The translations under genes were made by a program, and so were the position numbers. From an uncultured Kiloniellales bacterium (GTDB lineage Bacteria > Actinomycetota > Acidimicrobiia > Spongiisociales > UBA5794), in contig CAXMOP010000115.1 in the NCBI GenBank assembly GCA_964195155.1, positions 4,986 through 68,985 of the forward strand: 64,000 nucleotides of DNA. The letters run 5' to 3'. How positions within the stretch are numbered: the stretch's first letter is position 1; each line of letters begins with the position of its first letter. This document shows, in pieces, positions 1 through 64,000 of the stretch. Below the pieces are notes generated by a model. The model did not search any database. It saw only the letters and a list, made by a program, of their open reading frames with translations, and was not told the DNA's origin.

Positions 1-62
1 TCGAGCTGGGCGGGGACGATGCCGCGGACGTCATATGCCTTGAAGATGGTCTCGAGCTGCAC
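1..62 (-). CDS. 5' end (about 20 codons) of a phosphomannomutase/phosphoglucomutase-family gene running off the left edge
   Basis: The reverse strand reads GTG-QLETIFKAYDVRGIVPAQL, the N-terminal FKAYDxRG motif of alpha-D-phosphohexomutases. The GTG start is at 62-60. Confidence 0.4.
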   Translation of the reverse strand, partial: MQLETIFKAYDVRGIVPAQL

Positions 63-80
63 GGAGCAGGAGTGTATGAG

Positions 81-216
81 TCGTCAGTCGTCAGTCGTCA
101 GTCGTCAGTCGTCAGAGGGCGGCGAAAAGGACAACCGCGTCTTCGGGCTGAAGACTGTGGACTCAGGACTGTGGACCTGAGGCCTATGGACTTGAAGACA
201 GGACTTGGACTCTCTT
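81..216. repeat. Heptamer tandem arrays: (TCGTCAG)x5 at 81-115, then about 9 GGACTNN-type units at 153-216
   Basis: Read directly from the sequence. The CAGTC and GACTG cores are complementary, so the two arrays can pair. They lie in the divergent region between the pmm-like start (62) and the GT2 start (238). Confidence 0.85.
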
Positions 217-237
217 TCGCCTCCTACTCTCCCCGAC

Positions 238-936
238 ATGGCCAATGGAACGCCGACCTTCTCGATTGTGATCCCGGTTCATAACGAGGCGAGCTATCTC
301 CCGGGCGCACTCGCCGAGCTCTTCGCCGAGCTGTCGTCGGTCCCGGCCACGGTCAAGGTCCTCGTCGTGGAAAACGGATCGACCGATGCCACTGCGGCGA
401 CTGTGCAGTCGCTCGCCGAGGACTATCCCGGTCTCTCGCTGATCTCCCTTCCCGCCGCCGACTACGGGGCGGCGATGCGAGAGGGGTTTCTCGCTACCGA
501 CGGCGATTGGGCCGTCAATTTCGACATCGACTACTTCTCCGGTGCATTCCTGGCCAGGGTGCTGGAACTCGGGAGCGACGCCGACCTCGTGCTCGCGTCG
601 AAACGCGCCCCTGGAGCGGACGACCGCCGGTCGGGCTTCCGCCGTTTCGCCACCTGGGCGTTCAATCAGATTCTTCGCTTCGGTCTGGGGTCGAGTGTGT
701 CCGACACCCATGGCATGAAGGCGATCCGACGGGAGGTGGTGGCCGTTATCACCCCGGACTGCCGGTCGACCCAGGACCTGTTCGACACCGAGCTCGTGAT
801 GAGAGCCGAACGAGCCGGCTACCGCATCGTCGAGGTGCCGGCGGTAGTGGAAGAGAAGCGGGAGACTCGCTCCAGCCTGATGAACAGGGTGCCCCGCACC
901 CTGCGTGGAGTCATTGCGATTCGCCGGAACCTCTAG
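238..936 (+). CDS. Glycosyltransferase family 2, polyprenol-phosphate sugar synthase-like (Ppm1/GtrB/PpgS type)
   Basis: ATG at 238. TFSIVIPVHNEASYL, VVENGSTD and a DxD-like region are GT2 hallmarks. It is about 230 aa and soluble, as expected for a polyprenyl-P-sugar synthase. Confidence 0.75.
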   Translation: MANGTPTFSIVIPVHNEASYLPGALAELFAELSSVPATVKVLVVENGSTDATAATVQSLAEDYPGLSLISLPAADYGAAMREGFLATDGDWAVNFDIDYFSGAFLARVLELGSDADLVLASKRAPGADDRRSGFRRFATWAFNQILRFGLGSSVSDTHGMKAIRREVVAVITPDCRSTQDLFDTELVMRAERAGYRIVEVPAVVEEKRETRSSLMNRVPRTLRGVIAIRRNL

Positions 937-1751
937 CCGGGCAGTCCGGCGAGTTGCCGCAGCGAGGCCTCACTGTCGGCGTCGGCGGGTAGCAGCGCCT
1001 CCAGGCGAAGCTCCTCGAGCGTCACGTCGTAGGGGGCACCGATGGTGGCGATGGTGGTGAAGAGCTTCAGCTCCAGATCCTCGATACGGAGGTGCAGCGG
1101 TACCAGCAGCGCCGAGCTGGTCGGCACCGGCTGGGCCTCCGGGAGGTCGGCGATACCGGGATAGGACCGTACCTCCCCCAGCAGTTGGGTGAGGGTGGTA
1201 TCGGTCGGTCGGTCCATCGCCTCACGCTCGACACGGTCGAGCAGGGCCGTCGCTGCCTCTTCCCAGTTGACGAGGTACCGCCGCAGGCCCCTCGGGTGCA
1301 GCGACAGCCGGATGAGGTTGCCGGCAAACAACGCAACGTCGGTGGGGTCGATCAGCCGCGCCACCAGCGCCCCGGCCGCCTCGTTACTCAGCAACAGGTT
1401 CCAGCCCCGATCGACGACGTACGCGGGGAACGGCTCGTGCGCACCCAGGATCACGGACAGGACATGCCGCACCTGTTCGAGGCCCGGTTCGTCGAGGCGC
1501 CGTTCCTGGTACACCGGCGCGAAGCCGGCAGCGGCGAGCAGCGCGTTCCGATAGCGAAGGGGCACGTCAAGCGCCGTGCCGAGATGCAGCACCATCTCCC
1601 GACTGGGCTTGGCTCGCCCGGTCTCGAGAAAGCTCAGGTGACGCTGGGACACCGCGGCGGTTGCGGCCAGATCGAGCTGGCTGACCCGGCGGGCGGTGCG
1701 CCACTGCCTCAGCAGGTCGCCGAACTTGGGGGCGGAGCCGGTCGTGGTCAT
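933..1751 (-). CDS. XRE-family HTH transcriptional regulator with an MmyB-like C-terminal domain
   Basis: ATG at 1751 is confirmed in the sequence. The N-terminal HTH is LRQWRTARRVSQLDLAATAAVSQRHLSFLETGRAKPS. The 626-aa ORF in the track is an upstream-extension artefact. The stop overlaps the GT2 stop region at 933-936. Confidence 0.8.
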   Translation of the reverse strand: MTTTGSAPKFGDLLRQWRTARRVSQLDLAATAAVSQRHLSFLETGRAKPSREMVLHLGTALDVPLRYRNALLAAAGFAPVYQERRLDEPGLEQVRHVLSVILGAHEPFPAYVVDRGWNLLLSNEAAGALVARLIDPTDVALFAGNLIRLSLHPRGLRRYLVNWEEAATALLDRVEREAMDRPTDTTLTQLLGEVRSYPGIADLPEAQPVPTSSALLVPLHLRIEDLELKLFTTIATIGAPYDVTLEELRLEALLPADADSEASLRQLAGLPG

Positions 1752-1784
1752 GCGAGTCGAGCGTACTTCGCCGGGGGACCCGTT

Positions 1785-1803
1785 CCTATTACCTATTAGG
1801 TAA
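1785..1803. promoter_or_regulatory. AT-rich operator-like palindrome TTACCTA-T-TAGGTAA, preceded by an extra CCTATT half-site
   Basis: A perfect 7-bp inverted repeat with a 1-nt centre, in a 117-bp divergent spacer between the XRE regulator (start 1751) and a small membrane protein (start 1869). AT-rich sequence is rare in this 70% GC DNA. Confidence 0.6.
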
Positions 1804-1868
1804 TTGATTCCATTCCTAGCCGGTCTGATACTTGACGGGTCTGGCAAGAAACGGCACCAGGAGGATCC

Positions 1869-2285
1869 ATGAAGAACCAAGACGCTCGCAGCTCCCTGTT
1901 GGGCAGGGCGATGACCGACAACGGCCTGTTCTCCGGCACCGCCGGCATCGTGCTCATCATCGGTGCGGCGTTCGGCCTCGGTGGCTGGATCGGCATCAAC
2001 GCCTGGCTCCTGGCCGGCCTCGGAGTCGGTCTGGTGGTGTACGCCGCCGATCTGTTGTGGTTGGCGCGCTCCTCCCGCATGATCGTCGCCGGCGGACGGG
2101 CCGCGGTGCTGGCCGACGTCGCCTGGGTGATCGCCGCCGCAGCGTTGATTGCCTTCAGCGCGGTGCTGACCCGGCAGGGAGAGCTGGCCCTCGCCATCGT
2201 CAGCATTGTCGTCGCCGGGTTCGCAGCCGCTCAATGGATCGGCCTGAGGCGACTCAGCGACGCTGAGGACCACACCGCGGTGTAG
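1869..2285 (+). CDS. Small integral membrane protein (4 predicted TM helices), divergent partner of the XRE/MmyB regulator
   Basis: ATG at 1869 with a GGAGGA Shine-Dalgarno sequence 5 nt upstream. The hydrophobic segments are clear. Confidence 0.6.
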   Translation: MKNQDARSSLLGRAMTDNGLFSGTAGIVLIIGAAFGLGGWIGINAWLLAGLGVGLVVYAADLLWLARSSRMIVAGGRAAVLADVAWVIAAAALIAFSAVLTRQGELALAIVSIVVAGFAAAQWIGLRRLSDAEDHTAV

Positions 2286-2303
2286 ACCGTGTAGACAAGG
2301 GGC

Positions 2304-2886
2304 GTGCTCATCCGACGGGCGGTTCTCGACGGGGTCGTAGCGGGCGAGATCGATCTCGCCTTTCGACGCTGGGATCGCCCGTCGGTCAAGGTCGGAACCC
2401 GACAGCGCACGGCGGTGGGGATCATCGAGATCACGGCCATGGAGGTGATCGACCTCGCCAACATCACCGACGAGGAGGCCGTCCGAGCCGGCGCGGCATC
2501 GGCGGCCGAGATCCGGGCATGGCTCGGAGCAAGAACCGGCTCGGTCTATCGCATCAGCCTCATATACGCGGGAACCGACCCCAGGGTGGCGTTGCGCAAG
2601 GCCGAGATCACTACCGATGAGGACCAGTCGAAGTTGGCCGCTCAATTGGACCGCTTCGATGGAACCGGGCGCCGCGGGCCTTGGACGGTTGCGGTGCTGC
2701 GGGCCATCGGAGATGCGCCCGGCACCCCGGCGGCGGGATCTCGCCTTGCGGTTCGGCCGCGAGAAGCGCCTCTTCAAAACCGACGTGCGGAAACTGAAGG
2801 AACTCGGCCTCACCGAGAGCCTGCGACCAGGGTATCGGCTGTCGCCGCGGGGCCGGTCGTTCCTGAAACGGCTCGACGAAGACTAG
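2304..2886 (+). CDS. Hypothetical protein with an apparent +1/-1 frameshift near 2724-2738 (frame 0 from 2304, frame 1 to 2886)
   Basis: The frame-0 product looks protein-like up to GDAPGTPAAG. Frame 1 continues as RDLALRFGREKRLFKTDVRKLKELGLTESLRPGYRLSPRGRSFLKRLDED. The switch falls in the run caccccggcggcggg. Downstream, frame 0 reads antisense through gtrA and is not coding. Confidence 0.4.
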
Positions 2887-3035
2887 AGGATGCGCGGATA
2901 GGTGATCGGCCTTCTCGACAGAGGTGCTTCTTTGCCTTCCGCTCTTGCTGCTTCGCAGCGGGCCGCTCGGGCCCCGGCTCAGCGGATACTCTTTCTCAGA
3001 TCGTGACCGGAATCGCGCCCTACCCGCTGAGCCTC

Positions 3036-3503
3036 TTAGTCGGCCGCTACCGGCTCAGCCGCTTCCTCCCCGGCGAGGGCACGGCCGAACACGATGTCAC
3101 GGTACGAGGCGAACTTGGGGAGCAGGATCATCACCGAGGCGAACAGATAGACCCCGTTGGCGGCAACGGCAGACAGCGGGCCGAAGAACGACTCGGCAAG
3201 CCACATGATGCCGGCAGTCACCGCCCAGGCAGCCCCATTGACCAGGTAGAACTGGAAGGTCTCGCGCCCGGACAGTTTCCCGTCGCGCAGCTCAAAGGTC
3301 CAGGTGCGGTTGAGCAGGTAGGAGAGGAACGTCGTCACGGCGAAGGCAACCGACACCGAAGCCACCGACGACCAGTCGAATCCGATCAGGAAGAGGTTGA
3401 ACAGCGCAAACGACACCACGGTATTGACCACGCCGACCACGCCGACCTTGACGAACTGGTCGAGCGACTCACGATTGAGGAAGCTCTCGACATACTGCTT
3501 CAC
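3036..3503 (-). CDS. GtrA-family small membrane protein (polysaccharide/lipid-sugar flippase-like)
   Basis: GTG at 3503 preceded by GAGAGGA. It is a 155-aa protein with 4 TM helices and matches the GtrA/DUF2304 profile (VKVGVVGVVNTVVSFALFNLF...). The GTGA overlap with the upstream gene's stop (3500-3503) indicates translational coupling. Confidence 0.8.
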   Translation of the reverse strand: MKQYVESFLNRESLDQFVKVGVVGVVNTVVSFALFNLFLIGFDWSSVASVSVAFAVTTFLSYLLNRTWTFELRDGKLSGRETFQFYLVNGAAWAVTAGIMWLAESFFGPLSAVAANGVYLFASVMILLPKFASYRDIVFGRALAGEEAAEPVAAD

Positions 3504-5725
3504 ACGCCGGTCCTCTCGTTCCGCTCCCGCCGCCGCAAATACGCATAGGCGGCCAGCCCACCAAGCGCGAGCACGGTGAGCACCATGCCGATGTTCTCGG
3601 CACCGGTGTTGCGAAACTCGAGGACTACATCTTCCTGGGTGGGAACGACCACCATCAACGACGGCGCGGCACGGTATGGCCCCTCGGCACCATCCACCTG
3701 CCAATTCGGGAAGTAGGAGATCTTGACCAGATGCGGAACACCAATGGCGGTGGTGGTAAACGACAAGCGATGGTTCTCGAGTACCACGTTGGTCACGGAG
3801 CCGCCCTCCGGATACGGATCGCTGGAGATGAGCCGATCGCCGACCGAGGTCACGGCGGGCCATTCCGCCGGACCGGTCTCGACGAGCCAGTGGTCGAGGT
3901 TGGCGACGTCGTCGTACCACTCGAGTGATGGCTCGAGGAAGTCGCCGCCACCGCCCCACACCGCAGGCGTGACGGTGGCCACGTCGACGAAGTCGGAGTC
4001 CGGCAGCGCGAAGATCGTCCACGGCAAGGCGACACCGACTTCAACGAGGCCTGAGTCTCGAGCCGCGGTTTCCCCACGTTCGGTGAAACTGACGTAATAG
4101 GCCACGTCGTAGAGGGCGAGATGCTGAATACCGCGATCGAGGTCGAAGCCCCGGTAGTCGAGGCCGCGCACCGGGTTGGACGGCCGATCACTGACTTCCG
4201 AGGCGTTGAGGAAGTGGAATGGTGTGGTGAGGGATGATTCGAAGAACAGACCCTCCATGGACGGGTGCTCCTCGCTCCAAAAGCCCGTCAGCATGAGGGC
4301 CATCGGCGTGCCGTACTGGTTGAGTTCGTGGTTCGCCTCCCACATCACCCGGCCAGGCGGGAGTCCGTCGATCTCCTGCATGAGGGCCTCGTATTCGTGG
4401 TAGTTGGGCTTGCCCTCATACCCCTCGTAGTTCCACTTGACCCAGCCCGGAACGTCGTGGATGTTGGCAATGGTGGCGACAAGCACCAGAAACCCGGCAA
4501 TGAGGGACCCGGCGATCAGCACGGTCCTGCGCGCCGACGATCGCCTGGCCACTTCGGTCACCGCGAGTCCCAACGCAATACCGGCAAATACAAACATCCC
4601 GAAATACCAGTACGGCAGCAGCCGGGCGTTGTAGAGGATCGTGACGCCAAGAAGGGGCAGCACGAGATATCCGACGATGGGCAGGACGGTCAACCACGCC
4701 AATGCCACCACGTCGTCACGTCGCAGCATGCTCCACACCACGCCGACACCGCCGAGGATGACGACCGGAACGAACTCTCCCGGGAGCGGGGTCCCGGGAC
4801 TCTGCTCGCCGACGAGACCCGTTACCGCCGACCACCCCATGTCGGTCGTCAGCCCGCCCATCACGCCGAGGATGAGCGGAAGTGCCCAGAACGCGGCAAT
4901 GCCGAAGCCAAGCAGCCACGAGGGAAACACGACCCGTGGCCCGCCCTTACGGAACAGGAGGGGCACCGTTGCGATGACGATGATCATCGTGGTGACGATG
5001 TGGCTGAGCGCGGTCAGCCCGAGCAGCACGCCGGCGAGCGGCGTCCAGCCTCGGCCCTCGCGCACGTCGCGCACGACCACGCCGAGATAGAGGATCGAGA
5101 GGGCAAAAGACCACGAGAAGGAGAACTCGCCGGCGAGGGTGGACTTGATGTTGGCGCCGAAGATCGAATAGCTCTCCATGAACAGAAACATCCCGCCGGC
5201 CACAGCGGCGATCCCTGCGATCGGACGGGAGAACCCGGACATGCGGGAAAACAGATAGGTCACGGCGGGGAGGGCAACCAGGCCGACGATGGTGACCAGC
5301 TTGAACGCGACCCCGTAGGGAAGGACCACGTCGAGCAGCACCGTCGTGACCGCAGGCAAAGGGAAGTAGAAGTAGAGGACGGGGAAACCGGCATACCAGG
5401 CGTTCGACCAGCCCAGCAGCCTTCCCGATGAAATCAGATTGTCCGCCAACACCTTCGGCAGCAGGACGTGGGCGCCCATATCTCCGCCGGTCGGGGTGTT
5501 GGCGACCAGCAGCTGCGGGAATCTGATGAGATCACCGCTGCCGATCGTGCCCAGGATTCCCGACATCACCAGCAGGATGAGCAAGGTGGGAGCGCCGACC
5601 AGGACCGCAATCACCCAGGTCGGCACACCCTGGCGCGGGGTGAGCGGACGGCGAGGAGGCGCCGACTCTGGCGGCGCGATCGCGGTGGTTGACACCAGCG
5701 GCAGGCTAGAGGAGGTGGTGAGCAA
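3500..5725 (-). CDS. Large polytopic membrane protein, GT-C-like glycosyltransferase candidate (about 12 TM N-terminal, about 250-aa extracytoplasmic C-terminus)
   Basis: 741 aa. The architecture and the position upstream of gtrA match a GtrC-like/GT-C transferase. Confidence 0.7.
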   Translation of the reverse strand: MLTTSSSLPLVSTTAIAPPESAPPRRPLTPRQGVPTWVIAVLVGAPTLLILLVMSGILGTIGSGDLIRFPQLLVANTPTGGDMGAHVLLPKVLADNLISSGRLLGWSNAWYAGFPVLYFYFPLPAVTTVLLDVVLPYGVAFKLVTIVGLVALPAVTYLFSRMSGFSRPIAGIAAVAGGMFLFMESYSIFGANIKSTLAGEFSFSWSFALSILYLGVVVRDVREGRGWTPLAGVLLGLTALSHIVTTMIIVIATVPLLFRKGGPRVVFPSWLLGFGIAAFWALPLILGVMGGLTTDMGWSAVTGLVGEQSPGTPLPGEFVPVVILGGVGVVWSMLRRDDVVALAWLTVLPIVGYLVLPLLGVTILYNARLLPYWYFGMFVFAGIALGLAVTEVARRSSARRTVLIAGSLIAGFLVLVATIANIHDVPGWVKWNYEGYEGKPNYHEYEALMQEIDGLPPGRVMWEANHELNQYGTPMALMLTGFWSEEHPSMEGLFFESSLTTPFHFLNASEVSDRPSNPVRGLDYRGFDLDRGIQHLALYDVAYYVSFTERGETAARDSGLVEVGVALPWTIFALPDSDFVDVATVTPAVWGGGGDFLEPSLEWYDDVANLDHWLVETGPAEWPAVTSVGDRLISSDPYPEGGSVTNVVLENHRLSFTTTAIGVPHLVKISYFPNWQVDGAEGPYRAAPSLMVVVPTQEDVVLEFRNTGAENIGMVLTVLALGGLAAYAYLRRRERNERTGV

Positions 5726-5883
5726 TCCTCCGGCGGGCCGCTGCGGTCAGGAGAAACCAAGTCACCGGATTATCCGAGCAAGCGGCGGCACGTAGCACTC
5801 GTCATTGTTCACCACCGTCCTAGTGAGGCAGGCTTTCTAGGGGTATGGCCGGCAGCCGTGCGCGCCGCCGCCCAAGCATCGCT

Positions 5884-6084
5884 TCAGGGTTCGCCGCGCT
5901 CCACATCGAGCAATGCGCCGAGTTCGAGATGCTCACCGTCGCGGTCCCACCACTTCGACTCACAGCGGTGGCATGAGCAGAAGATGACCTGAGAGCCATC
6001 CGGGAGGGTCAGCTCGATCTGGATGACCGAGTCGTTGCCACATTCTGCGCAGCGGAGCCCGGATGAGGGTTCTTGCCTTCCCAT
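5884..6084 (-). CDS. Small zinc-ribbon protein (CxxC...CxCHRC)
   Basis: 66 aa with CAECG and CSCHRCE cysteine pairs. Confidence 0.5.
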   Translation of the reverse strand: MGRQEPSSGLRCAECGNDSVIQIELTLPDGSQVIFCSCHRCESKWWDRDGEHLELGALLDVERGEP

Positions 6085-6103
6085 GACCGGTCAGGGTAGC
6101 GCG

Positions 6104-6391
6104 CTAAGCGCGAAAAGCGGCCTCTGGGAGGTCCTCGAGTTTGCCGAGGTAGCGCGACCGACGTTTGCCGTCCTCGGACCAATAGGCGTACCAATACGGG
6201 CCGTGGGGACAGCGGGTGCAGCTCTCCTTTCCGCAACGCACCTTCTGCTGGCGCAGCTTCACGTTGGGCCCGCGGTCGGAGAGCACCAGGCCCCGGCTCT
6301 CCAACCGGGCCTTGGCCAGGATGTAGAGGCGGCGCAGTTCGTGCTCATCCATCTCACGGACCGCCTCGAGCACATCTCTGTCGATTGGCAT
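6104..6391 (-). CDS. Hypothetical protein with a C-terminal CxxxxC..C..H motif
   Basis: ATG at 6391 is confirmed (MPIDRDVLEAV...). The C-terminus reads CGKESCTRCPHGPYWYAYW. Confidence 0.5.
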   Translation of the reverse strand: MPIDRDVLEAVREMDEHELRRLYILAKARLESRGLVLSDRGPNVKLRQQKVRCGKESCTRCPHGPYWYAYWSEDGKRRSRYLGKLEDLPEAAFRA

Positions 6392-6449
6392 GGAGCAAAC
6401 GAACTTAGGGCTCGGCGGGCTTCGGACCAAGGACTCAGGCGGTTGCCGG

Positions 6450-6512
6450 CCACTGGCCACTGGTCATTGGTCACTCGTCACTGGTCACTCGTCACTGATC
6501 TCACTCGTCACC
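6450..6512. repeat. Heptamer tandem array (CACTGGT/CACTCGT)x about 8
   Basis: Directly visible as ccactggccactggtcattggtcactcgtcactggtcactcgtcactga. It lies between two co-directional minus-strand genes. Confidence 0.85.
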
Positions 6513-6891
6513 GATCAAGCCCCGCTCGCCTTGCCGCGTCGCTCAGCGATCGCCGTCTCGGCACGCCGGCGACGAGGAGCTCGACCCGGAGGTCCCGATT
6601 GACTACCGCGGTGAGCGGGACGGATTCGACGCCGAGCTCCTCGAACACGGTCGGCTCGAGCTCCCAGGTGACCTCTCTCAGCGGCACACCGAGGGACTCA
6701 ACCATTGCCAGGGCTTGCTTGCAGTTCGCGCAGTCGGTGGAAGTGAAGACGACGACCCCGGGCTTGTCGGTGAGACCACCCAGGTCGATCGGCGGATGGG
6801 ATGGGCGGCGCCATCGTGCGATGAGCCTGGCGATGGCGATCACGATCAGGACTGCCAACAGCACGACGGCAATCCTGATCGCGATCGTCAC
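6508..6891 (-). CDS. Membrane-anchored thioredoxin/glutaredoxin-like protein (CANC motif)
   Basis: GTG at 6891 overlaps the upstream stop (GTGA). An N-terminal TM helix is followed by VVVFTSTDCANCKQA. Confidence 0.6.
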   Translation of the reverse strand: MTIAIRIAVVLLAVLIVIAIARLIARWRRPSHPPIDLGGLTDKPGVVVFTSTDCANCKQALAMVESLGVPLREVTWELEPTVFEELGVESVPLTAVVNRDLRVELLVAGVPRRRSLSDAARRAGLDR

Positions 6892-8348
6892 TCGACCGGG
6901 ATCCCGCCGATAAAGGCCACGCCGCGGCTGCTGGAAACGGAAAGGGCGGCACTGATTGGCACGGTCGCATCGATGATTACGCCGGACGTTCCGCTCTCGG
7001 TCACCTCGCCGAACGGGATCTCCACCTGCCGGCCCGGCAGGATGATGATCTTGTCCGGCCCTGCCGCGGCGGCGCCGAGTGGGGTGATGGTCACCGTGGC
7101 CTGATCGCCAGACGGGTTGATGATCCACAACGAGGTTTCGGCGGCAGGAACCACTCCGACACCGGGGATGATCCAGCGGGTCGCGGGATCGATATTGCCG
7201 GTCGTTGACGCCAGCCCGTTGAAGACCGCCGGCACCACGGGCTCTTCGGCTACAACGTCGCCCTCACCACCGCTATCGGGGGGCGGGTCCGCCGCATCGT
7301 CGGAGATGTCGTCGCCCACCACCGGATCAGCGCGGGGAAATGTGCCGGGCGGCGCAGCCTGGATCACTGCTCCCACCGGGACATTCGACCTGACCCTGAC
7401 GCCGAACGGCGGGTCGGCAAAGTCGCTCAGCTCGAGCCGTATCGGCTGGTTTGGCGACACCAACAGGCTAGTTACCTCCAGGATCGGCCCGCCGGGAGCG
7501 AAGATGTCGATGGCGACGTTCGCGGCCAGGCTGCCGGTATTGGAAAGGACGAGGGTGGGTTCGAGGCCGGGAACGCTGGTCACCGGGAAGTCCCAGGTCG
7601 CCGAACGACTCGTCCCGTTCCAGGTGGCTTCGTCTTGCTCGTTGCTCAGCACCAATGCGGGAATGACCAGCCCGGGATCGGTCTGCACGGTGAGGGTGAC
7701 GGTGTCGAGGAAGGGGATCACCCGAGAGAGGTCCTCGGTGACCCACGATCGGCCGGGAACGTCGAGCCCCTCGAAGCCGCCGAGGGGTGAGCTCCCGAAC
7801 TCACTGATCGCTTGCACCGTCACCTTGGCCGACTCCGGGAACGGATTGAAGAGCCTGAGCTGCAGGGTGAAACCCTCCGCGGTCGTGCCACCGACGAGGT
7901 GCCATACCTTCGGCACGGAGGCCACGCACTGGTCCCCACTCAGCAGATTCTCGGTCCACATCGCGGTGGTCACCACCGCCGGGCCGTCGTCGAACTCCAC
8001 GATGCCGGGCGACTCGCCTCGTCGCACGATCTCCGCGGTGTCGACGCTGCGGGCATCGGCGCCTTGCAGCTGGAATGCCAGGAGGTCCGGCTCGAGGATC
8101 GGGTTGACGTTTGGCAGCGTGATGAGTGCTTCCACATTGACCGCAGTGGCCACGTCGTATGTTGAATCCCTGACCGCGCCCGACGCCACCCACGGGCAAT
8201 ACCAGACGCTCTCCTCGCCCACCGCGCCGGCGGCATCGACCGGGACGGGGAACCCGAGGGCGGAGCCTTGGGACGGCACCGGCTCTGGCTGAACGAACGC
8301 CAACCCCGCCAGGACCATGAGTACGACGACGACGGCGATCCTTCTCAT
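6888..8348 (-). CDS. Secreted protein of unknown function (signal peptide MRRIAVVVVLMVLAGLAFVQP)
   Basis: ATG at 8348 forms an ATGA overlap with the upstream GT2 gene's stop. 487 aa, rich in beta-type sequence, with no recognisable catalytic motif. Confidence 0.65.
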   Translation of the reverse strand: MRRIAVVVVLMVLAGLAFVQPEPVPSQGSALGFPVPVDAAGAVGEESVWYCPWVASGAVRDSTYDVATAVNVEALITLPNVNPILEPDLLAFQLQGADARSVDTAEIVRRGESPGIVEFDDGPAVVTTAMWTENLLSGDQCVASVPKVWHLVGGTTAEGFTLQLRLFNPFPESAKVTVQAISEFGSSPLGGFEGLDVPGRSWVTEDLSRVIPFLDTVTLTVQTDPGLVIPALVLSNEQDEATWNGTSRSATWDFPVTSVPGLEPTLVLSNTGSLAANVAIDIFAPGGPILEVTSLLVSPNQPIRLELSDFADPPFGVRVRSNVPVGAVIQAAPPGTFPRADPVVGDDISDDAADPPPDSGGEGDVVAEEPVVPAVFNGLASTTGNIDPATRWIIPGVGVVPAAETSLWIINPSGDQATVTITPLGAAAAGPDKIIILPGRQVEIPFGEVTESGTSGVIIDATVPISAALSVSSSRGVAFIGGIPVE

Positions 8349-11131
8349 CCGAATCTCCGCCCCGCCCACGCAGAGACAACCAGCACAGACAGCCAAACGG
8401 CGGCGAGGATCGCCTGGGTGCGGCGCTCACCGATCGGAGCGAAGGCGGCCGTCCCGCTGTCCGCCGAAACCTCGTTCCACACGCCCGATTGAGCCCAAGG
8501 CGCAGGTCCCCATCGGCCGTGTGCGTTGTCGCGAACGGTGAGTCGGCTCCCCGTCTCCGCGGTCCCCTCGTAGTCGGCGCCGACACTCGGCCATGCGATT
8601 CCGGCCGACGTCATGGAACGGAAGGCTCCCGCTGCCTCAATTTCATACGTCTCGTTCTCCAACCCTGCGCTGAGCGAGACGATGTCGAGTTGGCCGGTCA
8701 GCCGCTCGGACCAGGCCGCGGCGTAGGGCTGGTCCTGCATGATCACGATCCATCGGATGCCGAAGGAGGCAAGCGCCTCGCCCGCCCGGGAGGTCTCCCC
8801 AGCGATGACCGACAACAGCTCGGCGTGCAGCGCGTCGTCTGCGGGCCGCGGTGCGGCGAGATCGGCCTCCCACAACTCGACCGTGGGCGCCGAGACGACC
8901 CGGTAGGCCGCGCCCTCGATGATGCGCTCGTCGCCCGGCAGCTCCCCGGGTGCACCGAGAAGCAACACGCGAGACTCGGCGGCGTCGCCGGGTCGAGCCT
9001 CGGTGAAGGCAAGCGCCTCGCGATACCGGTCTGGAGGGAGCCCCGCCCTCCCTCCCAGCAATACGGTGGACGAGGCCGCCAGCAGCACCAGGGCGCCGGC
9101 AACGGCGACGCCGCCGACGATCCGCCGCCAGCCGCTGGTCTCGGAGCGCGTGATGGCCTCGAGCGCCGCACCGGTGATCGCCGCCAGACCGAGCGTGACG
9201 AGGGTCAATCCGGCGTATCCGATCTCGCTGCCACCGCCGAGACCGGCACTCCTCGCCAGGAGGGCTCCGCCGGCAGCGAGCACGCCGCCCCAACCGGCAA
9301 CCAGGGCAAGGCGCCGCGGCGCCGAGACGACGACGGCCACGGCTGCGATCATCGTCGCCGCGACCACCACGATCGAGGTCGACCAGAATGCGGCACCCTG
9401 GGTGAGGAATACGTTCAGATCGACGGCGCCGGCCCACGGAAACAGCATCGGAATCGCCAGGACGACTCCCGCGCCGCTGATCGCCACGGCCCGCCACGCC
9501 CCGCCGTCGTTCACGTTGATCAAAGCCCATACCAGCAATGCCACAACCGGCACGAGTAGCAGCGAAGGAGAAGCCAGGGCGACGATGCCGGTGCTGGCGC
9601 CGATAGCGGCGACCCGACCTGCCCGGCCAAGGGCGGTCTTCGGCCACCGGGCCAGCGCCAGTCGCAGCACCAACGGAACCACACCAAGCCCGATCATCGT
9701 CCCGATGGCGGTCTGCGAGGCCAGACCCTGGTACGCCGACCCGGTCACGTACACCAGACCGGCAAGGGTGCCGGGCACCGCCTTGATCCCCCATCCACGC
9801 AGCAATCGAACGGTCCCCCATACCCCGAGGAGGGCCGATCCGGCGATGGCTACATACTCGGCGAGCCGGCCGGAGTCGAGGGTCAGCCCGCGTAGAACGC
9901 TGACGACGGCAACCAGTGGCGGAAGCACCTCTTCGCTGCCGAATCCGGCGGGGTTCCATCCACCGGCATACGCGCCGAGGCCCGCCAGCCAGGAGCCCGG
10001 AAACGCCAGACTCTCGCCAACGGCCGGAAGCCCGAACGACCAGAGCGAGCGGACGGCGATCAGGACCAGGAACACCGCGGCGACACCCACGATCAACGAC
10101 GGTCGCCGCAACTCCTGGCCGATCGCCTCAACCCCGATCGCGTCTTCACCGGGAAGCCTGGCCCTGATCCGGTCCGACAGTTGAGACGAGGTGCGTTTGA
10201 GTGATACCGACCCGCTGACTTGATAGCGGAAGAGCTCTTCATCGCCGACGGCACGCGCATGTCTGGCGCGTCGGCGCTCCCCGAGCGTGTTCGGCAGACG
10301 CACCAGATTCCAGGCCCAGGCGCGAAGCCAGTCGAAGAACGTCCATCGGCCCAGGAACAGGGAAAGCGTCGAATCGGCAAAGCCGGAAAGGAAGGCAACC
10401 GGCACCGTCCACAGCAGGGTCAACGGCCCGTAGACCTTGCCCATCGCCCGGAACCTGCCGGCGCGCTCGCGCCACGGCTCCCGCTCGGTTCCCCCGTCCA
10501 CAACGAGAACCTCAGACGACGGGACCACGATGACCCTTGCGCCGCGGAGCCGTGCCCGCTGGCAGAAGTCCGTCGCCGCGGCGAGGGACGGCAGGAGTCG
10601 GTCCGGCCCTCCGAGGCCGCGAGCGAGGTCTCGTCGCACGAACAGCGACTCACCGCCGACGGCTGCGACATCGCGCACGACGTCGTACTGGCCCTGGTCG
10701 AGTTCGTCGTCGTCGAGCCCGGTGTACGGGGAATCAAAGACGTCGGTGGCGAAGCCGACCGACAGCAGGTGACCCGGATCGTCGAGGTCGAGGATCTTGG
10801 ATCCGGCGACCGCAGCGTCAAGGGAGGTCGCGGTGTCGGCGAGGGCGGCAAGGGCATCGGTGCGGGGTCTGGCGCCGCTGCGCACAAACCAGAGGTGGCT
10901 CGCGGTGCTGCCATCGCGGGAAAACATGGCGGCGATGGCCGGAAACCATTCGACGTCCTCCGCACCGGCGAGACGACGCGCATCGGTGTCACCGCCGATA
11001 ATGACGATCTCGTCCGACTCGTACACTTGGCCACGAACCGCATCGAGGGTTTCGGCAAGGCCGGGCGTGCTGCCAACGAGAATGGCGGTGACGACCGAGG
11101 CGGGGTTCGCTCCCGCGGAAGAGGCTGACAT
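8345..11131 (-). CDS. Glycosyltransferase family 2 domain fused to a large (about 650-aa) polytopic membrane domain
   Basis: The N-terminus SVVTAILVGSTPGLAETLDAVRGQV with ESDEIVII is GT2-like, and the remainder is highly hydrophobic. The start at 11131 is tentative: it overlaps the cofD start divergently (catg) and has no Shine-Dalgarno sequence. Confidence 0.7.
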   Translation of the reverse strand: MSASSAGANPASVVTAILVGSTPGLAETLDAVRGQVYESDEIVIIGGDTDARRLAGAEDVEWFPAIAAMFSRDGSTASHLWFVRSGARPRTDALAALADTATSLDAAVAGSKILDLDDPGHLLSVGFATDVFDSPYTGLDDDELDQGQYDVVRDVAAVGGESLFVRRDLARGLGGPDRLLPSLAAATDFCQRARLRGARVIVVPSSEVLVVDGGTEREPWRERAGRFRAMGKVYGPLTLLWTVPVAFLSGFADSTLSLFLGRWTFFDWLRAWAWNLVRLPNTLGERRRARHARAVGDEELFRYQVSGSVSLKRTSSQLSDRIRARLPGEDAIGVEAIGQELRRPSLIVGVAAVFLVLIAVRSLWSFGLPAVGESLAFPGSWLAGLGAYAGGWNPAGFGSEEVLPPLVAVVSVLRGLTLDSGRLAEYVAIAGSALLGVWGTVRLLRGWGIKAVPGTLAGLVYVTGSAYQGLASQTAIGTMIGLGVVPLVLRLALARWPKTALGRAGRVAAIGASTGIVALASPSLLLVPVVALLVWALINVNDGGAWRAVAISGAGVVLAIPMLFPWAGAVDLNVFLTQGAAFWSTSIVVVAATMIAAVAVVVSAPRRLALVAGWGGVLAAGGALLARSAGLGGGSEIGYAGLTLVTLGLAAITGAALEAITRSETSGWRRIVGGVAVAGALVLLAASSTVLLGGRAGLPPDRYREALAFTEARPGDAAESRVLLLGAPGELPGDERIIEGAAYRVVSAPTVELWEADLAAPRPADDALHAELLSVIAGETSRAGEALASFGIRWIVIMQDQPYAAAWSERLTGQLDIVSLSAGLENETYEIEAAGAFRSMTSAGIAWPSVGADYEGTAETGSRLTVRDNAHGRWGPAPWAQSGVWNEVSADSGTAAFAPIGERRTQAILAAVWLSVLVVSAWAGRRFG

Positions 11132-12101
11132 GAACGACGCTATTCAAGAGACGAAGCCGCGCTATTCCAATCATCCGCGCCTTGCCGTCCTATGCGGCGG
11201 CGTCGGCGGGGCACGGGCGGCCAGGGCTCTGGCGAGTGTCCTCCCCGCCCCGCATCTCACCGTAATCGGCAACGTCGGGGACGACGAAGTGCGCTACGGC
11301 GTCCACGTGTCGGCAGACATGGACACGATCGTGTACACCCTGGCCGGGCTTCAGGGCCCGCACGGGTGGGGCATCGCCGGGGACACGTTTGCCGTGATGG
11401 ACCAATTGTCGGTGCTCGGTGAGGACACCACCTTCCGGCTCGGCGACCAGGATCTGGCCACCTGTCTGCATCGGACGGTTCGGCTGGGGGCCGGTGATTC
11501 CCTGTCGACGACGATCGCCGAGGGTGCTGCCGCGTTTGGCGTCACGGTGCTGGTCCTCCCGGCCACCGATGATCGGCTTCGCACCGAGATCATCACCAGC
11601 GACGGGGAGCGCCTGGCCTTCCAGGACTATTTCGTCATCCGTGGTCACCGCGATGAGGTCGCCGGGCTCGACTTCGTCGGCAGCGAGGCGGCAGTGCCTG
11701 CCCCGGGTGTGGTGGAGGCGATCGAGGAAGCCGATGTCGTCGTCATCGCACCGTCGAACCCGCCACTCTCGATCTGGCCGATTCTTGCGGTTGGCGACAT
11801 CGCGGCGGCGGTGGATCGGCACGACCGGGTGGTGGCGATCAGCCCGCTGTTCGGGGGTGCGCCCATCAAGGGACCGGCCGATCGTGTCCTCGCCTCGCTT
11901 GGCTTTGCGCCGGGAAATGAGGGAGTTGCGGGTGCCTATGCCGGTCTGCTCAGCGATCTCGTCATCGACGTCGGTGACGCCGCCGACATCGAGCTGCTGG
12001 CGGCGCCCCAACTGGCCGTGCACGCACTTGACACGCGAATGGGTGGGCCCAATGCGGGTAAGCGCTTCGCCGCCTCCCTGCTGGAGACGCTCGGATGGTG
12101 A
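11130..12101 (+). CDS. cofD: 2-phospho-L-lactate transferase CofD (FbiA), F420 biosynthesis
   Basis: LAVLCGGVGGAR, the DTIVYTLAG region and GWGIAGDTF are CofD/LPPG:FO transferase hallmarks. Confidence 0.85.
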   Translation: MNDAIQETKPRYSNHPRLAVLCGGVGGARAARALASVLPAPHLTVIGNVGDDEVRYGVHVSADMDTIVYTLAGLQGPHGWGIAGDTFAVMDQLSVLGEDTTFRLGDQDLATCLHRTVRLGAGDSLSTTIAEGAAAFGVTVLVLPATDDRLRTEIITSDGERLAFQDYFVIRGHRDEVAGLDFVGSEAAVPAPGVVEAIEEADVVVIAPSNPPLSIWPILAVGDIAAAVDRHDRVVAISPLFGGAPIKGPADRVLASLGFAPGNEGVAGAYAGLLSDLVIDVGDAADIELLAAPQLAVHALDTRMGGPNAGKRFAASLLETLGW

Positions 12102-12796
12102 AGCGGATCGAGCTCATCCCCGTTGAGGGAGTTCCGGAGGTCCGGTCGGGCGACGAACTCGGCGGGATGATCGTCGCCGCCCTGGCGTCGTCGGGCGAGT
12201 CGCTCATCGACGGCGACGTGCTGGTCGTGACCCACAAGGTGATCTCGAAAGCCGAGGGACGGATCGCCGAGGTCGCTTCGGAGGAGGACTACCGAAAGCT
12301 GGTGGAGGACGAGGCCGAATCCATCATCCGCCGGCGGGGCGACCTCGTCATCACCAAGACGCGCCACGGCTTCATCTGCGCCAACGCCGGTGTCGATCGC
12401 TCGAATACCGCAGAGGGAACCGCGGTGCTGCTGCCGATCGAGCCGGATCGATCGGCCCATCGCCTTCGCGTCCAGATCCAGCACATGTTCGGGGTGTCGA
12501 TTGCCGTCGTAGTCACCGACACCTTTGGCCGCGCCTGGCGCCGCGGCCTGGTCGACGTGGCCATCGGGGTGTCTGGCCTGCCGGCGATCGTCGACCTGCG
12601 CGGCACCACCGACGCCTTCGGCCGAGTCCTCGACGTCACCGAGATCGCCCTCGTCGACGAGATCGCCGCTGCCGCCGACCTGGTGATGGGCAAGGCCAGC
12701 CAGGTCCCGGCGGCAATCCTGCGCGGGCTCACCCTCACCGGCGACGGCCGGGCCACCGACCTGGTCCGCCCCCCCGATGAAGACCTGTTCCGATGA
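12095..12796 (+). CDS. cofE: Coenzyme F420-0:L-glutamate ligase CofE (FbiB N-terminal domain type)
   Basis: An ATGGTGA overlap with the cofD stop. The VITHKVISKAEGR and ICANAGVD motifs are present. Confidence 0.85.
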   Translation: MVKRIELIPVEGVPEVRSGDELGGMIVAALASSGESLIDGDVLVVTHKVISKAEGRIAEVASEEDYRKLVEDEAESIIRRRGDLVITKTRHGFICANAGVDRSNTAEGTAVLLPIEPDRSAHRLRVQIQHMFGVSIAVVVTDTFGRAWRRGLVDVAIGVSGLPAIVDLRGTTDAFGRVLDVTEIALVDEIAAAADLVMGKASQVPAAILRGLTLTGDGRATDLVRPPDEDLFR

Positions 12797-12878
12797 GTCG
12801 CGAGTCACGAGTCGCGAGTCGCGAGCCCGAATCTTCGGTCGTGGTTTTGCTCGCGACTCGCGACTCGCGTCTGGCGTC
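12795..12878. repeat. Inverted heptamer arrays (GAGTCGC)x4-loop-(GCGACTC)x3 forming a long hairpin
   Basis: Directly visible as gagtcgcgagtcacgagtcgcgagtcgcgag ... ctcgcgactcgcgactcgcg, between cofE and fpg. Confidence 0.9.
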
Positions 12879-12883
12879 TTCTC

Positions 12884-13771
12884 ATGCCTGAGCTGCCTGA
12901 GATCGAGGCGTACCTGTATGCGCTGCGACCGCGGATCGTTGGCCGCCAACTGAAGGAGCTCCGGGTGGCCAGCTTCTCGCTGCTCCGCACCTACGACCCA
13001 CCGGTGTCGGCGGTGGAAGGCAAGGAGGTTGCCGGGGTGCACCGCATCGGGAAGCGCATCGCCATCGACCTCGAGGACGATCTCGCCATCGTGGTTCACC
13101 TGATGATCGCCGGACGGTTGAAGTGGGAGAAGGTGGGCAAGGCGATTCCAAAACGTTACGGGCTCGCCGCCCTCGACTTCGACGACGGAACGCTGCTGCT
13201 GACCGAGGCCGGCACAAAGCGACGGGCGACGATGCACATCGTGCGGGGAGACGAGTCGCTCGATGCGCTCGACCCCGGCGGCGCCGAGCTCGCCGACTTG
13301 GACGTGGCAGGTTTCAAGGAACGTCTACTCGTAGAGCGCCACACCCTCAAGCGAAGCCTCACCGATGCCCGATTCCTTTCTGGAATCGGTGGCGCGTTCG
13401 CCGATGAGATCCTGTGGCAGGCCAAGCTGTCGCCTACCCAGATCAACACCAACCTCGACGACGAGGAGGTCGAGCGTCTGTACCGCGCCAGCGTCGGCGT
13501 CATGGATCGGTGGACCGAGGTGCGCATCGACGAGACCGGCGACGGCTTCCCCGAGAAGGTCACCGCCTTTCATCCCGGCATGGGGGTGCACGGCAAGTTC
13601 GGCGAGGCTTGCCCGGAATGTGGCGCCCCGGTGCAGCGCATCGTGCATGGTCGCCGCGAGACCAACTACTGCCCGGGGTGTCAGACCGGAGGCAGGATCC
13701 TCGCCGACCGATCACTGTCGCGGCTCCTCAAGGACGACTGGCCGAAGACCCTGGACGAGCTAGAGGACTAG
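12884..13771 (+). CDS. Formamidopyrimidine-DNA glycosylase / endonuclease VIII family (Fpg/Nei)
   Basis: The N-terminus MPELPEIE carries the catalytic Pro2 and Glu3. The C-terminal zinc finger is CPECGAPVQR...CPGCQ. Confidence 0.85.
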   Translation: MPELPEIEAYLYALRPRIVGRQLKELRVASFSLLRTYDPPVSAVEGKEVAGVHRIGKRIAIDLEDDLAIVVHLMIAGRLKWEKVGKAIPKRYGLAALDFDDGTLLLTEAGTKRRATMHIVRGDESLDALDPGGAELADLDVAGFKERLLVERHTLKRSLTDARFLSGIGGAFADEILWQAKLSPTQINTNLDDEEVERLYRASVGVMDRWTEVRIDETGDGFPEKVTAFHPGMGVHGKFGEACPECGAPVQRIVHGRRETNYCPGCQTGGRILADRSLSRLLKDDWPKTLDELED

Positions 13772-13965
13772 CTGCGACCGCGTCGGATCTCGACGTGTAT
13801 GTTCGGGGGTTGTTTCCACGTTTGAGCAGGGTTTCCGCGGACCGTCGAGGGTACCCGCAGTGCAGATCTGGACCGCCGTTATTCCCTGACGTGACTCTTC
13901 CATGTTTCTTTTGTTTCTGTTGTTTCTGGCCGGTTTGTGTCATACCTGGTTGATAGGTTGTGGCC

Positions 13966-14639
13966 ATGGAAGACATCATCTTCGAGGGCCGTTCGCTCGA
14001 CGAGATAGAACAGATTCTTGCTCGTTGCGAGTCGGCGGTGGGGCGTCTGCGCTCGATACAGATGCGGGCACTGCGCCACGTCGACCGTGTCCAAGGCCCA
14101 CTGGCCGATGGCTGCCGCTCCATGGGGAATGGGTGACGGGCCGCCTCGACGTTTCACCGGACACCGCCAAGAGTCTGGTCTCCACCGCCCAACGCCTCGG
14201 TGAGCTGCCGGCAGTCGAAGAAGGCGCCGCCGGCGGTGACCTGACCTACGACCGGGCCGTGGCGGTGGCGAGGCTCGCCGAAGGCGGAGACGGCACCACC
14301 GCGTTGGAAGAGTCCGCCGGCCTCGACGTAGCCGGCATCCACCGTCAAGTAGCGCAGCGGCGTCGTCTCAGCCGACACCAACAAGCATTCGACGACACGT
14401 ACGCCTGGGTGCGACGGAATGGTGACGAGATCCTCCATCTTCGGCTCGTGCCGGAGCTGGACCCCGCAGCGAACGAGTCGGCCGGCTACTTCCACGTGGA
14501 GGATGCGGACTCCTGGCATGCTGCGTGGACGGGGGGCGATGTGCATCTCACCGCCATCGAAGACCATCCGTCGGGGATGCGCGAGTTCTCGTTCTCCGAT
14601 CCAAACGGCAACCTGATCCGGGTCGGACACAACCTCTGA
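13966..14639 (+). pseudogene. Degenerate DUF222 (REP13E12-type HNH endonuclease) N-terminal remnant with a frameshift near 14125, fused in frame to a VOC/glyoxalase-like C-terminal half-domain
   Basis: Frame 1 reads MEDIIFEGRSLDEIEQILARCESAVGRLRSIQMRALRHVDRVQG then stops. Frame 0 continues EWVTGRLDVSPDTAKSLVSTAQRLGELP..., the DUF222 signature W...RL.LS...A. The last 60 aa (YFHVEDADSWHAAW...FSFSDPNGNLIRV) are a glyoxalase-type beta-alpha-beta-beta-beta half. No HNH domain is present. Confidence 0.5.
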
Positions 14640-14662
14640 GCCGGGCTCGACGAGTGATTGCG

Positions 14663-15589
14663 CTACCGGCTGGCCAGGAACTCACGAACGTCGTCCGATA
14701 GCTGGCGACTCTGGGGCGAGTCGAAGGTATAGAAGCCGTGCCGCGCCCCCTCGTACACCTTGTACTCGACATCGAAGGCCCGTTGCCGGAATCGTTCGGC
14801 ACAAATCCGAGACGATCGTGCCAATCGATCCTTGGATCCCGCGACGATGAAGGTAGATGGGAGCGAATCAAACGTCAGGTCCATCGGCGTCACGGAAAGA
14901 TGCGGCGCTACTTCTGCTGCAAGAGCTGCCTGACCGGCGTAACTCCGGAGCATCAGAGACGCGGGGCCGAACCCGTCTTCGATCCAGGTGAGACGGTCAA
15001 GCACCCCCTGAATCGATACAACACTCTGAATCGCCGGCACCTCTCCCGTCATCTCAACCCCGAGGGGCTGCGCCAGGCCGGGATTGGAGATCATGATCGC
15101 CGCCATCATCGCCAGGTTGCCACCAGCCGAATCACCCATCAGATGCACTGACTCGTACTCGGGATGGTGACGACGTATCCACGCCAACGCGGCGAGGGTC
15201 GAACGCAGGATGTGCGGATGCGGATACTCCGGAGCCAACGGGTACTCGACATTGAAGACCGGATGTCCTGCCGCGGCGACATCGAGTAATCGATACGTGG
15301 AGATGTCAGAGCTGCCGCTGATCCAACCGCCGCCGTGAAAATAGACCACTGCGGTCATCGGCGACGACTTCGGCGCGGCGGGTATGAAATCGAGATACTC
15401 GGCCGCGTTGGGCCCATATTGGTGGCGACCGACCGTTTCCGGCGGCCTGCCCTTCCGAAAACGAAATGCCGCTGCCACCGATCGACTCATGAACCTTGAC
15501 ACGCCAACGGAGAGCCGGTCACGAAACGGAGCCCTCACGAGGGAGACCCCGTCGGTCGGCTCGCTCGGTTCCATCCGCGGCACACTCAC
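14663..15589 (-). CDS. Alpha/beta-hydrolase esterase/lipase (HSL/Aes family)
   Basis: The HGGGW oxyanion motif and the GDSAGG nucleophile elbow are present. The start is GTG at 15589, or alternatively ATG at 15490. Confidence 0.75.
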   Translation of the reverse strand: MSVPRMEPSEPTDGVSLVRAPFRDRLSVGVSRFMSRSVAAAFRFRKGRPPETVGRHQYGPNAAEYLDFIPAAPKSSPMTAVVYFHGGGWISGSSDISTYRLLDVAAAGHPVFNVEYPLAPEYPHPHILRSTLAALAWIRRHHPEYESVHLMGDSAGGNLAMMAAIMISNPGLAQPLGVEMTGEVPAIQSVVSIQGVLDRLTWIEDGFGPASLMLRSYAGQAALAAEVAPHLSVTPMDLTFDSLPSTFIVAGSKDRLARSSRICAERFRQRAFDVEYKVYEGARHGFYTFDSPQSRQLSDDVREFLASR

Positions 15590-15636
15590 TACTCACCCTC
15601 TGGGTGCGTTTTTGCGACCCTGGATCTACCCGTCCG

Positions 15637-16581
15637 TCACAGGTTCTCCCGGAACCAGTCGATGGTCCGGACCAGGCCTTCCTCGATGGTCGTCCACGGC
15701 TCCCAGCCGAGATCGCGAGCTGCCCGGGACGGATCGAGGCAGGACCGTTGCTGCTCCCCCGCTCTCGCTGCGGCGTGACGTGGTTCGACATCCGATCCGA
15801 CGATGGCCGCCATCTTGGTGTAGAGGTCGACCACATTCGTCTCAACGCCGGTGCCGATATTGATGTACGCACCGCCGCCTTGCAAAGCCGCCCGCCAGCA
15901 AGCGTCGGTGACGTCTTCCACATAGACGTAGTCCCGGGTCTGCTTGCCGTCGCTGTAGATCGTCGACACCCTGCCCCCGAGCAGGTCACCGGCGAAGATC
16001 GCCACCACCCCGGCCTCGCCGTGTGGGTCTTGGCCGGGCCCGTACACGTTGGAGAAGCCGAGCGAGACAAAATCGACTCCGTGGGCACGGCGGTAGTACG
16101 CGAGATAGTCGTCGGCGACTTTCTTGGACACGCCGTACGGGGAGGCGGGCAGTCGCGTTTCGGATTCCTTGGTCGGAATCTGATCGGTGTCTCCGAACGT
16201 CGCTCCGCCGGAGGAAGAAAACACCACCCGCTCGACCGCCGCCTCCCGCGCCGCCTGAAGCAGGTTGATGGTGCCGATCAGGTTGACGTCGGCATCGAAG
16301 GCCGGGTCGACGACCGAAGCCCGCACGTCGATCTGTGCCGCTAAATGAAAGATGACCTGCGGCGTGAACCCCACCACGACCTGGCGTAGCTCGGGGGCGC
16401 GGATGTCCATCTGATGGAAGTGGACCTGCCCGCGATCGCGTGCGGGCGCCAGTCGGGACAACATCCCCGATGATAGGTTGTCGATGACCAGCACCTCGGT
16501 GCCCTCGTCGACGAGCCGTTCGACCAGGTTCGATCCAATGAACCCTGCTCCACCGGTGACGACGGCTTTGGAGGTTGCCAT
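15637..16581 (-). CDS. NAD-dependent epimerase/dehydratase (UDP-glucose 4-epimerase-like)
   Basis: ATG at 16581 is confirmed. The Rossmann motif VVTGGAGFIGSNL is followed by YGVSK (YxxxK). A TGATG overlap links it to the upstream gene. Confidence 0.8.
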   Translation of the reverse strand: MATSKAVVTGGAGFIGSNLVERLVDEGTEVLVIDNLSSGMLSRLAPARDRGQVHFHQMDIRAPELRQVVVGFTPQVIFHLAAQIDVRASVVDPAFDADVNLIGTINLLQAAREAAVERVVFSSSGGATFGDTDQIPTKESETRLPASPYGVSKKVADDYLAYYRRAHGVDFVSLGFSNVYGPGQDPHGEAGVVAIFAGDLLGGRVSTIYSDGKQTRDYVYVEDVTDACWRAALQGGGAYINIGTGVETNVVDLYTKMAAIVGSDVEPRHAAARAGEQQRSCLDPSRAARDLGWEPWTTIEEGLVRTIDWFRENL

Positions 16582-17285
16582 CAGATCTTTGCCGGCAGCG
16601 TGTCGGGCAGGAATTCGAGGACGCGATCCGCGGCGTCGTCGGCTGCACCGGCGGAATACTCGTCGGCATTGATGTTCCAGAACTGAGCACCGACACCGTC
16701 GTAGACCACCCAATCCGCATGCGGGGCCGCCTGGCGGGCCCGGTCAACGCCGTCGAGGGCCTCACGGCCCGATGTGCCAAGAATCGGGACGTCCAACTCG
16801 CCAAGCAGCGCCACGGCATGGTCGCCGATCACCGGGTCGACCAGCGCCAGGGAGGCCACGAGCGGTGAGGACGCCGCCTGTCCAATGGCGGTCAGGGCCC
16901 CATCGCCAAAGGCCAGTACCCCGAATCCGTGCTCGGCGTTGGACCAGTTGCCGGCCGGGTTGATGATGAATTTGACGAACGCGCTGAGCCCACCGGGCCC
17001 CGGTGCCACTGCCGCCATGCCGTGTCTGGCGATCAGCCGGCAGATATCGCCCACCGACGATGCGGCGTCGTATGACGGTGACACCACGACGACTGTCGGC
17101 CACTCCCCTATCAGATCCGGGCGCGCCAGGTAGCCGGGATGGGAGCGGGATCCCGTGGACACGCTGGTCGATCCGTACAAGATGACGGTGGTGCCCTCGC
17201 CCTTGAGAACGCTCAATTTGGCTCCTCGGATGCGGCGCCGCCGGAGAACGGCGGCGTCGCGAGCGTAGTGCCGGCGAAGGTTCAT
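16581..17285 (-). CDS. Dienelactone hydrolase-family alpha/beta hydrolase
   Basis: 234 aa with DLH-like organisation. ATG at 17285. Confidence 0.6.
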   Translation of the reverse strand: MNLRRHYARDAAVLRRRRIRGAKLSVLKGEGTTVILYGSTSVSTGSRSHPGYLARPDLIGEWPTVVVVSPSYDAASSVGDICRLIARHGMAAVAPGPGGLSAFVKFIINPAGNWSNAEHGFGVLAFGDGALTAIGQAASSPLVASLALVDPVIGDHAVALLGELDVPILGTSGREALDGVDRARQAAPHADWVVYDGVGAQFWNINADEYSAGAADDAADRVLEFLPDTLPAKI

Positions 17286-17327
17286 AGATCGTGACCGGGT
17301 TGTCGGGAAAGGATTGACGCGATCTAT
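17283..17327. other. Inverted repeat CATAGATCG-N27-CGATCTATG spanning the start codon of 16581..17285 and the stop codon of birA
   Basis: A perfect 9-bp inverted repeat seen in the sequence. Confidence 0.5.
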
Positions 17328-18004
17328 GAACCATCCACCCTGATCTCACCGCTGTGCACCGAGATCACGCCGTCGGCGGTGTCAATCAGGAGCGCGCCGC
17401 TGTCGTCGACCCCGACCGCAACGCCGCCGCCGCGTTCGTACGCGACCTCCTTTCCCAGGGTGGTGGAGGCGGATTCGTACTCATGGCGCCCCCAGAGAGA
17501 GCTCCCGGCGGCCATCCGTTCCAGGAACCGAACCGTCCAGGTCGCAGCCAGGTCGACGGCGACGTCAGGTCCAGGATCGCCCTCGACAATCCCAGCCGCC
17601 CCTTCGATCGGCTCGGCCCACCAAAGGTTGGCTCCGCACCCGACGACCACCCGCGCTCCCGACGCCTCGACAAGGATGCCACCGACCTTGGCTCCTCCCG
17701 ACATCAGGTCATTTGGCCAACGAAGGCCGACATCGATCGAGAAGGTCGCATCGATCGCATCGCGCATGGCAAGACCCGCAACCAGGGGGATCAGGCCCCA
17801 ATCCCCAACCGGCCACCAGGGCTCGAACGCCAGCGAGGCGAAAAGGGCGCGGTCCGGCTCAACCCACTCCCGATCAAAGCGGCCGCGGCCGGTGGTTTGA
17901 TGGCCGGCGACGACGAGCAGCGGCTCACCGGTGAACCTGGTGGCCGCCTCGTCCTGGGTCGATTCCGCGGTTGGGAGCACCACGCTCGCGTAATGTGTAT
18001 CCAT
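17324..18004 (-). CDS. birA: Biotin--[acetyl-CoA-carboxylase] ligase BirA (group I, no DNA-binding domain)
   Basis: GHQTTGRGR and KWPNDL-type motifs are present. It lies divergent from the carboxylase genes. Confidence 0.8.
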   Translation of the reverse strand: MDTHYASVVLPTAESTQDEAATRFTGEPLLVVAGHQTTGRGRFDREWVEPDRALFASLAFEPWWPVGDWGLIPLVAGLAMRDAIDATFSIDVGLRWPNDLMSGGAKVGGILVEASGARVVVGCGANLWWAEPIEGAAGIVEGDPGPDVAVDLAATWTVRFLERMAAGSSLWGRHEYESASTTLGKEVAYERGGGVAVGVDDSGALLIDTADGVISVHSGEIRVDGS

Positions 18005-18047
18005 CGATCAGGGTCAGAGGTCCAATGCTGAGCCTACCGGGAGCACC

Positions 18048-19598
18048 GTGAGCACCGAAGACCGCATCAACCGCCTGCGTGAACTGCGCCAGGAGGCCAT
18101 GGAGCCAGCAAACCAGCGCGCCGTCGACCGCCAGCACGATTTGGGCAAGCTCACGGCTCGCGAGCGCGTCGAGTTGCTGCTCGACAAGGGCTCGTTCCAG
18201 GAAATGGACATGTTCGTGCGCCACCAGGCCAAGGGCTTCGGCATCGAGGACAAGCGGCCGCCCGGCGACGCAGTCATCACCGGATGGGGGACGATCGATG
18301 GACGCACTGCGTTCGTTTTTGCCGAGGACTTCACCGCGTTTGGCGGCAGCCTCGGAGAAGCGGTAGCCGACAAGATCTGCAAGGTGCTTGACCTGGCAAT
18401 GGAGAACGGGGTCCCGATCATCGGGATCAAGGACTCCGGGGGCGCCCGGATCCAGGAAGGAGTCGTCGCACTCGACGGCTACGGTCGAATCTTCGAGAGG
18501 AACGTGCGGGCGTCGGGCGTCATCCCGCAGATCTCGGTCATCATGGGCCCCTGCGCCGGTGGAGCCGTGTACTCGCCGGCGATCACCGATTTCGTGTACC
18601 AGGTCGATGAGACCTCCCACCTGTTCATCACCGGGCCCGAGGTGATCAAGGCCGTGACCGGTGAAGACGTGACCATGGAGGAGCTGGGCGGGGCCCACGC
18701 CCACGCCACCCGTTCAGGAGTGACTCACTTCGTCGTCGACGACGACCGCGCCGCCATGGAGGAAGTCCGCTATCTGTTGTCGTTCCTACCGCAGAACAAC
18801 ATGGAGGTGGCTCCCTTCTTCACACCACTCGACAGCCCGGACCGCACCGAAGAAGACCTGACCACCATCATCCCCGAGTCTCCGAATCAGCCGTACGACA
18901 TGGTCGACGTCGTCGCCGCGATCTTCGACGACGGCGAGTTCTATCAGGTCCACGAGCACTTCGCCATGAATCTCATCGTCGGGTTCGCCCGGCTCGACGG
19001 TTACACCGTCGGCGTGATCGGCAACCAGCCGATGTCCCTGGCCGGCAGCCTCGACATCGACGCCTCGGTCAAGGGAGCCCGCTTCGTGCGGTTCTGCGAC
19101 GCTTTCAACATCCCGCTCGTCACCCTCGTCGACGTCCCCGGGTTCATGCCGGGCGTCGATCAGGAGCATGAGGGGATCATCCGCCACGGTGCCAAGCTGC
19201 TGTATGCCTTCTCTGAGGCGACGGTGCCACGGGTGACCGTCATCACGCGCAAGGCGTACGGGGGCGCCTATCTGGTGATGAACTCACGGGCCCTCAGGGC
19301 CGATATGGCGTTTGCGTGGCCCACCGCAGAGATCGCGGTGATGGGCGCACCAGGGGCGGTCAACATCATCCACCGCCGCACGATCGCCGCCGCCGACGAC
19401 CCGGACGCCGAGCGAGAAGCCCTGATCACGGACTACGAAGAGAAATTCTCCAATCCGTACATCGCAGCGGAGCGGGGCCTGATCGACGACGTCATCGAGG
19501 CAAGGGAGACCCGGCCGCGGTTGATCCGTTCCCTGGCCATGCTCCGCAACAAGCGCGAGGCGATGCCGCCCAAGAAGCACGGGAACATCCCGTTGTAG
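18048..19598 (+). CDS. Acyl-CoA carboxylase carboxyltransferase (beta) subunit, PccB/AccD5-like
   Basis: 516 aa with two crotonase-like carboxyltransferase halves, and a strong full-length match to propionyl-CoA carboxylase beta. GTG start at 18048. Confidence 0.9.
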   Translation: MSTEDRINRLRELRQEAMEPANQRAVDRQHDLGKLTARERVELLLDKGSFQEMDMFVRHQAKGFGIEDKRPPGDAVITGWGTIDGRTAFVFAEDFTAFGGSLGEAVADKICKVLDLAMENGVPIIGIKDSGGARIQEGVVALDGYGRIFERNVRASGVIPQISVIMGPCAGGAVYSPAITDFVYQVDETSHLFITGPEVIKAVTGEDVTMEELGGAHAHATRSGVTHFVVDDDRAAMEEVRYLLSFLPQNNMEVAPFFTPLDSPDRTEEDLTTIIPESPNQPYDMVDVVAAIFDDGEFYQVHEHFAMNLIVGFARLDGYTVGVIGNQPMSLAGSLDIDASVKGARFVRFCDAFNIPLVTLVDVPGFMPGVDQEHEGIIRHGAKLLYAFSEATVPRVTVITRKAYGGAYLVMNSRALRADMAFAWPTAEIAVMGAPGAVNIIHRRTIAAADDPDAEREALITDYEEKFSNPYIAAERGLIDDVIEARETRPRLIRSLAMLRNKREAMPPKKHGNIPL

Positions 19599-19629
19599 GA
19601 GTCGCGAGTCGCCAGTCGCCAGTTGCGAG
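19599..19629. repeat. Heptamer array GAGTCGC GAGTCGC CAGTCGC CAGTTGC
   Basis: Directly visible between the carboxylase beta and alpha genes. Confidence 0.85.
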
Positions 19630-19700
19630 CCCGATCGCTCGTAACGGAATGCTCACGTTCGAGGTCCGACCCCCACCCACCCTTCTCCTAGGATTCACCC

Positions 19701-21446
19701 GTGGATTCTGTTCTGATCGCCAACCGTGGAGAGATTGCCGTCCGGGTGATTCGCGCCGCCCACGACCTCGGGCTGCGCGCCATCGCGGTGTATTCCGAGC
19801 TCGACCGTGACGCCGTCCACGTCGAGCTCGCCGACGAGGCATGGAACATCGGGCCGGGCCCCTCTGCCGAGTCCTACCTGAACATCCCCAACATTCTCGA
19901 GGCCGCAGACGCCTCGAAGGCTGAAGCAGTACATCCGGGATACGGGTTCCTGGCCGAGAATGCAGGCTTCGCCCAGGCCGTCATTGACGCCGGGCTTATC
20001 TGGGTGGGTCCTCCGCCGGCGGCGATCGCGACCATGGGTGACAAGATCGCCTCACGATCCGCGGCCCAAGCGGCCGGGGTTGCTTCGGTTCCCGGAACCC
20101 TCGAACCGCTTGCCAGCGTGGACGAGGTGAGGGCTTTTGCCGAGGAGCACGGCCTTCCGATCGCCATCAAGGCGGCTCACGGCGGCGGCGGCAAGGGCCT
20201 GAAGGTCGTGCGAGAGGGCGACGATATCGAGGCCGCCTACGAAGGAGCCAAGCGGGAAGCCGACGCCTGGTTCGGCAACCCGGAGGTCTACGTCGAGCGC
20301 TATCTCGACAACCCGCGGCACATCGAGGCCCAGATCATGTTCGACACCCACGGCAACGGCGTCTTCCTCGGCGAACGCGACTGCTCGATCCAACGCCGGC
20401 ACCAGAAGCTGATCGAGGAGACGCCGGCACCGCGTTTCACCGATGAACAGCGGTCGGCCCTGGAGAGCGCCGCGCTCGCGGTGGCCGGTGCGGCCGACTA
20501 CGAGAACGCCGGCACCGTTGAATTCCTGATGGACGGGACCGGCGCCCTTTTCTTTCTCGAGATGAATACCCGAATCCAGGTCGAGCACACCATCACCGAA
20601 GAAGCCACCGGCATCGACCTCGTTGCAGAACAGCTTCGCGTCGCTGCCGGCGAGCCGCTTTCCTTCAGCACGGCCGCGTCGCGGGGCCACGTCATCGAGT
20701 TCCGCCTCAACGCCGAGGACCCCGCCCGTGGTTTCCTGCCGACGCCGGGCACGCTCTCTCGGTATCGAGAATCCGCCGGCCGGGGCATCCGCGTCGACAG
20801 CGGGGTCCGTCAGGGATCCACGATCTCGCAGTACTACGACAACCTCATCGCCAAGCTCATCGTCTCGGGTCGGGACCGGACCGAGGCCATCGACCGAGCC
20901 AAGCGCGCCCTGAGCGAGTTCGAGATCGGCGGCGTGGACACCACAATTCCGGCCCACCTCCTCATCCTTGACAACGAGGACTTCGTTTCGGGCAACCTGT
21001 CGACACGGCTGCTCGAAGAGGACCTGGATTTCTCAGGGCTCGCCACCAAGACGGCACCGGCGCTCCCCGAAGAGACCGAGCTCCAGGAACGCGGTATGAC
21101 GGTCGAGGTTGGCGGACGCCGATACGACGTGCGCTACTGGTCCCAAGTCATCGCCCCGACGACGTCCGGTCAGCGCCCCGCGCCGCGGCGGCGTGCGCCC
21201 AAGCTGTCGGAACGCTCCGCACCAGGCGACACCGAGGGAATCGTCACCGCCCCCATGCAGGGCACCATCGTCAAGGTGCACCACGGCGCCGGGGACGCCG
21301 TCGTGGCAGGGGAACCGGTGTGTGTTCTCGAGGCCATGAAGATGGAAAACGAGATCAAAGCGCCCAGCGACGGCGAGATCGTCGACCTCAGAGTGCAGCC
21401 CGGCGACACCGTGGCACCGGGCGCCGTGTTGATGGTGATTCGTTGA
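19701..21446 (+). CDS. Acyl-CoA carboxylase alpha subunit (biotin carboxylase plus C-terminal biotinyl domain, AMKM motif)
   Basis: The N-terminus VLIANRGEIAVRVIRA and the ATP-grasp are present. The C-terminal EAMKMENEI carries the biotinyl-lysine motif. Confidence 0.9.
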   Translation: MDSVLIANRGEIAVRVIRAAHDLGLRAIAVYSELDRDAVHVELADEAWNIGPGPSAESYLNIPNILEAADASKAEAVHPGYGFLAENAGFAQAVIDAGLIWVGPPPAAIATMGDKIASRSAAQAAGVASVPGTLEPLASVDEVRAFAEEHGLPIAIKAAHGGGGKGLKVVREGDDIEAAYEGAKREADAWFGNPEVYVERYLDNPRHIEAQIMFDTHGNGVFLGERDCSIQRRHQKLIEETPAPRFTDEQRSALESAALAVAGAADYENAGTVEFLMDGTGALFFLEMNTRIQVEHTITEEATGIDLVAEQLRVAAGEPLSFSTAASRGHVIEFRLNAEDPARGFLPTPGTLSRYRESAGRGIRVDSGVRQGSTISQYYDNLIAKLIVSGRDRTEAIDRAKRALSEFEIGGVDTTIPAHLLILDNEDFVSGNLSTRLLEEDLDFSGLATKTAPALPEETELQERGMTVEVGGRRYDVRYWSQVIAPTTSGQRPAPRRRAPKLSERSAPGDTEGIVTAPMQGTIVKVHHGAGDAVVAGEPVCVLEAMKMENEIKAPSDGEIVDLRVQPGDTVAPGAVLMVIR

Positions 21447-21492
21447 GCGAGTCGCTCATCGACGACGCCTACGTCGAGAGTTCAGGACCCTC

Positions 21493-23094
21493 CTAGGAAC
21501 CGGGCCGGTACCGGCCGAATACGCCTTCGAGCGTCGTTGAGACCTCGCCGACCGTGGCCCCCACCCGAAGAGCCTCTCGCATCGGATACAGCAGGTTGCC
21601 ATCCCCGGTGGCCGCATCCCGGACGGCGGCGAGCGAATCGAGGGCATCTTCGTCACGACCGGCGCGGTGTGCCTTCAGCGCCCGAATCTGATCGGCCTCG
21701 GTCTCCGGGTCGACCTGGAGCACCGCTATGGCCGGGCCCCCCTCCCCGCCTGGCGCGCTACTCCCCCCCAACGGGGGAGGGACTTCTCCCTGGTAACGAT
21801 TCACGCCAACGATGGTCACGGCGCCGGACTCAACACCGCGGGCGTACCGGTAGGCAGCCTCCTCGATCGCACCTTGCTGAAAACCGGCTTCGATGGCCGC
21901 AACCGCGCCGCCGAAGCCGTCGATGCGCTCGATCAACTCGGTTGCCTCGGCTTCGAGGCGGTCGGTGAGCGCCTCCACGAAATACGATCCGGCCAGCGGG
22001 TCGACCACTGCAGTCACCCCGGTCTCATCGGCCAGGATCTGCTGCGTTCTGAGAGCGACCAATGCGGCCTCCTCCGTCGGCAGGCCCAGCGCCTCGTCAA
22101 AGGAGTTGGTGTGCAAGGACTGGGTTCCGCCCAGCGTTGCGGCCAACGCCTGATAAGCGGTGCGAGTGATGTTGTTCAACGGTTGCTGGGCGGTGAGGGA
22201 CGAGCCTGCGGTCTGGGTGTGGAACCGCATTCGCCAGGACTCCGGTGCGCTGGCCCCGATGCGTTCTCGCATCAGGCGCGCCCACAGCCGCCGGGCGGCA
22301 CGGTATTTGGCTGCCTCCTCGAACAACCCGTTGTGGGCGTTCCAGAAGAACGACAGCCTTGGAGCAAACACATCGAGATCCAGCCCCGCGCGACGGGCCG
22401 CTTCGACATAGGCCAGACCGTCGGCGATGGTGAACGCGATCTCCTGGGCGGCGGTCGAGCCGGCCTCGCGGATGTGGTACCCGCTGATCGAGATCGTGTT
22501 CCAGTTGGGAAGGGCCTCAACGCAGTAGCCAAACAGATCGGTCACCAGGCGCATCGACGGCTCCGGCGGATAGATGTACGTGCCCCGTGCGATGTACTCC
22601 TTCAAAATGTCGTTCTGCACCGTGCCGCGGATCCGCTCCGGCGCCGCGCCCTGTTCGGTCGCCACCAGCTCGTAGAGGAGCAACAGGATTGCCGCGGTGG
22701 CGTTGATGGTCATCGAGGTGGTCACCTCGTCGAGAGGGATCTGATCAAACAGCCGGCGCATGTCCTCGATCGAGTCGATGGCCACCCCGACCTTTCCCAC
22801 CTCACCGGCGGCCATCTGGTGATCCGAGTCGTATCCCATTTGGGTAGGCAGGTCGAAGGCCACCGAAAGCCCGGTCTGTCCGCCGTCGAGGAGTGCGCGG
22901 AATCGCCGGTTGGTGTCGTCGGCGTCGCCAAATCCGGCGTACTGGCGGATGGTCCACGGCCGCTCGGTATACATCGAGGCGTACGGCCCACGCGTGTACG
23001 GGTACTCCCCAGGCTCTCCAAGCTGTTTCGCGGGATCCCACCCGGCGAGATCGTCGGCGGTGTAATCCATCTTCGACGGTTGGTCTTCTGCCAT
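21493..23094 (-). CDS. Methylmalonyl-CoA mutase large-subunit catalytic (N-terminal TIM barrel) domain protein
   Basis: 533 aa with conserved [14 protein letters not shown] and substrate-barrel motifs. The B12-binding domain is absent, so this is the split form. ATG at 23094 with a GAGGGG Shine-Dalgarno sequence. Confidence 0.85.
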
Positions 23095-23125
23095 CACATA
23101 CCCCTCATATTTGGAGGGTCTTCCT

Positions 23126-25720
23126 ATGCTTTTTGGCGATGGTACCCAGGGGGGCCATTTCTATTCCCCACCTCCACCGGTCTATTCGCCACCAGCAAGA
23201 ACGTTCATGACCATGGATCCCAATATCCACGAGGCCCATCGCAGGGACCGCCGCCGCAGGCGGCTCCCATCGTTACTGCTGCTCACGATCATTGTGATCG
23301 TCGGGGCGAGCTGGGTCGGGTTGTTCGGGTTCCTCGGCTCCACCTCCGCAATGGGCACCGTCGAGGAAGTGGAGGAGCGGTTTCTCTGCGACATCAGCGG
23401 CGTCGATCTTTCCTTCCCCGATGTTTCCCGCCTCTCCGCGGTCGAGACCAGCGATGGCGTCGAGCTGGGCAAGCTCTCAGAGCGGAACAGCCAGCCGATC
23501 CCGATCGACGAGATCCCCGAGCTCGTGGTCAATGCGTTGCTCTCCGCCGAAGACAAGAGCTTCTACGAGCACGAGGGGGTCGACTTCCTGGCGGTGTTCC
23601 GTGCCGCCACCAGCGGTGGCGAGAGCGGTGCTTCCACGATCACCCAACAGGTCGTGAAGCAGAACTTCCTCAGCTCGGATCGCACCATCGAGCGAAAGAT
23701 CTGTGAGGCGCAGTTGGCGACCGAGCTGGAACGCCTATATACGAAGGACCAGATCCTCGAGTTCTATGCCAACTCGGTCTTTTTCGGCGCCAACGCCTAC
23801 GGGATCACGGCGGCAGCCCAGGAGTACTTCGGGAAGCCGCTCGAGGACCTCGACGCTGCCGAGGCTGCCACGTTGGTCAGCCCGATCAGGAACCCAAGCT
23901 TCTACCACCCACGCCAGAACCCGAGCAACGCCATCGGTGTCCGCAATCGCACCATCGCGAGCATGGAGGAGAACGGGTTCATCACCGCCGAGGAAGCAAC
24001 CGCGGCCAAGAGCCAGTCACTTGGTGTGCTCCCCCACTCCGAACGCGAGGAACTCGCTCCACAGGTCATGATCGCGGTGCGTCGCGCATTGCTTGACGAC
24101 ACCACAAACCGATTTGGTCTCGGCACTACCTATACCGAGCGCAAGCAAGCGGTGTTCGGGTGCCCGGCTGCGGACACCACGTGCGCCGGCGGGGGCGGCC
24201 TGAATATCGAAGTCACCGTCAACTTCGATTGGCAAACCGAAGGAACCCGGATCTTGCGGGCCTGGTATCGGCACGATGCCGGCGGGCCAACCGGCGCCAT
24301 CGCGACCGTGGAGAATGCGACCGGCGCGATTCGCGTGCTGGCGTCTGGCGTCGAGTACGGCACCGACCTCGCCGCCGGGGAGCGGCCATACGACCTTGCT
24401 CTCGAAGGGCGACGCCACGCCGGGTCGGCATTCAAGCCCTACACGCTGGCGGCGGCGCTCGAAAGCGGTGATCTGAACGGGCGGCCGGTCACCTTGAACT
24501 CGTACTGGGACCGAGGCAGGCCGGCCGTGATCGATTGTGGCTTCCCGTGTTCCTCGCGCGGCAATTTTTGGGTGGTCGATGCGGGCCTGAACACCCCTCA
24601 TGAGTTGCGTACCCTCGAGTCCGCAACGGTGTCGTCGCTGAATCCTGTCTACGCCAGGTTGATTGCCGCCATCGGCGCCGAGCCGGTCGTCGACATGGCC
24701 TATCGGCTCGGCATCCGCACGTCGGAGGTGAAGCCGGTGTATGCGGTGACCCTGGGCGCAGCGTCGGTCAGTCCGCTGGAGATGGCATCTGCGTACTCGA
24801 CCTTCGCCAACCAGGGGAACTACCTGGAGCCTTACCTGATCGAACGGATCACCGACTCGTCGGGCAACGTGATCTACCAGCATCGTCCCCAGCCGGAGCG
24901 AGTGCTCTCGCCGCAAATCGCTGCGGCGGTGACGACGACGCTCGAAAAGGTCGTCGCCGGGGGCACCGGTACCCGGGCCAAGATAGACCGGCCGCAGGCG
25001 GGCAAGACCGGAACGGCAACCGACAACACCGACGTGTGGTTCGTCGGATTCATCCCGCAATACTCCACTGCGGTGTGGGTCGGCTATCCCGACGGCGCGG
25101 TTCCGATGAAGAACTTCACGATCTTTAACGACGTCGAAGGCCGCGAGCAGTCGATTCGCCAGGCCTTCGGGGGCACGGTCGCCGCTCCCGCCTGGCGCCA
25201 GTTCATGCTCTACCTCACCGACGGTCTCGAGGTTCTCGACTTTCCCGAGCCGCCGGAGGGCACCAGCCAGTACTACCGCGTGCCGGGGACGCGGGTACCC
25301 AATATCAACCTCGAGAACATGAACCTCGCCAGGATCGAGGATCTGATCTATGCCGCCCACCTGCGCGTCGCGCTCGTCGAGGTCCCATCGCTCGAAGAGG
25401 TGGACACGCTGCTCAGCATGACGCCGGGATCGGGCGCGTCGATGGGTCAGGGCGGGGCCGTGACCATCGAGATCTCGATCGGCATCCCTGAGGAGATCGT
25501 GAGCCCGAACCTGGTCGGTCTGCCGGTAATCGAAGTCGATCCCACCCTCAATGCGTTCCTCGCCGAGTTCGCCGTCCAGCTCAACTGGGTGCGGCAAGAT
25601 GTCGAGACACCCGATCCCGCCCAGTGGGGACGCGTCGTCGCCACCGACCCCCCGCCGGGGGCCCTGGTGAGGCCCGGCGACACGATCATCGTGTCGGTTG
25701 GAGTCCAGCCAAGTAGCTGA
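23126..25720 (+). CDS. Class A penicillin-binding protein (PBP1A: transglycosylase plus transpeptidase plus a C-terminal PASTA-like tail)
   Basis: ATG at 23126 follows GGAGGG. A proline-rich cytoplasmic tail and a TM helix precede the domains. The GT51 motifs [12 protein letters not shown] and RKICE, the SAFKP serine and the KTGT box are all present. Confidence 0.85.
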
Positions 25721-25744
25721 GTCGCGAGTCGCGAGTCGCGAGTC
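25719..25744. repeat. (GAGTCGC)x3.5 heptamer array immediately after the PBP1A stop
   Basis: Directly visible. Confidence 0.9.
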
Positions 25745-25809
25745 ATGAGAACCTCTCACGCATCTCGCGTCTCGCATCTGGTCGGACCCCCAGCTAGGCG
25801 AATTCGTTG

Positions 25810-25894
25810 CCTCCCCCTCAGGGGGAGGTGCCGAGCGCCAGCGAGGCGGAGGGGGTCAAAGCCTTGCCGCGACCACGGTTCGACCCCCTCGCCT
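25810..25894. other. Two very stable GC hairpins: CCTCCCCCT/AGGGGGAGG at 25810-25828, and a 12-bp stem GGCGGAGGGGGTC...GACCCCCTCGCC at 25845-25894
   Basis: Perfect complementarity read directly. They sit in a 396-nt intergenic region. Confidence 0.7.
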
Positions 25895-25970
25895 CCCGAC
25901 TGTCGGGGCTCCCCCCTTTTCGGCTACTCGCTTCGCGCGCTTCCAGTGACCAGGTTTGTCCGTCCGGACT

Positions 25971-26048
25971 CGGTCACCGGTCACCGGTCACCGGTCCCTG
26001 GTCACTGGTCATTGGGATCTGCTCGCGTCACGGGTCTCGGGTCTGGCG
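25971..26048. repeat. Heptamer array (GGTCACC)x3 then GGTCCCT GGTCACT GGTCATT ...
   Basis: Directly visible. Confidence 0.85.
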
Positions 26049-26116
26049 ATGCTATTCTTCGCGCTCTCAGCTCGGCCTACTTGACTATAAGGGCGCCTAG
26101 CTGTACCTATATACCT

Positions 26117-26620
26117 ATGTCAGACTCGGCGGCGTCCGAAGCATCCCTCGCCGACGGTGTACGTCCTCCCACCGCTTCGATCAGGGAATCCGCGCCACCC
26201 TCGGGCGTCGCCGAGCATGACCAGTTCCTACCGAGTGGCCGGCCCATGTCCGCCCCCGCGGCTCCCCGGCCCACCGCTTCGATCCGGCCGCATCTTCGGC
26301 CCGTGGCATGGCGCGGGACCGGCGTGCGGAGCGGATTCTCCACCGACGATCCCTATGTGCGCCGCTTCTGGACGGCGGCCATAGGTCCGGGAGCGGTCGC
26401 GGACCTGATGCGTCTCGCCGTTGCCGCAGAGCGCGGCCGCTCCCTCCCCCGCCCCGAAGCCATCGGTGTCCTCGTCCGGGAGGACCTGGCTCGGTGGGTG
26501 GAGGGACGGCTGTTCGTGCGCACGACGATCCCGCCGCTGTCTGCCGCCCAGGAACGCCGCCTCAGCCCGGGGCTGAAGCGAGAGCACCGCGCCTCCCCGC
26601 AGCCTGCCGCGTCGAGCTAG
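26117..26620 (+). CDS. Hypothetical protein with an Ala/Pro-rich N-terminus and a conserved-looking C-terminal half
   Basis: ATG at 26117, preceded by the AT-rich run gtacctatatacctATG. The coding potential is moderate and no family could be assigned. Confidence 0.4.
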   Translation: MSDSAASEASLADGVRPPTASIRESAPPSGVAEHDQFLPSGRPMSAPAAPRPTASIRPHLRPVAWRGTGVRSGFSTDDPYVRRFWTAAIGPGAVADLMRLAVAAERGRSLPRPEAIGVLVREDLARWVEGRLFVRTTIPPLSAAQERRLSPGLKREHRASPQPAASS

Positions 26621-26630
26621 CGTTGTCGCC

Positions 26631-27743
26631 ATGGACTACCGGCGGCTCATCGAGCAATACCGCTCGGAAGTATCCGAGTTCTCGCCGTCGGAGGCGAAGA
26701 CGGAAGACTTCGCCGTCGTGATCGACGTCCGGGAACCCGTACAGCGTCTCGAAGGATCGATCGCCGATTCGATCGCCATGCCGAGGTCCGTCCTGGAACG
26801 AGAGATCAATGGAACGGTGCCGGACCGCGACGCGTCGATCCTCCTGTACTGCGTCGTCGGTGAGAGCTCGATCCTGGCCGCCCACACACTGCAGGCGCTC
26901 GGCTACCGCAACGTGAGCTCGTTGGCCGGCGGCTTCCGTCGATGGAAGGCCGACGGAAACCCCATCGTCCTCGATGACGCACTCGCCGCCGATGAGCGCA
27001 TCCGATACGACCGCCAGATTCGGCTCGACGAGATCGGCACCTCAGGTCAGCAGCGATTGCTCGCTTCTCGGGCACTGTTGATCGGAGCCGGCGGGCTTGG
27101 CTCCCCCGCCGCGCTCTACCTGGCTGCCGCTGGAGTCGGCTCCATCGGGATTGTCGACTTCGACCGGGTCGACGTGACCAATCTTCACCGGCAGATCCTG
27201 CACGACACGCCATCGATTGGAAGGGCGAAGACCGATTCGGCGGCCGAGCGGCTCGAAGCCCTGAACCCCGACGTCAAGGTCGAGGTCCACGGCATCCAGG
27301 TGTCGGACGAGAACGCGGTCGGCCTCGTGTCGGGCTACGACGTGATCATCGATGCCTCGGACAACTTCCCCACCAGGCTCGCCCTCAACGACGCCTCGAT
27401 TGCCACGGGGGTTCCACTGGTGCACGGATCGGCGCTGCGTTTCGAAGGAACGGTGGCAGTCTTCGACCCACCCAACGGTCCGTGCTATCGATGCCTGTTC
27501 CCCATCCTCCCGCAGGACGCGGCAACCTGCTCGGACGTCGGCGTCCTCGGAGCGTTGACCGGCGTCATCGGCTCGACCCAGGCCGTCGAGGCGATCAAGC
27601 TATTGCTCGGTGTCCGGCCCCTCTCCGGCGAGTTCCTCACCTACAACGCCCTCGACTCCCACTGGGCGAGGTACCGCTTCGAGAAGGACCCGCAGTGCCC
27701 TGCCTGCGGCGCAGAGTCCAGAGTCGAGAGGCCAGAGTCCTGA
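26631..27743 (+). CDS. ThiF/MoeB-type E1-like adenylyltransferase with an N-terminal rhodanese domain (reverse of the MoeZ order)
   Basis: Residues 1-110 form a rhodanese domain with an LYCVVGESS active-site Cys loop. Residues 120-370 form the ThiF domain with the GAGGLGS nucleotide motif and the CYRC...CPAC zinc motifs. Confidence 0.8.
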   Translation: MDYRRLIEQYRSEVSEFSPSEAKTEDFAVVIDVREPVQRLEGSIADSIAMPRSVLEREINGTVPDRDASILLYCVVGESSILAAHTLQALGYRNVSSLAGGFRRWKADGNPIVLDDALAADERIRYDRQIRLDEIGTSGQQRLLASRALLIGAGGLGSPAALYLAAAGVGSIGIVDFDRVDVTNLHRQILHDTPSIGRAKTDSAAERLEALNPDVKVEVHGIQVSDENAVGLVSGYDVIIDASDNFPTRLALNDASIATGVPLVHGSALRFEGTVAVFDPPNGPCYRCLFPILPQDAATCSDVGVLGALTGVIGSTQAVEAIKLLLGVRPLSGEFLTYNALDSHWARYRFEKDPQCPACGAESRVERPES

Positions 27744-27806
27744 GCAAGAGGCCCGAGTCCGACTCTCGACTCATGACTCTCGACTTAAGGCTCTCGACTC
27801 ATGACT
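27714..27806. repeat. Inverted heptamer arrays (GAGTCNN)x about 6 and (GACTCNN)x about 6 forming a long imperfect hairpin between convergent genes
   Basis: Directly visible. Confidence 0.85.
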
Positions 27807-29239
27807 GCTGCTAGCTCCACAAGGGTTCTGACGCCGAAACCGGATCCACCCTTGACCATGTAGTGATCGGTCTTGTCCGCCCGCGCTGGCCCGGCGATGT
27901 CCAGGTGCACCCAGGGCCGGTCCCCGGCGAACTCGGCAAGAAACAGGGCTGCGTTGATGGTGCCGCCCCAGTTGTCGTCTGCGATGTTCTGCAGGTCGGC
28001 GATCGACGAGTCGAGCTTCTGGCGGTATTCATGTTCCAGGGGAAGCTGCCACCACTTCTCTCCGGCGAATCGGCCGGCGGCGAGCACCGACTCTATTGCG
28101 TCCTCGTCGTTGCCGAGCACCGCACCGATGAGCTGGCCGAGGGCAACCTTGGCGGCGCCGGTCAGCGTGGCGATGTCGACCACGAGGTCGACGTCGGCAT
28201 CCGCGGCGATGCCGAGACCATCTGCCAACACCAGCCGGCCCTCGGCATCGGTGTTCAGCACTTCGACGGTCTTGCCGCCGTATGCGGTGAACACGTCGCC
28301 CGGGCGTTGCGCGGCGCCGCCGGTCATGTTCTCGGTGAGAGGAGCCACACCGATCACCCGAATCGGCAGGCCGAGCGCGGCAATGGCCTGCATGGCGCCG
28401 AAGACGGTCGCGGCTCCCGCCATGTCGGTCTTCATCGCCTCCATGCCCTTGGCCGGCTTGATCGACAGTCCGCCCGAGTCAAAGACGATTCCCTTGCCGA
28501 CCAGAGCCAGCGATGTGGAGGCGTCGTCTGGCTCGTAACGGAGCAGCACCATGCGGGGAGGACTGGTGGCACCGGAAGCGACGGCGAGCAGCCCGCCGTA
28601 GCCGCGGGATCGTGCCTCTTGCTCGTCGACGATCTCGACTTCGACTCCGGCGATCCCTGCGGCGCGCTCGGCGAGTACCGCCGGTGGCTTGTCGCCCGCC
28701 GGCTCATTGACCAGATCCCGTGTGAAGTTGACGCCCGCGGCGATCTTGGATGCCCGTTCGATCGCAGCACCGGCGCCGTCTTCGGCCTCCAGGAGCACGA
28801 GCCGCTCGGTCCTACGCTCCTTCGGTTCTGATCGGTACTCGTCGAATGAATAGGATCCGAGCAGAAAGCCAAGGGCCACCGCCTCGGCGGCCCCTTCGAC
28901 GTCGACCAGATGCAATGTGGTGGCGACCTTTGCCAAGGGACGGGCGGCTCGGCCGAGGGTGCCGGCTGCCCTTCGGATCGCCTCGGCATCGACCTCGTCG
29001 CCGAGACCGAGAAACAGCACCTCGGTGAAGCCGGTCTCCCCCCCGGGGACCGCGACCTGCTGGCCGGTCTTGCCGCTGAACTCACGCGCTGCGAGGTACT
29101 CGTCGAGCCAGTCGCCGAGCCGCTCGGAGACTGCGGCTCCCCCAGGCCCGTAGGTAGAATCGGCGAATACCGGCACGGCGAGCAAGTCGCCGGCCGCTTC
29201 GGCGAGGGATCCTCCTGTTTCGATCTCAGTCATCGGCAT
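27785..29239 (-). CDS. pepA: Leucyl aminopeptidase (M17, PepA)
   Basis: NTDAEGRL and the M17 metal-ligand region VGKGIVFDSGG are present. Confidence 0.85.
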   Translation of the reverse strand: MPMTEIETGGSLAEAAGDLLAVPVFADSTYGPGGAAVSERLGDWLDEYLAAREFSGKTGQQVAVPGGETGFTEVLFLGLGDEVDAEAIRRAAGTLGRAARPLAKVATTLHLVDVEGAAEAVALGFLLGSYSFDEYRSEPKERRTERLVLLEAEDGAGAAIERASKIAAGVNFTRDLVNEPAGDKPPAVLAERAAGIAGVEVEIVDEQEARSRGYGGLLAVASGATSPPRMVLLRYEPDDASTSLALVGKGIVFDSGGLSIKPAKGMEAMKTDMAGAATVFGAMQAIAALGLPIRVIGVAPLTENMTGGAAQRPGDVFTAYGGKTVEVLNTDAEGRLVLADGLGIAADADVDLVVDIATLTGAAKVALGQLIGAVLGNDEDAIESVLAAGRFAGEKWWQLPLEHEYRQKLDSSIADLQNIADDNWGGTINAALFLAEFAGDRPWVHLDIAGPARADKTDHYMVKGGSGFGVRTLVELAAVMSREP

Positions 29240-29777
29240 CCTCTCGACTGGGGAGCCATTCGCCCTCGACGGAGCGAGCCAGCATGTACAGATAGTCGGC
29301 GAGCCGGTTGAGGTAGACGATGACGAGACTGTCTTCGACCGGTCCGTCGGTTGCCCAGGTCACGGCCCGGCGCTCGGCCCGCCGAACCACGGATCTCGCC
29401 ACGTCAATCGACGCTGCCACCGGGTCACCGCCCGGCACGATGAACTCCGTCGGCATCCCGCGCTCGTCGACAATGGCGTCGATCCGGGCCTCGAGACCGT
29501 CGATCATCGACTGATCAACCCGGCTCACACCGTCCTCGAGCTTTGCCCGGTTCGCCGCAGCGGTGGCAAGTTCGGCACCGACTACGAACAATTGGCGCTG
29601 CACGGCCAGCAGCGCCTCGGCGACCGGAGCGCCGGCCGATGCCCGGGCAACACCAAGCAGAGAAACCGACTCGTCGACGGTGCCGTAGGCCTCGGGACCG
29701 ATCTCATCCTTTGCCACACGCCCTCCATGGAACAACCCGGTCGAGCCGTCGTCGCCACGCCGGGTGTAGATCCGCAT
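29226..29777 (-). CDS. ATP:cob(I)alamin adenosyltransferase, PduO type
   Basis: ATG at 29777 gives MRIYTRRGDDGSTGL, the canonical PduO-type N-terminus. Confidence 0.8.
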   Translation of the reverse strand: MRIYTRRGDDGSTGLFHGGRVAKDEIGPEAYGTVDESVSLLGVARASAGAPVAEALLAVQRQLFVVGAELATAAANRAKLEDGVSRVDQSMIDGLEARIDAIVDERGMPTEFIVPGGDPVAASIDVARSVVRRAERRAVTWATDGPVEDSLVIVYLNRLADYLYMLARSVEGEWLPSREDADD

Positions 29778-29803
29778 TGCGGTGAGACTAGGACTCGGTC
29801 CGC

Positions 29804-30481
29804 TCACAGGCCGCCGCCGGTGAGGGCCCGGCCGACGGTGACGATGCCGAAGCTCACCAGCACCGCCAGGTAGGACAGCCCGGTCGCGGCCATCACCCCC
29901 GAGTACCGCGGCTCGCGGATGGAGAACCAGACACCGGCAAGCAAGAGGGCGCCGAGAACCACCAGAGCGACCCACACCCAGGTCAGGACCGAGCCGGTGA
30001 GGGCAAGGGCGCCGGAGAGCACGACCGCAACCGTCTCCCCGCCCAGGGCCACCGCGGCGGACTCATCGAGGTCATACAACGGCCGACGGGGCAGGGTCGG
30101 GTCCACCAGGAACCAATGCCCGAGGAGCATTTCGGATGTCACACCGCCGAGCAGCATCGTGCCCGTCGCCAGCAACACGATCGCCAGGAGCCCGGGCTCG
30201 TATCCAGCCAGCAACAGCAGTGCGGCGGCCAGGATGAACAACGTGCGCGAGGCAAGAGCCTGTTTGGCGGCTACCGCCCCACCGACGGCAAGTACCGCGG
30301 CAACCCAAGCGAGCGTACCGACCCCGGCGAGAGCAGCAAGGGCCGCAAGCGCTGCGGTAACCGAACCCGCCAGCCACACATAGCCGGGACCCACCACCCG
30401 CCATTGGACGACGAGTGCGGTACCGGCGGCGACCCCGGCTCCCCACATGATGAAGAGCAGCTCCGGACCGAGCTCGATCAC
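29804..30481 (-). CDS. Hypothetical polytopic membrane protein translationally coupled to tkt
   Basis: GTG at 30481 overlaps the tkt stop (GTGA). About 7 hydrophobic helices. Confidence 0.5.
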
Positions 30482-32427
30482 TCGCCGAGCCAGGCGGCGA
30501 TGCGTTGCGCCACCGCCTCGGGCGTGAACCCCCATTCGGCTGCGATCACCGTCCACGGAGCCGAGGCGCCGAAGTGGTCGATCCCGATGCGCAACCCGTC
30601 CGTTCCGGCGAATTCTGCCCAGCCGAAGGTCGCCGCCGCCTCCAGGGTGGCGACCGGCATCGTCTCAGGGAGTACCTCAGCGCGGTATTCATCCTCCTGT
30701 TCGGCAAACGCCTCCCAGCACGGCATCGACACGACCCTGATCGAAATGCCATCGGCGGCGAGCAACTCGGTCGCCCGCTCGGCAAGCTGCACCTCTGACC
30801 CGGTGGCGACGAGGGTGGCGTCGGTGCCGTCGCGCCGGATGTACGCACCCCGCCGTACCAGCTCGCGATCGGGTTCCACCGCCGGGACGGGGAGATTCTG
30901 CCTGGTCAGCGCCATCGCGGTGGGGCCGTCGGTTCGGCCGATCGCCATCTCCCAACCCACTGCGACCTCGGTGGGATCGGCGGGTCTGATCACCCACAGA
31001 TTTGGCATTGCCCGCAGCGAGGCGAGGTGCTCGATCGGCTGGTGGGTCGGGCCGTCCTCGCCGAGGAACACTGAGTCGTGGGTCCAGATCCAGATCGAGG
31101 GCGCCCCCATGAGGGCGGACAGCCGCACCGAGGCCCGCATGTAGTCCGAGAAGATGAGAAAGGTTCCGCCGTAGCAGCGGAGCCCGCCGTGGAGGTTGAT
31201 CCCGTTGACCACCGCCCCCATGGCGTGCTCACGGACCCCGAACTTGAGGTTTCTTCCCTCGGGGTGGGCAGCCGAGAAGTCTCCGGAGCCATCGATCTGG
31301 GTGTTGTTCGACGGCGTCAGGTCGGCCGACCCGCCGACGAGGCCGGGCATCGCCGCAGCAAGTTGCTGGATCACCGCGCCGGAGGCGCTCCTGGTTGCTA
31401 CCGATCCCTCGAACGACGGCGTGGCGAGGGTCACCGGGCCCGGATCGAAATACGAATCCGATCGCTGCTCGAGGTCAGGATCGGCTTCGAAGGCCTCGGT
31501 TCGCCGCTGTTCCCACGCCCGTCTCGCCGCCCTCCCCCGGTCCATGCCGACACGGAACCATTCGTAGACCTCGTCGGGGACCACGAATGGCGGGTACTCC
31601 CAGTCATACTCCTCGCGGACGAGCTTGACCTCGTCGACGCCGAGCGGGTTGCCGTGCGCCGAGGCGCTGTCCTGCTTGTTCGGTGAGCCGTAGCCGATGT
31701 GGGTCTTGGCGACCACCAACGACGGACGCTCCTCCCCGTTTGCTTCGGCGATCGCCTGCCGGATCGCCGGGCGATCGTGGCCGTCGACCCCGACCGTGTG
31801 CCACCCATAGGCGGCGAATCGGCCGGCGACGTCCTCGCTGAAGGCCAGCTCGGTCGAACCATCGATCGTGATCGAATTGTCGTCGTACAGGTAGGTGAGC
31901 TTGGAGAGGCTCAGGTGCCCGGCCAGCGAGGCCGCCTCCGAGGCGACGCCCTCCATCAGATCGCCGTCAGAGACAAACGCATAGGTGCGGTGATCGACGA
32001 GATCTGCACCAAACTGGGCACGAAGGTGGCTCTCGGCGATGGCCATGCCAACCGCGGTGGCGAAGCCCTGACCGAGCGGACCGGTGGTGGTCTCGATCCC
32101 GATTCCGGGTTCGTATTCGGGATGCCCGGCGGTGCGAGACCCAAACTGGCGAAAGTCCTCGAGCTCGTCCATGGCCAGCCCGAAGCCGCTGAGATGCAGC
32201 AGCGAGTAGAGCAACATCGATGAATGGCCGTTCGAGAGCACGAAGCGGTCGCGGTCGGGCCAGGTTGGGTCGTCCGGGTCGAGCAGGGTGAACTCGGACC
32301 ACAACACCGCGGCGAGGTCCGCCATCCCCATCGGCGCGCCGGGGTGCCCCGATTCGGCACGCTGCACCGCATCCACCGACATCATGCGCATTGCGTCGAC
32401 GGAGAGCTGTTCGATGTCTTTGGCCAA
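30478..32427 (-). CDS. tkt: Transketolase
   Basis: Proposed TTG start at 32427, 5 nt after GAGGAGGAGG, gives [37 protein letters not shown], a typical Tkt N-terminus. The in-frame ATG at 32490 is the alternative start. The ThDP motif GDGDLMEG is present. Confidence 0.9.
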
Positions 32428-32542
32428 GTCAACCTCCTCCTCGGCGACGCGCAAGGGTAGGCGGCGGGCGCGGTCGGGCCGCCCGGGCATCGTGCGCGTA
32501 TGGTTTGTGGAACATGAGCCGCGAGCAATCCGAGGTGTTGTG

Positions 32543-33208
32543 ATGACGGCAAAGGGTGGCAACGGTCGGCTTCCCCTCTCCTACCTGACCCTGCGACGGA
32601 CTTTGGGAATCCTGGGCATGGCGCTTCCGGTGATTTTGGTGATCGGCGGCCTCATCTTCACCTCCAACAGCGAGATCGAGAACACCATCAGCGACTATTA
32701 CGACACCATCATGGTGGGCGTCTTTGTCGGCGTGCTGTTTGCCATTGCCACGTTCATGTTCTCCTACCTCGGCTACGAGATGCCGAACAGGGGACGATTC
32801 GAGGCTACCGACAACATCGCCGGCAACCTGGCGGCCCTCTTCGCCGTCCTGGTGGCGCTGTTCCCGACCACCCATTCCGTGCAGTGGGTGCGAGGCGTGC
32901 ACCTGGCATCGGCGTTGCTGTTCTTCATGACCCTGGCGTACTTCTCGATCCACTTGTTCACCAAGACCACGCCGGGCGAGACCGCGCAGGGGAGAAAGGC
33001 CGATCGGAACCGGATCTACCGAGTCTGCGGCTGGGCCATCATCCTGTTCATCGCCCTGATCGCCGTCTACTTCCTGTTCTTCCAGGACACGGGCATCGCC
33101 GATCTCAAGCCCGTGCTCGTGCTCGAGTCACTTGCGCTGTGGGCATTTGGCATCTCCTGGCTGGTCAAGGGCGATACGTTGCTCCAGGACTCACCGCCCG
33201 CCCGGTGA
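32543..33208 (+). CDS. Hypothetical membrane protein (5-6 TM helices); first gene of the low-GC island
   Basis: ATG at 32543 with a GAGGTG Shine-Dalgarno sequence. GC content is clearly lower than in the flanking DNA. Confidence 0.55.
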
Positions 33209-33393
33209 GCGCTTCCGGTCGAGCCTCGAGCCCGAGGCGATCGCCGAACGGCGGATGGCGAGTTGAGGCCCGAGGGCAGCGCGGTATTGCCGGTTCTCGG
33301 ACGCCGCGACGTGGGTTGGTGAGCCGGCGCGTGCGTCGTTATGTGCGGTCTGCGCAGACGGTGGAAACCGACGATCTTGCCAGGGGTCAGGGA

Positions 33394-33415
33394 GCGCATA
33401 TTGCCGGATATGCGC
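33394..33415. promoter_or_regulatory. Island palindromic motif copy a: GCGCATATTGCCGGATATGCGC
   Basis: An 8-bp perfect inverted repeat around a GCCGG core. It lies upstream of the MBL hydrolase gene. A related copy is at 33454-33473. Confidence 0.6.
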
Positions 33416-33540
33416 TAGCTGATCTTGACGAACCGCTACGGGGAGCGCGAACAGAATGCCGGTTATGTGCGGGTGTCTGGGGGCCTTCTCCGGGCCCCGT
33501 CAGAACGAACTAGGGTGCGTCGACCCGAAGGAGGCCTTCT

Positions 33541-34677
33541 TTGTCGAACTTTGTCCTAGCGCATCTGGGTGGTACTACAGCGCTTACTACTGAGCCGGTC
33601 GTCGGGTCATCAGATATTGACCCGAGCGTGGCATTTCTGCCCGGGACCGAGGAGCTCGCCGAAGGTGAGATCCGAGTGTCAATCTTGGGTTCCGGGTTGC
33701 CGTGGGTGACCAAGTCGCAGGCATCCGGATCGGTTCTCATGGAGGTGGGCAATCCCGAAAAGGATGTGCTCGTCTTCGATATGGGAACAGGATCGCTGGC
33801 GAACTTCAGCGGTCTTCAAGTTCCTGTCACAAGCCTGAAGAACGTGTTCTTGAGCCATCTACATGCAGACCACATCTCCGACTACGTCACATTCATGGGC
33901 AGCTACGTCAAGGCTGGACGTCTAGACCCTGTCGAGGTGTGGGGTGGAGCGTCCGACGATCCCACATTGGGCCTTGCGACTTTCGTGGACCACATTCAGC
34001 GAGCCCTCGCGTGGGACCAGGCCTCAATCGAGGGATATGTACCTACTACCGGAGGACATGCCACCGCTCACGAAGTTCCATACGACAGGACTGAGGTGAT
34101 CTACGAGCGCAATGGCGTAACCATCACTTCGTTCCCAGTCATCCACGTCCTCAACGGTGCGGTGGGTTTCCGCGTCGATTACGGCGGGCAGTCCGTCGTG
34201 TTCTCTGGCGACACCCTCCCAACGATGACGCTTGTTGAGGCCTCTCAGAATTGTGATCTCCTGATCCACGAGGCAGCCCTTCCCGCCGAGCTGTTTGCCG
34301 AGTTGTACAGCTTCCCGATCGAGCAGGCGCGGATGGTCATCAATGAAGGCCACACCCCCGCCAACGCTGCTGGAATGGTGTTCGACATGGTGACGCCGCG
34401 AATGGCAGCCATGTGGCACACGGCCGTTGTAGACAAGTACGTCGATCCTTTCTTTGAGTCTCTCCGCACGACGTACTCCGGGCCGGCAACGCTGTGCCAG
34501 GACCTAACCGTGTTCAACGTCACGGCCGACGCCGTCACCGCCCGCCAAGCGACCATCGATTGGACCCAACAGGCGGTCGTAGGCGAATCCGATACCGCCC
34601 GGTCCTACGCAGAGCGGCGTCCCAGCCCGACATGGTTCGCCGACGCATATATCGACTGGCAGTCAAAACTCGGCTAA
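33541..34677 (+). CDS. MBL-fold metallo-hydrolase
   Basis: The HLHADHISD motif (HxHxDH) is present. TTG start at 33541, 7 nt after AAGGAGG. Confidence 0.75.
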   Translation: MSNFVLAHLGGTTALTTEPVVGSSDIDPSVAFLPGTEELAEGEIRVSILGSGLPWVTKSQASGSVLMEVGNPEKDVLVFDMGTGSLANFSGLQVPVTSLKNVFLSHLHADHISDYVTFMGSYVKAGRLDPVEVWGGASDDPTLGLATFVDHIQRALAWDQASIEGYVPTTGGHATAHEVPYDRTEVIYERNGVTITSFPVIHVLNGAVGFRVDYGGQSVVFSGDTLPTMTLVEASQNCDLLIHEAALPAELFAELYSFPIEQARMVINEGHTPANAAGMVFDMVTPRMAAMWHTAVVDKYVDPFFESLRTTYSGPATLCQDLTVFNVTADAVTARQATIDWTQQAVVGESDTARSYAERRPSPTWFADAYIDWQSKLG

Positions 34678-34680
34678 TCA

Positions 34681-34752
34681 GCCGCACATAACGGCACATA
34701 GTGGGCGGTCGCCTCCAGCTAGCGCATATCGGCACATATGCGCATATGTGTC
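34681..34752. promoter_or_regulatory. Island palindromic motif copies c1 and c2 (CCGCACATAACGGCACATAGTGGGCGG and GCGCATATCGGCACATATGCGCATATGTG)
   Basis: Directly visible in the convergent spacer after the MBL gene. Confidence 0.6.
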
Positions 34753-34855
34753 GATTGGGCGGGGGATTGGGTGCGTGTCTATGAAGCGCGAAGCGGCGCT
34801 GTGGACGTTTGCCGAGTCCGACGATTGAGTCGGGTCTTCTGTGGGTGAGTGGCGG

Positions 34856-35170
34856 TCAGCCCACCTCGACGTATTCCGAAATTGTCTTCATGAACTCGTC
34901 GGGGTCATCTGGGGTGACCGTGGCCCGTAGACGGCCGCCAGCATCTATCGCAATCCCCGTGGTCTTGTGTCGGCGTGCAGTGTCCCAGTTATACCAGTTC
35001 GACCATCCGCCCGGACCGAGTCCTATGACCCTCCACCGCCCGCCGAATCCCATCTCAAACACCTCGACTGATCGAATCTCGCCGTACGGAACCCGCTTCT
35101 CGCCCAATAGCCCGTAGCGAGCGATCGTGATACCCGTGTCATCGGCTCGCACCGTGTTGTCCTCATACAT
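34856..35170 (-). CDS. Bacterial PH-domain (bPH_2-like) small protein
   Basis: 104 aa. ATG at 35170. Confidence 0.5.
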   Translation of the reverse strand: MYEDNTVRADDTGITIARYGLLGEKRVPYGEIRSVEVFEMGFGGRWRVIGLGPGGWSNWYNWDTARRHKTTGIAIDAGGRLRATVTPDDPDEFMKTISEYVEVG

Positions 35171-35305
35171 CAGCCGCAGAGTATTGACACACTCGTCGTA
35201 TCAACACCGCCGCTGTCGCCGGTCGAATGAGCCACATCTCAATCGGGCGCGGCGGACTCACGAGGCCCAGACGCCCTCCGTCAGACAGTTCGGATTGAGA
35301 AGGCC

Positions 35306-35375
35306 CCCCCATAACCGGCAATATGGGCGGTTTCGCCCGGCGGGTCGGGTAGCGCATATGTGCCGATATGGGCGG
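35306..35375. promoter_or_regulatory. Island palindromic motif copies d1 (CCCCCATAACCGGCAATATGGGCGG) and d2 (GCGCATATGTGCCGATATGGGCGG)
   Basis: Directly visible. d2 ends at the ridA stop codon. Confidence 0.6.
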
Positions 35376-35834
35376 CTATTGGATCTCGACGATCGCCTCG
35401 ATCTCTACCGGTATGTTCATTGGAAGCGATCCAAGTCCGACCGCTGAACGTGCATGCCGTCCAGCCTCGCCGAATACGTCCGCCAGTAGATCAGAGCACC
35501 CGTTGATGACAGCCGGGTGATCAGTGAAATCGGTCGTGCAATTCACCATCCCCAGCACCTTGACTACCCTTACGACCTCGTCAAGCGAACCGAGATTCTT
35601 TCGAAGCGTCGCAAGCAAGCCAAGGCATGTGACTCGTGCCGCCTCGCTAGCTTCATCGGTATCGAGGTCCTCTCCAACCTTGCCGGTCATCCACGACCCG
35701 TCGGCGCGCATCGGGCCATGACCGGACGTGTAGGCGAGGTTCCCCGTTCGCACAAACGTGACATAGGACGCAATCGGATCGGGAGGTGAGGGCAACACCA
35801 AACCGAGTTCCTTGAGTCGAGCCTCCGCCGACAT
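35376..35834 (-). CDS. RidA/YjgF-family reactive-intermediate deaminase
   Basis: 152 aa with typical RidA fold motifs. ATG at 35834. Confidence 0.8.
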   Translation of the reverse strand: MSAEARLKELGLVLPSPPDPIASYVTFVRTGNLAYTSGHGPMRADGSWMTGKVGEDLDTDEASEAARVTCLGLLATLRKNLGSLDEVVRVVKVLGMVNCTTDFTDHPAVINGCSDLLADVFGEAGRHARSAVGLGSLPMNIPVEIEAIVEIQ

Positions 35835-35920
35835 CAGACGCTCCTGCCTCTACGAATCCCCCGAGGGTACAGGCCCACGTCTCCCGTCAACATTCTCGGC
35901 CGCACCAAGCCACTCAGAGA

Positions 35921-35944
35921 GCGCATATGTGCCGATATGGGCGG
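35921..35944. promoter_or_regulatory. Island palindromic motif copy e: GCGCATATGTGCCGATATGGGCGG
   Basis: Identical to d2, and located upstream of ridA. Confidence 0.6.
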
Positions 35945-35954
35945 GTGTTTGGTG

Positions 35955-37124
35955 TCAGCCGCAGGTGGCCTCGGAGCTGCTACTGACGGTATCGATCCAG
36001 TGGACGGATTGTCCGGTGGCGATGTCGCCTGTGGAGATCGTCCCTGATGCGGTGTATGTCGAGGGGTCGACGTTGAAGGTGTGGCGGTAGTCCGTTTCGT
36101 TGCCTGTTGTAGTGATGATCCCGGAGAACGTGTCGGTGGGGGCGCGGGATGGGATTTGGCGGTCATCGAGTCGGATGCTGGCGTGTAGGGGGCCGCCCCA
36201 GTCTCCCCACGTCAGGATCACTTGACACTCGCCCGAGCTTGGATCCCTGGACAGTTGGAGTGTTAGTTCAGCTTCGAGGGACGGCTTGTCGTTCAAACTG
36301 GCCTGTACGTCGATGAAGTTGCCTGCCAGCGGTACCAGTCGCGGGTTCCCGTAGAGGAAATCGACGTCGGCAACACCTGGGGTATTGGAGAACCGGAGGA
36401 ACATGGTGCGAGCGAATGGTCTGAAGATGCCCACGGTGTCAGGACCAGGCAGGTCGTCCTTCTGTGCCCAGTCACCGGCGATGATCCTGTCACCAGGATC
36501 TCCGTAGTAGAAGGTGCTATCGGCGATCCCCTGGGTATTCGAGTTCCGGAGGAACACCTGTCCGGTTGATTCGCGGTGGAGACCGACGGTGTCGATGTCG
36601 TCGTCGTCGAAGTCGCCTACGAACGGCTTGTCGAGAGGATTCCCGTAGTAGAACGAGTAGCTGGCCGCGCCCAGACCCTGTTCCCCACTGCCGAGACTGT
36701 CGAATATGAAGACTTGACCCTGCGACGGCCGGTACAGCGACACCGTATCGCACCCGTCCCCGTCGAAATCTCCTGTGATCGGAACGTCACCACGGCTGCC
36801 GAGGTAGAACCTGACATCGCCCTCTCCGATCGCGATGTGATTCCGCAGGTACACGTATCCATCCGTCGGTCGGAACATGCCTGGCGTATCCCAGCCATCG
36901 CAGTCCCAATCACCGACGATCGGGATATCTCCGGGTACGCCGAAGAAGAATCTATAGCTCGAAATCGTCCCGGATTGCTCGTGCTGCTGACGCAGGTACC
37001 ACAGGCCCGATGTGGTATCAACCACACCGACGGTGTCCTCGGGCGTCTCGGCCAAAACCGGAGCCGGTAAGGCGAGCCAACCGAGCACGACAATCAACAC
37101 AAGAGCCGTCACTGTCACCCTCAC
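35955..37124 (-). CDS. Secreted FG-GAP / beta-propeller repeat protein
   Basis: The signal peptide is VRVTVTALVLIVVLGWLALPAPVLA. At least five repeats of F(Y)YG.PGD.P..GD[WF]D.DG.DT.G.FRP follow. The start is GTG at 37124, or TTG at 37160. Confidence 0.7.
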   Translation of the reverse strand: MRVTVTALVLIVVLGWLALPAPVLAETPEDTVGVVDTTSGLWYLRQQHEQSGTISSYRFFFGVPGDIPIVGDWDCDGWDTPGMFRPTDGYVYLRNHIAIGEGDVRFYLGSRGDVPITGDFDGDGCDTVSLYRPSQGQVFIFDSLGSGEQGLGAASYSFYYGNPLDKPFVGDFDDDDIDTVGLHRESTGQVFLRNSNTQGIADSTFYYGDPGDRIIAGDWAQKDDLPGPDTVGIFRPFARTMFLRFSNTPGVADVDFLYGNPRLVPLAGNFIDVQASLNDKPSLEAELTLQLSRDPSSGECQVILTWGDWGGPLHASIRLDDRQIPSRAPTDTFSGIITTTGNETDYRHTFNVDPSTYTASGTISTGDIATGQSVHWIDTVSSSSEATCG

Positions 37125-37388
37125 CGACACCCCCGGACCCTCCACAATTTCGATCCTCAACGATCACGGATCATACGACTCAGACTATGAGAGGAAACGG
37201 ACCATGGTTCCCCATGACGTCCGGCTCAGCTAGCTCCTAGACGCCGAAGGAAGAGCGATCGCCGAATGGAATGGTGCTGCGGACGACCAGACGCTCGACT
37301 CTCTGCTCGAACAGTCCCTCGGGTGATCAACCCGGCCGAACGCCACCAAACCAATGACCTTCGGCGGCACGTCAAACCTCCGACCACA

Positions 37389-37414
37389 CCCGCCCATAAC
37401 CGGCAATATGCGCC
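37389..37414. promoter_or_regulatory. Island palindromic motif copy f: CCGCCCATAACCGGCAATATGCGCC (reverse complement of copy a type)
   Basis: Directly visible in the divergent spacer between the FG-GAP gene and the HNH gene. Confidence 0.6.
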
Positions 37415-37585
37415 CCCTACGTCCCGGTCTCCAGAGGCAGGACCGGGTACAGCACGAACACCGATCACCCGGTCTGAGCGACATCGCCGACATCCACGAG
37501 TGCTCTGGAACGGCACTTCGGAGTGCGGTCAGTTTCCTTGCATTTCTTCTGGAATCTGTCACCCGCACCGTGTAGGATCGAACAT

Positions 37586-38821
37586 ATGTTCGATAGAGAA
37601 TTCACCTCTGTCCCCGATGGGCTCGACGACATGGAACCAAGCGTGGAGTTGGCAACCGCGCTCAATGACATCGACGTCGATCTGGTGTCGCCGCATGACC
37701 GGATCATCGTCATCCGCGCCTACGCCCGAATGGAGTCCTACTACCAGGCCCGCAAGTATCGCGCCATGGCCTCGGTCGCCGACGCCTTGGAAGAAGACGA
37801 CATGCAGCATGGCCTCGACACCGCTGCCGCCGAGATCCAAGCCGCCCTGTGTCTGACCCGCCGCGCTACCGAAACCGAACTCGGGTTCGCGTTGGATCTG
37901 TGGCATCGCCTTCCGCAGGTCTGGTCTGCGTTGGCGGCGGGGATGATCGACTACCGGAGGGCCCGGGTCATCTCCCTCGGGACGGTCCACCTCGACACCG
38001 GTGCCGCATGGGAAGTCGTCGAACGCATCTTGGAGGACGCCGGCCGGCTCACCTCCGGCGAGCTGCGGAGCCGTCTGCACCGGATGGCGATCGAAGCCGA
38101 CCCGGAGGACGCGCGGCTCCGCTACGAGGACGCCGTCAAGGAGCGGCGAGTGGTTCTCGAACCCGCCGATGACGGGACCGCCAACCTGCTCGGCCTCCAG
38201 CTGGCTCCCCATCGCGCCGCAGCTGCTTCCCGTCATGTGAACCATCTCGCCCGATCGCTGAGGACGAGGGACGAGACCCGCACCATGGATCAACTCCGCG
38301 CCGACGTCCTCATCGACCTGCTCTTGGGCAAGGCACACAGCGGCAAGAAGGCGGGAGCGGTGAATTTGCGGGTCGATCTGGAAACCCTCTCAGGCCTCGC
38401 CGAAGACGCAGGTGAGTTGAACGGCTACGGCCCGGTGATCGCCGACATCGCCCGCCAGATCGCCGCTGAAGCCGAAGATGCCGAATGGCGCTACGCCATC
38501 ACCGACCCGCACACCGGCCAATTGATCACCGACGGGACCACCCGCCGTCGCCCCACCGCCGCGTTGCGCCGCACCGTGGAGGCAAGAGATCAGACCTGTG
38601 TGTTCCCCGGCTGTCGCGTGCCCGCGGTCGACTGCGACTTCGACCACAGCACCCGATGGGCCGACGGCGGCGAAACCACAGAAGACAACGGCGCCCCCCT
38701 CTGTCGCCACAACCACATCACCAAGGACCAACTCGGTTGGAGCTACCGGCGGCTCCGTGACGGCCGCTACCGATGGCGCAGCCGACTCGGCCACACCTAT
38801 TACAGCGCCAGATCCCCATAG
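37586..38821 (+). CDS. DUF222 (REP13E12-family) HNH endonuclease
   Basis: The N-terminal DUF222 region is followed by a C-terminal HNH motif, CVFPGCRVPAVDCDFDHSTRWADGGETTEDNGAPLCRHNH. Confidence 0.8.
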   Translation: MFDREFTSVPDGLDDMEPSVELATALNDIDVDLVSPHDRIIVIRAYARMESYYQARKYRAMASVADALEEDDMQHGLDTAAAEIQAALCLTRRATETELGFALDLWHRLPQVWSALAAGMIDYRRARVISLGTVHLDTGAAWEVVERILEDAGRLTSGELRSRLHRMAIEADPEDARLRYEDAVKERRVVLEPADDGTANLLGLQLAPHRAAAASRHVNHLARSLRTRDETRTMDQLRADVLIDLLLGKAHSGKKAGAVNLRVDLETLSGLAEDAGELNGYGPVIADIARQIAAEAEDAEWRYAITDPHTGQLITDGTTRRRPTAALRRTVEARDQTCVFPGCRVPAVDCDFDHSTRWADGGETTEDNGAPLCRHNHITKDQLGWSYRRLRDGRYRWRSRLGHTYYSARSP

Positions 38822-38838
38822 TCGATCGCGCCGGCGCG

Positions 38839-39912
38839 CTACCCGACCGTGTACAGCTCGCGGTCCGACCGGTTCAACCGCTCCACGCCGTCGTCGGTGA
38901 CCGTCACGATGTCTTCGATCCGCATCCCCCAGTGACCGGGTTGGTAGATGCCCGGCTCGATGGAAAAAGCCATGCCGGAGACCAGCTCAGTGGTGTCTCC
39001 TTTGACGAGATAGGGTCGCTCGTGGGTGTCGAGGCCGATACCGTGCCCGGTGCGGTGGATGAAGAGCTCGCCGTATCCGCCGTCCTCGATCACGGTCCGA
39101 GCTGCGACATCAATGGACCCGGCGGTTACCCCCGGCTTCACCGCATCCACGGCCGATCGTTGCGCGGCGCCGAGCACCTCGTACGCCTCGGCGAACCCCC
39201 CCGGGGGGTCTCCCACCACGAACATGCGAGTGGTGTCGGATCCGTATCCATCGAGCCAGCCGCCGAAGTCAACGACAACGGCGTCGCCACGCTCGATCAT
39301 CCGGCCGGTCGGCTCGTGGTGGGGCGATGCGCCGTTTGGCCCGGAGGCGACGATGGCAAAGCCGCTCCTCTGATGGCCCGAGTCGAGCGTCATCTCGTCG
39401 ATCAGCCGCGACAGCTCGCGTTCGCTGCGCCCTGAGAACCTGGTCGCCCCCAGCCGGGCAACCACCGCGTCGGTGGCTGCACCCGCGGCGCGGAGAGACG
39501 CGATCTCGCCCTCGTCCTTCACCATGCGCAGCTCGGACATCAGCGGTTCGGCCGGTTCGAACCGCGCACCCGGCAGCCGGGTCTGCATGCCGATCAAGAA
39601 GGTTGCCCAGGTCTGGTTGCCAACGGCGACGGTGGAAGCGTTGCCGATCAGGCCAGCGAGGATCGCGATTGGATCCTCGGTCTCCGACCAGGCCCGCTTC
39701 TCCACACCGGACTCGACGCGCACCTCCTCGAGCACCGGTACCAACAGGACTGGATCACCCTCGGCGGGCAGCACCAGTGCGGTGATGCGCTCGTTCTCCA
39801 TTGCCTGGTACCCGATCAGATACGGCAGATCGGATCCAACGGTGACGACGAGGGCATCGACGCCGCGGCGAGCCATCTCCAGTCGCGCCGAAGCGATCCG
39901 GCGCTCGTTCAC
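38839..39912 (-). CDS. M24-family Xaa-Pro aminopeptidase/dipeptidase
   Basis: A pita-bread fold with HRTGHGIGLDTHE metal ligands. GTG start at 39912. Confidence 0.8.
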   Translation of the reverse strand: MNERRIASARLEMARRGVDALVVTVGSDLPYLIGYQAMENERITALVLPAEGDPVLLVPVLEEVRVESGVEKRAWSETEDPIAILAGLIGNASTVAVGNQTWATFLIGMQTRLPGARFEPAEPLMSELRMVKDEGEIASLRAAGAATDAVVARLGATRFSGRSERELSRLIDEMTLDSGHQRSGFAIVASGPNGASPHHEPTGRMIERGDAVVVDFGGWLDGYGSDTTRMFVVGDPPGGFAEAYEVLGAAQRSAVDAVKPGVTAGSIDVAARTVIEDGGYGELFIHRTGHGIGLDTHERPYLVKGDTTELVSGMAFSIEPGIYQPGHWGMRIEDIVTVTDDGVERLNRSDRELYTVG

Positions 39913-41555
39913 GTGGCCTGGGCGAGCGAGTCGCGGGCGTGATAGGAGGAACGGACCAGCGGACCGGACTCAACATGGCTGATCCCGAGAGACTCGCCGT
40001 GGCTGCGATATCTGGCGAACTCATCGGGATGGACGTAGCGATGGATCGGGCGGTGCCGCGGCGTTGGCCGGAGGTACTGGCCGATCGTGACCAGATCGAC
40101 GCCGACCGCCCGGAGGTCGGCGAGCGTCCCGAGCACCTCTTCCTCGGTCTCCCCCATCCCGACGATCAGGCCCGACTTCACCGTGCCCGCCGGGTTGAGC
40201 CACTTGGCTCTCGCCAGCAGGGTCAACGACCGTGCGTAGTTGGCGGCGGTGCGGATCTCCCGTTGCAGACGCAGCACGGTCTCGGTGTTGTGATTGAGGA
40301 CCTCGGGCTTCTCGCCGACCATGGACTCGAGAGCGTCCCGATCGCCCTTGAAGTCGGGGATCAGCACCTCGACGTCGCAGCCGGGAACGAGGTCGCGGAT
40401 CCTTCGGACCGTCTCAGCAAAGATCCCGGCGCCACCGTCGGGAAGGTCGTCGCGGTTGACCGAGGTCAATACCGCGTGACGCAATCCCATCTGCTGTATG
40501 GCCTCGGCGGCCCGCAGCGGCTCATCGACGTCGACCTCGCCGGGCTTGCCCGTGTTGACGTCGCAGAAGGAACAGGCGCGGGTGCAGGTATCACCGAGCA
40601 GCATCAAGGTCGCAGTGCCGGCCTCCCAGCACTCATAGATGTTGGGGCAACCCGCTTCCTCGCACACGGTGTTGAGCTCGAGTCCCCGCATCAGCTGCTT
40701 CAGCTCCCCGTATCCGTCAGAGCCAAGGTTTGCCCTGACCTTCATCCATTCGGGACGAGCCGGCTCGCCCGGGAGGAGGCCACCGATCAGGATCGGGGTC
40801 TCCCCACGGCCGGCCGCGGAGAACGCACCGGATGCGACCATCGCATCGACGTCGTACCGGCCGGATCGCTCGCTTGGCCGGAAGGCGCCGAGCTGTATCT
40901 CCGGCTCCACGGATCCAAAGACTGCCGCTGCGTGCGGAACCAGGGCATCGATGACGGACTCCATCGGGAGATGCTCACCGATCAGCTGGGCGATCGAGGT
41001 CACCGGCCGGTCGGCGATCCCGCATGGGACGATGTTGGAGAAGTATGCAAGGTCCGGGTCCACGTTGAGGGCAAAGCCGTGGGTTGAAACTCCCCGGGCA
41101 ACCCGAACCCCGATGGCGGCCACCTTGCCCCGCCCGGTCCACACGCCGGTCTGGCCGGCCTCGGCCCAGGCTTCGATGCCGAGATCGGCGAGGGCGGCGA
41201 TGAGCATCGCCTCGAGGCGGCGAACGTGGCCGACCATGTCCCAGCCATTTGCCAGCTTCGGGATAGCAACGATCGGGTAGCCGACGAGCTGGCCGGGGCC
41301 GTGGTACGTGATGTCGCCGCCGCGATCGACGTGGTGCAACCTGGCACCAATCGCGTCGAGGTCGGCCTCGGCGATGGTGAGATTGGATCCGTCACCGTTT
41401 CGGCCGACCGTGTAGGTATGCGGGTGCTCCAGCAGCAGCAGGTAGTCGTCCGCGGACCGACCCTCGGTTCGTCCCTCCCAGAACGCACGCTGCAGGTCCC
41501 ATGCCTCGTCGTACTCGACGCGGCCGAGCCACCGCACACGGAGGCGGTGGCTCAT
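39909..41555 (-). CDS. In-frame fusion of octanoyltransferase LipB (N-terminal, about 238 aa) and lipoyl synthase LipA (C-terminal, about 310 aa)
   Basis: ATG at 41555 forms an ATGA overlap with the E2 gene stop. The LipB catalytic region includes TYHGPGQLVGYPI and the catalytic C of ...VPCGI. LipA then follows with RPEWMKV, the [4Fe-4S] triad CEEAGCPNIYEC and the radical-SAM triad CTRACSFC. There is no stop codon between the two halves. Confidence 0.8.
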   Translation of the reverse strand: MSHRLRVRWLGRVEYDEAWDLQRAFWEGRTEGRSADDYLLLLEHPHTYTVGRNGDGSNLTIAEADLDAIGARLHHVDRGGDITYHGPGQLVGYPIVAIPKLANGWDMVGHVRRLEAMLIAALADLGIEAWAEAGQTGVWTGRGKVAAIGVRVARGVSTHGFALNVDPDLAYFSNIVPCGIADRPVTSIAQLIGEHLPMESVIDALVPHAAAVFGSVEPEIQLGAFRPSERSGRYDVDAMVASGAFSAAGRGETPILIGGLLPGEPARPEWMKVRANLGSDGYGELKQLMRGLELNTVCEEAGCPNIYECWEAGTATLMLLGDTCTRACSFCDVNTGKPGEVDVDEPLRAAEAIQQMGLRHAVLTSVNRDDLPDGGAGIFAETVRRIRDLVPGCDVEVLIPDFKGDRDALESMVGEKPEVLNHNTETVLRLQREIRTAANYARSLTLLARAKWLNPAGTVKSGLIVGMGETEEEVLGTLADLRAVGVDLVTIGQYLRPTPRHRPIHRYVHPDEFARYRSHGESLGISHVESGPLVRSSYHARDSLAQAT

Positions 41556-43048
41556 CGCAGTTCCTGTTCCCAATCCCAGGATTCGAGGTTCCGCTTGATT
41601 TGGGCGAGGAACAGCACCGCCGTCGAGCCGTCGAATGCCCGGTGGTCCCAGCTGAGCCCGAGATACCCGATGTGACGAATGGCAACGGTGTCGGTGCCGT
41701 CGGGAAGGGTCACCACAACCGGGCGCTTCACCACGGTGTCGGTGGACAGGATGGCGACGTTTGGCTGGTTGATGATCGGTGCGCTCATGAACGAGCCGAA
41801 CGGCCCCGGGTTGGTGATCGTGAACGTGCTGGTGGAAAGATCCTCCGGATGGAGCTTCCCGGCGCGGGCGCGTTCCGCAACACCGCGGATGTCCCGGGCA
41901 AGGCCGGTGAGGCTGCCCGAGTCGGCCTCAGGGAGGGTCAGGACGATGAGCCCTCCCTGACTGAGGTCGACGGCGATGCCGAGGTCAACGCCGCTGTGGA
42001 ACGTCTGTGTGCCCGCTTCGAGGTCGAACGAGCTGTTCACCGCCGGGTAGGCGCCGAGGGCATCGATCGTCGCCCGCGAGATGAACGGGAGGTAGGTGAG
42101 CGAGAAACCCTCGGTTTCCTTGAAACGCGGCCCGTGCCCTTGACGGGCTCGGGCGACCGACTCGAAATCCACCTCGACCGAGGTCCACACGTGAGCCGAA
42201 GTTTGCTTCGAGGCGATCATGTGCTCTGCCGTGACGCGACGGATCTTCGTCATCGGTGTGACCCCGCCGGCCTCGTCGGCCGTAGGCGCCGCCGCGTCGG
42301 CCGCGGGCACGACCAGTTCGGCCGCTGGTGGCTCTGCTCGCTCCTGGGGCTCGACGGCGACCGCAACCACCGGCTCCTCGACAATCACTTTGGTCGTTGC
42401 GGCCACTGCGCCCGTGGCAACGAATGCCTCAACATCCTTTCGGGTGATCCGGCCACCGGTGCCGGTGCCGACAACCTGATCGAGGTCCACGCCGTTGTCG
42501 GCGGCGAGCTTCCGCACCACCGGCGAGAGCTGCGCCCGTCGTGAGTCGTCGCCTGCAACAGCGGTCGTCGCGGCGGCTGCGGCGACGGGGACGGCCGGTT
42601 GGACGGGAGCCGACTCGGCCGGCGTCGATGCCACCGCGTCGGAGGACTCGGGCGGCGGTCGCTCGGTACCCGTTGGCCCCTGCTGCGACCACACCGCGCC
42701 CGCGCCGGCCGGTGCCTGGGCGGCGACCGGCTGTGGCGAAGGGGCCTCTTCGGGGGCTGCTTCCGCTGCTGGCTCCGTCACCGGTTCTTCCGCCGCCCCC
42801 GGCTCCTCGTCGGCGCCGGTGATGACGACGATCTCGGTACCGACCTCGACCGTTTCGCCCTCCTGGACGAGGATCTGCTCGATGACGCCGGCTACCGGCG
42901 ACGGCATCTCGGTGTCGACCTTGTCGGTGGAGATCTCGACGAGAACCTCATCGATGGCGATCTCGTCGCCGACCTGCTTCGCCCAGGAAAGGATGGTGCC
43001 CTCGGTGACCGTTTCACCGAGTTGGGGCATCGTGACCGTCACTGCCAT
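41552..43048 (-). CDS. Dihydrolipoyllysine-residue acyltransferase (E2 of a 2-oxo-acid dehydrogenase complex; DlaT/SucB-like)
   Basis: ATG at 43048, 9 nt after GGAGGAG. A single lipoyl domain (EISTDKVDTE) is followed by an Ala/Pro linker, a PSBD and a catalytic domain with the DHRAFDG motif. Confidence 0.85.
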   Translation of the reverse strand: MAVTVTMPQLGETVTEGTILSWAKQVGDEIAIDEVLVEISTDKVDTEMPSPVAGVIEQILVQEGETVEVGTEIVVITGADEEPGAAEEPVTEPAAEAAPEEAPSPQPVAAQAPAGAGAVWSQQGPTGTERPPPESSDAVASTPAESAPVQPAVPVAAAAATTAVAGDDSRRAQLSPVVRKLAADNGVDLDQVVGTGTGGRITRKDVEAFVATGAVAATTKVIVEEPVVAVAVEPQERAEPPAAELVVPAADAAAPTADEAGGVTPMTKIRRVTAEHMIASKQTSAHVWTSVEVDFESVARARQGHGPRFKETEGFSLTYLPFISRATIDALGAYPAVNSSFDLEAGTQTFHSGVDLGIAVDLSQGGLIVLTLPEADSGSLTGLARDIRGVAERARAGKLHPEDLSTSTFTITNPGPFGSFMSAPIINQPNVAILSTDTVVKRPVVVTLPDGTDTVAIRHIGYLGLSWDHRAFDGSTAVLFLAQIKRNLESWDWEQELR

Positions 43049-43089
43049 CGGAAAGCGTCTCCTCCGTACGTGTTCAGTTTTCTGTTGTG

Positions 43090-44508
43090 CTAGTGCAGCG
43101 GTCGACCGGCGGCGGCCATCAACGTCTCGCCGATCGCCTCGGATACGGTCGGGTGGGCATGAATAAACGCCGCGGCCTCGGCCGGCACGGCCTCCCATCC
43201 AACAACGTACATCAACTCGTGAATGATCTCGCCGGCCAGGGGATCCACGACGGTGGCGCCAAGCACCGGGCCGTTCTTCTCTGCCACGATCTTGACCGTT
43301 CCTCCGGTCTCGTTGTGAATGATCGCCCGGGCGAGCCCCCGCATGCCGTGCTCGGTGGTCTCTACGTCGTGCCCGAGCGCGATCGCCTCCTCCTCGGTCA
43401 GCCCGACCGAGGCAACTTCGGGCTGCGAGTAGACGATCATCGGAATGGCCCGGTAATTGATTGCATCGCTCGCTCCGGTGGCGATGTGGGTGATCGCCGC
43501 CATCCCCTCGGCGAACCCGACATGGGCGAGCTGCGCGGTGCCGGCGACGATGTCACCGATCGCATAAATCCGGGGATTCGCAGTCTGCATCGTCGTCTCA
43601 TCCACCACGATGAAACCGCTGTCAATCGTCACGCCCGCATCCTCGAGACCGATGTTCGACGTCACCGGTTTGCGCCCAACCGCGACCAGGACGACATCGA
43701 CCGTGACCGCGTCGTCTGCGAATGGGACCGATACTTCTGAGCCCTTGATCTCGGCGGGCCCGACCGCGGTGCCGGTCCTAATGGCGACGCCCTTTCGTTT
43801 GAGGGCTCTGCTCAACGCCTTTGCCGCCTCGGGCTCCATGCCCGGCAGTACCTGGTCCTCCATCTCGAAAAGGTGGACCTCGCTGCCGACGTCGGCGAGC
43901 AACGAGGCGAATTCGATCCCAATGGCACCGGCGCCGATCACCGCTACCCGACGGGGCTGATCCATCCAGTCCAGCGCTTCGTCGCTGGTGACGATCCATT
44001 CGCCGTCGATGTCGTAGCCGGGAATCGCCCCGGGAACCGACCCGGTGGCAACGATGATGTGCTTGGCCTCGAGCGTCGTATTCTCGCCATCGGCGAGCGC
44101 AACGTGGACCTGGCCGTCGACGATCCGCCCGAACCCATCGAGGATGTCAACCCCGCGGGCCTTGAGCAGGCCCGTAAGACCCTTCACCAGCCCGTCGACC
44201 ACGCCGTTCTTCCGTTCGAGCGCGGCTCGCCAGTCGAGTTTCGGCTCGCCGGCCTGCACGCCGAACGTGTCGGCGGTGGCCACCGTGTGAAAGACGTGGG
44301 CGGTCTCGAGCCAGCTCTTGGCCGGAATACAACCTCGGACCAGGCAGGTGCCCCCCACCGTGTCCTTCTCGACGAGTGCGACGGAAAGCCCGAAGTTGTG
44401 CGCATACAGGGCCGCCGCGTAGCCGCCGGGGCCTCCGCCGATGATCACCACGTCGTACAACAGACCTCCACGGAGCGACGACTTGAGGTTAGTGGAGGGA
44501 GTGGCCAT
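43090..44508 (-). CDS. lpd: Dihydrolipoyl dehydrogenase (E3)
   Basis: GGGPGGY FAD motif, the GTCLVRGCIPAK redox disulfide and a C-terminal HAHPT interface motif. The exact start is uncertain: ATG at 44508, or TTG about 14 codons downstream. Confidence 0.85.
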   Translation of the reverse strand: MATPSTNLKSSLRGGLLYDVVIIGGGPGGYAAALYAHNFGLSVALVEKDTVGGTCLVRGCIPAKSWLETAHVFHTVATADTFGVQAGEPKLDWRAALERKNGVVDGLVKGLTGLLKARGVDILDGFGRIVDGQVHVALADGENTTLEAKHIIVATGSVPGAIPGYDIDGEWIVTSDEALDWMDQPRRVAVIGAGAIGIEFASLLADVGSEVHLFEMEDQVLPGMEPEAAKALSRALKRKGVAIRTGTAVGPAEIKGSEVSVPFADDAVTVDVVLVAVGRKPVTSNIGLEDAGVTIDSGFIVVDETTMQTANPRIYAIGDIVAGTAQLAHVGFAEGMAAITHIATGASDAINYRAIPMIVYSQPEVASVGLTEEEAIALGHDVETTEHGMRGLARAIIHNETGGTVKIVAEKNGPVLGATVVDPLAGEIIHELMYVVGWEAVPAEAAAFIHAHPTVSEAIGETLMAAAGRPLH

Positions 44509-44595
44509 GCTTGTTTGGCTATGCAGACCCGCTACCTGATCCTTGCCTCGTTGATCACCGGTCTCGCCATCCTGATCGCCGCCGCGCTGTGGTTC

Positions 44596-45420
44596 TCAGG
44601 AATCTGATCCGATCCCCAGCAGCCGCTCGGCGTTCTCATAGAGCACCCGGTGCCTCAGCCGATCATCCGCCAGCTCCCACTCCTTGAGTTGCTCGTCGAG
44701 ATCGGCAAACGCCCAGCCGCTGCCGAACAGCGCCTTGTCGGTGTCGAGCATTGAGGCTGAATCGTCGAACACCGTGGCGTATTCGGCGGCGGGCGCCCCG
44801 ATCAGGCTGAGCCACACGTTCTGTTTGTGCGAGGCAACCGCAAGCGCCTCCTGGCGCCACAGCCCTCCGTTGTGGGCCATCACGACTCTCAGGTCCGGAT
44901 ACAGGGAAGCGACCACGTCGACACCCCGGGGGTCGCCGTGGGAGAGTCGCAGCCCAGCGCCACCCGGCAGGCCGCGCCCCAGGCGCGAGATGCCGGTGTG
45001 GAACAGCACGATCAGACCGTGGTCGGAGGCGTTTGCCCACAGCGTGTGGGTCGAGCGCTCGGCCGGGTCGAAGGCCTGAGCCACCGGGTCGAAGGCCAAC
45101 CCGGCAAGGCCGAGGCGCGCCGCCTCGTGGACGCCTGCCACCGCCTTTGCCCCCATCGCCGGGTCTACCGAGCCGAAGCCGATGAAGATCGATTGATCCG
45201 AGGCAACGATCTCTGCCACGTCCTCGCTCGAGAACGGGCGGTGCCGTGTCGTTGAAACGGTGTCAAGGCCAAGAATCACTGCTCTGCCGTCGCGCCGGCG
45301 ATAGTGGTCGGCCACGTCCACGGCGGTCAGGACATCCAGGCCGACGTCGAATGGTGCCACCGGGCCTTCGACGAATTCGGCGACCGGCGGATGCACATGG
45401 AAGTCGATGAAGGTCCTCAA
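44596..45420 (-). CDS. Amidohydrolase-2 family metal-dependent hydrolase (TIM barrel)
   Basis: The N-terminal IDFHVH motif is present. TTG start. Confidence 0.7.
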   Translation of the reverse strand: MRTFIDFHVHPPVAEFVEGPVAPFDVGLDVLTAVDVADHYRRRDGRAVILGLDTVSTTRHRPFSSEDVAEIVASDQSIFIGFGSVDPAMGAKAVAGVHEAARLGLAGLAFDPVAQAFDPAERSTHTLWANASDHGLIVLFHTGISRLGRGLPGGAGLRLSHGDPRGVDVVASLYPDLRVVMAHNGGLWRQEALAVASHKQNVWLSLIGAPAAEYATVFDDSASMLDTDKALFGSGWAFADLDEQLKEWELADDRLRHRVLYENAERLLGIGSDS

Positions 45421-45620
45421 GAGTGCCGGAACCCGCGATTTCGTGCCTCCGCTGCGGTGTCGGGGCTGAAGGACTGGAGGCCGTTGTGCTTTACCAGCGC
45501 ATCGCGCTCGACGCGGTCGCTCAAGACCGCGTAATCGGCGTCGTCGTCGCAGTCGAACAGCTCCATGTCATCGCGGGTGCCGATGAATCGGTGCTCGGCA
45601 AACGTGCTCAGGCGGGCCAT
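45417..45620 (-). CDS. Small hypothetical protein (67 aa)
   Basis: The ORF fills a 200-nt gap with a 4-nt overlap to the next start. It has no Shine-Dalgarno sequence and weak support. Confidence 0.3.
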   Translation of the reverse strand: MARLSTFAEHRFIGTRDDMELFDCDDDADYAVLSDRVERDALVKHNGLQSFSPDTAAEARNRGFRHS

Positions 45621-45642
45621 GACCGCGGACGATAGCGCCGCC

Positions 45643-46044
45643 CTAGTCTTGACCCGCCTGCTCGCCGACCGCGCCGAGCTCGGCGAGATATGCGGCTTGC
45701 AGGTCGAGCACCGCGAAGATCACCGACGGCTCGTACCCGTACCCCTGTTCGATGGCCCGCTCCTGGGCATATGCGGCAGCGTCGACTCCTGCAACGATTG
45801 CCGCACCCTCTCGATGGTCCGGGCGTTGCAGATAGTGCATCTCCCACTCGAGGATGCGACGCACATCACCACGCCCGACTTCCGCCTTGGTCGATTTGCT
45901 CAGGCCGTTCCACACGAAGTCGAGCGCGTCCTCGACGCTGTAGACGATTGCCACCTCACTCGGAGTGCGCTCCTGGAGCAAGAGCCCGACCCCGAAGATC
46001 ACCAGAACAGCAACCAGAGCAAGCAGCAGGAGGAGTGGAGCCAT
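45643..46044 (-). CDS. Hypothetical membrane-anchored protein
   Basis: An N-terminal TM helix (MAPLLLLLALVAVLVIFGVGLLL) is followed by a soluble domain. ATG at 46044. Confidence 0.5.
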   Translation of the reverse strand: MAPLLLLLALVAVLVIFGVGLLLQERTPSEVAIVYSVEDALDFVWNGLSKSTKAEVGRGDVRRILEWEMHYLQRPDHREGAAIVAGVDAAAYAQERAIEQGYGYEPSVIFAVLDLQAAYLAELGAVGEQAGQD

Positions 46045-46096
46045 CTGGGCAGCGTACCGACCGCCAAATCGTGTGTAGTGCTACCTTTCCGCCGCG

Positions 46097-46684
46097 ATGA
46101 CCCTGGAAACGCTGAGTCTCTTCTTCGCCCTCCTCGCGATCGCGGCAACCGCCGCAACGATCGGGATCGTCGGCATTGGACTCGCCGGCACCACCAGGGT
46201 CGGCGCCCCCCTAAGGCATACGGTGTTCTCCGCGTTCCAGGGGCTCGAACTGTGGCTGGCGTTTGCAGTGGCAGCGACCGCAACCCTCGCAAGCCTCTAC
46301 CTGTCAGAGGTCGCACACCTCATCCCGTGCACCCTCTGCTGGTACCAGCGCATCGCCATGTATCCGTTGGCGGTGATCCTCCTGATCGCTGCCATCCGCG
46401 CCGACCACCGCATCAGGATCTATGCGGCAACGCTGGCCACGATCGGCGCCGGCATCTCGCTGTACCACCGCTTCATCCAGGCGTTCCCGGACCTGGAGGG
46501 CGGAACCTCGTGCGACCCCAACGCACCGTGCACCGCCGCCTACGTTGAGATCTTCGAGTTCATCACGATCCCCACCATGGCGCTGAGCGGATTCCTGTTC
46601 ATCCTCGCCCTGCTGTGGCTTGATCGATTCAATACCCCGGCCGATCCACCATCATTGACCGCCAACGAGCCGGAGAAGCCATGA
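46097..46684 (+). CDS. DsbB/BdbC-family disulfide bond formation protein
   Basis: 4 TM helices with the CTLCWYQR redox pair and a second Cys pair in a periplasmic loop. Confidence 0.7.
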   Translation: MTLETLSLFFALLAIAATAATIGIVGIGLAGTTRVGAPLRHTVFSAFQGLELWLAFAVAATATLASLYLSEVAHLIPCTLCWYQRIAMYPLAVILLIAAIRADHRIRIYAATLATIGAGISLYHRFIQAFPDLEGGTSCDPNAPCTAAYVEIFEFITIPTMALSGFLFILALLWLDRFNTPADPPSLTANEPEKP

Positions 46685-47286
46685 CACAAAAGAAGACGTT
46701 TTCGATCAAGACCCTGCTGATCGCAACCGGAGGCGTGCTGATCGTCGCACTGCTGGTGGGCGCCGTCCTGTTCGGCGGCAGCACCGAGCAGACCGGCTCC
46801 CCCGAGGTGTCGGGAATCCTGCCCCCCATGCCGGCCAGCGTTCGCGCCGACCAGACGGCGACGGGCAGCGAAGCCCCGACCGTGGTGGGCGCCGACTTCG
46901 ACGGCAACGAGGTCTCGATCCAGAACGACGGGCGACCGAAAGCCATCGTGTTCCTGGCACATTGGTGCCCGCACTGCCAGGCCGAGGTCCCCTCGGTGCA
47001 GGCGTGGCTCGACGCCACCGGCGGGGTCGAGGGCGTCGACATGTATTCGGTGGCCACCGCAGTCAACTCGAGCCGGGGAAACTACCCGCCATCGGACTGG
47101 CTGAGCAACGAAGGCTGGTCGGTCCCGGTGATCCGCGACGACGCCAACAGCTCCGTCCTGGTCGCCCATGGCAACGGCGGGTTCCCGTTCTGGGTGTTCA
47201 CCAACTCCGACGGCACGGTTGCGCTGCGGATTGCCGGCGAGCTCCCCATCGCGGACCTGGAACAGATCATGGGAGGGCTCACCTAA
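46681..47286 (+). CDS. TlpA/ResA-like secreted thioredoxin (WCPHC)
   Basis: An ATGA overlap with dsbB. A signal/TM anchor is followed by HWCPHCQAE. Confidence 0.75.
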   Translation: MTQKKTFSIKTLLIATGGVLIVALLVGAVLFGGSTEQTGSPEVSGILPPMPASVRADQTATGSEAPTVVGADFDGNEVSIQNDGRPKAIVFLAHWCPHCQAEVPSVQAWLDATGGVEGVDMYSVATAVNSSRGNYPPSDWLSNEGWSVPVIRDDANSSVLVAHGNGGFPFWVFTNSDGTVALRIAGELPIADLEQIMGGLT

Positions 47287-47335
47287 GTCCAGGGTCCGAA
47301 CTCCCGACTCTCGACTCTCATTAGGCTCTCGCTCC
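47287..47335. repeat. Heptamer array GACTCTC GACTCTC ... preceded by AGTCCAG GGTCCGA
   Basis: Directly visible between tlpA-like and the LLM oxidoreductase gene. Confidence 0.8.
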
Positions 47336-48268
47336 ATGGAACTTGGATTGATGGTCGAACCGCAGGTCGGCGGCTCATATCAGCGATTGCTTGAACTGGC
47401 CCGTTGGTCCGAGGAACAGGGACTCGACGCCTTCGCCCGCTCGGATCACTACCTCAACGGCGAGGAGTCGGCGCCGGCAACGGATTCGTTGACCTCCTTT
47501 GGCGGGCTGGCGAGGGAGACCGAGCGGATCCAGCTGGTCAGCCTGGTGTCGCCGCTCACCTTCCGTCACCCGGCGGTGCTTGCCAAGACCGCAGCCACGC
47601 TCGATGAGATGTCCGGCGGCCGGTTCGCCCTCGGCATCGGCACCGGCTGGATGGAGTCCGAGCACGAGGCATTCGGCATCGAGCTGTTCACCCTCCGGGA
47701 AGGCTTCTCGAGACTCTTCGAGACGCTCAGCTATGTCCGTTCCGCCTTCTCCGGAACCGAGGGGTTCAGCGGCCGCCACTACCACCTCGCTGCCGGATTC
47801 GAAGTGCTCCCCCGCCCCGCAGACGTGCCGATCGTGGTCGGCGGGTCCGGGATGAAGAAGACACCGACCATGGCGGGCCGCTTCGCCAACGAGTACAACA
47901 TGTTCGTCAGCAACACCGACACGATCGAACAGCGGCTCGAGGTCATGCGTGCCGCCGCCGAGGCCGCCGGCCGCAAGCCGCAGGACATCCGGATCAGCGT
48001 GTCGTCGCCCGCAATGATCGCAGACACCGAGGACGGCTACCGGGCGTTGCTCGAGAAGCGCGGCGCCAAGCGCGACATGACTGCAGACGAATACGAGGCC
48101 TTCCTGGCCGAAAAGAACATTCCTCGCGGGACCCTGGATACGGTCGCCGACGCCGTCGATGTATTGGCCGGTGTTGGAGTTTCCCGCTTTTATCTGCAGG
48201 AAATCACCGCCCTCGACAAGATCGACACCGGCCGAATCGGATCGATCTTTAATGCACTACGCGGATAG
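47336..48268 (+). CDS. LLM-class (luciferase-like) flavin/F420-dependent oxidoreductase
   Basis: ATG at 47336. 310 aa with a TIM-barrel LLM signature. Confidence 0.75.
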   Translation: MELGLMVEPQVGGSYQRLLELARWSEEQGLDAFARSDHYLNGEESAPATDSLTSFGGLARETERIQLVSLVSPLTFRHPAVLAKTAATLDEMSGGRFALGIGTGWMESEHEAFGIELFTLREGFSRLFETLSYVRSAFSGTEGFSGRHYHLAAGFEVLPRPADVPIVVGGSGMKKTPTMAGRFANEYNMFVSNTDTIEQRLEVMRAAAEAAGRKPQDIRISVSSPAMIADTEDGYRALLEKRGAKRDMTADEYEAFLAEKNIPRGTLDTVADAVDVLAGVGVSRFYLQEITALDKIDTGRIGSIFNALRG

Positions 48269-48314
48269 GGGAAAACCTGCCGGGTACGGCCTGCGAAGGC
48301 TCTAACCTCGGCGT

Positions 48315-49067
48315 GTGACCGACCTGCTCGTCGTCGACGACCTCCATGCCGCCGCCGAAGGCACCGAGATCCTCAAGGGCATCAACCTCACCGTCGCCCC
48401 CGGGGAGACCCACGCCATCATGGGGCCGAACGGGTCGGGAAAGTCGACGCTGGCCAATGTGCTGCTCGGCCACCCCGGCTACCTGGTCACCAAGGGCACG
48501 GTCACCTACAAAGGCGTGGACATCACCCGCATGACCCCGGAAAAGCGGGGCAAGGCCGGCATGTTCCTCGGCTTTCAATACCCACAAGAGATCCCCGGGG
48601 TCTCGGTGGTGAACTTCCTGCGCACGGCACTGTCCAACCGCACCGGTACCGACCTCACCGTGCTCGAGCTGCGCCTCAAGGTCATGGATGCTCTGCAGGA
48701 CCTCGACATGGATCCGAGCTTTGCCGATCGCTATCTGAACGAAGGTTTCTCCGGCGGTGAGCGCAAACGCAACGAGATTCTCCAAATGGCGGTACTCGAG
48801 CCCGACCTCGCCATCCTCGACGAGACCGACTCCGGTCTCGACATCGACGCGCTGAAGATCGTCGCCGAGGGAATCGAGCGACTGCGAAACGACGAGCGCG
48901 GCATTGTCGTAATCACGCATTACCAGCGCATGCTCGACTACATCACCCCCGACGTCGTCCATGTCATACTCGACGGCCGTATCGTCGAGGCGGGCGGACC
49001 CGACCTTGCGGACGCCATCGAAGACACCGGCTACGAGCGGTATCGCACCGAGGCGGCTGCGGGGTGA
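48315..49067 (+). CDS. sufC: Fe-S cluster assembly ATPase SufC
   Basis: The Walker A motif GPNGSGKST, the ABC signature and a full-length SufC match are present. GTG start. Confidence 0.9.
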   Translation: MTDLLVVDDLHAAAEGTEILKGINLTVAPGETHAIMGPNGSGKSTLANVLLGHPGYLVTKGTVTYKGVDITRMTPEKRGKAGMFLGFQYPQEIPGVSVVNFLRTALSNRTGTDLTVLELRLKVMDALQDLDMDPSFADRYLNEGFSGGERKRNEILQMAVLEPDLAILDETDSGLDIDALKIVAEGIERLRNDERGIVVITHYQRMLDYITPDVVHVILDGRIVEAGGPDLADAIEDTGYERYRTEAAAG

Positions 49068-50296
49068 ACGACCTCGCTCACCTCCGCGAAGACTTCCCGA
49101 TCCTCGGCCGCGAGGTGAACGGCCATCCGCTGGTCTACCTGGACTCGGCTGCCACGACCCAGAAGCCGGTACAAGTGATCGACGCCGTCGACCACTTCTA
49201 CCGGACATCGAACGCCAACGTCCACCGTGGCGCCTACGCCCTCTCCGAGGAAGCCACGCAGGCCTACGAGGGAGCACGGGCCAAGGTGGCGTCCTTCATC
49301 AACGCCGGCTCCAAGAACGAGGTCGTATTCACCAGGGGGACCACCTCCGGCCTCAACCAAATTGCCTACGGCTACGGCCTCAACGTGCTCAAACCCGGAG
49401 ACAAGGTGCTGCTGACGATCATGGAGCACCATTCGAACATCGTGCCCTGGCAGCTCGTTGCCAAACACACCGGGATCGAACTGGTGTACCTGACGCTGAA
49501 CGACGATTTCGAGGTCGACCTCGATGGTCTCGAGGAAGTGCTCGACGACCGGGTGAAGATCATCACCGTCTCCGGGATGTCGAACGTCACCGGAGCGCTC
49601 GGCCCCGTCCGAGAGCTGGCCGATGCAGCCAAGAGCGTCGGGGCCCTGGTCGTGGTCGATGGTGCCCAGCTCGTGCCGCACCACCCCACCGACGTTGCCG
49701 AGCTCGGCGCCGACTTCCTGGTGTTTTCCGGGCACAAGATGCTCGGCCCCACCGGCATCGGGGCAATGTGGGGCAGGCCGGAGCGCCTGGAGGAGCTCGA
49801 GCCCACCGAGGGCGGCGGTGAGATGATCTCCGACGTCCAGCTCTACGAGTCGCGTTGGGCACCGGTGCCGCACAAGTTCGAGGCGGGAACACCACCCATC
49901 GCCCAGGCAGTCGGGCTCGGCGCCGCTGTCGAGTATCTCGAAAAGGTAGGGATGCCGGCGATCCGCGATCACGAGATCGAGATCACCCGCTACGCGCTCG
50001 ACCGCCTCGCCGAGGTTCCCGATCTGACCGTCTATGGCCCTTCGGACACAACCAAACGCGGCGGTGCCGTCAGCTTCGAGCTCGCCGACATCCACGCCCA
50101 CGACGTCGCAACCATCCTCGACCAGTACGGCGTGGCGGTCCGTGCCGGGCATCATTGCGCAAAGCCGCTCATGCGCCACCTCGACGTGGCCGCCACCGCC
50201 CGTGCCTCGTTCTATCTCTACAACAACAACGACGACGTCGACCGACTCATCGAGGCGCTCTATGAAGCCCGCAAAGTCTTCGGCCTCGACGACTGA
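49064..50296 (+). CDS. sufS: Cysteine desulfurase SufS
   Basis: A GTGA overlap with sufC. The PLP lysine lies in SGHKMLGPTG, and the active-site Cys in RAGHHCA. Confidence 0.9.
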   Translation: MNDLAHLREDFPILGREVNGHPLVYLDSAATTQKPVQVIDAVDHFYRTSNANVHRGAYALSEEATQAYEGARAKVASFINAGSKNEVVFTRGTTSGLNQIAYGYGLNVLKPGDKVLLTIMEHHSNIVPWQLVAKHTGIELVYLTLNDDFEVDLDGLEEVLDDRVKIITVSGMSNVTGALGPVRELADAAKSVGALVVVDGAQLVPHHPTDVAELGADFLVFSGHKMLGPTGIGAMWGRPERLEELEPTEGGGEMISDVQLYESRWAPVPHKFEAGTPPIAQAVGLGAAVEYLEKVGMPAIRDHEIEITRYALDRLAEVPDLTVYGPSDTTKRGGAVSFELADIHAHDVATILDQYGVAVRAGHHCAKPLMRHLDVAATARASFYLYNNNDDVDRLIEALYEARKVFGLDD

Positions 50297-50326
50297 CCAA
50301 ACCGGGCGGGGCGGTATCGTTTTGCC

Positions 50327-50782
50327 ATGAGCAATCTCGAAGAGCTGTACCGCCAGGTCATTCTCGACCACTACCGCAACCCACGGCGCCGGGGAAAGCT
50401 GACCGGGCCGCACGTCCATGCCGAGGGGCTCAATCCGTCGTGCGGCGACGAGTTCTTCCTCGATCTGCTCATCGAAGACGGCGTGATCACCGATATGGCG
50501 ATCGATGGCCAGGGGTGCTCCATCTCGCAGGCTTCGGGTTCGATGATGACCGACGCCATTGTCGGCAAGAGCGTCGAGGACGTCCGGATCGTGTCCGGCC
50601 AGTTCAAGCTGATGATGGGGATCGACGAGGGTGACGACCCGCTCGACCATGAGCGCCCCGGAGCCGTGCTCGGCGATCTCGAGGCATTGCAGGGGGTCCG
50701 AAAGTTTCCGGTGCGCATCAAGTGTGCGGATCTGCCCTGGACGACGCTGGCCGACGCCCTTGATCATGCAGAGGATGAGTAG
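50327..50782 (+). CDS. sufU: SufU/IscU-like zinc-dependent sulfurtransferase scaffold
   Basis: The NPSCGDE, GQGCSIS and C-terminal CADLPW cysteines are present. Confidence 0.85.
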   Translation: MSNLEELYRQVILDHYRNPRRRGKLTGPHVHAEGLNPSCGDEFFLDLLIEDGVITDMAIDGQGCSISQASGSMMTDAIVGKSVEDVRIVSGQFKLMMGIDEGDDPLDHERPGAVLGDLEALQGVRKFPVRIKCADLPWTTLADALDHAEDE

Positions 50783-50791
50783 CCTGAAACC

Positions 50792-51373
50792 GTGGAGTAC
50801 TCACCAACCACCGCTCTCATCGTGGTGGATGTGCAGAACGACTTCGCCGACCCGGAGGGATCGCTGTACGTAACGGGTGGTGAAGAAACGCTCCCATTCA
50901 TCAATGCCAACATCGGGGCAGCCCGCGATGCTGGCTCGGTCATCGTCCGCACCCAGGATTGGCACCCCGAGCACACCCCACACTTCGCCGAAGATGGCGG
51001 TATCTGGCCCCACCATTGTGTCGCTGGAACCTGGGGGGCTGAATTCCATCCAGAGCTCGCGGGCGAAGGACCGGTTGTTCAGAAAGGCACGAGCGGCGAA
51101 GACGGCTACTCCGGTTTCACCGTCCGCGATCCCGAGACCGGCGAGGAGAGCCCGACCGGGCTCGAGCAACTCCTTCGTGACCGGGACGTGACCAGGGTCG
51201 CCGTACTCGGCCTCGCCACCGATTACTGCGTATTGGACACCGCGGTCGACTCCGCAAGGCTCGGCTTCGAGACCACGCTGCTGGCCGACGGCACCAAGCC
51301 GGTCAACGTCGAGCCCGGCGACGGAGCCAGAGCCATTGCCGAGATGGTGGCCTGCGGCGTGAACGTCGAGTAG
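50792..51373 (+). CDS. pncA: Isochorismatase-family nicotinamidase/pyrazinamidase
   Basis: The VVDVQNDF catalytic Asp, the Lys, and LATDYCV with the nucleophile Cys are present. GTG start at 50792. Confidence 0.7.
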   Translation: MEYSPTTALIVVDVQNDFADPEGSLYVTGGEETLPFINANIGAARDAGSVIVRTQDWHPEHTPHFAEDGGIWPHHCVAGTWGAEFHPELAGEGPVVQKGTSGEDGYSGFTVRDPETGEESPTGLEQLLRDRDVTRVAVLGLATDYCVLDTAVDSARLGFETTLLADGTKPVNVEPGDGARAIAEMVACGVNVE

Positions 51374-51376
51374 CGG

Positions 51377-52042
51377 TTACCCGGTCTCCCAATCGCCGGC
51401 GCCGAGCGGCGGCTCGTCCGTTGCTCTGATGAGGACGGAACCTTCGGCATCGACGAAGTCGCCGTCGACCCAGATCCCGGCCCCGACCGCGACGCCGGAA
51501 CGGGCATGGCCGCTGCTCCCCCACTCGACGTAGCTGACGATCGAGCTCGTGCTGCCGAAGTTGGAGTCGCGGTACAGGCCAATTTCCCCGCCGGACGCGC
51601 TGAGCGATCCAAAGCGGCCGCCGGCGTCGATCACGGGACCGTCAACGTCGAGGCCGACCACGGTGGTAGTGGTCACGTACACGGTCTCGCCGGGCGCCAG
51701 CTCCTGGGAGGGCATCCCGAAGTATGAGGGGCGCTGGCAGAGCTGCCACCGCTCGAGGTTGCCGGTTTCGCTGCCAATGTTGGTGATCGCGACGTAGCCC
51801 TGGTCGCCGAACACGACCTCGGTCACGGCGAAGACGGCGCCCTCGCCGGCGGCAGCAGTTGTCGTGGTTTCCGCCGTAGCGGTCGTCGTGGTTTCGTCGG
51901 CGGCTGTGGTCGTCGTCTCCTCTGCCGCAGTCGTGGTCGTCGCCGCGGCGGCGGCAGCGGCCGTGGTCGTGGTGTCATCGCCGCTAGCTCCGCATGCTGC
52001 GGCAACAAGAGCAAGGACGATGAGCAACATCAGCTTCTTCAT
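51377..52042 (-). CDS. Lipoprotein with a Thr/Ala-rich low-complexity linker and a C-terminal lamin-tail-like (LTD) domain
   Basis: ATG at 52042 follows AGGAG. The lipobox is LVAAAC. The linker reads (TTTTAA...)n, and the LTD-like segment is VAITNIGSETGNLERWQL. Confidence 0.6.
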   Translation of the reverse strand: MKKLMLLIVLALVAAACGASGDDTTTTAAAAAAATTTTAAEETTTTAADETTTTATAETTTTAAAGEGAVFAVTEVVFGDQGYVAITNIGSETGNLERWQLCQRPSYFGMPSQELAPGETVYVTTTTVVGLDVDGPVIDAGGRFGSLSASGGEIGLYRDSNFGSTSSIVSYVEWGSSGHARSGVAVGAGIWVDGDFVDAEGSVLIRATDEPPLGAGDWETG

Positions 52043-52137
52043 CGGGGAACACTCCTGGGATCGGGTAGCCGATTGTATTTCACCCGAGAGCTGTCGCTGA
52101 CGGCACGGCACCGCTTAATGAAGCTTTAATCAAGCGC

Positions 52138-52167
52138 GGACTCGCGACTCGCGACTCGCGACTCAGT
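52138..52167. repeat. (GACTCGC)x4 heptamer array in a divergent promoter region
   Basis: Directly visible. Confidence 0.9.
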
Positions 52168-52178
52168 ACGCTCGCAAC

Positions 52179-52874
52179 ATGCGCGGCATCGTGTTCGATT
52201 TGTTCCACACACTGGTTGACCCCGAGGATTTTCGGCCGCGGGAGTCGTGGCGACTGCGTCACGTTGCCGAGACCATCGATGCCAACGGACGGGACCTGGT
52301 CATGTTCTGGAAGGACACCTACTTCGAGCGAACCACCAGCCCGGTGTCCGGTACCGCGCTGGTCCTGCGCTACGCCGCCGACAACGGGATCGACCTCTCC
52401 GAGTCACAGGTCGCTGACATCACCGACCACCTCGGCGACTACCAGGACATCGCTCTCGACCGGCCTCGCCCCGATGTGCTCGAGGCAGTGGCATCGATGG
52501 CCGGCGCTCATGAGCTTGCGCTGCTATCCAACTGCTACCTCGAAGAGGTTGCGGCCTGGCCGCGATCACCACTGGCGCCACACTTTGTCGGCGCCGCGTT
52601 CTCCTATGCGATTGGGTTCAGGAAGCCCGACCACAGCGCATACCTGGCGGCCACTAGATTGCTGGGCGTGGAGCCCGGGGAATGTGCCTTCGTCGGTAAC
52701 GGCGGCAGCAACGAGCTCAGCGGCGCAAAAAGCGCCGGATTCGGGCTCGTCGTCCACCAGAACCAGTTCAACCAAAGCGACGGTCTCGTCACGGCGGAAG
52801 AACAACAACGCCGGGCGGCAGAAGCCGACGCACAGATCACGGCCCTTGGGGAGCTCGAACCACTACTCGGCTGA
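52179..52874 (+). CDS. HAD-superfamily hydrolase
   Basis: Motif I FDLFHTLVD is present, as are motif IV region GNGGSNE and downstream conserved HAD positions. Confidence 0.7.
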   Translation: MRGIVFDLFHTLVDPEDFRPRESWRLRHVAETIDANGRDLVMFWKDTYFERTTSPVSGTALVLRYAADNGIDLSESQVADITDHLGDYQDIALDRPRPDVLEAVASMAGAHELALLSNCYLEEVAAWPRSPLAPHFVGAAFSYAIGFRKPDHSAYLAATRLLGVEPGECAFVGNGGSNELSGAKSAGFGLVVHQNQFNQSDGLVTAEEQQRRAAEADAQITALGELEPLLG

Positions 52875-54419
52875 GAGCGATCCCGCCCGCGCCTCCACCA
52901 CCAGTTCGCGCTGCAGGTCCTTGACCGTCGAGGTCAGCGACACGTGGTACACGTGGGGGTTCACCAGCCGCTTCACCCCGGGATCGAGCCGGTCCAGATC
53001 GGCCATTCGCCACGCCCGCATCGCATCGAGGGACGGGGAGCCGTCGAGTCGTACACCCTTGTCGTAGACCGGGACCAGCAGCTCCTCGACCGAGGCGACG
53101 TCCTCGAGCCGGCGCACGATGCCCTCCCGGTGCGGGTGGTACAGGTCGATCTCGCCGATTCTCGACAGGTCCTCGTCCCCGGCCGACACCACATCGGCGC
53201 TCGCCATCCCCCGCGAGTCGTACACCCGCCACACCCGCTTCTCTCCGGGAATCGGCATCTTCTCCGGGGTGTCGGAGATCTTGATCGCCGGGGTCCACAT
53301 TCCATCCTCGTCGATGGCGACCAGCTTGAAGACGCCCCCGAGGGCGGAGTACCCGTGTGAGGTGATCAGCCGGGTCCCGACCCCGTAGACCAGCCTGGCA
53401 AGCACCGAGTCGGCATCGACGCCGTAGCGGGGGGACTCTTCGGCAATCTGCGCTCGGATCTGCCACATCGCAAGCTCGTCGAGCTCGGAGGACAAGACAA
53501 TGCCGGCCTCGGGGAAGCCCGCTTCGTCGAGCATCGCCGCTGCCCGTACTGCGAGGTGGGCGAGGTCGCCGGAGTCGAGACGGATCCCCATCGGCTCGTG
53601 CCCGGCCGCTCGCAGCTCGTGAAAGACCGTGATCGCATTGGGGATGCCGCTGCGAAGCGTGTCGATCGTGTCGACGAGCAGGACGGTCTCATCCGGATAC
53701 ACCTCGGCATAGGCCCGGAAGGCCCCCAACTCGCCTTCGCCGAGCGCCATGAACAGTTGCACGAGCGAGTGGGCATGGGTTCCCGCGGGCTGCGTTTCGA
53801 GGTAGTGCGCCATGCCGACGTTGCTCGTCGTGTCGGCACCCCCGATCAGCGCGGCGCGGCCGCCGGCGTTGGCGCCGATGTCCGGTCCGCGCCTGAGACC
53901 AAATTCCAGCACGGGGCTTCCCTGTGCCGATTCGGTGACGCGGGAGGCCTTGGTCGCCACCAGGGTCTGATAGTTGAGGTGGTTGAGCAGGGAGGTTTCC
54001 AGGATCTGCGCAACTCCGAGGGGGCCGTCGACGACGGCGATGGGGGCGTGGGCGTGCACGACGCGACCTTCGGGGACGGCTCGGATCGACACCGACGTGA
54101 AGTCCGCGGTCTCCTTCAGCCAGGCCAGGAAGCCCTCGTCGAACCTGGGCTTGCCGGTGATGTCCACCTGGCCGCGAAGCAGTGCCAGATCCTCGTCACT
54201 GATCCGCGTCCTCTCAATCCGGTCGAGGAGCCATCCGAGGCCGGCGGTCACCGCATAGCCGGCCTGATGGCGTCCGTAGTCCGGGTAGCTGCGGAAGAAA
54301 TAGTCGAACAGCGCCCGCCGCTCGTGCAGGCCTTGCTTCCAGTACACCTGGGCCATCGTCAGCTGGTACTGGTCGGTGAACAAGAACCCCTCGGTCAGGT
54401 CGCGGCGATCCGAAGCCAT
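52863..54419 (-). CDS. pncB: Nicotinate phosphoribosyltransferase
   Basis: 518 aa with the full NAPRTase family pattern (FTDQYQLTM N-terminus, phosphohistidine region). Confidence 0.85.
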   Translation of the reverse strand: MASDRRDLTEGFLFTDQYQLTMAQVYWKQGLHERRALFDYFFRSYPDYGRHQAGYAVTAGLGWLLDRIERTRISDEDLALLRGQVDITGKPRFDEGFLAWLKETADFTSVSIRAVPEGRVVHAHAPIAVVDGPLGVAQILETSLLNHLNYQTLVATKASRVTESAQGSPVLEFGLRRGPDIGANAGGRAALIGGADTTSNVGMAHYLETQPAGTHAHSLVQLFMALGEGELGAFRAYAEVYPDETVLLVDTIDTLRSGIPNAITVFHELRAAGHEPMGIRLDSGDLAHLAVRAAAMLDEAGFPEAGIVLSSELDELAMWQIRAQIAEESPRYGVDADSVLARLVYGVGTRLITSHGYSALGGVFKLVAIDEDGMWTPAIKISDTPEKMPIPGEKRVWRVYDSRGMASADVVSAGDEDLSRIGEIDLYHPHREGIVRRLEDVASVEELLVPVYDKGVRLDGSPSLDAMRAWRMADLDRLDPGVKRLVNPHVYHVSLTSTVKDLQRELVVEARAGSLSAE

Positions 54420-54428
54420 TGGTTCACG

Positions 54429-55817
54429 TTACCCGGGCGTCCCACCCTCCGTCATCGGGCGCACGTCGAGGGCGGCATCGAGTTCGCTCTCGGGAAGGAC
54501 TTCGAGCTCGAGGGCAACTTCCCGTACGCCACGTCCCTCGTTGAAAGCTTTCTTGACGACCTCGGCCGCCTTGTCGTACCCGATGTGGGGGACGAGCGCG
54601 GTCCCGACGATGGCGTTCTGATCGAGGAGCCATGCCGCTCGATCCTCGTTGGCCGTGATCTCGCCAATGCACTTTTCGTTCAGGACGCCGGCGCCCGCCG
54701 CCAACAGCTCGATGGATTCCAGAAGCGCATGGGCCATGACCGGCATCATCACGTTCAGCTCGAAATTGCCGTTGGCGCCACCCCAGGTGATCGTCGTGTC
54801 GTTCCCGATCACCCGGGTGGCCACCATCATCACCGCTTCGGGGATCACCGGGTTCACCTTGCCGGGCATGATCGAGGAACCCGGTTGCAGAGCCGGCAGC
54901 GTGATCTCCCCGATGGCATTCCTGGGCCCGGATGCGAGCCAGCGCAGATCGTTCGAGATCTTGAACAATGACGTCGCCACCGTCTTCATCGCGCCGGACG
55001 CATTGACGTAGGCGTCCTTGGACGCCTGGGCCTCGAAATGGTTGTCCGCCTCGCGAAAGGTGTACCCGGATTGGCGATTGATGATGTCGATCGCTCCGGC
55101 AGCGAAGCCGGCGGATGCGTTGATGCCCGTGCCCACCGCGGTACCGCCAAGAGCAAGATCGAACAGCTCGGTCTCGACCCGCTCGACTCGCTCGATACCC
55201 TTGGCCACCTGAGCGGCATACCCGGAGAATTCCTGCCCGAGCCGGATCGGAGTTGCGTCCTGGAGATGGGTACGCCCCGACTTGAGCACGTCGTCGAATT
55301 CGACGGCCTTGGCGTCGAGGCCGCTGTGCAGCTCACCGAGGGCGGGGAGCAACGCTTCCTCGATGGCCGCAACGGCTGCCACATGCATCGCGGTAGGGAT
55401 GACGTCGTTCGACGACTGGCTTGCGTTCACCTCATCGTTTGGGTGCACCAGCTTCGAGCCGCGGTCGCCGCCGAGGATCTCCGACGCCCGGTTGGCCAGG
55501 ACCTCGTTGGCGTTCATGTTCGTCGAGGTGCCCGATCCGGTCTGGAAGACATCGACCACGAACTGATCGTCGAACTTGCCGGCCATCATCTCTCCGGCTG
55601 CGGTCACGATGGCGTCTGCCTTGTCAGCTTCGATGACGCCGAGGGAGCGGTTCATCTCCGCTGCTGCGCTCTTGATCAAGCCAAGCGCCCAGATGAGGCG
55701 ACGGCCGAAACGCAGGTCCGAGATCGGGAAGTTCTCGACGGCCCGCTGGGTGCTAGCGCCGTAGTAGGCGTCGTCCGGGACCGCGATCTCGCCCATGGAA
55801 TCACGTTCGATCCGCAT
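54429..55817 (-). CDS. fumC: Class II fumarate hydratase (fumarase/aspartase family)
   Basis: ATG at 55817, 8 nt after GGGGAG. GSSIMPGKVNP signature and QTGSGTSTNMN are present. An aspartase assignment cannot be fully excluded. Confidence 0.75.
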   Translation of the reverse strand: MRIERDSMGEIAVPDDAYYGASTQRAVENFPISDLRFGRRLIWALGLIKSAAAEMNRSLGVIEADKADAIVTAAGEMMAGKFDDQFVVDVFQTGSGTSTNMNANEVLANRASEILGGDRGSKLVHPNDEVNASQSSNDVIPTAMHVAAVAAIEEALLPALGELHSGLDAKAVEFDDVLKSGRTHLQDATPIRLGQEFSGYAAQVAKGIERVERVETELFDLALGGTAVGTGINASAGFAAGAIDIINRQSGYTFREADNHFEAQASKDAYVNASGAMKTVATSLFKISNDLRWLASGPRNAIGEITLPALQPGSSIMPGKVNPVIPEAVMMVATRVIGNDTTITWGGANGNFELNVMMPVMAHALLESIELLAAGAGVLNEKCIGEITANEDRAAWLLDQNAIVGTALVPHIGYDKAAEVVKKAFNEGRGVREVALELEVLPESELDAALDVRPMTEGGTPG

Positions 55818-55855
55818 CGCTCCCCAGGATACAGGCACGACCGGCCTCGTCGGCG

Positions 55856-56632
55856 TCAGCCGAGGGCAGCGTTGACGGCCTGCGGGAACACCTCGCCAAC
55901 GTCACCCTCGATCCGCAGCGTGACCTGTGCCAACCCATCATGTTCGGTCTCGCCGCGGTTCACGATCGCATAGGGGGCACCGCCGGCGGCGCCGGCGAGG
56001 GGGATGTCTGCCGCCGGCGTCACCGACAGCGTCGACCCGAGCGAAACAACCAGGTCGGACCGCGGTGCGGCGTCGAACGCCTTCGCCACTTCGGCTTCCC
56101 TGAGCTGCTGGCCGAAGGAGATCGTCGCCGACTTCAGGATCCCGCCACAATGGCACACGGGCGGCACCCCGGTTTCGGTGAACGACTCCCGGTGAGACAC
56201 CGGGTCGGTGCGCTCGCCGCAGGCCTGGCACTCGGTCTCCCGCGCGGTGCCGTGGATCTCGACGAGATGGTCCGGGTCGGTGCCGGCATCCCGATGCAAC
56301 CCGTCAACGTTCTGGGTGACGACGAGCTCGACCTTGCCGGCCCGCTCCAGGTCGACCACCGCGCGGTGAACCGCGTTTGGCTTCGCCGCATCGAGGATCT
56401 CTGCGCCTGCGACCGAGCGCTCCCAGTACTCGACCCTGGCGTCCGGGTCGGCCATGAATCTCTGATAGAAGATGGGCGCGCTGCTCTTCCACACGCCATG
56501 CGGTCCCCGGAAGTCCGGGATGCCGCTCGCAGTGGAGATCCCGGCGCCGGTAAACACCAGCGCACGGGTGGAGGCTCGGATGAGCGCCGCCAGCGGCTCG
56601 ACTCCTGCCACTGCGTCGACACGGTTGGCCAT
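55856..56632 (-). CDS. cobB: Sir2-family NAD-dependent protein deacylase
   Basis: GAGISTASGIPDFRG, a zinc ribbon (CQACG...CHCGG) and the catalytic His in QNVDGLH are present. Confidence 0.85.
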   Translation of the reverse strand: MANRVDAVAGVEPLAALIRASTRALVFTGAGISTASGIPDFRGPHGVWKSSAPIFYQRFMADPDARVEYWERSVAGAEILDAAKPNAVHRAVVDLERAGKVELVVTQNVDGLHRDAGTDPDHLVEIHGTARETECQACGERTDPVSHRESFTETGVPPVCHCGGILKSATISFGQQLREAEVAKAFDAAPRSDLVVSLGSTLSVTPAADIPLAGAAGGAPYAIVNRGETEHDGLAQVTLRIEGDVGEVFPQAVNAALG

Positions 56633-56659
56633 GGCCTGATTATGGACGCTGTGTCGGGC

Positions 56660-56740
56660 CGGGAGACCAGATTCAGTCGTTCAACCGGGTCGCGTCGTGC
56701 AACGAGTCCAGCCGGTCAACGAGTTCAGTCGTTCAACGAC
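56660..56740. promoter_or_regulatory. Four direct repeats of a GTCGTNCAACGAG-like motif, spaced 18-23 nt apart, 40-110 nt upstream of cobB
   Basis: The units are ttcagtcgttcaacc, cgtcgtgcaacgag, ccggtcaacgag and ttcagtcgttcaacgac. Confidence 0.5.
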
Positions 56741-57000
56741 CCGCTGTCGTCCAGATACTCATCGAGGTTGGCGGCGCTGCAGGCAGGGAATCCGAAGACA
56801 TATCCATGACGATGGTGAACACCACGATGGCTCCGTCGCGGTGGGGAGAGGCGGCGAGCGGCGGCGTGGGAAGTTGAGAGCGGACGTCGTCTGGCGTTGC
56901 GATCGATCATCGTCCAGTCACCCCGAAATAGGCTGTGCTCTCTGGGGTATCGGAAGAATGACGCCGGTCTTGAATGAGTGTTCTCGACCGTGTTCACGAA

Positions 57001-57777
57001 CTAGTCAGCGGTCCCATACCCTTCGGCTTCGAGGCGCTCGGCAACCTCACGCCCGCCTGATTCGACGATGCGGCCACCGACAAGCACGTGGACACGGTCG
57101 ACCTGCATGTAGCGCAGGATCCGGCTGTAGTGGGTGATCACCAGCACCCCCCGGTCGGGGCTGCGCAGCGACTCGACCATCTCTGCGACCTCGCGTACCG
57201 CGTCGACGTCGAGACCGGAGTCGATTTCGTCGAGGATGGCCACCGTAGGAGCAGCGAGGGCCAGCTGATACATCTCGGACCGTTTCCGCTCACCCCCGGA
57301 AAGGCCAACGTTCACATAGCGGTCCATGAACGGCCCCAAGCGGAGCCGCTCCGCGGCGGCCGATGCCCGCTCGCCGGCCTCCGGATCGCCCGCGGTGTCC
57401 TCCATCGAGGCACTGAGCTCCTCGAGAGAGATCCCGGGAAGCGCGACCGGGTACTGGAAGGCTTGAAACAACCCGGCGAGGGCACGCTCGTCAACGGACA
57501 GGCCGATCAGCTCGACACCACCGACCTTGGCCGACCCCGCTGCCTCGTAGTCGCTGTGACCGCTCAGCACATGCGCCAGGGTCGACTTTCCAGACCCGTT
57601 TGGTCCCATGAGCACATGTACCTCGCCAAAGGGAACGATGAGGTCGACACCGTTGAGGATCTGGAGCTGCCCGAGGTCGGCGGTCAGACCGCTGATCTCG
57701 AGCGCCTCGGTCCCGGCCGCCCCGGTCATGACGGCCTCGGTCATGGCGGCCTCGGTCATGGCGGCATCGTCGGTCAT
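57001..57777 (-). CDS. sufC: Second SufC-family Fe-S cluster assembly ATPase (paralog) with an N-terminal MTEAA-type pentapeptide repeat
   Basis: ATG at 57777 forms an ATGA overlap with the Rieske gene stop. The N-terminus reads MTDDAAMTEAAMTEAVMTGAAG, followed by Walker A GPNGSGKST. Confidence 0.85.
   Translation of the reverse strand: MTDDAAMTEAAMTEAVMTGAAGTEALEISGLTADLGQLQILNGVDLIVPFGEVHVLMGPNGSGKSTLAHVLSGHSDYEAAGSAKVGGVELIGLSVDERALAGLFQAFQYPVALPGISLEELSASMEDTAGDPEAGERASAAAERLRLGPFMDRYVNVGLSGGERKRSEMYQLALAAPTVAILDEIDSGLDVDAVREVAEMVESLRSPDRGVLVITHYSRILRYMQVDRVHVLVGGRIVESGGREVAERLEAEGYGTAD
57727..57777. repeat. 15-nt tandem repeat x3 (ggcggcctcggtcat) encoding MTEAA repeats at the sufC-paralog N-terminus
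   Basis: Directly visible. Confidence 0.85.
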
Positions 57778-58085
57778 GGCGCCTCCAGCTCGAGATAGAC
57801 ATCGCCGTCTCTCACTGCCACCGGGAAGACCGGCACCGGAGCCGTCGCCGGCAACGTCTGCGGCTCGCCGGTGACCAGGTCGAACGGGGATCCGTGGCGC
57901 GGGCACTCCACCTCGCCGTCGAAGATCTCGCCCTCCGACAGCGAAGCCTTCGCGTGGCTGCACTGGTTGCCCAGGGCGTGCACTTCGTCGCCGATCCGGA
58001 ACAGCGCGATCTCGGTCTCCCCGATTTCGACCAACACGCCCCGGCCATCCGGGAGCTGATCGAGTGGCGCCACCTTGACTTCCAT
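57774..58085 (-). CDS. Rieske [2Fe-2S] ferredoxin-like protein embedded in the suf operon
   Basis: ATG at 58085. The CSH...CPRHG Rieske ligands are present. 103 aa. Confidence 0.8.
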   Translation of the reverse strand: MEVKVAPLDQLPDGRGVLVEIGETEIALFRIGDEVHALGNQCSHAKASLSEGEIFDGEVECPRHGSPFDLVTGEPQTLPATAPVPVFPVAVRDGDVYLELEAP

Positions 58086-59368
58086 CAAACCCGACCTGCG
58101 AGCTGCGCGGTGACAAACTTGCCGTTGATCCATTTTCGAACCGGGGCCACGAGCTCGCGCTGGGGGAGTTTGACGAGGGCCTCCTCAAAAAAGCCGTGGA
58201 CCTGCAGCTGGTCGGCGCGGGGCGCTCCGAGGCCCCGAGTCATCAGGTAGTAGCGCTGGGCTGCATCGAGGGGGCCAACCGTCGAGCCGTGACCGCATTT
58301 GACGTCGTTGGCAAGGATCTCGAGGTTGGGAACCGATTGTGCCGAGGCACCCTCGGACAGGATGAGGTTGCGATTGGTCTGGAACGCCTCGGTCTTCTGC
58401 CCGGTCTCTTCGATCCTGATCATCCCGGTGAACACCGAGCGCGCCTCATCCTCGACTGCGCCCTTGAGAAACATGTCGGAGCGGGTATTGGTGCCGATGT
58501 GGCGCATGAAGTACCGGTAGTCGAGGGTTTGCTCGGCCTCGCCGAAGTAGGCGCCGACGACGTCGGCGGCCGACCCGGTGCCTTGCATGCGCATGTCGAG
58601 GTGAAGCCGTGAGAGCTTGCCGCCAAGCCCGACCTCGGCGAAGCGGAGCGTTCCGTCGCGGCCGATGGAGGCATTGGCGTTTCCCAGGGACCGGGTCGCA
58701 TAGCCCCAGTTCTGGACGACGGTGATGGCGAGCCGTGCGTTGGTGCCGACGGCAGCGGCAATCTGGGGAACGACGACCAGGTCGTCGTTGGGTTGAGACC
58801 TGAGATGGATGACGAGTGCAGCTTCTGCACCATCGTCGACCGCGACCACGATGCGGGGAAACGTCACCGATCGAGGCTGCGTTGCCTGGACGTCGAGGTA
58901 GATGACACCGGGGGCGGTCGTTCCCGTTGGAACGTGCACAAATGCCCCGTCGGCGCCGAATGCGGTAGCGGCGAGCGCAAAGCGGTCGCGCACATCGCCA
59001 AGTCCTGCCTCGGCGAGCACCGACTCGATGAGCTCGGGCTTGGCGCTCGACGAGCTATGCAGCGAAGCGAAGGTCACATCGGCGCCGTCCTGGTCCTGCC
59101 CGATCCAGTGTCCGTCGATCAGTGATGCAGACAACTTTGTGTCGAATATTCCGCCGAGCGGGTCGTCGTCGAGTGGGTTGCCCGCTCTCGGGACCGGCGC
59201 ATAGTCGTCCAGATCGAATCCGAGCTCAATGTAGCGCCAGATCTCCTCGGCGCTGTCGGGCATTGCCGTCTCGGCGAACGCCTCGGCGGCGGCCGCCCGC
59301 TGTTCACGACGCCATCCGGCATCTTCGGCGCCGATGGCGTCGACGGTATCTTGATCCAAGGCGGGCAC
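58085..59368 (-). CDS. sufD: SufD (SufB/SufD family) Fe-S cluster assembly protein
   Basis: 427 aa with a SufBD beta-helix core. GTG start at 59368. Confidence 0.8.
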   Translation of the reverse strand: MPALDQDTVDAIGAEDAGWRREQRAAAAEAFAETAMPDSAEEIWRYIELGFDLDDYAPVPRAGNPLDDDPLGGIFDTKLSASLIDGHWIGQDQDGADVTFASLHSSSSAKPELIESVLAEAGLGDVRDRFALAATAFGADGAFVHVPTGTTAPGVIYLDVQATQPRSVTFPRIVVAVDDGAEAALVIHLRSQPNDDLVVVPQIAAAVGTNARLAITVVQNWGYATRSLGNANASIGRDGTLRFAEVGLGGKLSRLHLDMRMQGTGSAADVVGAYFGEAEQTLDYRYFMRHIGTNTRSDMFLKGAVEDEARSVFTGMIRIEETGQKTEAFQTNRNLILSEGASAQSVPNLEILANDVKCGHGSTVGPLDAAQRYYLMTRGLGAPRADQLQVHGFFEEALVKLPQRELVAPVRKWINGKFVTAQLAGRV

Positions 59369-59489
59369 GAGTTTCCTGTGGTCGCAAGCTCACGGAGGGT
59401 ACCGACGCGTCGGCGACTAGCCGCGGGCCGCCGGTGTGCCGCTATGTGCGCTTTGTCCCTGCGGTTGACCCAAGCCAGCAACGCTGGCG

Positions 59490-60131
59490 GTGGTGGGACG
59501 CGCGCCGGCAAGGACGCAAATCTTGAGACGATTTCTTTCCGTCGCGCTCATCCTCGCCACCACCATCGCCTTGGCCGCGGTGGAGAGCCTTGGTTCGCAA
59601 GCCGCGCTCGCCGCGGAGAACACCGAACAGGCGTTCACCCTCGAGGCTTTCCCGCATTCTTCGGGTGACGTGACCTTCCGCGACCCGTGGGGAGCGCGGC
59701 GCTCCGGCGGTCGCCATCACCGGGGAACCGACATCCTCAGCCCTCGCGGCACTCCGATCGTGGCAGTCGCCCCCGGCGTGGTGATCTTCATAGGTGAACA
59801 GAACCTTTCGGGCTATGTGATCAAAATCGATCACGGCGACGGGTGGAGCACCGTGTACATGCACCTGAACAACGACGATCCCGGAACCGACAACGGTGAC
59901 GCCGGCGAGCTCGGCGCGTTTTCCCCCGGCCTCTACGAAGGTGCAACCGTCGAAGCGGGGCAGCTGATTGGCTGGGTCGGGGACTCCGGCAATGCCGAAA
60001 ATACCACGCCGCACACCCACTTCGAGTTGAAGCACGACGAAGAGAAAGAGAACCCTTTCCCCTACCTCGAGCAGGCGTGGATCCGGTCGGGTCGAGCCGC
60101 AAGCGGCTCGACGATGCTGCTGGCGATTTAG
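59490..60131 (+). CDS. Secreted M23-family metallopeptidase (possible Tat signal LRRFLS)
   Basis: HRGTDI and GDSGN...PHTHFE zinc ligands are present. GTG start at 59490, or alternatively TTG at 59523. Confidence 0.75.
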   Translation: MVGRAPARTQILRRFLSVALILATTIALAAVESLGSQAALAAENTEQAFTLEAFPHSSGDVTFRDPWGARRSGGRHHRGTDILSPRGTPIVAVAPGVVIFIGEQNLSGYVIKIDHGDGWSTVYMHLNNDDPGTDNGDAGELGAFSPGLYEGATVEAGQLIGWVGDSGNAENTTPHTHFELKHDEEKENPFPYLEQAWIRSGRAASGSTMLLAI

Positions 60132-60157
60132 CCGGCTTGGCACGTAGCGGCGATCCA

Positions 60158-60856
60158 CTAGCGGATGTTGACGAGATCCCGTGCTCGTGCGAACACCCGG
60201 TCCAGCATCGATTCGGTGAGCCTTCCGGTAAAGGTGTTCTGCTGACTCGGGTGATAGGACGCCAGTACGACCGGGCCTTGGGGAAGCGCCACCTCGAGGC
60301 CGTGCGCAAACTTGGGCCGGGGCCGCGGCATCGGGTGGTTTCGATCGGACAGATACCGCCACACCGATTGATAGGCGTAGCCGCCGAGAACAACGAAGAC
60401 GGAAGGGACGATCAGGCCGAGCTCGGCATCGAACCACGACCGGCAGTTGTCGCGCTCTTCGATGCTCGGCTTGTTCTGCGGTGGTGCACACCGCACCGGG
60501 GCCGTCACCCATGCCCCCGTCAACTTGAGCCCGTCATCGATTCTCGACGAGTCCGGTTGGTTGGCGAAACCCGCTCGATACATCGCCCGGTACAGCCAGT
60601 CCCCGCTGCGATCGCCGGTGAACATCCGTCCGGTCCGATTTGCCCCGTGTGCGGCGGGAGCCAGTCCGATGACGGCGAGCGATGCCACGGGGTCACCGAA
60701 CCCCGGCACCGGTCGGCCCCAGTACTCCTCATCCTGGAATGCGGCACGTTTCTCCGCTGCGACCTGCTCCCGCCAGGCAACGAGGCGGGGGCAGCGTCGG
60801 CAACCGGTGATCGACGCGGTCAGCTCCTCGAGCTCGGAAGGCGACACCCGGCTCAT
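60158..60856 (-). CDS. Uracil-DNA glycosylase, family 4/5 (UdgB-like; GLAPAAHGANRTG motif)
   Basis: ATG at 60856 forms an ATGA overlap with the upstream gene stop. CRRCPRL, GLAPAAHG and HPSQQN motifs are present. Confidence 0.8.
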   Translation of the reverse strand: MSRVSPSELEELTASITGCRRCPRLVAWREQVAAEKRAAFQDEEYWGRPVPGFGDPVASLAVIGLAPAAHGANRTGRMFTGDRSGDWLYRAMYRAGFANQPDSSRIDDGLKLTGAWVTAPVRCAPPQNKPSIEERDNCRSWFDAELGLIVPSVFVVLGGYAYQSVWRYLSDRNHPMPRPRPKFAHGLEVALPQGPVVLASYHPSQQNTFTGRLTESMLDRVFARARDLVNIR

Positions 60857-62352
60857 CGCCGCGGCAGGTATTCCGTCGAGTAGCTCGCGCTGTTGGACCA
60901 CAGCATCCATCCCATGCCCCGTTCGGCGGTGACCCGCTGGAGGTCGACCACGTCCTCGGCGGTCACCGTCCAGGTCTGCAACCACGGGCGCAGGTAGGCA
61001 AAGCCCTCGAGCCGCGACAGACCGCTGGCCAGGGCCTCGTCGATGATCTGAACCGCATGGGCATCCGGGTCTGCAAAATCCTTCCAACCGGGTCCATAGT
61101 TCGTGGAGTACAACGTGGGGCTGAGCACGTCGATGGTTCGGGACATCCGGCCGGGGCGCTGGCCGATGCCCTCGTCGATACTCGACTCGAGGGTGATGCC
61201 GAGCAGGGTCGACCCAACGGCGCAGCCAAGCGGGTTGAGCAGGGAGTACGCCCGCTCGAGGAACTGGATGATCGACTCGACACGATTCTCCTCGTTGTTC
61301 TCGGCGTCGAAGACGGCTGAATCCCGGCGTCCCCCAAACGGGAACGATGCAAAGTCGAACTGGGCCTCGTCGAATCCGGCCTTGCACGCCTCCTCCGCGA
61401 GCGCGATCGGATACTCGTACGACACCGGGTCGGACGCGTCCATCCACGCCTCCTCCGCGGCCGTTCGCCAGACCTCGCCGGTCTCGGTATCGAGGACGGC
61501 ATGGTCGGGATTGGCCAGCGCCATCGGGGTGTCCTGAAAGGCTGCGATCCTGGCGATTTTGTACAGCCCGGCCTCGTCCATGTCGGCGACGATGCCATCG
61601 AGCTCGTACAGGGGGGTGACTGCGCCGACATTGTGGGCGTCGACGACCTCCGTGTCGTAAAAGACCGTGCCAAATTCGTCTTTGATGTCGACGACGAAGG
61701 CGTTGACCCCGGTCGACTCTGCCAATTCGAGCAGGCTGGCCCACCGCACGGCATCTCCGGCGGCGCGCCCGCCGACGCGAACCCCCACGATGTCGAGGGA
61801 CTCCATGGCGATGTCGATCTCATCCTCGGTTCCGTCCCACACCACGGTGAGATCGTTCCAGGCCGGTCGAACCAGAGCGAGGTCCCCCGGCTGTGCTCGA
61901 CCGATCTCGAACAATCCGTCGTCGTTGGTGACGTCATCGGCCGATCCGAGCGTGACCAGCACACCCGGCAGCGGCAGCCCGATGTCCGTGGTGACTCGCC
62001 CGCTGAGCACGACCGGCTCGAGCCTGACCTCGATCTGATCGTCGGATGGCCGTCCATCGAAACGATGTGACCAGGGAACGAAACCGGGAGAGGACACCAG
62101 GACCTGCGTGCCGTCTCCCGGCCACACGAACGACCAATCGGTTGGTGCTCCCCCGGCGGGGAGGACGGTGTCGGAAACGACCACTTCGGCTTCGATCGGG
62201 GAGAGATCGTCTCCGGCGAGGACGATGACCTCGACGATCGGCGGTCCGCTCTCGGGGGGACGGACGCCGGCGACATCGAGAGGGGCCGGCCCCGTGCATG
62301 CAGTGGCTAGCAATGCGGTGGCGACCGCGATGATGGCGAAGCGTTGAACCAT
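60853..62352 (-). CDS. Lipoprotein, putative TIM-barrel glycoside-hydrolase-like domain
   Basis: ATG at 62352 is confirmed. The lipobox is LLATAC. The GVNAFVVDIKDEFG segment resembles DUF4015/GHL-type barrels. Confidence 0.6.
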   Translation of the reverse strand: MVQRFAIIAVATALLATACTGPAPLDVAGVRPPESGPPIVEVIVLAGDDLSPIEAEVVVSDTVLPAGGAPTDWSFVWPGDGTQVLVSSPGFVPWSHRFDGRPSDDQIEVRLEPVVLSGRVTTDIGLPLPGVLVTLGSADDVTNDDGLFEIGRAQPGDLALVRPAWNDLTVVWDGTEDEIDIAMESLDIVGVRVGGRAAGDAVRWASLLELAESTGVNAFVVDIKDEFGTVFYDTEVVDAHNVGAVTPLYELDGIVADMDEAGLYKIARIAAFQDTPMALANPDHAVLDTETGEVWRTAAEEAWMDASDPVSYEYPIALAEEACKAGFDEAQFDFASFPFGGRRDSAVFDAENNEENRVESIIQFLERAYSLLNPLGCAVGSTLLGITLESSIDEGIGQRPGRMSRTIDVLSPTLYSTNYGPGWKDFADPDAHAVQIIDEALASGLSRLEGFAYLRPWLQTWTVTAEDVVDLQRVTAERGMGWMLWSNSASYSTEYLPRR

Positions 62353-62382
62353 GGAAGACCGTTGAGGGTACCGGTGATGGTC

Positions 62383-62450
62383 ATCGACCGCCCCCGAGCG
62401 TTCGGTGGGAATGGTGGCGATCGACCATCCATCACCATTGCCGGATCCGT
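62383..62450. promoter_or_regulatory. 17-bp inverted repeat GGTGATGGTCATCGACC ... GATCGACCATCCATCACC in the divergent sigma-factor promoter region
   Basis: Directly visible. Confidence 0.5.
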
Positions 62451-62493
62451 ACCTGCGTGATAGGTTCTCGATGCGCACCAATAGGTGAGAGGC

Positions 62494-63420
62494 ATGACCG
62501 ATCGCGCTCTGCGAACAGCAGGCGACGCAGTCGGCCGCTATCTGGGCGAGGTGTCGGGATACAACCTGCTCGACGCGAACGAGGAGGTGCGCCTCGCCCG
62601 TGCGATGGAAGGGGGGCGCCGAGCTCTGCAGCGCCTCGAGGACGGTGGACGGTTCACCGCACTAGAACACGCCGCCCTCTACGAGGAAGTCCGCACCGGC
62701 GAAGAGGCCAAGGCCACGTTCATCCGATCCAATCTCCGCCTGGTCGTATCGATCGCCAAGCGATACACGGGACGCGGCCTCGACCTGCTCGATCTGATCC
62801 AGGAAGGGAACCTCGGCTTGATCAGGGCCGTCGAGAAGTTTGACTGGCGCAAGGGCTTCAAGTTCTCCACCTACGCCACGTGGTGGATTCGTCAATCAAT
62901 CACGAGAGGTTTGGGAAACCACGGGCGCACCATTCGCCTGCCCGTGCAAATGATCGACGTCGTGCGCACGGTCCAGGAGACCGACCTCGCCCTGCAGGAG
63001 CGGTATCGGCGCAAACCCACGGTTGCCGAGATTGCCCTCACCAGCGGGCTCGACGAGGAGCAAGTGATCATCGCTCTCTCCGCCCCCGGCGAAACCGTGT
63101 CGCTCGACCGACCGGTGAGCAAGAACGGCGATGCCCACCTCGGCGACTTCGTCCAGGACGAGCGCACGCCCGACCCGTTCTCCGTCGCCGCCGAGCGGGC
63201 CCGCTGCGAGGAGGTTGCCAGGGCGTTGAGCATGCTCGACGAGCGCGAGGGCAAGGTCCTCATGATGCGGTACGGCATCGGCGGCGACAGCCCGCACACC
63301 CTCTCCGACGTCGGAGCCGCACTCGGGATCACCCGTGAACGCGTCCGCCAGATCGAGACCCGGGCCCTGAACAGGCTGCGCGACCCCCACACGATCTGCG
63401 ACCTGCGGAGCCTGCTGTGA
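62494..63420 (+). CDS. Group-2 sigma-70 family RNA polymerase sigma factor (SigB-like)
   Basis: ATG at 62494 follows GGTGAGAGG. Region 2 reads LDLIQEGNLGLIRAVEKFD...FSTYATWWIRQSITR and region 4 reads LGITRERVRQIETRALNRLR. Confidence 0.85.
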   Translation: MTDRALRTAGDAVGRYLGEVSGYNLLDANEEVRLARAMEGGRRALQRLEDGGRFTALEHAALYEEVRTGEEAKATFIRSNLRLVVSIAKRYTGRGLDLLDLIQEGNLGLIRAVEKFDWRKGFKFSTYATWWIRQSITRGLGNHGRTIRLPVQMIDVVRTVQETDLALQERYRRKPTVAEIALTSGLDEEQVIIALSAPGETVSLDRPVSKNGDAHLGDFVQDERTPDPFSVAAERARCEEVARALSMLDEREGKVLMMRYGIGGDSPHTLSDVGAALGITRERVRQIETRALNRLRDPHTICDLRSLL

Positions 63421-63512
63421 GTCGCTAGTCGCGAGTCGCGAGACGCGAGCAAGAACGAGCGTGAGCCTTGGGCTCTCGACTCAAGACTCTCGACTCAAGA
63501 CTCTCGACTCAA
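63419..63512. repeat. Inverted heptamer arrays (GAGTCGC-type x4) and (CTCTCGA CTCAAGA)x3 forming a long hairpin between convergent genes
   Basis: Directly visible. Confidence 0.9.
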
Positions 63513-64000
63513 AAAAGCCGCAGCACGTCGCTTTCGGCGCCTGTCAGGGCTTCGTAGTCGATTTCGCGCCAGCCGATCTTGCGGTCTTCCGCAAGGGTCC
63601 GAGCCTGTGGCTTGACGATCTGGGCGACGAACAGCCCGCGCACGGGAGCCAGGCTGTCGTCACGGTTGAGAAACTCGAGGTATCGGGTGAGCTGCTCCAC
63701 GCCGTCGATCTCGCCCCGACGCTTCACCTCGACGGCGACGGTGCCCCCCTCGACATCCCGACACAGCAGGTCCACCGGGCCGACCGGGGTCGGGTACTCG
63801 CGGCGGACGAGGGTCATCCCTTCCTCGAGCGACTCCGGTTTTTCGGCGAGGAGGCGCTGCAGCTCGACCTCGACGGCGTCCTTCTGCAGACCGGGATCTT
63901 CGCCAAGCTCGATCTCGGTTTCGAATTCGATCTCGTGAAGATCGACGGTGAGCCGCTCCTTCTTCCCGTTGGTGATCACCCACCGATCCTCTTCCTCCGT
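63509..64000 (-). CDS. nucS: Endonuclease NucS (EndoMS), C-terminal nuclease domain; the N-terminus lies beyond the window edge
   Basis: [46 protein letters not shown] matches the NucS RecB-like nuclease core. Confidence 0.7.

Follow-up and report, generated by a model that had tools for sequence, protein, structure and literature searches.

How did six unrelated genes come to lie between an M24 peptidase gene and tkt, and did they arrive together? In the window, that is, the whole 64-kb stretch of DNA that was analysed, this block separates two operons, E3-E2-lipBA-M24 on one side and tkt-unk-CobAT-M17 on the other, and comprises the following features:

32491-38838: whole inserted block, 6.35 kb, tkt start to M24 peptidase stop
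32543-33208, plus strand: membrane protein gene, 221 aa, divergent from tkt
33380-37530, unstranded: compositionally foreign-like core, about 4.15 kb, between inverted REP copies
33541-34677, plus strand: MBL-fold metallo-hydrolase gene, 378 aa (Pfam Lactamase_B_2 and Lactamase_B; GntH-like by NCBIfam)
34856-35170, minus strand: small protein gene, 104 aa, weak bacterial PH-domain similarity
35376-35834, minus strand: RidA/YjgF-family gene, 152 aa
35955-37160, minus strand: probably secreted repeat protein gene, 401 aa from a TTG start
37586-38821, plus strand: DUF222/HNH endonuclease gene, 411 aa, convergent with M24, 17 nt between the stop codons

The M24-tkt gap within the species and in relatives

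In the four nearest species representatives among related Acidimicrobiia (L007-L010), tkt lies 23-83 nt downstream of M24 (pepP-like), as judged from tblastn extents, and the junction lacks all six island genes; the membrane gene is not found at the tkt loci of relatives. The first-pass annotation had predicted that tkt would adjoin the pepP/lipBA block in this way, and had named the same gene set at the same place in relatives as the finding that would speak against acquisition, which is not what we observed. The tkt genes of these species are 77-78% (L007 and L008) and 66-67% (L009 and L010) identical to that of the window. Two closer relatives (L229 and L230; lipBA 90-91% identical), whose contigs cover the M24 side of the gap and not the tkt side, carry other genes after M24. 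In this clade of Acidimicrobiia the gap between the operons is therefore a variable hot spot where genes turn over, and one mark of a genomic island, absence from the syntenic position, is seen in both sets of relatives. A further mark, the machinery or target sites of mobility, is missing: there is no tRNA in the 64-kb window, no integrase or transposase among the recorded Pfam families of the called genes, and the border matches that might represent flanking direct repeats or a target-site duplication are at chance level, so that the integrase or repeats for which a search had been proposed were not found.

Within the species the island is fixed, and it is not an assembly artefact. The DUF222/HNH gene, which forms the island's M24-side end, follows M24 in 12 of 12 contigs with an identical M24 protein (10 are shown, from 10 sample accessions). 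Four contigs of 19-20 kb (L001, L002, L211 and L212) span the whole island, and same-species contigs are 99.8-100% identical to the window.

Composition and gene content

The drop in GC content is a real, contiguous trough, smaller and narrower than first described. Coding GC had been put at 57% against 70% elsewhere, over the whole of 32.5-38.8 kb; we measured 58.4-60.0% for the four core genes (MBL, PH-like, RidA and repeat protein) and 65.6±1.8% for the 38 other genes of the window, and the dip extends from about 33.4 to 37.5 kb. GC is 59.6% at 33,500-37,750 and 65.7% outside, and the eight lowest-GC 1-kb windows of the 64 kb all fall within 33,001-37,500 (58.2-60.8%; 64-kb mean 65.3%, sd 2.2%). 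GC3 of the core genes is 0.65-0.73, compared with 0.81±0.04, corresponding to z-scores against the 38 other genes of -3.2 (MBL), -2.9 (PH-like), -4.3 (RidA) and -2.1 (repeat protein), with -0.5 for the HNH gene and +1.5 for the membrane gene. The codon-usage log-likelihood ratio (LLR), for which one model was built from contigs bearing the repeat described below, is +0.064 to +0.091 per codon in the four core genes, favouring that model, and -0.030±0.020 in all background genes, with a maximum of +0.012. The membrane gene, with a GC3 of 0.86 and an LLR of -0.060 per codon, resembles the window at large in composition, and the DUF222/HNH gene (65.2% GC, GC3 0.79) is likewise host-like. The sliding-window and codon-usage check thus singles out the central four genes, the only ones that carry the deviating composition of a genomic island; rather than one homogeneous low-GC island, the block is a three-part mosaic. 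Its spacers are indeed long (332, 178, 205, 120 and 362 nt, the last 425 nt with an HNH gene start at 37,586), but they are not AT-rich: their GC of 60.7-66.0% equals or exceeds that of the adjoining coding DNA. Elsewhere in the window, a further gene at 14663-15589 is mildly atypical (GC3 0.70).

The gene order and most of the earlier gene labels hold, with Lactamase_B_2/MBL, YjgF/RidA, DUF222 and M24 all passing their Pfam cut-offs. The MBL protein scores 356.7 bits against the NCBIfam equivalog NF041257 (GntH; cut-off 333). Its gene is flanked by those for the membrane and PH-like proteins and not by a gnt biosynthetic cluster, so the guanitoxin pathway name should not be transferred to it. 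RidA, whose GC3 of 0.65 is the lowest in the window, matches YjgF_endoribonc (PF14588, 62.5 bits, cut-off 35) and Ribonuc_L-PSP (PF01042, 50.6 bits, cut-off 27.3). The PH label is not confirmed: the bPH_5 match, at 19.1 bits, stays below the gathering score of 22.5 (gene GC3 0.70). The label of an FG-GAP beta-propeller drew no support for the repeat protein, which has no Pfam match up to E=10 and none in NCBIfam or PDB sequences; what is visible in its sequence is a motif, four repeats of about 48 aa of the GD(W/F)D.D..DT (GDxDGDGxDT) type plus a degenerate fifth, and an N-terminal hydrophobic segment, and the protein is probably secreted. It is called as 391 aa in public contigs, its AF2 model is unusable (pLDDT 36.9), and homologues of 50-53% identity occur in L105, L187 and L221. 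For the membrane protein, neither Pfam nor NCBIfam gives a family match that exceeds its cut-off.

The DUF222/HNH protein, which would be 432 aa if an upstream GTG at 37523 were used, contains a clear DUF222 domain (PF02720, 75.4 bits, cut-off 24.4), while for its HNH label the C-terminal residues (CVFPGC...DH...DN...CRHNH) are intact, and the Pfam score of 19.2 bits lies just below the cut-off of 21.4. The nearest homologues, 67-69% identical, are solo genes in unrelated contexts, with nucleotide homology limited to the ORF, and the 90%-identity cluster of the protein contains this locus alone. No HNH homologue occurs on 374 kb of repeat-bearing contigs, and no REP-like repeat lies beside the nearest homologues L206, L209 and L210. 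Because those homologues are solo and in unrelated contexts, the gene appears to be a separate, solo selfish insertion; it does not serve as the evidence of mobilisation that the first-pass annotation had seen in a REP13E12-type HNH gene.

A palindromic repeat in the core spacers

The most telling sequence feature is a 22-nt palindromic REP-like repeat with 8-bp arms and a 6-nt loop, which is present in nine copies, in every one of the five core spacers, and is absent from the remaining 60 kb of the window and from the relatives' tkt loci:

33394-33415, plus strand: REP-like palindrome, type B (GCGCATATTGCCGGATATGCGC; perfect 8-bp arms), nhmmer E=3.5e-14
33449-33470, plus strand: degenerate copy, type B
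34684-34705, minus strand: copy 7 nt past the MBL stop codon
34722-34743, minus strand: palindrome, type A (1 mismatch to GCGCATATGTGCCGATATGGGC)
34740-34761, plus strand: degenerate copy, type A, overlapping the preceding one by 4 nt
35307-35373, unstranded: inverted doublet abutting the RidA stop codon
35921-35942, plus strand: palindrome, type A, 12 nt beyond the repeat-protein stop, nhmmer E=9e-12
37392-37530, minus strand: repeat of about 140 nt, opening with a type B copy (37392-37413)

The earlier annotation had missed this repeat. In the doublet, a type B copy on the minus strand (35307-35328) and a type A copy on the plus strand (35352-35373) lie 45 nt apart, start to start, and the same minus/plus 45-nt arrangement recurs in at least ten of the listed metagenome contigs. 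The outermost repeats of the core (33389-33415 and 37392-37418) are inverted and 89% complementary. At least 120 metagenome stretches carry the repeat (mean GC 61.1%). In contigs with a coding share of 73%, 169 of 190 exact copies fall outside predicted ORFs. The repeat occurs amid ordinary chromosomal genes, whether the spacer is convergent, divergent or tandem. Three long repeat-bearing contigs are host-like, with GC3 of 0.80-0.81 (L147, 65.2% GC, GC3 0.81; L184, 64.6% GC, GC3 0.80; and L099). Beside the palindrome, where REP elements have a conserved 5' GT(A/G)G head, type A copies have GTAG (…GGTAGCGC…) in 89 and CTAG in 44 of 138 cases. The hairpin shows weak covariation, and the 140-nt repeat none; the latter aligns with L202, L158, L177, L199 and L087 across 115-140 nt at 77-84% identity, and none of these has an HNH gene beside it. 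Five same-species contigs, from five assemblies, end within it (37,407-37,439). As a short, extragenic, multi-copy imperfect palindrome that forms inverted doublets with a fixed spacer, the repeat shares these properties with REP/REPIN elements. RAYTs are single-copy, and a tblastn search of the window and the compared loci, with an approximate RAYT-like consensus as query, gave no match.

The MBL gene and its repeats behave as a module. Its 2032 homologues are found in many unrelated gene contexts, and the nearest, 84-88% identical, lie on short REP-flanked contigs; at the nucleotide level these are 84-85.5% identical, low in GC, and have the same flanking repeats and other neighbours. In L226-L228 homology to the window begins at the upstream repeat and ends with the copy past the MBL stop codon, which occupies the same position in all three; the surrounding genes differ in each. 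GC3 of the MBL orthologues is 0.80 at a locus of 64% GC, 0.73 at one of 63% and 0.67-0.68 at loci of 57-60%, and follows the composition of the surrounding genome in other lineages. In the window it is 0.69-0.70, like the low-GC lineages that hold the nearest homologues.

Origin of the island and its likeness to known systems

These observations make it probable that the 6.35 kb between M24 and tkt form a lineage-specific, non-self-mobile island whose three components differ in history. Horizontal acquisition, as first proposed, is supported by synteny and by the composition of the core genes. Since the block carries no mobility machinery, we infer the mode of insertion rather than see it, together with the donor lineage and the order of events. 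The island would have been built up within a permissive gap between two operons. Its core, four independent and probably monocistronic accessory genes with REP/REPIN-like copies in their long spacers, was probably imported from a lower-GC lineage (about 58-61%) of related Acidimicrobiia, which holds the same gene-plus-repeat modules, and would not yet have ameliorated. Homologous or illegitimate recombination is the most likely route, with the repeats as likely breakpoints, and the DUF222/HNH gene would have inserted independently next to the M24 stop codon. Against this reading stand the fair distance of the species that supply the tight M24-tkt junction (tkt 66-78% identical), a best MBL match of only about 85% nucleotide identity, which is short of pointing to a donor, and the presence of the repeat in the host-like contigs L147, L184 and L099.

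Because some repeat-bearing contigs are host-like, the repeat may be native and the core perhaps derived from the organism's own flexible compartment, having reached the gap through intragenomic rearrangement or intraspecific exchange rather than from a lower-GC lineage. The composition of L147 and L184, and equally that of the membrane and HNH genes, suits this account, as does the mildly atypical gene at 14663-15589 (GC3 0.70), and the contig breaks of five assemblies at 37,407-37,439 imply further repeat copies in the samples. We nevertheless consider it unlikely: the other 60 kb contain no repeat despite their non-coding stretches, no other gene of the window reaches the codon-usage values of the core genes, and the MBL gene, whose GC3 adapts locally elsewhere, here equals the low-GC lineages with its closest homologues. 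A chimeric contig, joining the DNA of two organisms at the repeats, would be conceivable for a metagenome-assembled genome, and repeats do break assemblies, but its chance is negligible, given that independent assemblies from different samples and assemblers span both junctions at 99.8-100% identity and four contigs span the whole island.

An ancestral locus, with all six genes in the M24-tkt gap of the common ancestor and separate deletions in the relatives, is already disfavoured and seems to us highly improbable. Deletions clearly occur at the site, as the variable gap in L229 and L230 attests; even so, at least two independent and precise deletions would be needed, each restoring a junction of 23-83 nt (L007/L008 and L009/L010), as well as replacements in L229 and L230, and neither the lack of amelioration in GC3 and codon usage among the core genes nor the other contexts of the closest MBL homologues would be explained. 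There is likewise only a very slim chance that the six genes arrived together as a single mobile element or integron-like array, with the repeats as attC-like sites and DUF222/HNH as recombinase or nuclease. The arrangement invites the idea: repeats bound each core gene, three of the four are co-oriented with a repeat just past the stop codon, the HNH gene stands divergently at one end, in the place of an integron integrase, and the MBL-plus-repeats module recurs in other contexts. However, there is no tyrosine recombinase, the repeats lack R''/R' cores (RYYYAAC/GTTRRRY) and occur in all spacer types among ordinary chromosomal genes, the 374 kb of repeat-bearing contigs hold no HNH homologue, no repeat lies beside L206, L209 or L210, and the HNH and membrane genes differ from the core in composition.

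Like integron cassette arrays and CALINs, the island has promoter-poor single genes with an imperfect palindromic repeat between them, and a nuclease-type gene in divergent orientation at one end; it differs in having no IntI or attC core sites, in its mixed gene orientation and in a repeat dispersed among ordinary chromosomal genes. The repeat itself resembles the REP/REPIN elements of Proteobacteria (Nunvar et al. 2010, PMC2817692; Bertels & Rainey 2011, PMC3116915) as a 22-nt imperfect palindrome, mostly extragenic and of high copy number, with inverted doublets at a fixed 45-nt spacing as in REPINs. In many copies the palindrome follows GTAG (GGTAGCGC...), for which the Stenotrophomonas Smal2 REP listed in PMC2817692 may offer a parallel. 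Unlike those elements, the repeat occurs in Acidimicrobiia-like metagenome contigs, is confined to a single island within the 64-kb window and shows weak hairpin covariation. The window and compared loci yielded no RAYT gene. The DUF222/HNH gene appears to have the domain pair of the REP13E12 repeat family of Mycobacterium tuberculosis, as far as that family is described in the text that cites it (Gordon et al. 1999, cited in PMC10589994): DUF222 with a C-terminal HNH/zinc finger, in solo genes scattered over varied chromosomal contexts. It differs from the family so described in that one copy is seen in 64 kb, flanking DNA is not conserved beyond the ORF, and the best non-self identity is 69%. 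Finally, genomic islets in hot spots between core genes differ from the present island: at 6.35 kb it is very small, it is a mosaic that has become fixed in the species, and it has no integrase, tRNA, direct repeats or transposase. Such islets share with it a block absent from the relatives' syntenic site, different cargo in the same gap of near relatives, and unrelated accessory genes with atypical GC3 and codon usage; the M24-tkt block is an ordinary small genomic island and not a new kind of system.

Insertion site between the M24 peptidase and tkt genes

The island, six genes at 32491..38838, is an insertion between operons: on the minus strand the order runs E3-E2-(LipB-LipA fusion)-M24 peptidase, then the island, then tkt-unknown-Cob adenosyltransferase-M17 peptidase. 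Identical proteins also occur in contig CAXMNS010000009.1 of the MAG GCA_964194755.1, as well as in several metagenome assemblies (ENA, JGI and Logan), and close homologues of the window's genes are labelled Acidimicrobiia by NCBI. A scan with the tkt protein, in which each GTDB species was represented by one genome, yielded 79 loci. At the four nearest (L007-L010; tblastn with the window's proteins), E2, lipBA and M24 are followed by tkt at a distance of 23-83 nt, and the six island genes are absent from the M24-tkt site. Their tkt is 77-78% (L007, L008) or 66-67% (L009, L010) identical to that of the window. The first-pass annotation had read the region as horizontally acquired DNA and had proposed a synteny comparison with relatives; the close spacing of M24 and tkt at sites that lack the island genes supports that reading.

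Two closer relatives, found via the M24 protein, carry other genes at this position. M24 is followed by an unrelated ORF without a family in L229 (L229:2413-3006; M24 87%, lipBA 91% identical) and by a glyoxalase-family gene in L230 and L231 (L230:10220-10609; M24 79%, lipBA 90%), and both the island genes and the repeat described below are absent from these two relatives. The gap is thus tight in clades further away and differs in content within the near clade, a pattern that marks it as a hot spot of gene turnover. An 8.7-kb stretch between lipBA and tkt in L011 (tkt 60% identical) holds acetyl-CoA synthetase, VIT1 and redoxin genes, which are ordinary, and its GC shows no dip; we therefore regard it as a rearranged distant locus rather than a counterpart of the island. 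Within the species, a DUF222/HNH gene follows M24 in all 12 contigs that encode an identical M24 (10 listed, from 10 sample accessions), and four contigs of 19-20 kb span the whole island at 99.8-100% identity to the window, which rules out an artefact of assembly and shows that the island is fixed in the species.

The LipB-LipA fusion is kept at full length in L007-L010 and in L230:

39909-41555 (-): one 548-aa ORF with LplA/LipB-type catalytic, LIAS_N and radical-SAM lipoyl synthase domains

A three-part mosaic

The island is a mosaic of three parts: a core of four genes, a membrane gene and the DUF222/HNH gene. Window GC is 65.2%, and the eight lowest 1-kb windows of the 64 kb all fall within 33,001-37,500 (58.2-60.8%; mean 65.3%, sd 2.2%). 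GC amounts to 61.4% at 32,500-38,838, 59.6% at 33,500-37,750 and 65.7% in the remainder. The MBL-fold hydrolase, PH-like, RidA and repeat-protein genes have a GC of 58.4-60.0% and a third-codon-position GC (GC3) of 0.65-0.73, that is z = -2.1 to -4.3 relative to the 38 other genes of the window (0.807±0.036). By contrast, two genes are host-like in composition: the membrane gene, with a GC3 of 0.86, and the DUF222/HNH gene, with a GC3 of 0.79 and a GC of 65.2%. Codon-usage models built from 23 background window genes and from 121 long genes on metagenome contigs that bear the repeat draw the same line: the log-likelihood ratio per codon favors the repeat-contig model for the MBL (+0.071), PH-like (+0.091), RidA (+0.089) and repeat-protein (+0.064) genes, whereas background genes score -0.030±0.020 (leave-one-out; maximum +0.012), and the membrane (-0.060) and DUF222/HNH (-0.039) genes lie within that background. 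The compositionally foreign part of the island is thus ~33.4-37.5 kb only.

The GC trough noted on first reading therefore exists, but its contrast of 57% against 70% and its extent over the whole island were overstated, because the membrane and DUF222/HNH genes are host-like. The spacers of the core are long, as described (120-425 nt), yet at 60.7-66.0% GC they are not AT-rich, and the repeat that each of them contains had been missed. Among the gene labels, MBL, RidA, DUF222 and M24 were confirmed by Pfam; the PH-domain and HNH matches fall slightly under the Pfam cut-offs, although the HNH/zinc-finger residues of the DUF222/HNH protein are complete. The FG-GAP label of the repeat protein found no support from profiles, PDB or model, the AF2 model from a single sequence being too poor for a fold search. 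This protein has a hydrophobic signal-like segment at its N-terminus and, in addition, four to five repeats of ~48 residues each, of the form F/YxxG..PGD.P..GD(W/F)DGDG.DT.G.(F/Y)R. The MBL protein scores above the NCBIfam GntH equivalog cut-off, but the automated 'GntH/guanitoxin' name should not be taken as toxin biosynthesis. None of the six island proteins matched the anti-phage defence models of PADLOC.

A second, milder GC dip lies elsewhere in the window and contains no copy of the repeat:

13772-15636: GC dip, 61.2% in one 1-kb window
14663-15589 (-): 308-aa α/β-hydrolase-like gene with HGGGW and GDSAGG motifs; at 0.70, the only non-island gene with GC3 that low

The DUF222/HNH gene is convergent with M24; their stop codons lie 17 nt apart. 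Among 1827 homologues of its protein the best non-self match is 69% identical, and the nearest ones are single genes between unrelated neighbours (EamA/amidohydrolase, or OmdA/DDAH-like) in ~66% GC DNA without the repeat, their nucleotide similarity to the window being limited to the ORF. No homologue occurs on the repeat-bearing contigs listed (374 kb), and hardly any members of the family are in phage and plasmid records, where matches reach only 25-32% identity. Such solo homologues, the ORF-limited similarity and the lack of a link to the repeat or to mobile records indicate that the gene probably inserted on its own, as a selfish single gene of the REP13E12/DUF222 type, as named in a passage of PMC10589994 that cites Gordon et al. 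1999. Its presence should not be read as the engine of the island. A phage or plasmid origin was rejected on these weak matches and on the absence of the repeat from viral contigs.

A palindromic repeat in every core spacer

Repeat finding in the window uncovered a palindromic 22-mer, GCGCATAT-N6-ATATG(C/G)GC, with two variants, A (GCGCATATGTGCCGATATGGGC) and B (GCGCATATTGCCGG(T/A)TATGCGC). Every core spacer has at least one copy, the convergent MBL/PH-like spacer has three, and the outermost copies are inverted and enclose exactly the four atypical genes. Neither the remaining 60 kb of the window nor any of the relatives' tkt loci yielded a significant copy in a profile search.

Repeat features in the window and further copies of the ~140-nt repeat
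33394-37413: nine copies of the 22-mer
33389-33415 and 37392-37418: outermost copies, inverted
35307/35352: inverted doublet
37392-37530: ~140-nt repeat, opening with a type B copy
L202:757-894; L158:2327-2464; L177:453-589; L199:262-399; L087:1560-1672: other copies of the ~140-nt repeat, 77-84% identity

Public collections were searched with a degenerate pattern that matches five of the nine window copies; this pattern found none in viral contigs and at least 120 metagenome stretches (L086-L205; 374 kb among the matches listed). Copies often stand at contig ends, and the repeat breaks metagenome assemblies. Outside the palindrome the consensus reads CAG(G/C)TA-palindrome-GGG(T/C) or -TA(C/G)CTG, and inverted doublets exactly 45 nt apart are common. 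On the contigs listed, which are 73% coding, 169 of 190 exact copies lie outside predicted ORFs, in convergent, divergent and tandem spacers alike. The ~140-nt repeat, at which five same-species contigs end, looks like a candidate MITE or long REPIN; it displays neither covariation nor a link to HNH genes.

Several functional readings of the 22-mer were discarded. A structured RNA or terminator finds no backing in folding energies, which do not improve on those of shuffled sequences (z -1 to -2), or in the weak covariation of the extended stem and flanks, and terminator-like and promoter-like matches are at or below shuffle expectation. With at least 190 copies, some in convergent spacers and some in doublets, a transcription-factor operator is unlikely, and an integron/attC arrangement is contradicted by the lack of IntI and core sites and by repeats in all spacer types; the ordinary genes on repeat contigs and the spacer statistics rule out both. 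Rfam gave no match in the window at the gathering score, nor did any family match the island at E≤1, and no RAYT-like ORF was found in the window and collected loci with an approximate consensus as the query. Because of the weak covariation, the unexceptional folding and the missing Rfam and RAYT-like matches, we call the family only REP/REPIN-like.

The repeat-bearing contigs listed have 61.1±1.8% GC, with a GC3 of 0.73±0.06 in their long genes, and resemble the core rather than the window background. They carry ordinary chromosomal accessory genes: cyclase-AAA-TPR paralogues, Zn-dependent dehydrogenases, a sulfatase, DUF998, and IS30 and IS110 transposases. Over-represented among them are 17 paralogous large proteins with adenylate/guanylate cyclase, AAA/NB-ARC and TPR domains, some with an N-terminal zinc ribbon (on L091, L099, L104, L107, L122, L127, L162 and others). 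The transposase genes are of the IS110 and IS30 families (L190:946-2175, L174:5158-6246, L135, L159; L115:1007-2179, L181). In Proteobacteria, IS110/IS1111 elements target REPs.

The MBL module and the origin of the core

In at least three distinct neighbourhoods, conservation of the MBL module extends from the upstream repeat to the one after the stop codon. The MBL protein has 2032 homologues, those of 70-88% identity mostly on contigs of 1.3-4 kb. In the nearest, L226-L228 (57.5-58.3% GC), the gene is 84-85.5% identical in nucleotides, and the same repeat stands upstream of it and, in the matching position, directly after its stop codon. Homology with the window stops at the repeats, and the neighbouring genes are not shared (they include an MBL paralogue and an α/β-hydrolase). 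Homologues of 76-80% identity stand in further contexts with few or no repeat copies. Another lineage, of 63% GC (L221-L223), has a homologue of the MBL gene (77%) and, ~6 kb from it, one of the repeat protein (50%) (2490-3932, 10001-11137); the region consists of loosely packed single genes, its spacers are long and it has almost no copies. The MBL gene of the window starts with TTG. Between a conserved TTGAC-containing upstream segment and this start codon, the window has ~90 extra nt relative to L227 and L228 (33452-33540), including a degenerate copy.

Elsewhere, MBL-gene GC3 tracks the local genome (0.80 in L224, a 64% GC locus; 0.73 in L221, 63%; 0.67-0.68 in L226-L228 and L232, 57-60%), so that the window copy, at 0.69-0.70 in a 0.81 background, is un-ameliorated and matches low-GC lineages. 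This gives the transfer a direction, which would run from low-GC lineages into that of the window. A minority of repeat-bearing contigs (L147, L184, L099; GC3 0.80-0.81) are host-like, so the repeat is not an exclusive donor tag. These contigs speak for a native flexible compartment as the source of the core, which we nevertheless consider unlikely. Rather, the core was probably brought in by recombination from a lower-GC relative, with the dispersed repeats as likely breakpoints, and the HNH and membrane genes probably came separately. The window contains no tRNA or tmRNA target, no integrase was found at the island, and candidate flanking direct repeats or target-site duplications are chance-level matches inside coding DNA. 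The MBL module, at its nucleotide identity and in its several neighbourhoods, would also fit a scheme in which repeat-bounded single genes (repeat, promoter, gene, repeat) are the unit of exchange in these Acidimicrobiia, captured and shuffled into inter-operon gaps by the repeats and a putative transposase or nuclease. If true, this would be a cassette system without an integron integrase; we think it quite improbable, and plain homologous recombination at dispersed repeats fits as well.

The island is an ordinary small genomic islet that leaves current concepts unchanged. It shows how an uncultured marine or sediment actinobacterium, with its compact genome dense in operons, gains accessory genes at a permissive inter-operon gap whose content varies among close relatives. 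REPs have mostly been described in Proteobacteria. Modestly new is a family, by analogy REP/REPIN-like, in Acidimicrobiia-like DNA, where it marks flexible regions and bounds conserved single-gene modules. About two thirds of its type A copies start with GGTAGCGC, which contains a GTAG like the head typical of the REPs listed by Nunvar et al. (PMC2817692); GTAG occurs in 89 of 138 type A copies and CTAG in 44 of them. Its inverted doublets correspond to REPINs (PMC3116915, PMC3337134).

Follow-up and report, generated by a model that had tools for sequence, protein, structure and literature searches.

Xer/dif recombination sites consist of two unequal arms around a 6-bp centre; the dif site of E. 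coli is GGTGCGCATAA-TGTATA-TTATGTTAAAT, and that of F. alni, with the same architecture, is CACGCCGATAA-TGCACA-TTATGTCAAGT. The arrangement recurs in IMEX and in pdif modules, gene modules of Rep_3 plasmids whose inverted bounding sites alternate as C/D and D/C. In integrons, a tyrosine recombinase gene lies beside arrays of small, extremely diverse, mostly single-gene cassettes parted by directly repeated attC sites, which are structure-defined hairpins of 57-141 bp, and the 59-base elements have been described as two simple sites. Shufflons (Rci/sfx) and other multiple-inversion systems carry inverted sites around the recombinase gene, the segments of shufflons being alternative ends of one gene. 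REP-like repeats combine GTAG with a palindrome, and REPINs are inverted pairs of such units with a short spacer. The palindromes described here are most likely sites at which a Xer-like recombinase docks, edging swappable single-gene cassettes, rather than regulator sites.

The window, the whole 64-kb stretch of DNA analysed here, contained eight significant and three degenerate sites, all located at 33280-37413. Each was composed of two inverted arms (GCGCATAT / ATATG[G/C]GC) flanking a 6-bp centre, which was either GTGCCG (class V2) or TGCCGG (class V1). The L arm is CAG[G/C]TAGCGCATAT and the R arm ATATGGGCGGGTG, and the combinations LR, LL and RR were all seen. The copies listed in the earlier note were all present, in a common register of 8-bp arm, 6-bp centre and 8-10-bp arm, so that its single degenerate consensus gave way to an ungapped motif with two centre classes; the AT-richness that it described was limited to the inner arms. 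The 24-mer GCGCATATGTGCCGATATGGGCGG occurred exactly at 35352 and 35921, the two copies noted before as identical, and a third time with 3 mismatches, against 0 copies expected from 100 shuffles. The looser dyad CATAWNSSSSNWTATG gave 7 matches, all within 33397-37410, when 0.14 were expected. Profile HMMs built solely from the sites of other contigs detected S8, S9, S5 and S4 (V2; E 5e-11 to 1e-4) and S2, S7, S10 and S3 (V1; E 4e-10 to 1e-3), and neither had a further match at E < 0.1 over the 64 kb. The motif is found in every island spacer and nowhere else in the window, as had been claimed. The features are as follows.

33194 to 38837, no strand: inserted island, 5.6 kb, absent from the syntenic relative
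33280 to 33301, forward: S0, weak V1-like site, CGCGGTAT TGCCGG TTCTCGGA (V1 profile E 0.13)
33325 to 33348, forward: S1, half-site retaining the right arm TTATGTGCGG alone (V2 profile E just 8.4)
33388 to 33421, forward: S2, V1 with two L-type arms, CAGGGAGCGCATAT TGCCGG ATATGCGCTAGCTG (V1 profile E 4.4e-10)
33449 to 33473, forward: S3, V1 with degenerate left arm, GAACAGAA TGCCGG TTATGTGCGGG (V1 profile E 1.3e-3)
33541 to 34677, forward: cassette gene 1, metallo-beta-lactamase-fold (MBL) hydrolase, 378 aa (Pfam Lactamase_B_2, Lactamase_B)
34682 to 34708, reverse: S4, V2, reading CCCACTAT GTGCCG TTATGTGCGG on the reverse strand (V2 profile E 1.3e-4)
34716 to 34743, reverse: S5, V2, both arms L-type, forming the pivot's left half (V2 profile E 2.2e-7)
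34740 to 34764, forward: S6, V2 with centre mutated to GTGTCG and R arm decayed (register alignment)
34856 to 35170, reverse: cassette gene 2, 104 aa, weak bacterial PH domain (Pfam bPH_5, below cut-off)
35304 to 35330, reverse: S7, V1 (V1 profile E 2.1e-8)
35346 to 35378, forward: S8, consensus V2, CGGGTAGCGCATAT GTGCCG ATATGGGCGG (V2 profile E 5.2e-11; exact match)
35376 to 35834, reverse: cassette gene 3, RidA/YjgF family, 152 aa (Pfam)
35915 to 35947, forward: S9, consensus V2, CAGAGAGCGCATAT GTGCCG ATATGGGCGGGTG (V2 profile E 2.4e-10; exact match)
35955 to 37160, reverse: cassette gene 4, 391-403 aa depending on gene call (ORF calls)
37386 to 37413, reverse: S10, V1, rightmost site, reading GCGCATAT TGCCGG TTATGGGCGGGTGT on the reverse strand (V1 profile E 2.2e-7)
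37414 to 37530, forward: conserved segment of ~115 bp on the L-arm side of S10, with inverted repeat CCCGGTC...GACCGGG
37585 to 38821, forward: DUF222/HNH endonuclease gene (Pfam DUF222 and weak HNH)

The register also revised individual copies. The partial copy reported at 33336-33348 was no more than the right half-site S1, the supposed single copy at 34722-34752 resolved into S5 and S6, which overlap by 4 bp in opposite orientation with their L arms face to face, and the weak copy S0 had been missed. The TGCCGGTTCYCGGACGC element of S0 was found again in five other loci (L234, L169, L180, L179 and L206), and the 81-bp S2-S3 block showed 90-94% identity in L169, L180 and L179. S7 and S8 form a canonical composite with 45 bp between centres. 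The position of S6 is occupied by an intact V2 in L168 and that of S10 by a V2 site in L146 and L024, while the ~115-bp segment next to S10 recurs beside sites in L146, L024, L047 and L222 at 79-84% identity. Cassette gene 4, which contains an internal repeat 153 bp apart, had no match in Pfam and showed 69% nucleotide similarity with part of L050.

The island is an insertion with a GC content of 60%, compared with ~65% in the flanks. The alignment of L240/L241 with the window (86%) breaks off after 33193 and resumes at 38838, and in this relative the stop codon of the membrane-protein gene lies 5 bp from that of the prolidase gene. This empty locus, and an array with variant sites that another relative carries in the same place, favour the reading of the island as a cassette array; against it, the empty locus has no site that would mark where the island entered the chromosome. 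The DUF222/HNH gene belongs to the inserted DNA, as it is missing from the syntenic relative, and tblastn over the other array loci gave no match to it. The layout is mirror-image (S2/S3 - MBL - S4/S5 | S6 - gene - S7/S8 - RidA - S9 - gene - S10).

The earlier note had favoured operators through which a dimeric transcription factor would control the island genes jointly. The dyad symmetry and the length of 22-28 bp suit such a reading, as do the copies that precede gene starts by 70-230 bp (S2/S3, S7, S9 and S10). However, sites adjoin stop codons no less frequently than they precede genes: the end of S8 is 1 bp short of the RidA stop, S4 starts 5 bp past the MBL stop and S9 is 10 bp away from the stop of its neighbouring gene. 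No promoter-like element was detected, and no hexamer of this kind overlapped a site. No regulator was found nearby, in agreement with the earlier note; what the island lacks is the recombinase gene of related arrays, where this gene is the conserved neighbour and no regulator is. In addition, >300 unrelated gene families adjoin the identical site in other organisms and flanks recombine at the site. The operator and its island-wide regulon are unsupported and form the least probable explanation that we considered.

The fallback of that note, a MITE/REP-like element specific to the acquired DNA, came closer, as the repeat is confined to the 5.6-kb insertion. A MITE was rejected: in 67 distinct genome-contig contexts, conservation was confined to ~33 bp. 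A REP/REPIN palindrome mobilised by a RAYT transposase, or an IS110-family target, from a REP-rich donor genome would account for GTAG followed by a palindrome in the L arm, for the frequent inverted pairs with a short spacer, and for the IS110-family transposase genes present in at least 7 array loci. The sites are nevertheless undispersed in the window, and their density, which reaches 8 sites within 4 kb, is 10-20 times above our expectation for REPs. The commonest L-centre-R form folds weakly (-4.6 kcal/mol, z -0.9) and makes no stable hairpin; no Y1-transposase match was obtained in the loci with a weak probe; and recombination breakpoints at the sites and a linked tyrosine recombinase are non-REP features. 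A REP origin is therefore very improbable.

The site CAGGTAGCGCATAT-GTGCCG-ATATGGGCGGGTG, of ~33 bp, recurs on metagenomic and MAG contigs, where the number of unrelated contexts is about 300-350. Many of these contigs are short and possibly mis-binned, which makes the host range uncertain. The collection comprised 299 distinct V2 and 128 distinct V1 34-mers. Elsewhere the sites form direct-repeat arrays of cassettes with mostly one gene each, and 459 cassette ORFs fell into 324 clusters, 257 of which were singletons. Among neighbouring sites (175 loci, 490 sites), direct V2/V2 pairs numbered 123 and inverted V2 pairs just 8, along with 107 V1-inverted/V2 composites and 71 V2...V1 cassettes. 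V1 stands inverted relative to V2, 45 bp (or about 35 bp) away.

Starting from one site-adjacent gene, a gene for a 304-aa Xer-like tyrosine recombinase was found between inverted sites in six independent contigs (L162, L250, L253, L254, L257 and L255), and more than 100 homologues with 72-98% identity were detected, mostly on short contigs. An inverted site lies 50-85 bp upstream of the gene, and another begins past its stop codon, at a distance of 1-12 bp in five of the contigs but about 160 bp in L250. The upstream partner in L162 is an L-arm half-site only, and the flanking sites in L255 have variant arms; L250, L253, L254 and L257 carry more canonical sites on either side, pointing away from the gene. 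The catalytic residues R, K, H-x-x-R, H and Y all align with those of XerD. The protein scored 145-156 bits with the XerC/XerD equivalog models (cut-offs 330-335) and matched the integron-integrase model over its last 64 residues only (74-88 bits, cut-off 265), by which it is neither XerC/D nor IntI, and its recombinase activity is predicted. Co-location in six contigs suggests that it acts on these sites. Recombination between the left and right sites would invert the segment containing the gene, as in multiple-inversion systems; in contrast to shufflons, the segments here are independent accessory genes, most sites are direct repeats, and cassettes are common to unrelated contigs.

If the sites were instead dif-like and worked by host XerC/XerD, as chromosomal counterparts of Acinetobacter pdif modules or IMEX, no dedicated recombinase would be needed, and indeed the window island has none of its own. 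The two unequal arms with inner CATA(A/T)...(A/T)TATG and the 6-bp centre are those of dif, the L arm GGTAGCGCATAT is similar to the gammaproteobacterial XerC arm, and modules of V2 and inverted V1, including at least one in the window (34740-35330) whose inverted bounding sites are of two kinds, recall pdif modules. On the other hand, the R arm bears no relation to the XerD arm in its outer part, where the motif GTCAAGT, retained even in the predicted dif of Acidimicrobium ferrooxidans, is lacking. The V2 sites are direct repeats without alternation, the arrays are chromosomal, at no demonstrable terminus and on no Rep_3 plasmids, and a separate Xer-like gene far under the XerC/XerD cut-offs is physically tied to the sites. 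We consider a dif-like origin unlikely.

The arrays resemble integrons in the recombinase gene beside them, in their highly diverse cassettes and in their directly repeated sites. An array minus integrase (CALIN) would be the counterpart of the window island, with the ~70-bp V1-spacer-V2 composite, two inverted simple sites, as an unusual attC that an IntI from another locus would recombine in folded single-stranded form. The composite, however, folded no better than shuffles (z -1.4 and -1.7), RYYYAAC/GTTRRRY boxes were absent, and tblastn probes detected no IntI in any fetched locus. About 2/3 of V2 sites are without an intact partner centre and V2 is invariant nonetheless, indicating that the sites are not kept as pairs. 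Unlike the structure-defined attC hairpins, they are short duplex palindromes conserved in sequence, with a 6-bp centre that does not vary. ORFs have no common orientation, and mirror-image arrays occupy both sides of a plain Xer-like recombinase gene. Complete integrons were also not found in genomes of Actinobacteria, the present host phylum (PMC4889954). The CALIN explanation is accordingly highly doubtful.

The evidence for exchange at the sites comes from their flanks. Among site pairs, 11 shared both flanks, 11 the L-side flank only and 21 the R-side flank only; variants of either arm stayed linked to the flank on the same side, left to left and right to right, and the same pattern was seen at V1. 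Flank sharing breaks at the site, and the breakpoints map to the stretch between the arms, locating the crossovers in the centre. Three window cassettes occur again elsewhere with homology stopping at sites. The gene 2 cassette (34740-35330) is found in L168 with 96% identity over 34740-35376 between unrelated flanks, near-perfect from V2 through the end of V1. The RidA cassette has a homologue in L258 (86% nucleotide identity) bounded by degenerate V2 sites, and cassette gene 1 one in L173 (78%) adjoining a V1/V2 composite. With the site anatomy, the cassette diversity and the linked recombinase gene, these results support, at a probability of roughly 0.7, the interpretation that each motif copy is a core site for recombination by a tyrosine (Xer-like) recombinase, and that these sites delimit the mobile gene cassettes of which the island is an array. 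Against it, homologous recombination inside 24-33-bp identical repeats yields an identical breakpoint pattern at the present resolution, and ORF direction relative to the site was even (66 vs 66). No contig pair showed clean gain or loss of a single cassette between identical flanks.

In the proposed mechanism, the 304-aa recombinase, whether encoded in cis or provided in trans, would bind the arms as a dimer and exchange strands inside the 6-bp centre (GTGCCG or TGCCGG). Circular cassettes bearing one site would integrate at a resident site, and an element with inverted terminal sites would thereby grow two mirror-image arrays; V1, inverted near V2, may be a second heterospecific or accessory site. 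The S5/S6 junction at 34716-34764 repeats the inverted arrangement seen around the recombinase gene in other contigs but lacks the gene itself, and none was found within the 64-kb window. With no recombinase gene at this pivot, several decayed sites and an arrangement unchanged across samples, the window island is probably a frozen, orphan cassette array. The searchable literature contained no account of such a system, and the arrays point to an integron-like gene-capture system, apparently undescribed, in marine Acidimicrobiia.

All motif copies listed in the earlier note were present when positions 32800-38000 were read, and its statement that the motif is confined to the island (33194-38837) was borne out, as profile HMMs gave no match with E < 0.1 elsewhere in the 64 kb. 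These HMMs, trained exclusively on sites from contigs other than this one, recovered eight sites in the window with E values of 5e-11 to 1e-3, and the significant copies all fell inside 4 kb. A loose dyad pattern matched seven times, all in the island, against 0.14 expected, and an exact 24-mer occurred twice where shuffled sequences gave an expectation of 0. In the common register of the copies, a 6-bp centre lies between one arm of 8 bp and another of 8-10 bp (over all copies also given as 8-14 and 8-13 bp); the two inverted arms are referred to as the L arm and R arm. The centre was either GTGCCG (class V2) or TGCCGG (class V1). The copies, numbered S0 to S10 from left to right (33280-37413), included three partial or decayed ones (S0, S1 and S6). 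The sites and genes were arranged as follows, with signs giving the orientation of the site centre.

Sites and cassette genes of the island
S2 and S3 (33384-33473), both +, class V1
33541-34677, + strand, MBL-fold protein gene
S4 and S5, both -, class V2
34716-34764, junction of S5 and S6
S6, +, class V2 with the centre mutated to GTGTCG
34856-35170, - strand, gene for a 104-aa protein
S7, -, class V1
S8, +, class V2
35376-35834, - strand, RidA gene
S9, +, class V2
35955-37160, - strand, gene for a protein of ~400 aa
S10, -, class V1

The island was thus laid out as two mirror-image halves meeting at 34716-34764. Scans of the whole window for Rfam families (gathering thresholds) and tRNAs gave no matches. 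The 81-bp block with S2 and S3 was 90-94% conserved in other arrays (L169, L180, L179, L206 and L234); within it, a perfect V1 flanked by L arms on both sides is separated by a spacer of 35 bp from a decayed V1 (TGCCGGTTCYCGGACGC). The block formed part of a repeated, ~115-bp periodic unit at the left end of the island. To the right of S10, a non-coding segment of ~115 bp (37414-37530) with an inverted repeat, CCCGGTC...GACCGGG, was 79-84% conserved on the L-arm side of the site in several arrays, with counterparts at 2361-2464 of L146 and 1594-1705 of L024; the site beside it was V1 in the window and V2 at the homologous position in both of these contigs. The segment was considered as a recombinase leader and rejected on comparison.

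Pattern scans of species-representative genomes and of metagenome contigs detected the same site in at least 67 distinct contexts, in which the conserved stretch was only ~33 bp, CAG[G/C]TA GCGCATAT GTGCCG ATATGGGCGG GTG. As the flanks of this stretch were unrelated, a long MITE was ruled out, and with it this form of the small mobile element that the earlier note had offered as its alternative. The matches listed were concentrated on short contigs of Acidimicrobiia and Actinomycetota MAGs, with some in bins labelled Gammaproteobacteria, Kiloniellaceae or Gemmatimonadota, which may reflect mis-binning. No exact copy of the V2 core was found among viral contigs or in the plasmids searched. One array was located within a tRNA-Ala island on a 310-kb long-read Actinomycetota contig (L105), where a 305-bp cassette was present as a tandem duplicate with a site at each junction (400-1030); the same island carried an Xis-like gene and a phage-type integrase gene. 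This integrase was rejected as the cassette enzyme, since it adjoins tRNA-Ala and resembles the usual integrase of a genomic island. An integrase remnant was also present in L140. Three Ilumatobacteraceae/Actinomycetota MAG contigs (L029, L079 and L083) had a different single palindrome in common, TTTCACGCGCATATGAWCCCATATGCGCGGTGACRT. It may represent a further class of site, or possibly a dif particular to the lineage, although it shows no relationship to the dif predicted for A. ferrooxidans.

Short palindromes of this kind might also be REP or REPIN elements spread by a RAYT transposase, and the resemblance to a GTAG-plus-palindrome form is real. The hallmarks of such systems are genome-wide intergenic dispersal, a stable hairpin and a single-copy RAYT gene. 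The copies studied here were instead confined to the island within 64 kb, and the common form of the site folded at only -4.6 kcal/mol (z -0.9). A tblastn search with YafM, an approximate query sequence and hence a weak probe, found no Y1 transposase or RAYT in the window or the compared loci. An origin as REP elements is accordingly very improbable.

Comparison of flanking sequences located breakpoints between the two arms of the site. Among pairs of V2 sites with both flanks available, 11 had both sides in common, 11 only the L-side flank and 21 only the R-side flank. Variants of the L arm (CGGCCA..., TAGGTA... and GAGCATAG, for example) segregated with the L flank and those of the R arm (GGGCGGCTAT and ATATGCGCTACCTG) with the R flank, and V1 sites behaved in the same way. 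Because the arm variants travel with their own flanks, the exchange was placed between the arms. The window itself took part in such sharing: positions 34740-35376 were 96% identical to a contig from another metagenome (L168), with identity beginning at V2 and near-perfect through the end of the V1 right arm, and both outer flanks were unrelated. The RidA cassette had an 86% identical counterpart between decayed V2 sites (L258), and the MBL cassette a 78% identical one adjoining a V1/V2 composite (L173). No clean pair differing by the insertion or deletion of one cassette was found among the fetched loci.

These observations bear on the proposal of the earlier note that the motif is the operator of a dimeric transcription factor governing an island-wide regulon. 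The sites lie at 3' ends and 5' sides of genes alike, some of them on stop codons, with no promoter-like matches; an identical site stands beside hundreds of unrelated genes, and the flanks are mosaic at the sites. The island genes include no regulator, as had already been remarked. We therefore give the operator reading hardly any credence.

The organization of the arrays was analyzed over 175 loci with 490 sites. Neighboring V2 sites formed 123 direct repeats with a median spacing of 690 bp and only 8 inverted pairs. V1 was found inverted just upstream of V2 in 107 composites, and V2...V1 cassettes numbered 71. The V1-V2 centre-to-centre spacing had a sharp peak at 45 bp, with 106 of 351 V2 contexts falling within 43-47 bp, and a minor one at 34-36 bp, one helical turn less. 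An intact partner centre was present beside only about one third of V2 sites, and LL and RR arm combinations existed besides LR. The 459 cassette ORFs fell into 324 clusters, of which 257 were singletons, with products including cyclase-ATPase regulators, ECF sigma factors, SnoaL-like proteins, methyltransferases, sulfatases, and IS110 and IS3 transposases. When the best-scoring ORF was chosen by a codon model in place of a longest-ORF test, its orientation relative to the site was 66 vs 66; both tests gave 50:50. The commonest cassette family, seen in 22 loci (L123, L149, L235, L163 and L255 among them), encodes an adenylate/guanylate cyclase - AAA ATPase - TPR regulator of up to ~1050 aa, far larger than typical integron cassettes. 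Genes for IS110-family (DEDD) transposases recurred within arrays (L157, L153, L239, L214, L137, L185, L087, L254 and L255), a parallel to IS families whose targets are attC, REP or pdif sites.

A tblastn probe identified a 304-aa tyrosine recombinase adjoining a V2 site in L162. The protein has more than 100 homologues with 72-98% identity; almost all are encoded on contigs of 1-5 kb, and two are named by the source as Acidimicrobiia proteins. In L162, AT-rich phage-like DNA with a second, unrelated integrase (1-2270) changes to the GC-rich recombinase DNA (2270-3406) exactly at a V2 site, which is either a chimeric assembly at the repeat or a real junction. Six independent contexts of the gene were compared (L162, L250-252, L253, L254, L257 and L255/256). 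An inverted GTGCCG-centred site lay 50-85 bp before the start codon in all of them, reduced in L162 to an L-arm half-site with the centre GTGTTT, and the leader between this site and the gene was conserved in most. The downstream site began 1-12 bp past the stop codon in five of the six and ~160 bp past it in L250; that of L253 had a decayed centre, GTGAGG. The L arms of both flanking sites faced the recombinase gene. Further canonical sites were present in L250, L253, L254 and L257, those on the left oriented oppositely to those on the right, with an extra orientation switch farther left in L250. L255/256 contained variant sites only (CATAA GTGCCG YTATG). Site variants were array-specific, such as ATATGGGCGG, TTATGTGCGG and the CATAA...TTATG type of L255. 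The S5/S6 junction of the window has exactly this pivot geometry, except that its L arms overlap by 4 bp with no gene between them, and tblastn with an approximate E. coli XerD sequence detected no recombinase in the window.

The recombinases, 301-305 aa in length, scored 145-156 bits with the XerD model (cut-off 330), below the XerC/XerD equivalog cut-offs. The integron-integrase model TIGR02249, whose cut-off is 265, gave 74-88 bits and aligned with the last 64 residues only, and NF011946 gave 44-53 bits against 435. The closest solved structure was XerD (1a0p), with which the catalytic R, K, H-x-x-R, H and Y all aligned. By its sequence, the linked protein is a simple Xer-like enzyme.

The architecture of the site also fits a dif core site (~28 bp, two inverted arms and a 6-bp exchange centre), and the host XerC and XerD might act on it in the manner of pdif. 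Sites of the dif type have a conserved XerD arm, TTATGTTAAAT / TTATGTCAAGT, recognised by the housekeeping XerC/XerD. The R arm here, ATATGGGCGGGTG, lacks GTCAAGT, a motif still present in the dif predicted for Acidimicrobium, and a dedicated enzyme is linked to the sites. In pdif modules the sites are in inverse orientation, alternating along the replicon; V2 and V1 alternate inversely in the 107 composites and 71 cassettes, while the 123 V2 neighbors are direct repeats. Action of the host recombinases is considered unlikely.

The arrays resemble integrons in their small, diverse cassettes and directly repeated recombination sites, and the island could be a cassette array that lacks an integrase (CALIN). 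Integrons are characterized by IntI, with an extra domain in the catalytic fold, by one array downstream of attI/Pc, and by mostly promoterless, co-oriented cassettes; their attC sites, 57-141 bp in length, are imperfect inverted repeats that carry R'' (RYYYAAC) and R' (GTTRRRY) boxes and recombine in a folded, single-stranded form. In contrast, the conserved unit here was a 22-34-bp duplex palindrome with an invariant centre, and arrays lay on both sides of the recombinase. By reading, the closest match to the R' box was GTTATGG (5/7); the V1+V2 composite folded no better than shuffles (z -1.4 and -1.7), and the even split of ORF orientation left no co-orientation. The linked recombinase remained below the IntI-specific cut-offs, and tblastn probes found no IntI-like match in any fetched locus or in the window. 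An integron origin is hence highly unlikely.

The island is flanked by core genes for transketolase, a DUF998-like membrane protein, prolidase and a LipB-LipA fusion; the transketolase had its closest named relatives in Acidimicrobiia MAGs (79-81% identity). The alignment with a syntenic relative of 86% nucleotide identity (L240/L241) stopped at 33193 and resumed at 38838, which identifies the intervening 5.6 kb, made up of the array and a DUF222/HNH gene, as inserted DNA; no motif site was found in the empty locus. Another relative had an LtrA gene without array at this position; as LtrA there replaces the DUF998-like gene, the prolidase-transketolase interval is variable even without an array. 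In a third (L261, transketolase 87% identical), different cassettes stood beside the transketolase gene with decayed site variants, GCGCATATGTGCCTGATGGGCGGG. Within the species, every contig with the exact RidA or MBL protein had the identical arrangement, and no polymorphism of the island was seen among them. Inspection of GC skew gave no sign that the island is at the replication terminus.

Some of the genes deserve separate mention. The DUF222/HNH endonuclease gene (37585-38821) was rejected as an array-associated enzyme, being absent from all other array loci; it may have arrived beside the array as a mobile gene in its own right, or may have contributed to insertion of the island. The DUF998-like protein (32543-33208) had its best homologues spread over several phyla. 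At 39909-41573, a LipB-like lipoyl(octanoyl) transferase and a radical SAM lipoyl synthase were fused (548-554 aa), and the fusion was kept in the relatives examined. A weak precomputed Pfam match of the MBL-fold cassette protein to Anti-Pycsar Apyc1 (PF23023) would fit a cyclic-nucleotide phosphodiesterase better than a beta-lactamase.

We place the system among the site-specific-recombination cassette platforms, and consider it likely that the motif copies are core sites of a Xer-like recombinase and the island an array of mobile cassettes. The most far-reaching reading, to which we assign a probability of about 0.45, is an independently evolved, integron-analogous capture platform in Acidimicrobiia (Actinomycetota), in which a compact Xer-like recombinase gene lies between inverted duplex core sites and gives rise to two mirror-image cassette arrays, with two heterospecific site classes (GTGCCG and TGCCGG) one or more helical turns apart and cassettes common to marine metagenomes and, provided that the MAG bins are correct, possibly to several phyla. 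A recombinase dimer would bind both arms and exchange strands within the 6-bp centre, and cassette circles with one site would integrate into resident sites. Two mirror-image arrays would grow because the element has inverted terminal sites. Recombination between direct sites would excise a cassette, and that between left and right sites would invert the intervening segment. V1 may serve as a heterospecific or accessory partner, for which helical phasing would matter. The island in the window, having no recombinase gene and several decayed sites and being invariant between samples, is most plausibly regarded as an orphan array, whose mobilization, if it happens at all, would depend on a recombinase acting in trans.

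The textbook example of a system that stores and shuffles gene cassettes is the integron. Modules of dif sites have so far been described for Acinetobacter, and we found no description of this site sequence or of arrays of such kind in the open-access literature text. Complete integrons have not been found in Actinobacteria genomes (PMC4889954). If our inferences on the system are right, a large, uncultured lineage of marine actinobacteria would have its own cassette platform, in which the recombinase differs and the core site is of the ordinary duplex type. Cassette capture would then have been solved a second time, by convergence, and the many short contigs in accessory regions of these MAGs would be explained. 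The compact recombinase, its 34-bp site and the natural heterospecific site pair would also be of possible use in cassette exchange.

Follow-up and report, generated by a model that had tools for sequence, protein, structure and literature searches.

Propellers of the VCBS supercluster carry, as a hallmark, a DxDxDG motif in the loop between blade strands A and B; members typically recognize carbohydrates and include uncharacterised secreted actinobacterial 'actinolectins' (PMC8023676, PMC9218822). The placement of this motif between strands A and B is the calcium-binding loop layout of integrin FG-GAP and VCBS blades (PMC8023676). The lectin propeller UmbA4 of the Streptomyces umbrella toxins (PDB 9OEE) has blades with conserved Ca-type loops and binds a cell-wall glycopolymer (PMC13274773). 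Tachylectin-2 (PDB 1TL2) is a five-bladed lectin specific for GlcNAc/GalNAc, and the integrin alpha head consists of a propeller followed by an Ig-like thigh.

The protein described here is encoded within a window of 64,000 nucleotides, which is the whole stretch of DNA that was analyzed. Its propeller module shares with the VCBS actinolectins and bacterial tachylectin-like propellers (Pereira & Lupas 2021, PMC8023676) the A-B-loop DxDxDG, the occurrence in Actinomycetota and a signal peptide, and like them stands between VCBS/integrin-type motifs and the tachylectin-2 fold. Secreted propellers found alone or with extra catalytic domains are likewise common to both groups (PMC8023676). Compared by description only, actinolectins are single-domain proteins or follow a TIM barrel (PMC8023676), whereas the module has dozens of partners and may occupy either terminus. 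The other loop motifs of the VCBS supercluster are G/W (C-D) and GW (D-A'); the module keeps the G in both (xxxGxAD; FGNPGD) and has no W. As in tachylectin-2, there are five (here predicted) blades built from repeats of about 47 residues, but the two propellers are only 6% identical without a sequence-level match, and the sugar-pocket GW motif of tachylectin-2 is absent from the module. The window propeller has three DxDxDG loops; propellers of the tachylectin-like kind have none (PMC8023676). [quoted passage not shown] Some paralogous family members do contain Trypsin. UmbA lectins are hypervariable, in contrast to the strongly conserved module. With integrin alpha/FG-GAP (PF01839) and FG-GAP_3/VCBS (PF13517) the window protein shares the pattern FG ... 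GD-x-[DN]-G-D-G-x-D ... G-x-x-x-P and an Asp loop between A and B, and its propeller is also followed by an Ig-like domain. Integrin alpha, however, has seven blades and a beta-subunit partner; the window protein has five predicted blades and no such partner.

Results

The propeller gene and its surroundings

The protein-coding gene occupies 35955–37124 on the minus strand, with its stop codon at 35955–35957, and encodes 389 residues when read from the GTG at 37124. GTG 37145 and TTG 37160 are further candidate starts; a GGAGGG lies 12 nt upstream of GTG 37124. Searched for by exact match, the window protein had no entry in public assemblies. Because orthologues (P0001–P0007) match it over the full length at 57–95% identity, the gene is real.

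Initiation at GTG 37124 gives the N-terminus MRVTVTALVLIVVLGWLALPAPVLA followed by ETPED, with a basic n-region, a hydrophobic core and V-L-A preceding the predicted cleavage site. AlphaFold2 models residues 2–17 of this putative Sec-type signal peptide (residues 1–25; 37050–37124, minus strand) as a helix, and a hydrophobic N-terminus followed by A-x-A is common to the homologues. These sequence features and the modeled helix are the grounds on which Sec export is proposed, in agreement with the original prediction of a secreted protein. The protein has neither a lipobox Cys nor an LPXTG motif and is therefore unlikely to be a lipoprotein or a sortase substrate.

A RidA-family gene matching YjgF_endoribonc and Ribonuc_L-PSP (35376–35834, minus strand) lies directly downstream. 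Upstream is a divergent DUF222 ORF (37523–38821, plus strand) whose C-terminus looks HNH-like by eye, and an MBL-fold protein is also encoded among the neighbors. The palindromic motif GCGCATAT-N6-ATATGSGC is present on both sides of the gene. One copy (GCGCATATGTGCCGATATGGGC; 35921–35942) starts 13 nt past the stop codon; the other (37392–37413) lies about 270 nt upstream of GTG 37124, between the gene and the divergent DUF222/HNH gene. The adjacency to RidA and an HNH-like gene and the flanking palindrome were correctly described at the outset. A search for co-occurring genes, suggested at the same time, found no gene conserved beside the orthologues in the loci inspected, and the RidA/HNH adjacency is not kept. 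Orthologues lie next to SBP_bac_3 and flavodoxin genes (L001), a DUF1214 gene (L083) or another paralogue of the module (L084). Scanning for promoters and terminators around the gene identified no sites, Rfam gave no match in the 33–38 kb part of the window, and no UmbB- or UmbC-like genes adjoin the window gene. The gene sits in a variable, low-GC stretch of the chromosome.

A predicted five-bladed propeller with three Asp loops

The AlphaFold2 model of the whole protein (pLDDT 92.2, pTM 0.84) contains 20 strands in a 3+4x4+1 pattern, corresponding to five blades with a 1+3 Velcro closure, and then an eight-stranded sandwich. The predicted fold is a five-bladed β-propeller joined to an FN3/Ig-like sandwich. 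The model agrees with the propeller proposed earlier and differs from the six or seven blades expected for it.

Exactly five internal repeats of about 47 residues build the propeller: unit 1 (residues 30–78; 36891–37037), unit 2 (79–125; 36750–36890), unit 3 (126–177; 36594–36749), unit 4 (178–228; 36441–36593) and unit 5 (229–272; 36309–36440), all on the minus strand. Their aligned consensus is DTVGxxRxSxGxxYLRxxxxxGxADxxFxFGNPGDxPxxGDFxxDGx. The units were assigned from the repeat alignment, the shuffle tests and the AlphaFold2 model, with DSSP strands for unit 1 and family conservation for units 4 and 5. All ten pairs of units score at z = 6–19 over shuffled sequences, and the observed score was reached by none of 500 shuffles. 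Unit 1 (DSSP strands 30–36, 41–47, 54–60 and 67–71) spans two blades, contributing strands B–D to blade 1 and strand A to blade 2, and has a DxDxDG loop at its end. Unit 3 contains a five-residue insertion in the C-D loop. The last strand of unit 5 (residues 263–268) completes blade 1 in the model, forming the Velcro closure.

A GD[WF]DxDG-type Asp loop is present in three units (residues 72–77, 119–124 and 171–176), degenerate in unit 4 (GDWAQKDDLPGP) and lost in unit 5. The earlier count of five or more YG.PGD.P..GD[WF]D.DG.DT.G.FRP repeats is therefore exact at five, with the full Asp motif in three of them. Loop 1 (D72-W-D-C-D-G77; 36894–36911, minus strand) is strongly conserved in the family, D72 in 121 of 121 members and D74, D76 and G77 each in 111 of 121; C75 is also conserved. 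Loop 2 (D119-F-D-G-D-G124; 36753–36770, minus strand) precedes a conserved C125. Loop 3 (D171-F-D-D-D-D176; 36597–36614, minus strand) ends in Asp where the family consensus has Gly at 176; loops 2 and 3 were likewise assigned from family conservation. The three loops sit between predicted strands 67–71/80–85, 114–118/127–132 and 166–170/179–184, respectively, in the A-B position, and would be cation-binding sites according to sequence and model.

A short linker (residues 273–286; 36267–36308, minus strand), identified by comparison with paralogues, stands where paralogous module proteins have a Pro-rich linker (GSLPGGxxPPP). The C-terminal FN3/Ig-like β-sandwich (residues 287–389; 35958–36266, minus strand) contains an invariant Cys pair, the second Cys being within the terminal CG. 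This domain is FN3-like and non-catalytic, and a catalytic domain is absent from the window protein. In a local jackhmmer search it was confined to the orthologue group. A word-indexed homologue search with the C-terminal domain alone gave no matches despite the existing orthologues, which was counted as a limitation of the tool.

Sequence and structure comparisons

Pfam searches with the window protein identified no family even at E<=10, and NCBIfam gave no match. Among ten relatives, six showed a weak FG-GAP match, the best (E 0.036) under the gathering score. FG-GAP_3 matched the family consensus at E 0.043 in four stretches that are in register (profile 1–56 of 61). An idealized fivefold repeat consensus clears the FG-GAP threshold (25.9 versus 22.1 bits), whereas natural sequences do not; an idealized repeat whose variable positions were filled in by hand matches FG-GAP_3 at 1.6e-17, above the Pfam threshold. 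The profile check on FG-GAP (PF01839) and VCBS that had been proposed thus gave no significant match for the window protein, only the artificial consensus passing. Searching PDB sequences with the protein, with a profile of the family and with a profile of a single blade retrieved no integrin, UmbA or tachylectin, and the matches obtained were chance low-complexity or short ones only. Named family members are all 'hypothetical protein', and no papers came up in the literature for literal motif strings such as GDWDGDG.

Structurally, the predicted propeller comes closest to two lectins, tachylectin-2 and the UmbA4 propeller. Foldseek also matched integrin alpha headpieces, made up of propeller and Ig-like thigh, with E-values from 1e-5 to 1e-4 but TM-scores of only 0.26–0.31; the scaffold propellers of BBSome and KICSTOR were matched as well.

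The propeller is a module shared by many secreted proteins

Of the cluster representatives at 50% identity, 23,685 match the module at E<=1e-3 and 14,751 still do at E<=1e-10; more than 524 genome loci were confirmed to contain it. The best 80 of these loci are nearly all from MAGs labeled Acidimicrobiia or other Actinomycetota, with a few other labels; within these 80, the module follows a signal peptide at the N-terminus in 42 and lies at the C-terminus in 27. Some MAGs hold at least 5–6 paralogues, and giant proteins contain up to 9–10 matching stretches. Partner domains include Amidase_2, Peptidase_M23, VanW, LytR_cpsA_psr, SNase, Excalibur, beta-lactamase, Trypsin (in 5 of 70 family members), Peptidase_S8, PD40, PKD, cadherin, Calx-beta and GSDH. 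As judged from sequence, the propeller is a mobile, lineage-wide and highly conserved module on many different secreted Acidimicrobiia proteins, and a large share of the proteins secreted by Acidimicrobiia carry it at their N or C terminus. The original prediction saw no obvious enzymatic partner; the window protein indeed has no catalytic domain or conserved neighbor, but that account overlooked the fusion of the propeller to many enzymes elsewhere.

Such a partner spectrum is typical of the cell-wall-binding modules SLH, LysM, CWB2 and SH3b. Like the non-covalent wall modules of Gram-positive bacteria (SLH, CWB2, LysM, SH3b, choline-binding and GW repeats), the propeller occurs in many paralogous copies per genome, at the N or C terminus of proteins with signal peptides, and is fused to amidases, M23 peptidases, nucleases, proteases and domains of adhesin type. 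The folds are unrelated, and the analogy to these modules is one of function only, with wall binding by the propeller being putative. The partner spectrum suits targeting of foreign cells or environmental polymers as well as self-anchoring.

Module identity is about 65%, between paralogues of one genome and between genomes alike, a figure drawn from the 80 best matches only and subject to selection bias. This uniformity argues for one conserved ligand. The orthologue group of the window protein is divergent, being 50–56% identical to the main family, and its ligand may be different from that of the main family.

Discussion

On balance, we favor a lectin-like propeller module that brings its passengers to the cell envelope through a conserved glycopolymer. 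The protein would leave the cell via the Sec pathway and, upon removal of the signal peptide, two domains would remain: a five-bladed propeller of the VCBS/tachylectin/integrin supercluster with three cation-type DxDxDG loops on one face, and a disulfide-containing FN3/Ig-like sandwich. The propeller may bind a peptidoglycan-associated or a teichuronic/teichoic-type polymer and thereby hold or direct the passenger domain at the cell surface. Carbohydrate binding, the envelope ligand and the anchoring role are each suggested by the comparisons above; counting against a lectin, the repeat consensus lacks the sugar-pocket motifs (GW and W) seen in tachylectin-2 and PVL. As the passenger in the window protein is FN3-like and non-catalytic, the product, displayed at the surface, would have a binding or structural role and no enzymatic one. 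More tentatively, the propeller could be the principal and hitherto unrecognized non-covalent surface anchor of Acidimicrobiia, binding a class-specific wall glycopolymer in a Ca-dependent manner, with the window protein as one cargo. The module is unlikely to be a sorting signal, because it occurs at either terminus, spans 240 residues and is a folded propeller.

It is also conceivable, though rather unlikely, that the module is a lectin or carbohydrate-binding module for non-self targets, either environmental polysaccharides and particles or the wall glycopolymers of competitors, delivering fused hydrolases to prey or substrate by analogy with UmbA lectins and the lysostaphin targeting domain. 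Both structural neighbors recognize foreign surfaces, UmbA4 through teichuronic acid on target cells and tachylectin-2 through non-self GlcNAc; lytic enzymes (Amidase_2, M23), nucleases and proteases are among the partners; and the giant proteins resemble multivalent adhesins. The five Trypsin-containing members would reproduce the UmbA architecture if Trypsin is N-terminal and the module C-terminal in them. UmbA lectins, however, diversify into 41 families at 20–30% identity, whereas the module stays near 65% across paralogues and genomes. Its partners also include enzymes of the cell's own wall (LytR_cpsA_psr, VanW and a class A beta-lactamase fold) and many non-lytic domains, and the window locus has no UmbB/UmbC-like genes.

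A propeller that mediates protein–protein interaction or assembly, through S-layer or surface-lattice docking or oligomerization, instead of binding carbohydrate appears improbable. β-Propellers, those of VCBS type included, do make protein–protein contacts (PMC9218822); high conservation and many paralogues would suit a shared docking partner, and scaffold propellers are among the Foldseek matches. But no conserved partner gene lies beside the module genes in the loci inspected, the best structural neighbors are lectins, and Ca-type loops are typical of the lectin members of the supercluster.

The integrin-alpha-type FG-GAP propeller of six or seven blades, acting as a stand-alone adhesion or ligand-binding protein tied to the island of RidA, HNH and palindrome, is very improbable. 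The DxDxDG loops in the A-B position, the propeller itself, the layout FG...GD-x-D-G-D-G...G-x-x-R-P, the integrin headpieces found by Foldseek, and the weak matches of relatives and above-threshold matches of idealized consensuses to FG-GAP and FG-GAP_3 all speak for this reading. It is contradicted by the predicted blade number and by the lack of Pfam membership; of the 'integrin-alpha FG-GAP-like Ca-binding blades' first proposed, the loops and the propeller stand, but profile matches to Pfam FG-GAP and to PDB integrins are missing. An enzymatic role of the propeller itself, on the model of GH43/GH32 glycosidases, glutaminyl cyclase or Ca-dependent apyrase, is most improbable. Its invariant positions are structural G, D, W, F and R residues that recur in each blade and form no single asymmetric active site; moreover, the module matches no enzyme family in sequence and is attached to dozens of unrelated catalytic domains, as binding modules are.

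Soils, fresh water and oceans harbor abundant Acidimicrobiia, which are barely cultured. To our knowledge, essentially nothing is known of their cell-envelope biology. One conserved module recurs across their secreted proteins, in tens of thousands of them (23,685 clusters at 50% identity), and stands unannotated; neither of the libraries searched, Pfam (2025 copy) and NCBIfam, gave a match. The consequence of the window gene itself is modest, that of a non-enzymatic surface protein. If the module is a wall-glycopolymer lectin, it would give a simple sequence rule for predicting the Acidimicrobiia surface proteome, a handle (module-GFP fusions) for labeling or capturing Acidimicrobiia cells, and a new case of the VCBS/tachylectin lineage serving as an anchor. 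Should it prove to be the principal anchor, the module would be the Acidimicrobiia counterpart of SLH, CWB2 or LysM and would define the surface proteome of the class.

The propeller gene and its product

The propeller gene is a single long ORF on the minus strand (35955–37124; stop codon 35955–35957) with three candidate starts, GTG 37124, GTG 37145, and TTG 37160. GGAGGG lies 12 nt before the 37124 start adopted in the original prediction, and reading from there gives a 389-residue protein whose N-terminus, MRVTVTALVLIVVLGWLALPAPVLA followed by ETPED, is predicted to be a typical Sec signal peptide. A helix modelled by AlphaFold2 at residues 2–17 agrees with the signal peptide proposed at the outset, and these sequence and model features together suggest that the protein is exported. 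The gene is real, with seven full-length orthologues at 57–95% identity; the other reading frames open across it are artefacts of the kind common in high-GC DNA.

A predicted five-bladed fold with three Asp loops

Tandem units in the mature protein number exactly five (residues 30–78, 79–125, 126–177, 178–228, and 229–272) and share the 47-residue consensus DTVGxxRxSxGxxYLRxxxxxGxADxxFxFGNPGDxPxxGDFxxDGx. All unit pairs scored 6–19 standard deviations above shuffled controls and the observed repeat score was reached in none of 500 shuffles, bearing out the repeats first noticed by eye. AlphaFold2, run with a 121-sequence alignment, gave a confident model (pLDDT 92.2, pTM 0.84) with 20 strands across residues 30–268 in a 3 + 4 × 4 + 1 pattern. 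The predicted propeller has five four-stranded blades, the last strand (263–268) closing blade 1, rather than the six or seven originally proposed.

Three units are closed by a DxDxDG-type loop (D72WDCDG, D119FDGDG, and D171FDDDD); the loop is degenerate in unit 4 and missing from unit 5, a pattern conserved over 121 family members. In the model each loop links strands A and B within a blade, a position also seen in integrins and VCBS propellers (PMC8023676). The propeller is followed by an eight-strand sandwich, the predicted FN3-like cargo domain (residues 287–389; pLDDT 88.6 when modelled alone), which is found only in the orthologue group of this protein. Two nearly invariant cysteines, Cys-75 and Cys-125 (nt 36900–36902 and 36750–36752), lie in or beside the first two DxDxDG loops (DWDCDG, DGDGC) and probably form an inter-blade disulfide, and another pair, this one invariant, frames the FN3-like domain; both pairs are consistent with an extracytoplasmic location.

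Relationship to FG-GAP and VCBS propellers

Foldseek matched the model to integrin alpha headpieces and to BBSome and KICSTOR propellers (E 1e-6 to 1e-4) with TM-scores of only 0.26–0.33, and returned no close solved structure. The FG-GAP membership originally suggested was not recovered: a Pfam scan relaxed to E ≤ 10 gave the protein no family, and NCBIfam gave none either. A PDB sequence search returned no relative, and PDB searches with a whole-family and a single-blade profile returned no integrin, tachylectin, or UmbA, the lectin subunit of Streptomyces umbrella toxins. Among ten relatives scanned with Pfam at E ≤ 10, FG-GAP (PF01839) was the most recurrent match (six of ten), always below threshold with a best E of 0.036, and FG-GAP_3 appeared once; the family consensus matched FG-GAP_3 in four in-register stretches (E 0.043). 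An idealised fivefold repeat reached 1.6e-17 against FG-GAP_3 and 8.7e-6 against FG-GAP, scores that weigh less because the variable positions were filled by hand. By these subthreshold matches and consensus scores, the blades appear remotely like FG-GAP/VCBS blades, with the natural sequences falling outside those Pfam families.

Pereira and Lupas describe a VCBS supercluster that unites integrin FG-GAP, VCBS, and tachylectin propellers; among its members are the 'actinolectins', which are secreted, confined to actinobacteria, and uncharacterised, and tachylectin-like propellers of bacteria that are joined to catalytic domains (PMC8023676; PMC9218822). The window propeller matches this supercluster in its VCBS-type Asp loops, its five-bladed fold like that of tachylectin, and its weak similarity to integrins; it probably belongs to, and works like, the VCBS/tachylectin lineage of lectin propellers. 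The protein is not UmbA itself, having neither a trypsin domain nor umb neighbours.

Genomic context

The gene lies between a downstream RidA-family gene (35376–35834, minus strand) and a divergent upstream DUF222 ORF with an HNH-like C-terminus (37523–38821, plus strand), as correctly stated before. The 32–38 kb stretch has a GC content of 0.60–0.62 versus 0.65–0.68, and also encodes a membrane protein that matches no Pfam family (32288–33208), an MBL-fold protein (33541–34677), and a 104-residue orphan ORF (34856–35170). Housekeeping genes flank it, transketolase (30478–32562) at one end and those for M24 peptidase, LipB-LipA, and an E2 acyltransferase at the opposite end, and 32000–38000 looks like a variable accessory insertion within a housekeeping region. 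The LipB-LipA ORF (39909–41573, minus strand; 554 residues) joins a LipB-type octanoyl/lipoyl transferase domain (LplA-B_cat) to lipoyl synthase (LIAS_N plus Radical_SAM) and would be a fusion, unless an internal start splits two overlapping genes.

Orthologue neighbours are SBP_bac_3 and flavodoxin at locus L001 and DUF1214 at L083. At L084 (1–1071, 1222–2379) a further module-bearing gene stands immediately before the orthologue P0007, 49% identical to it over blades 3–5 and with a different C-terminal domain; by sequence the two are tandem paralogues. The three loci share no conserved operon partner, and RidA and HNH are incidental. The originally envisaged integrin-type FG-GAP adhesin with six or seven blades, tied to an island, is contradicted by the blade count, by the Pfam searches, and by the gene context.

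A palindrome of ∼25 nt, GCGCATAT[TG][GT]GCCG[GA][AT]ATG[CG]GC (short form GCGCATAT-N6-ATATGSGC, frequently with GGG or TAGCTG after it), occurs in eight copies at 33.39–37.41 kb, in each intergenic gap of the low-GC stretch and nowhere else in the window: 33394–33415, 33452–33473(−), 34680–34700(−), 34722–34743, 35307–35328(−), 35352–35373, 35921–35942, and 37392–37413(−). The last two lie either side of the propeller gene, as the original prediction had it. Copies also stand beside orthologous propeller genes (L001 6630 and 14372; L083 772 and 1227) and are absent from the remaining Acidimicrobiia loci scanned (841 kb in all). The palindrome has no Rfam match, T-run, or conserved flanks. It could be a lineage-specific REP-like hairpin or an operator.

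The propeller is a portable module of secreted proteins

The main new point is that the propeller is a portable module, whose distribution on secreted proteins, wall-acting enzymes included, is modular, paralogous, and lineage-restricted. A phmmer search of 1.84 billion cluster representatives matched 23,685 proteins at E ≤ 1e-3 (14,751 at E ≤ 1e-10 and 2,327 at E ≤ 1e-30), with the module placed directly after the signal peptide or right at the C-terminal end. Scanning genomes confirmed more than 524 loci, of which the best 80 span 48 assemblies; nearly all of these 80 are from MAGs with an Acidimicrobiia or other Actinomycetota label and a few from MAGs otherwise labelled, and single MAGs carry at least 5–6 paralogues. 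Among these 80 the module is N-terminal in 42 and C-terminal in 27, and its identity is ∼65% for paralogues within one genome and between genomes alike. Its partners include Amidase_2, Peptidase_M23, VanW, LytR_cpsA_psr, SNase, Excalibur, beta-lactamase, metallophosphatase, GSDH, Trypsin, and Peptidase_S8, and also PD40/DPPIV_N propellers, PKD, cadherin-like, Calx-beta, beta-helix, and LRR domains; stand-alone modules with a Pro-rich tail also occur. Every named database member is a 'hypothetical protein'.

Giant members (P0121, 3432 residues; P0122, 1796; P0193, 3436; P0124; P0125) contain up to 9–10 module-matching stretches at 35–42% identity and are possibly multi-propeller adhesins. The label PF27111 marks a C-terminal partner that recurs often in the family (P0017, P0019, P0027, P0029, P0043, and others); in P0017 it is a duplicated ∼75-residue Cys-containing unit (FGxGTWxVGxDIxPGTYR...GCYWERxSGFGG...DxDCGTW). 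Trypsin domains occur in 5 of the 70 members scanned for Pfam domains. If Trypsin is N-terminal and the propeller C-terminal in these five, the architecture would be that of UmbA in umbrella toxins, a hint that Umb-like particles using the module propeller may exist in some Acidimicrobiia.

Proposed role of the module

We slightly favour a role in which the propeller would bind a conserved cell-envelope carbohydrate, probably assisted by cations at the DxDxDG loops, and would thereby retain or target its passenger at the surface. We lean this way because the nearest folds and the supercluster are lectin in character, because a teichuronic acid-binding propeller from an actinobacterium provides a direct precedent (PMC13274773), because the partner spectrum mirrors known wall-binding modules, and because the module is strongly conserved, unlike the hypervariable UmbA lectins. 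The main rival, a non-self ligand such as prey walls or environmental polymers, is a distinctly less probable reading; the lytic enzymes among the partners speak for it, as do the Trypsin-bearing members, which could echo UmbA if the domain order is the same. A protein-docking scaffold is improbable, and a catalytic propeller very improbable.

The interest lies less in the window gene than in the module family, for its size, its conservation, and its missing annotation. Part of that interest is a testable idea, that the module could be the class-wide surface anchor of Acidimicrobiia.
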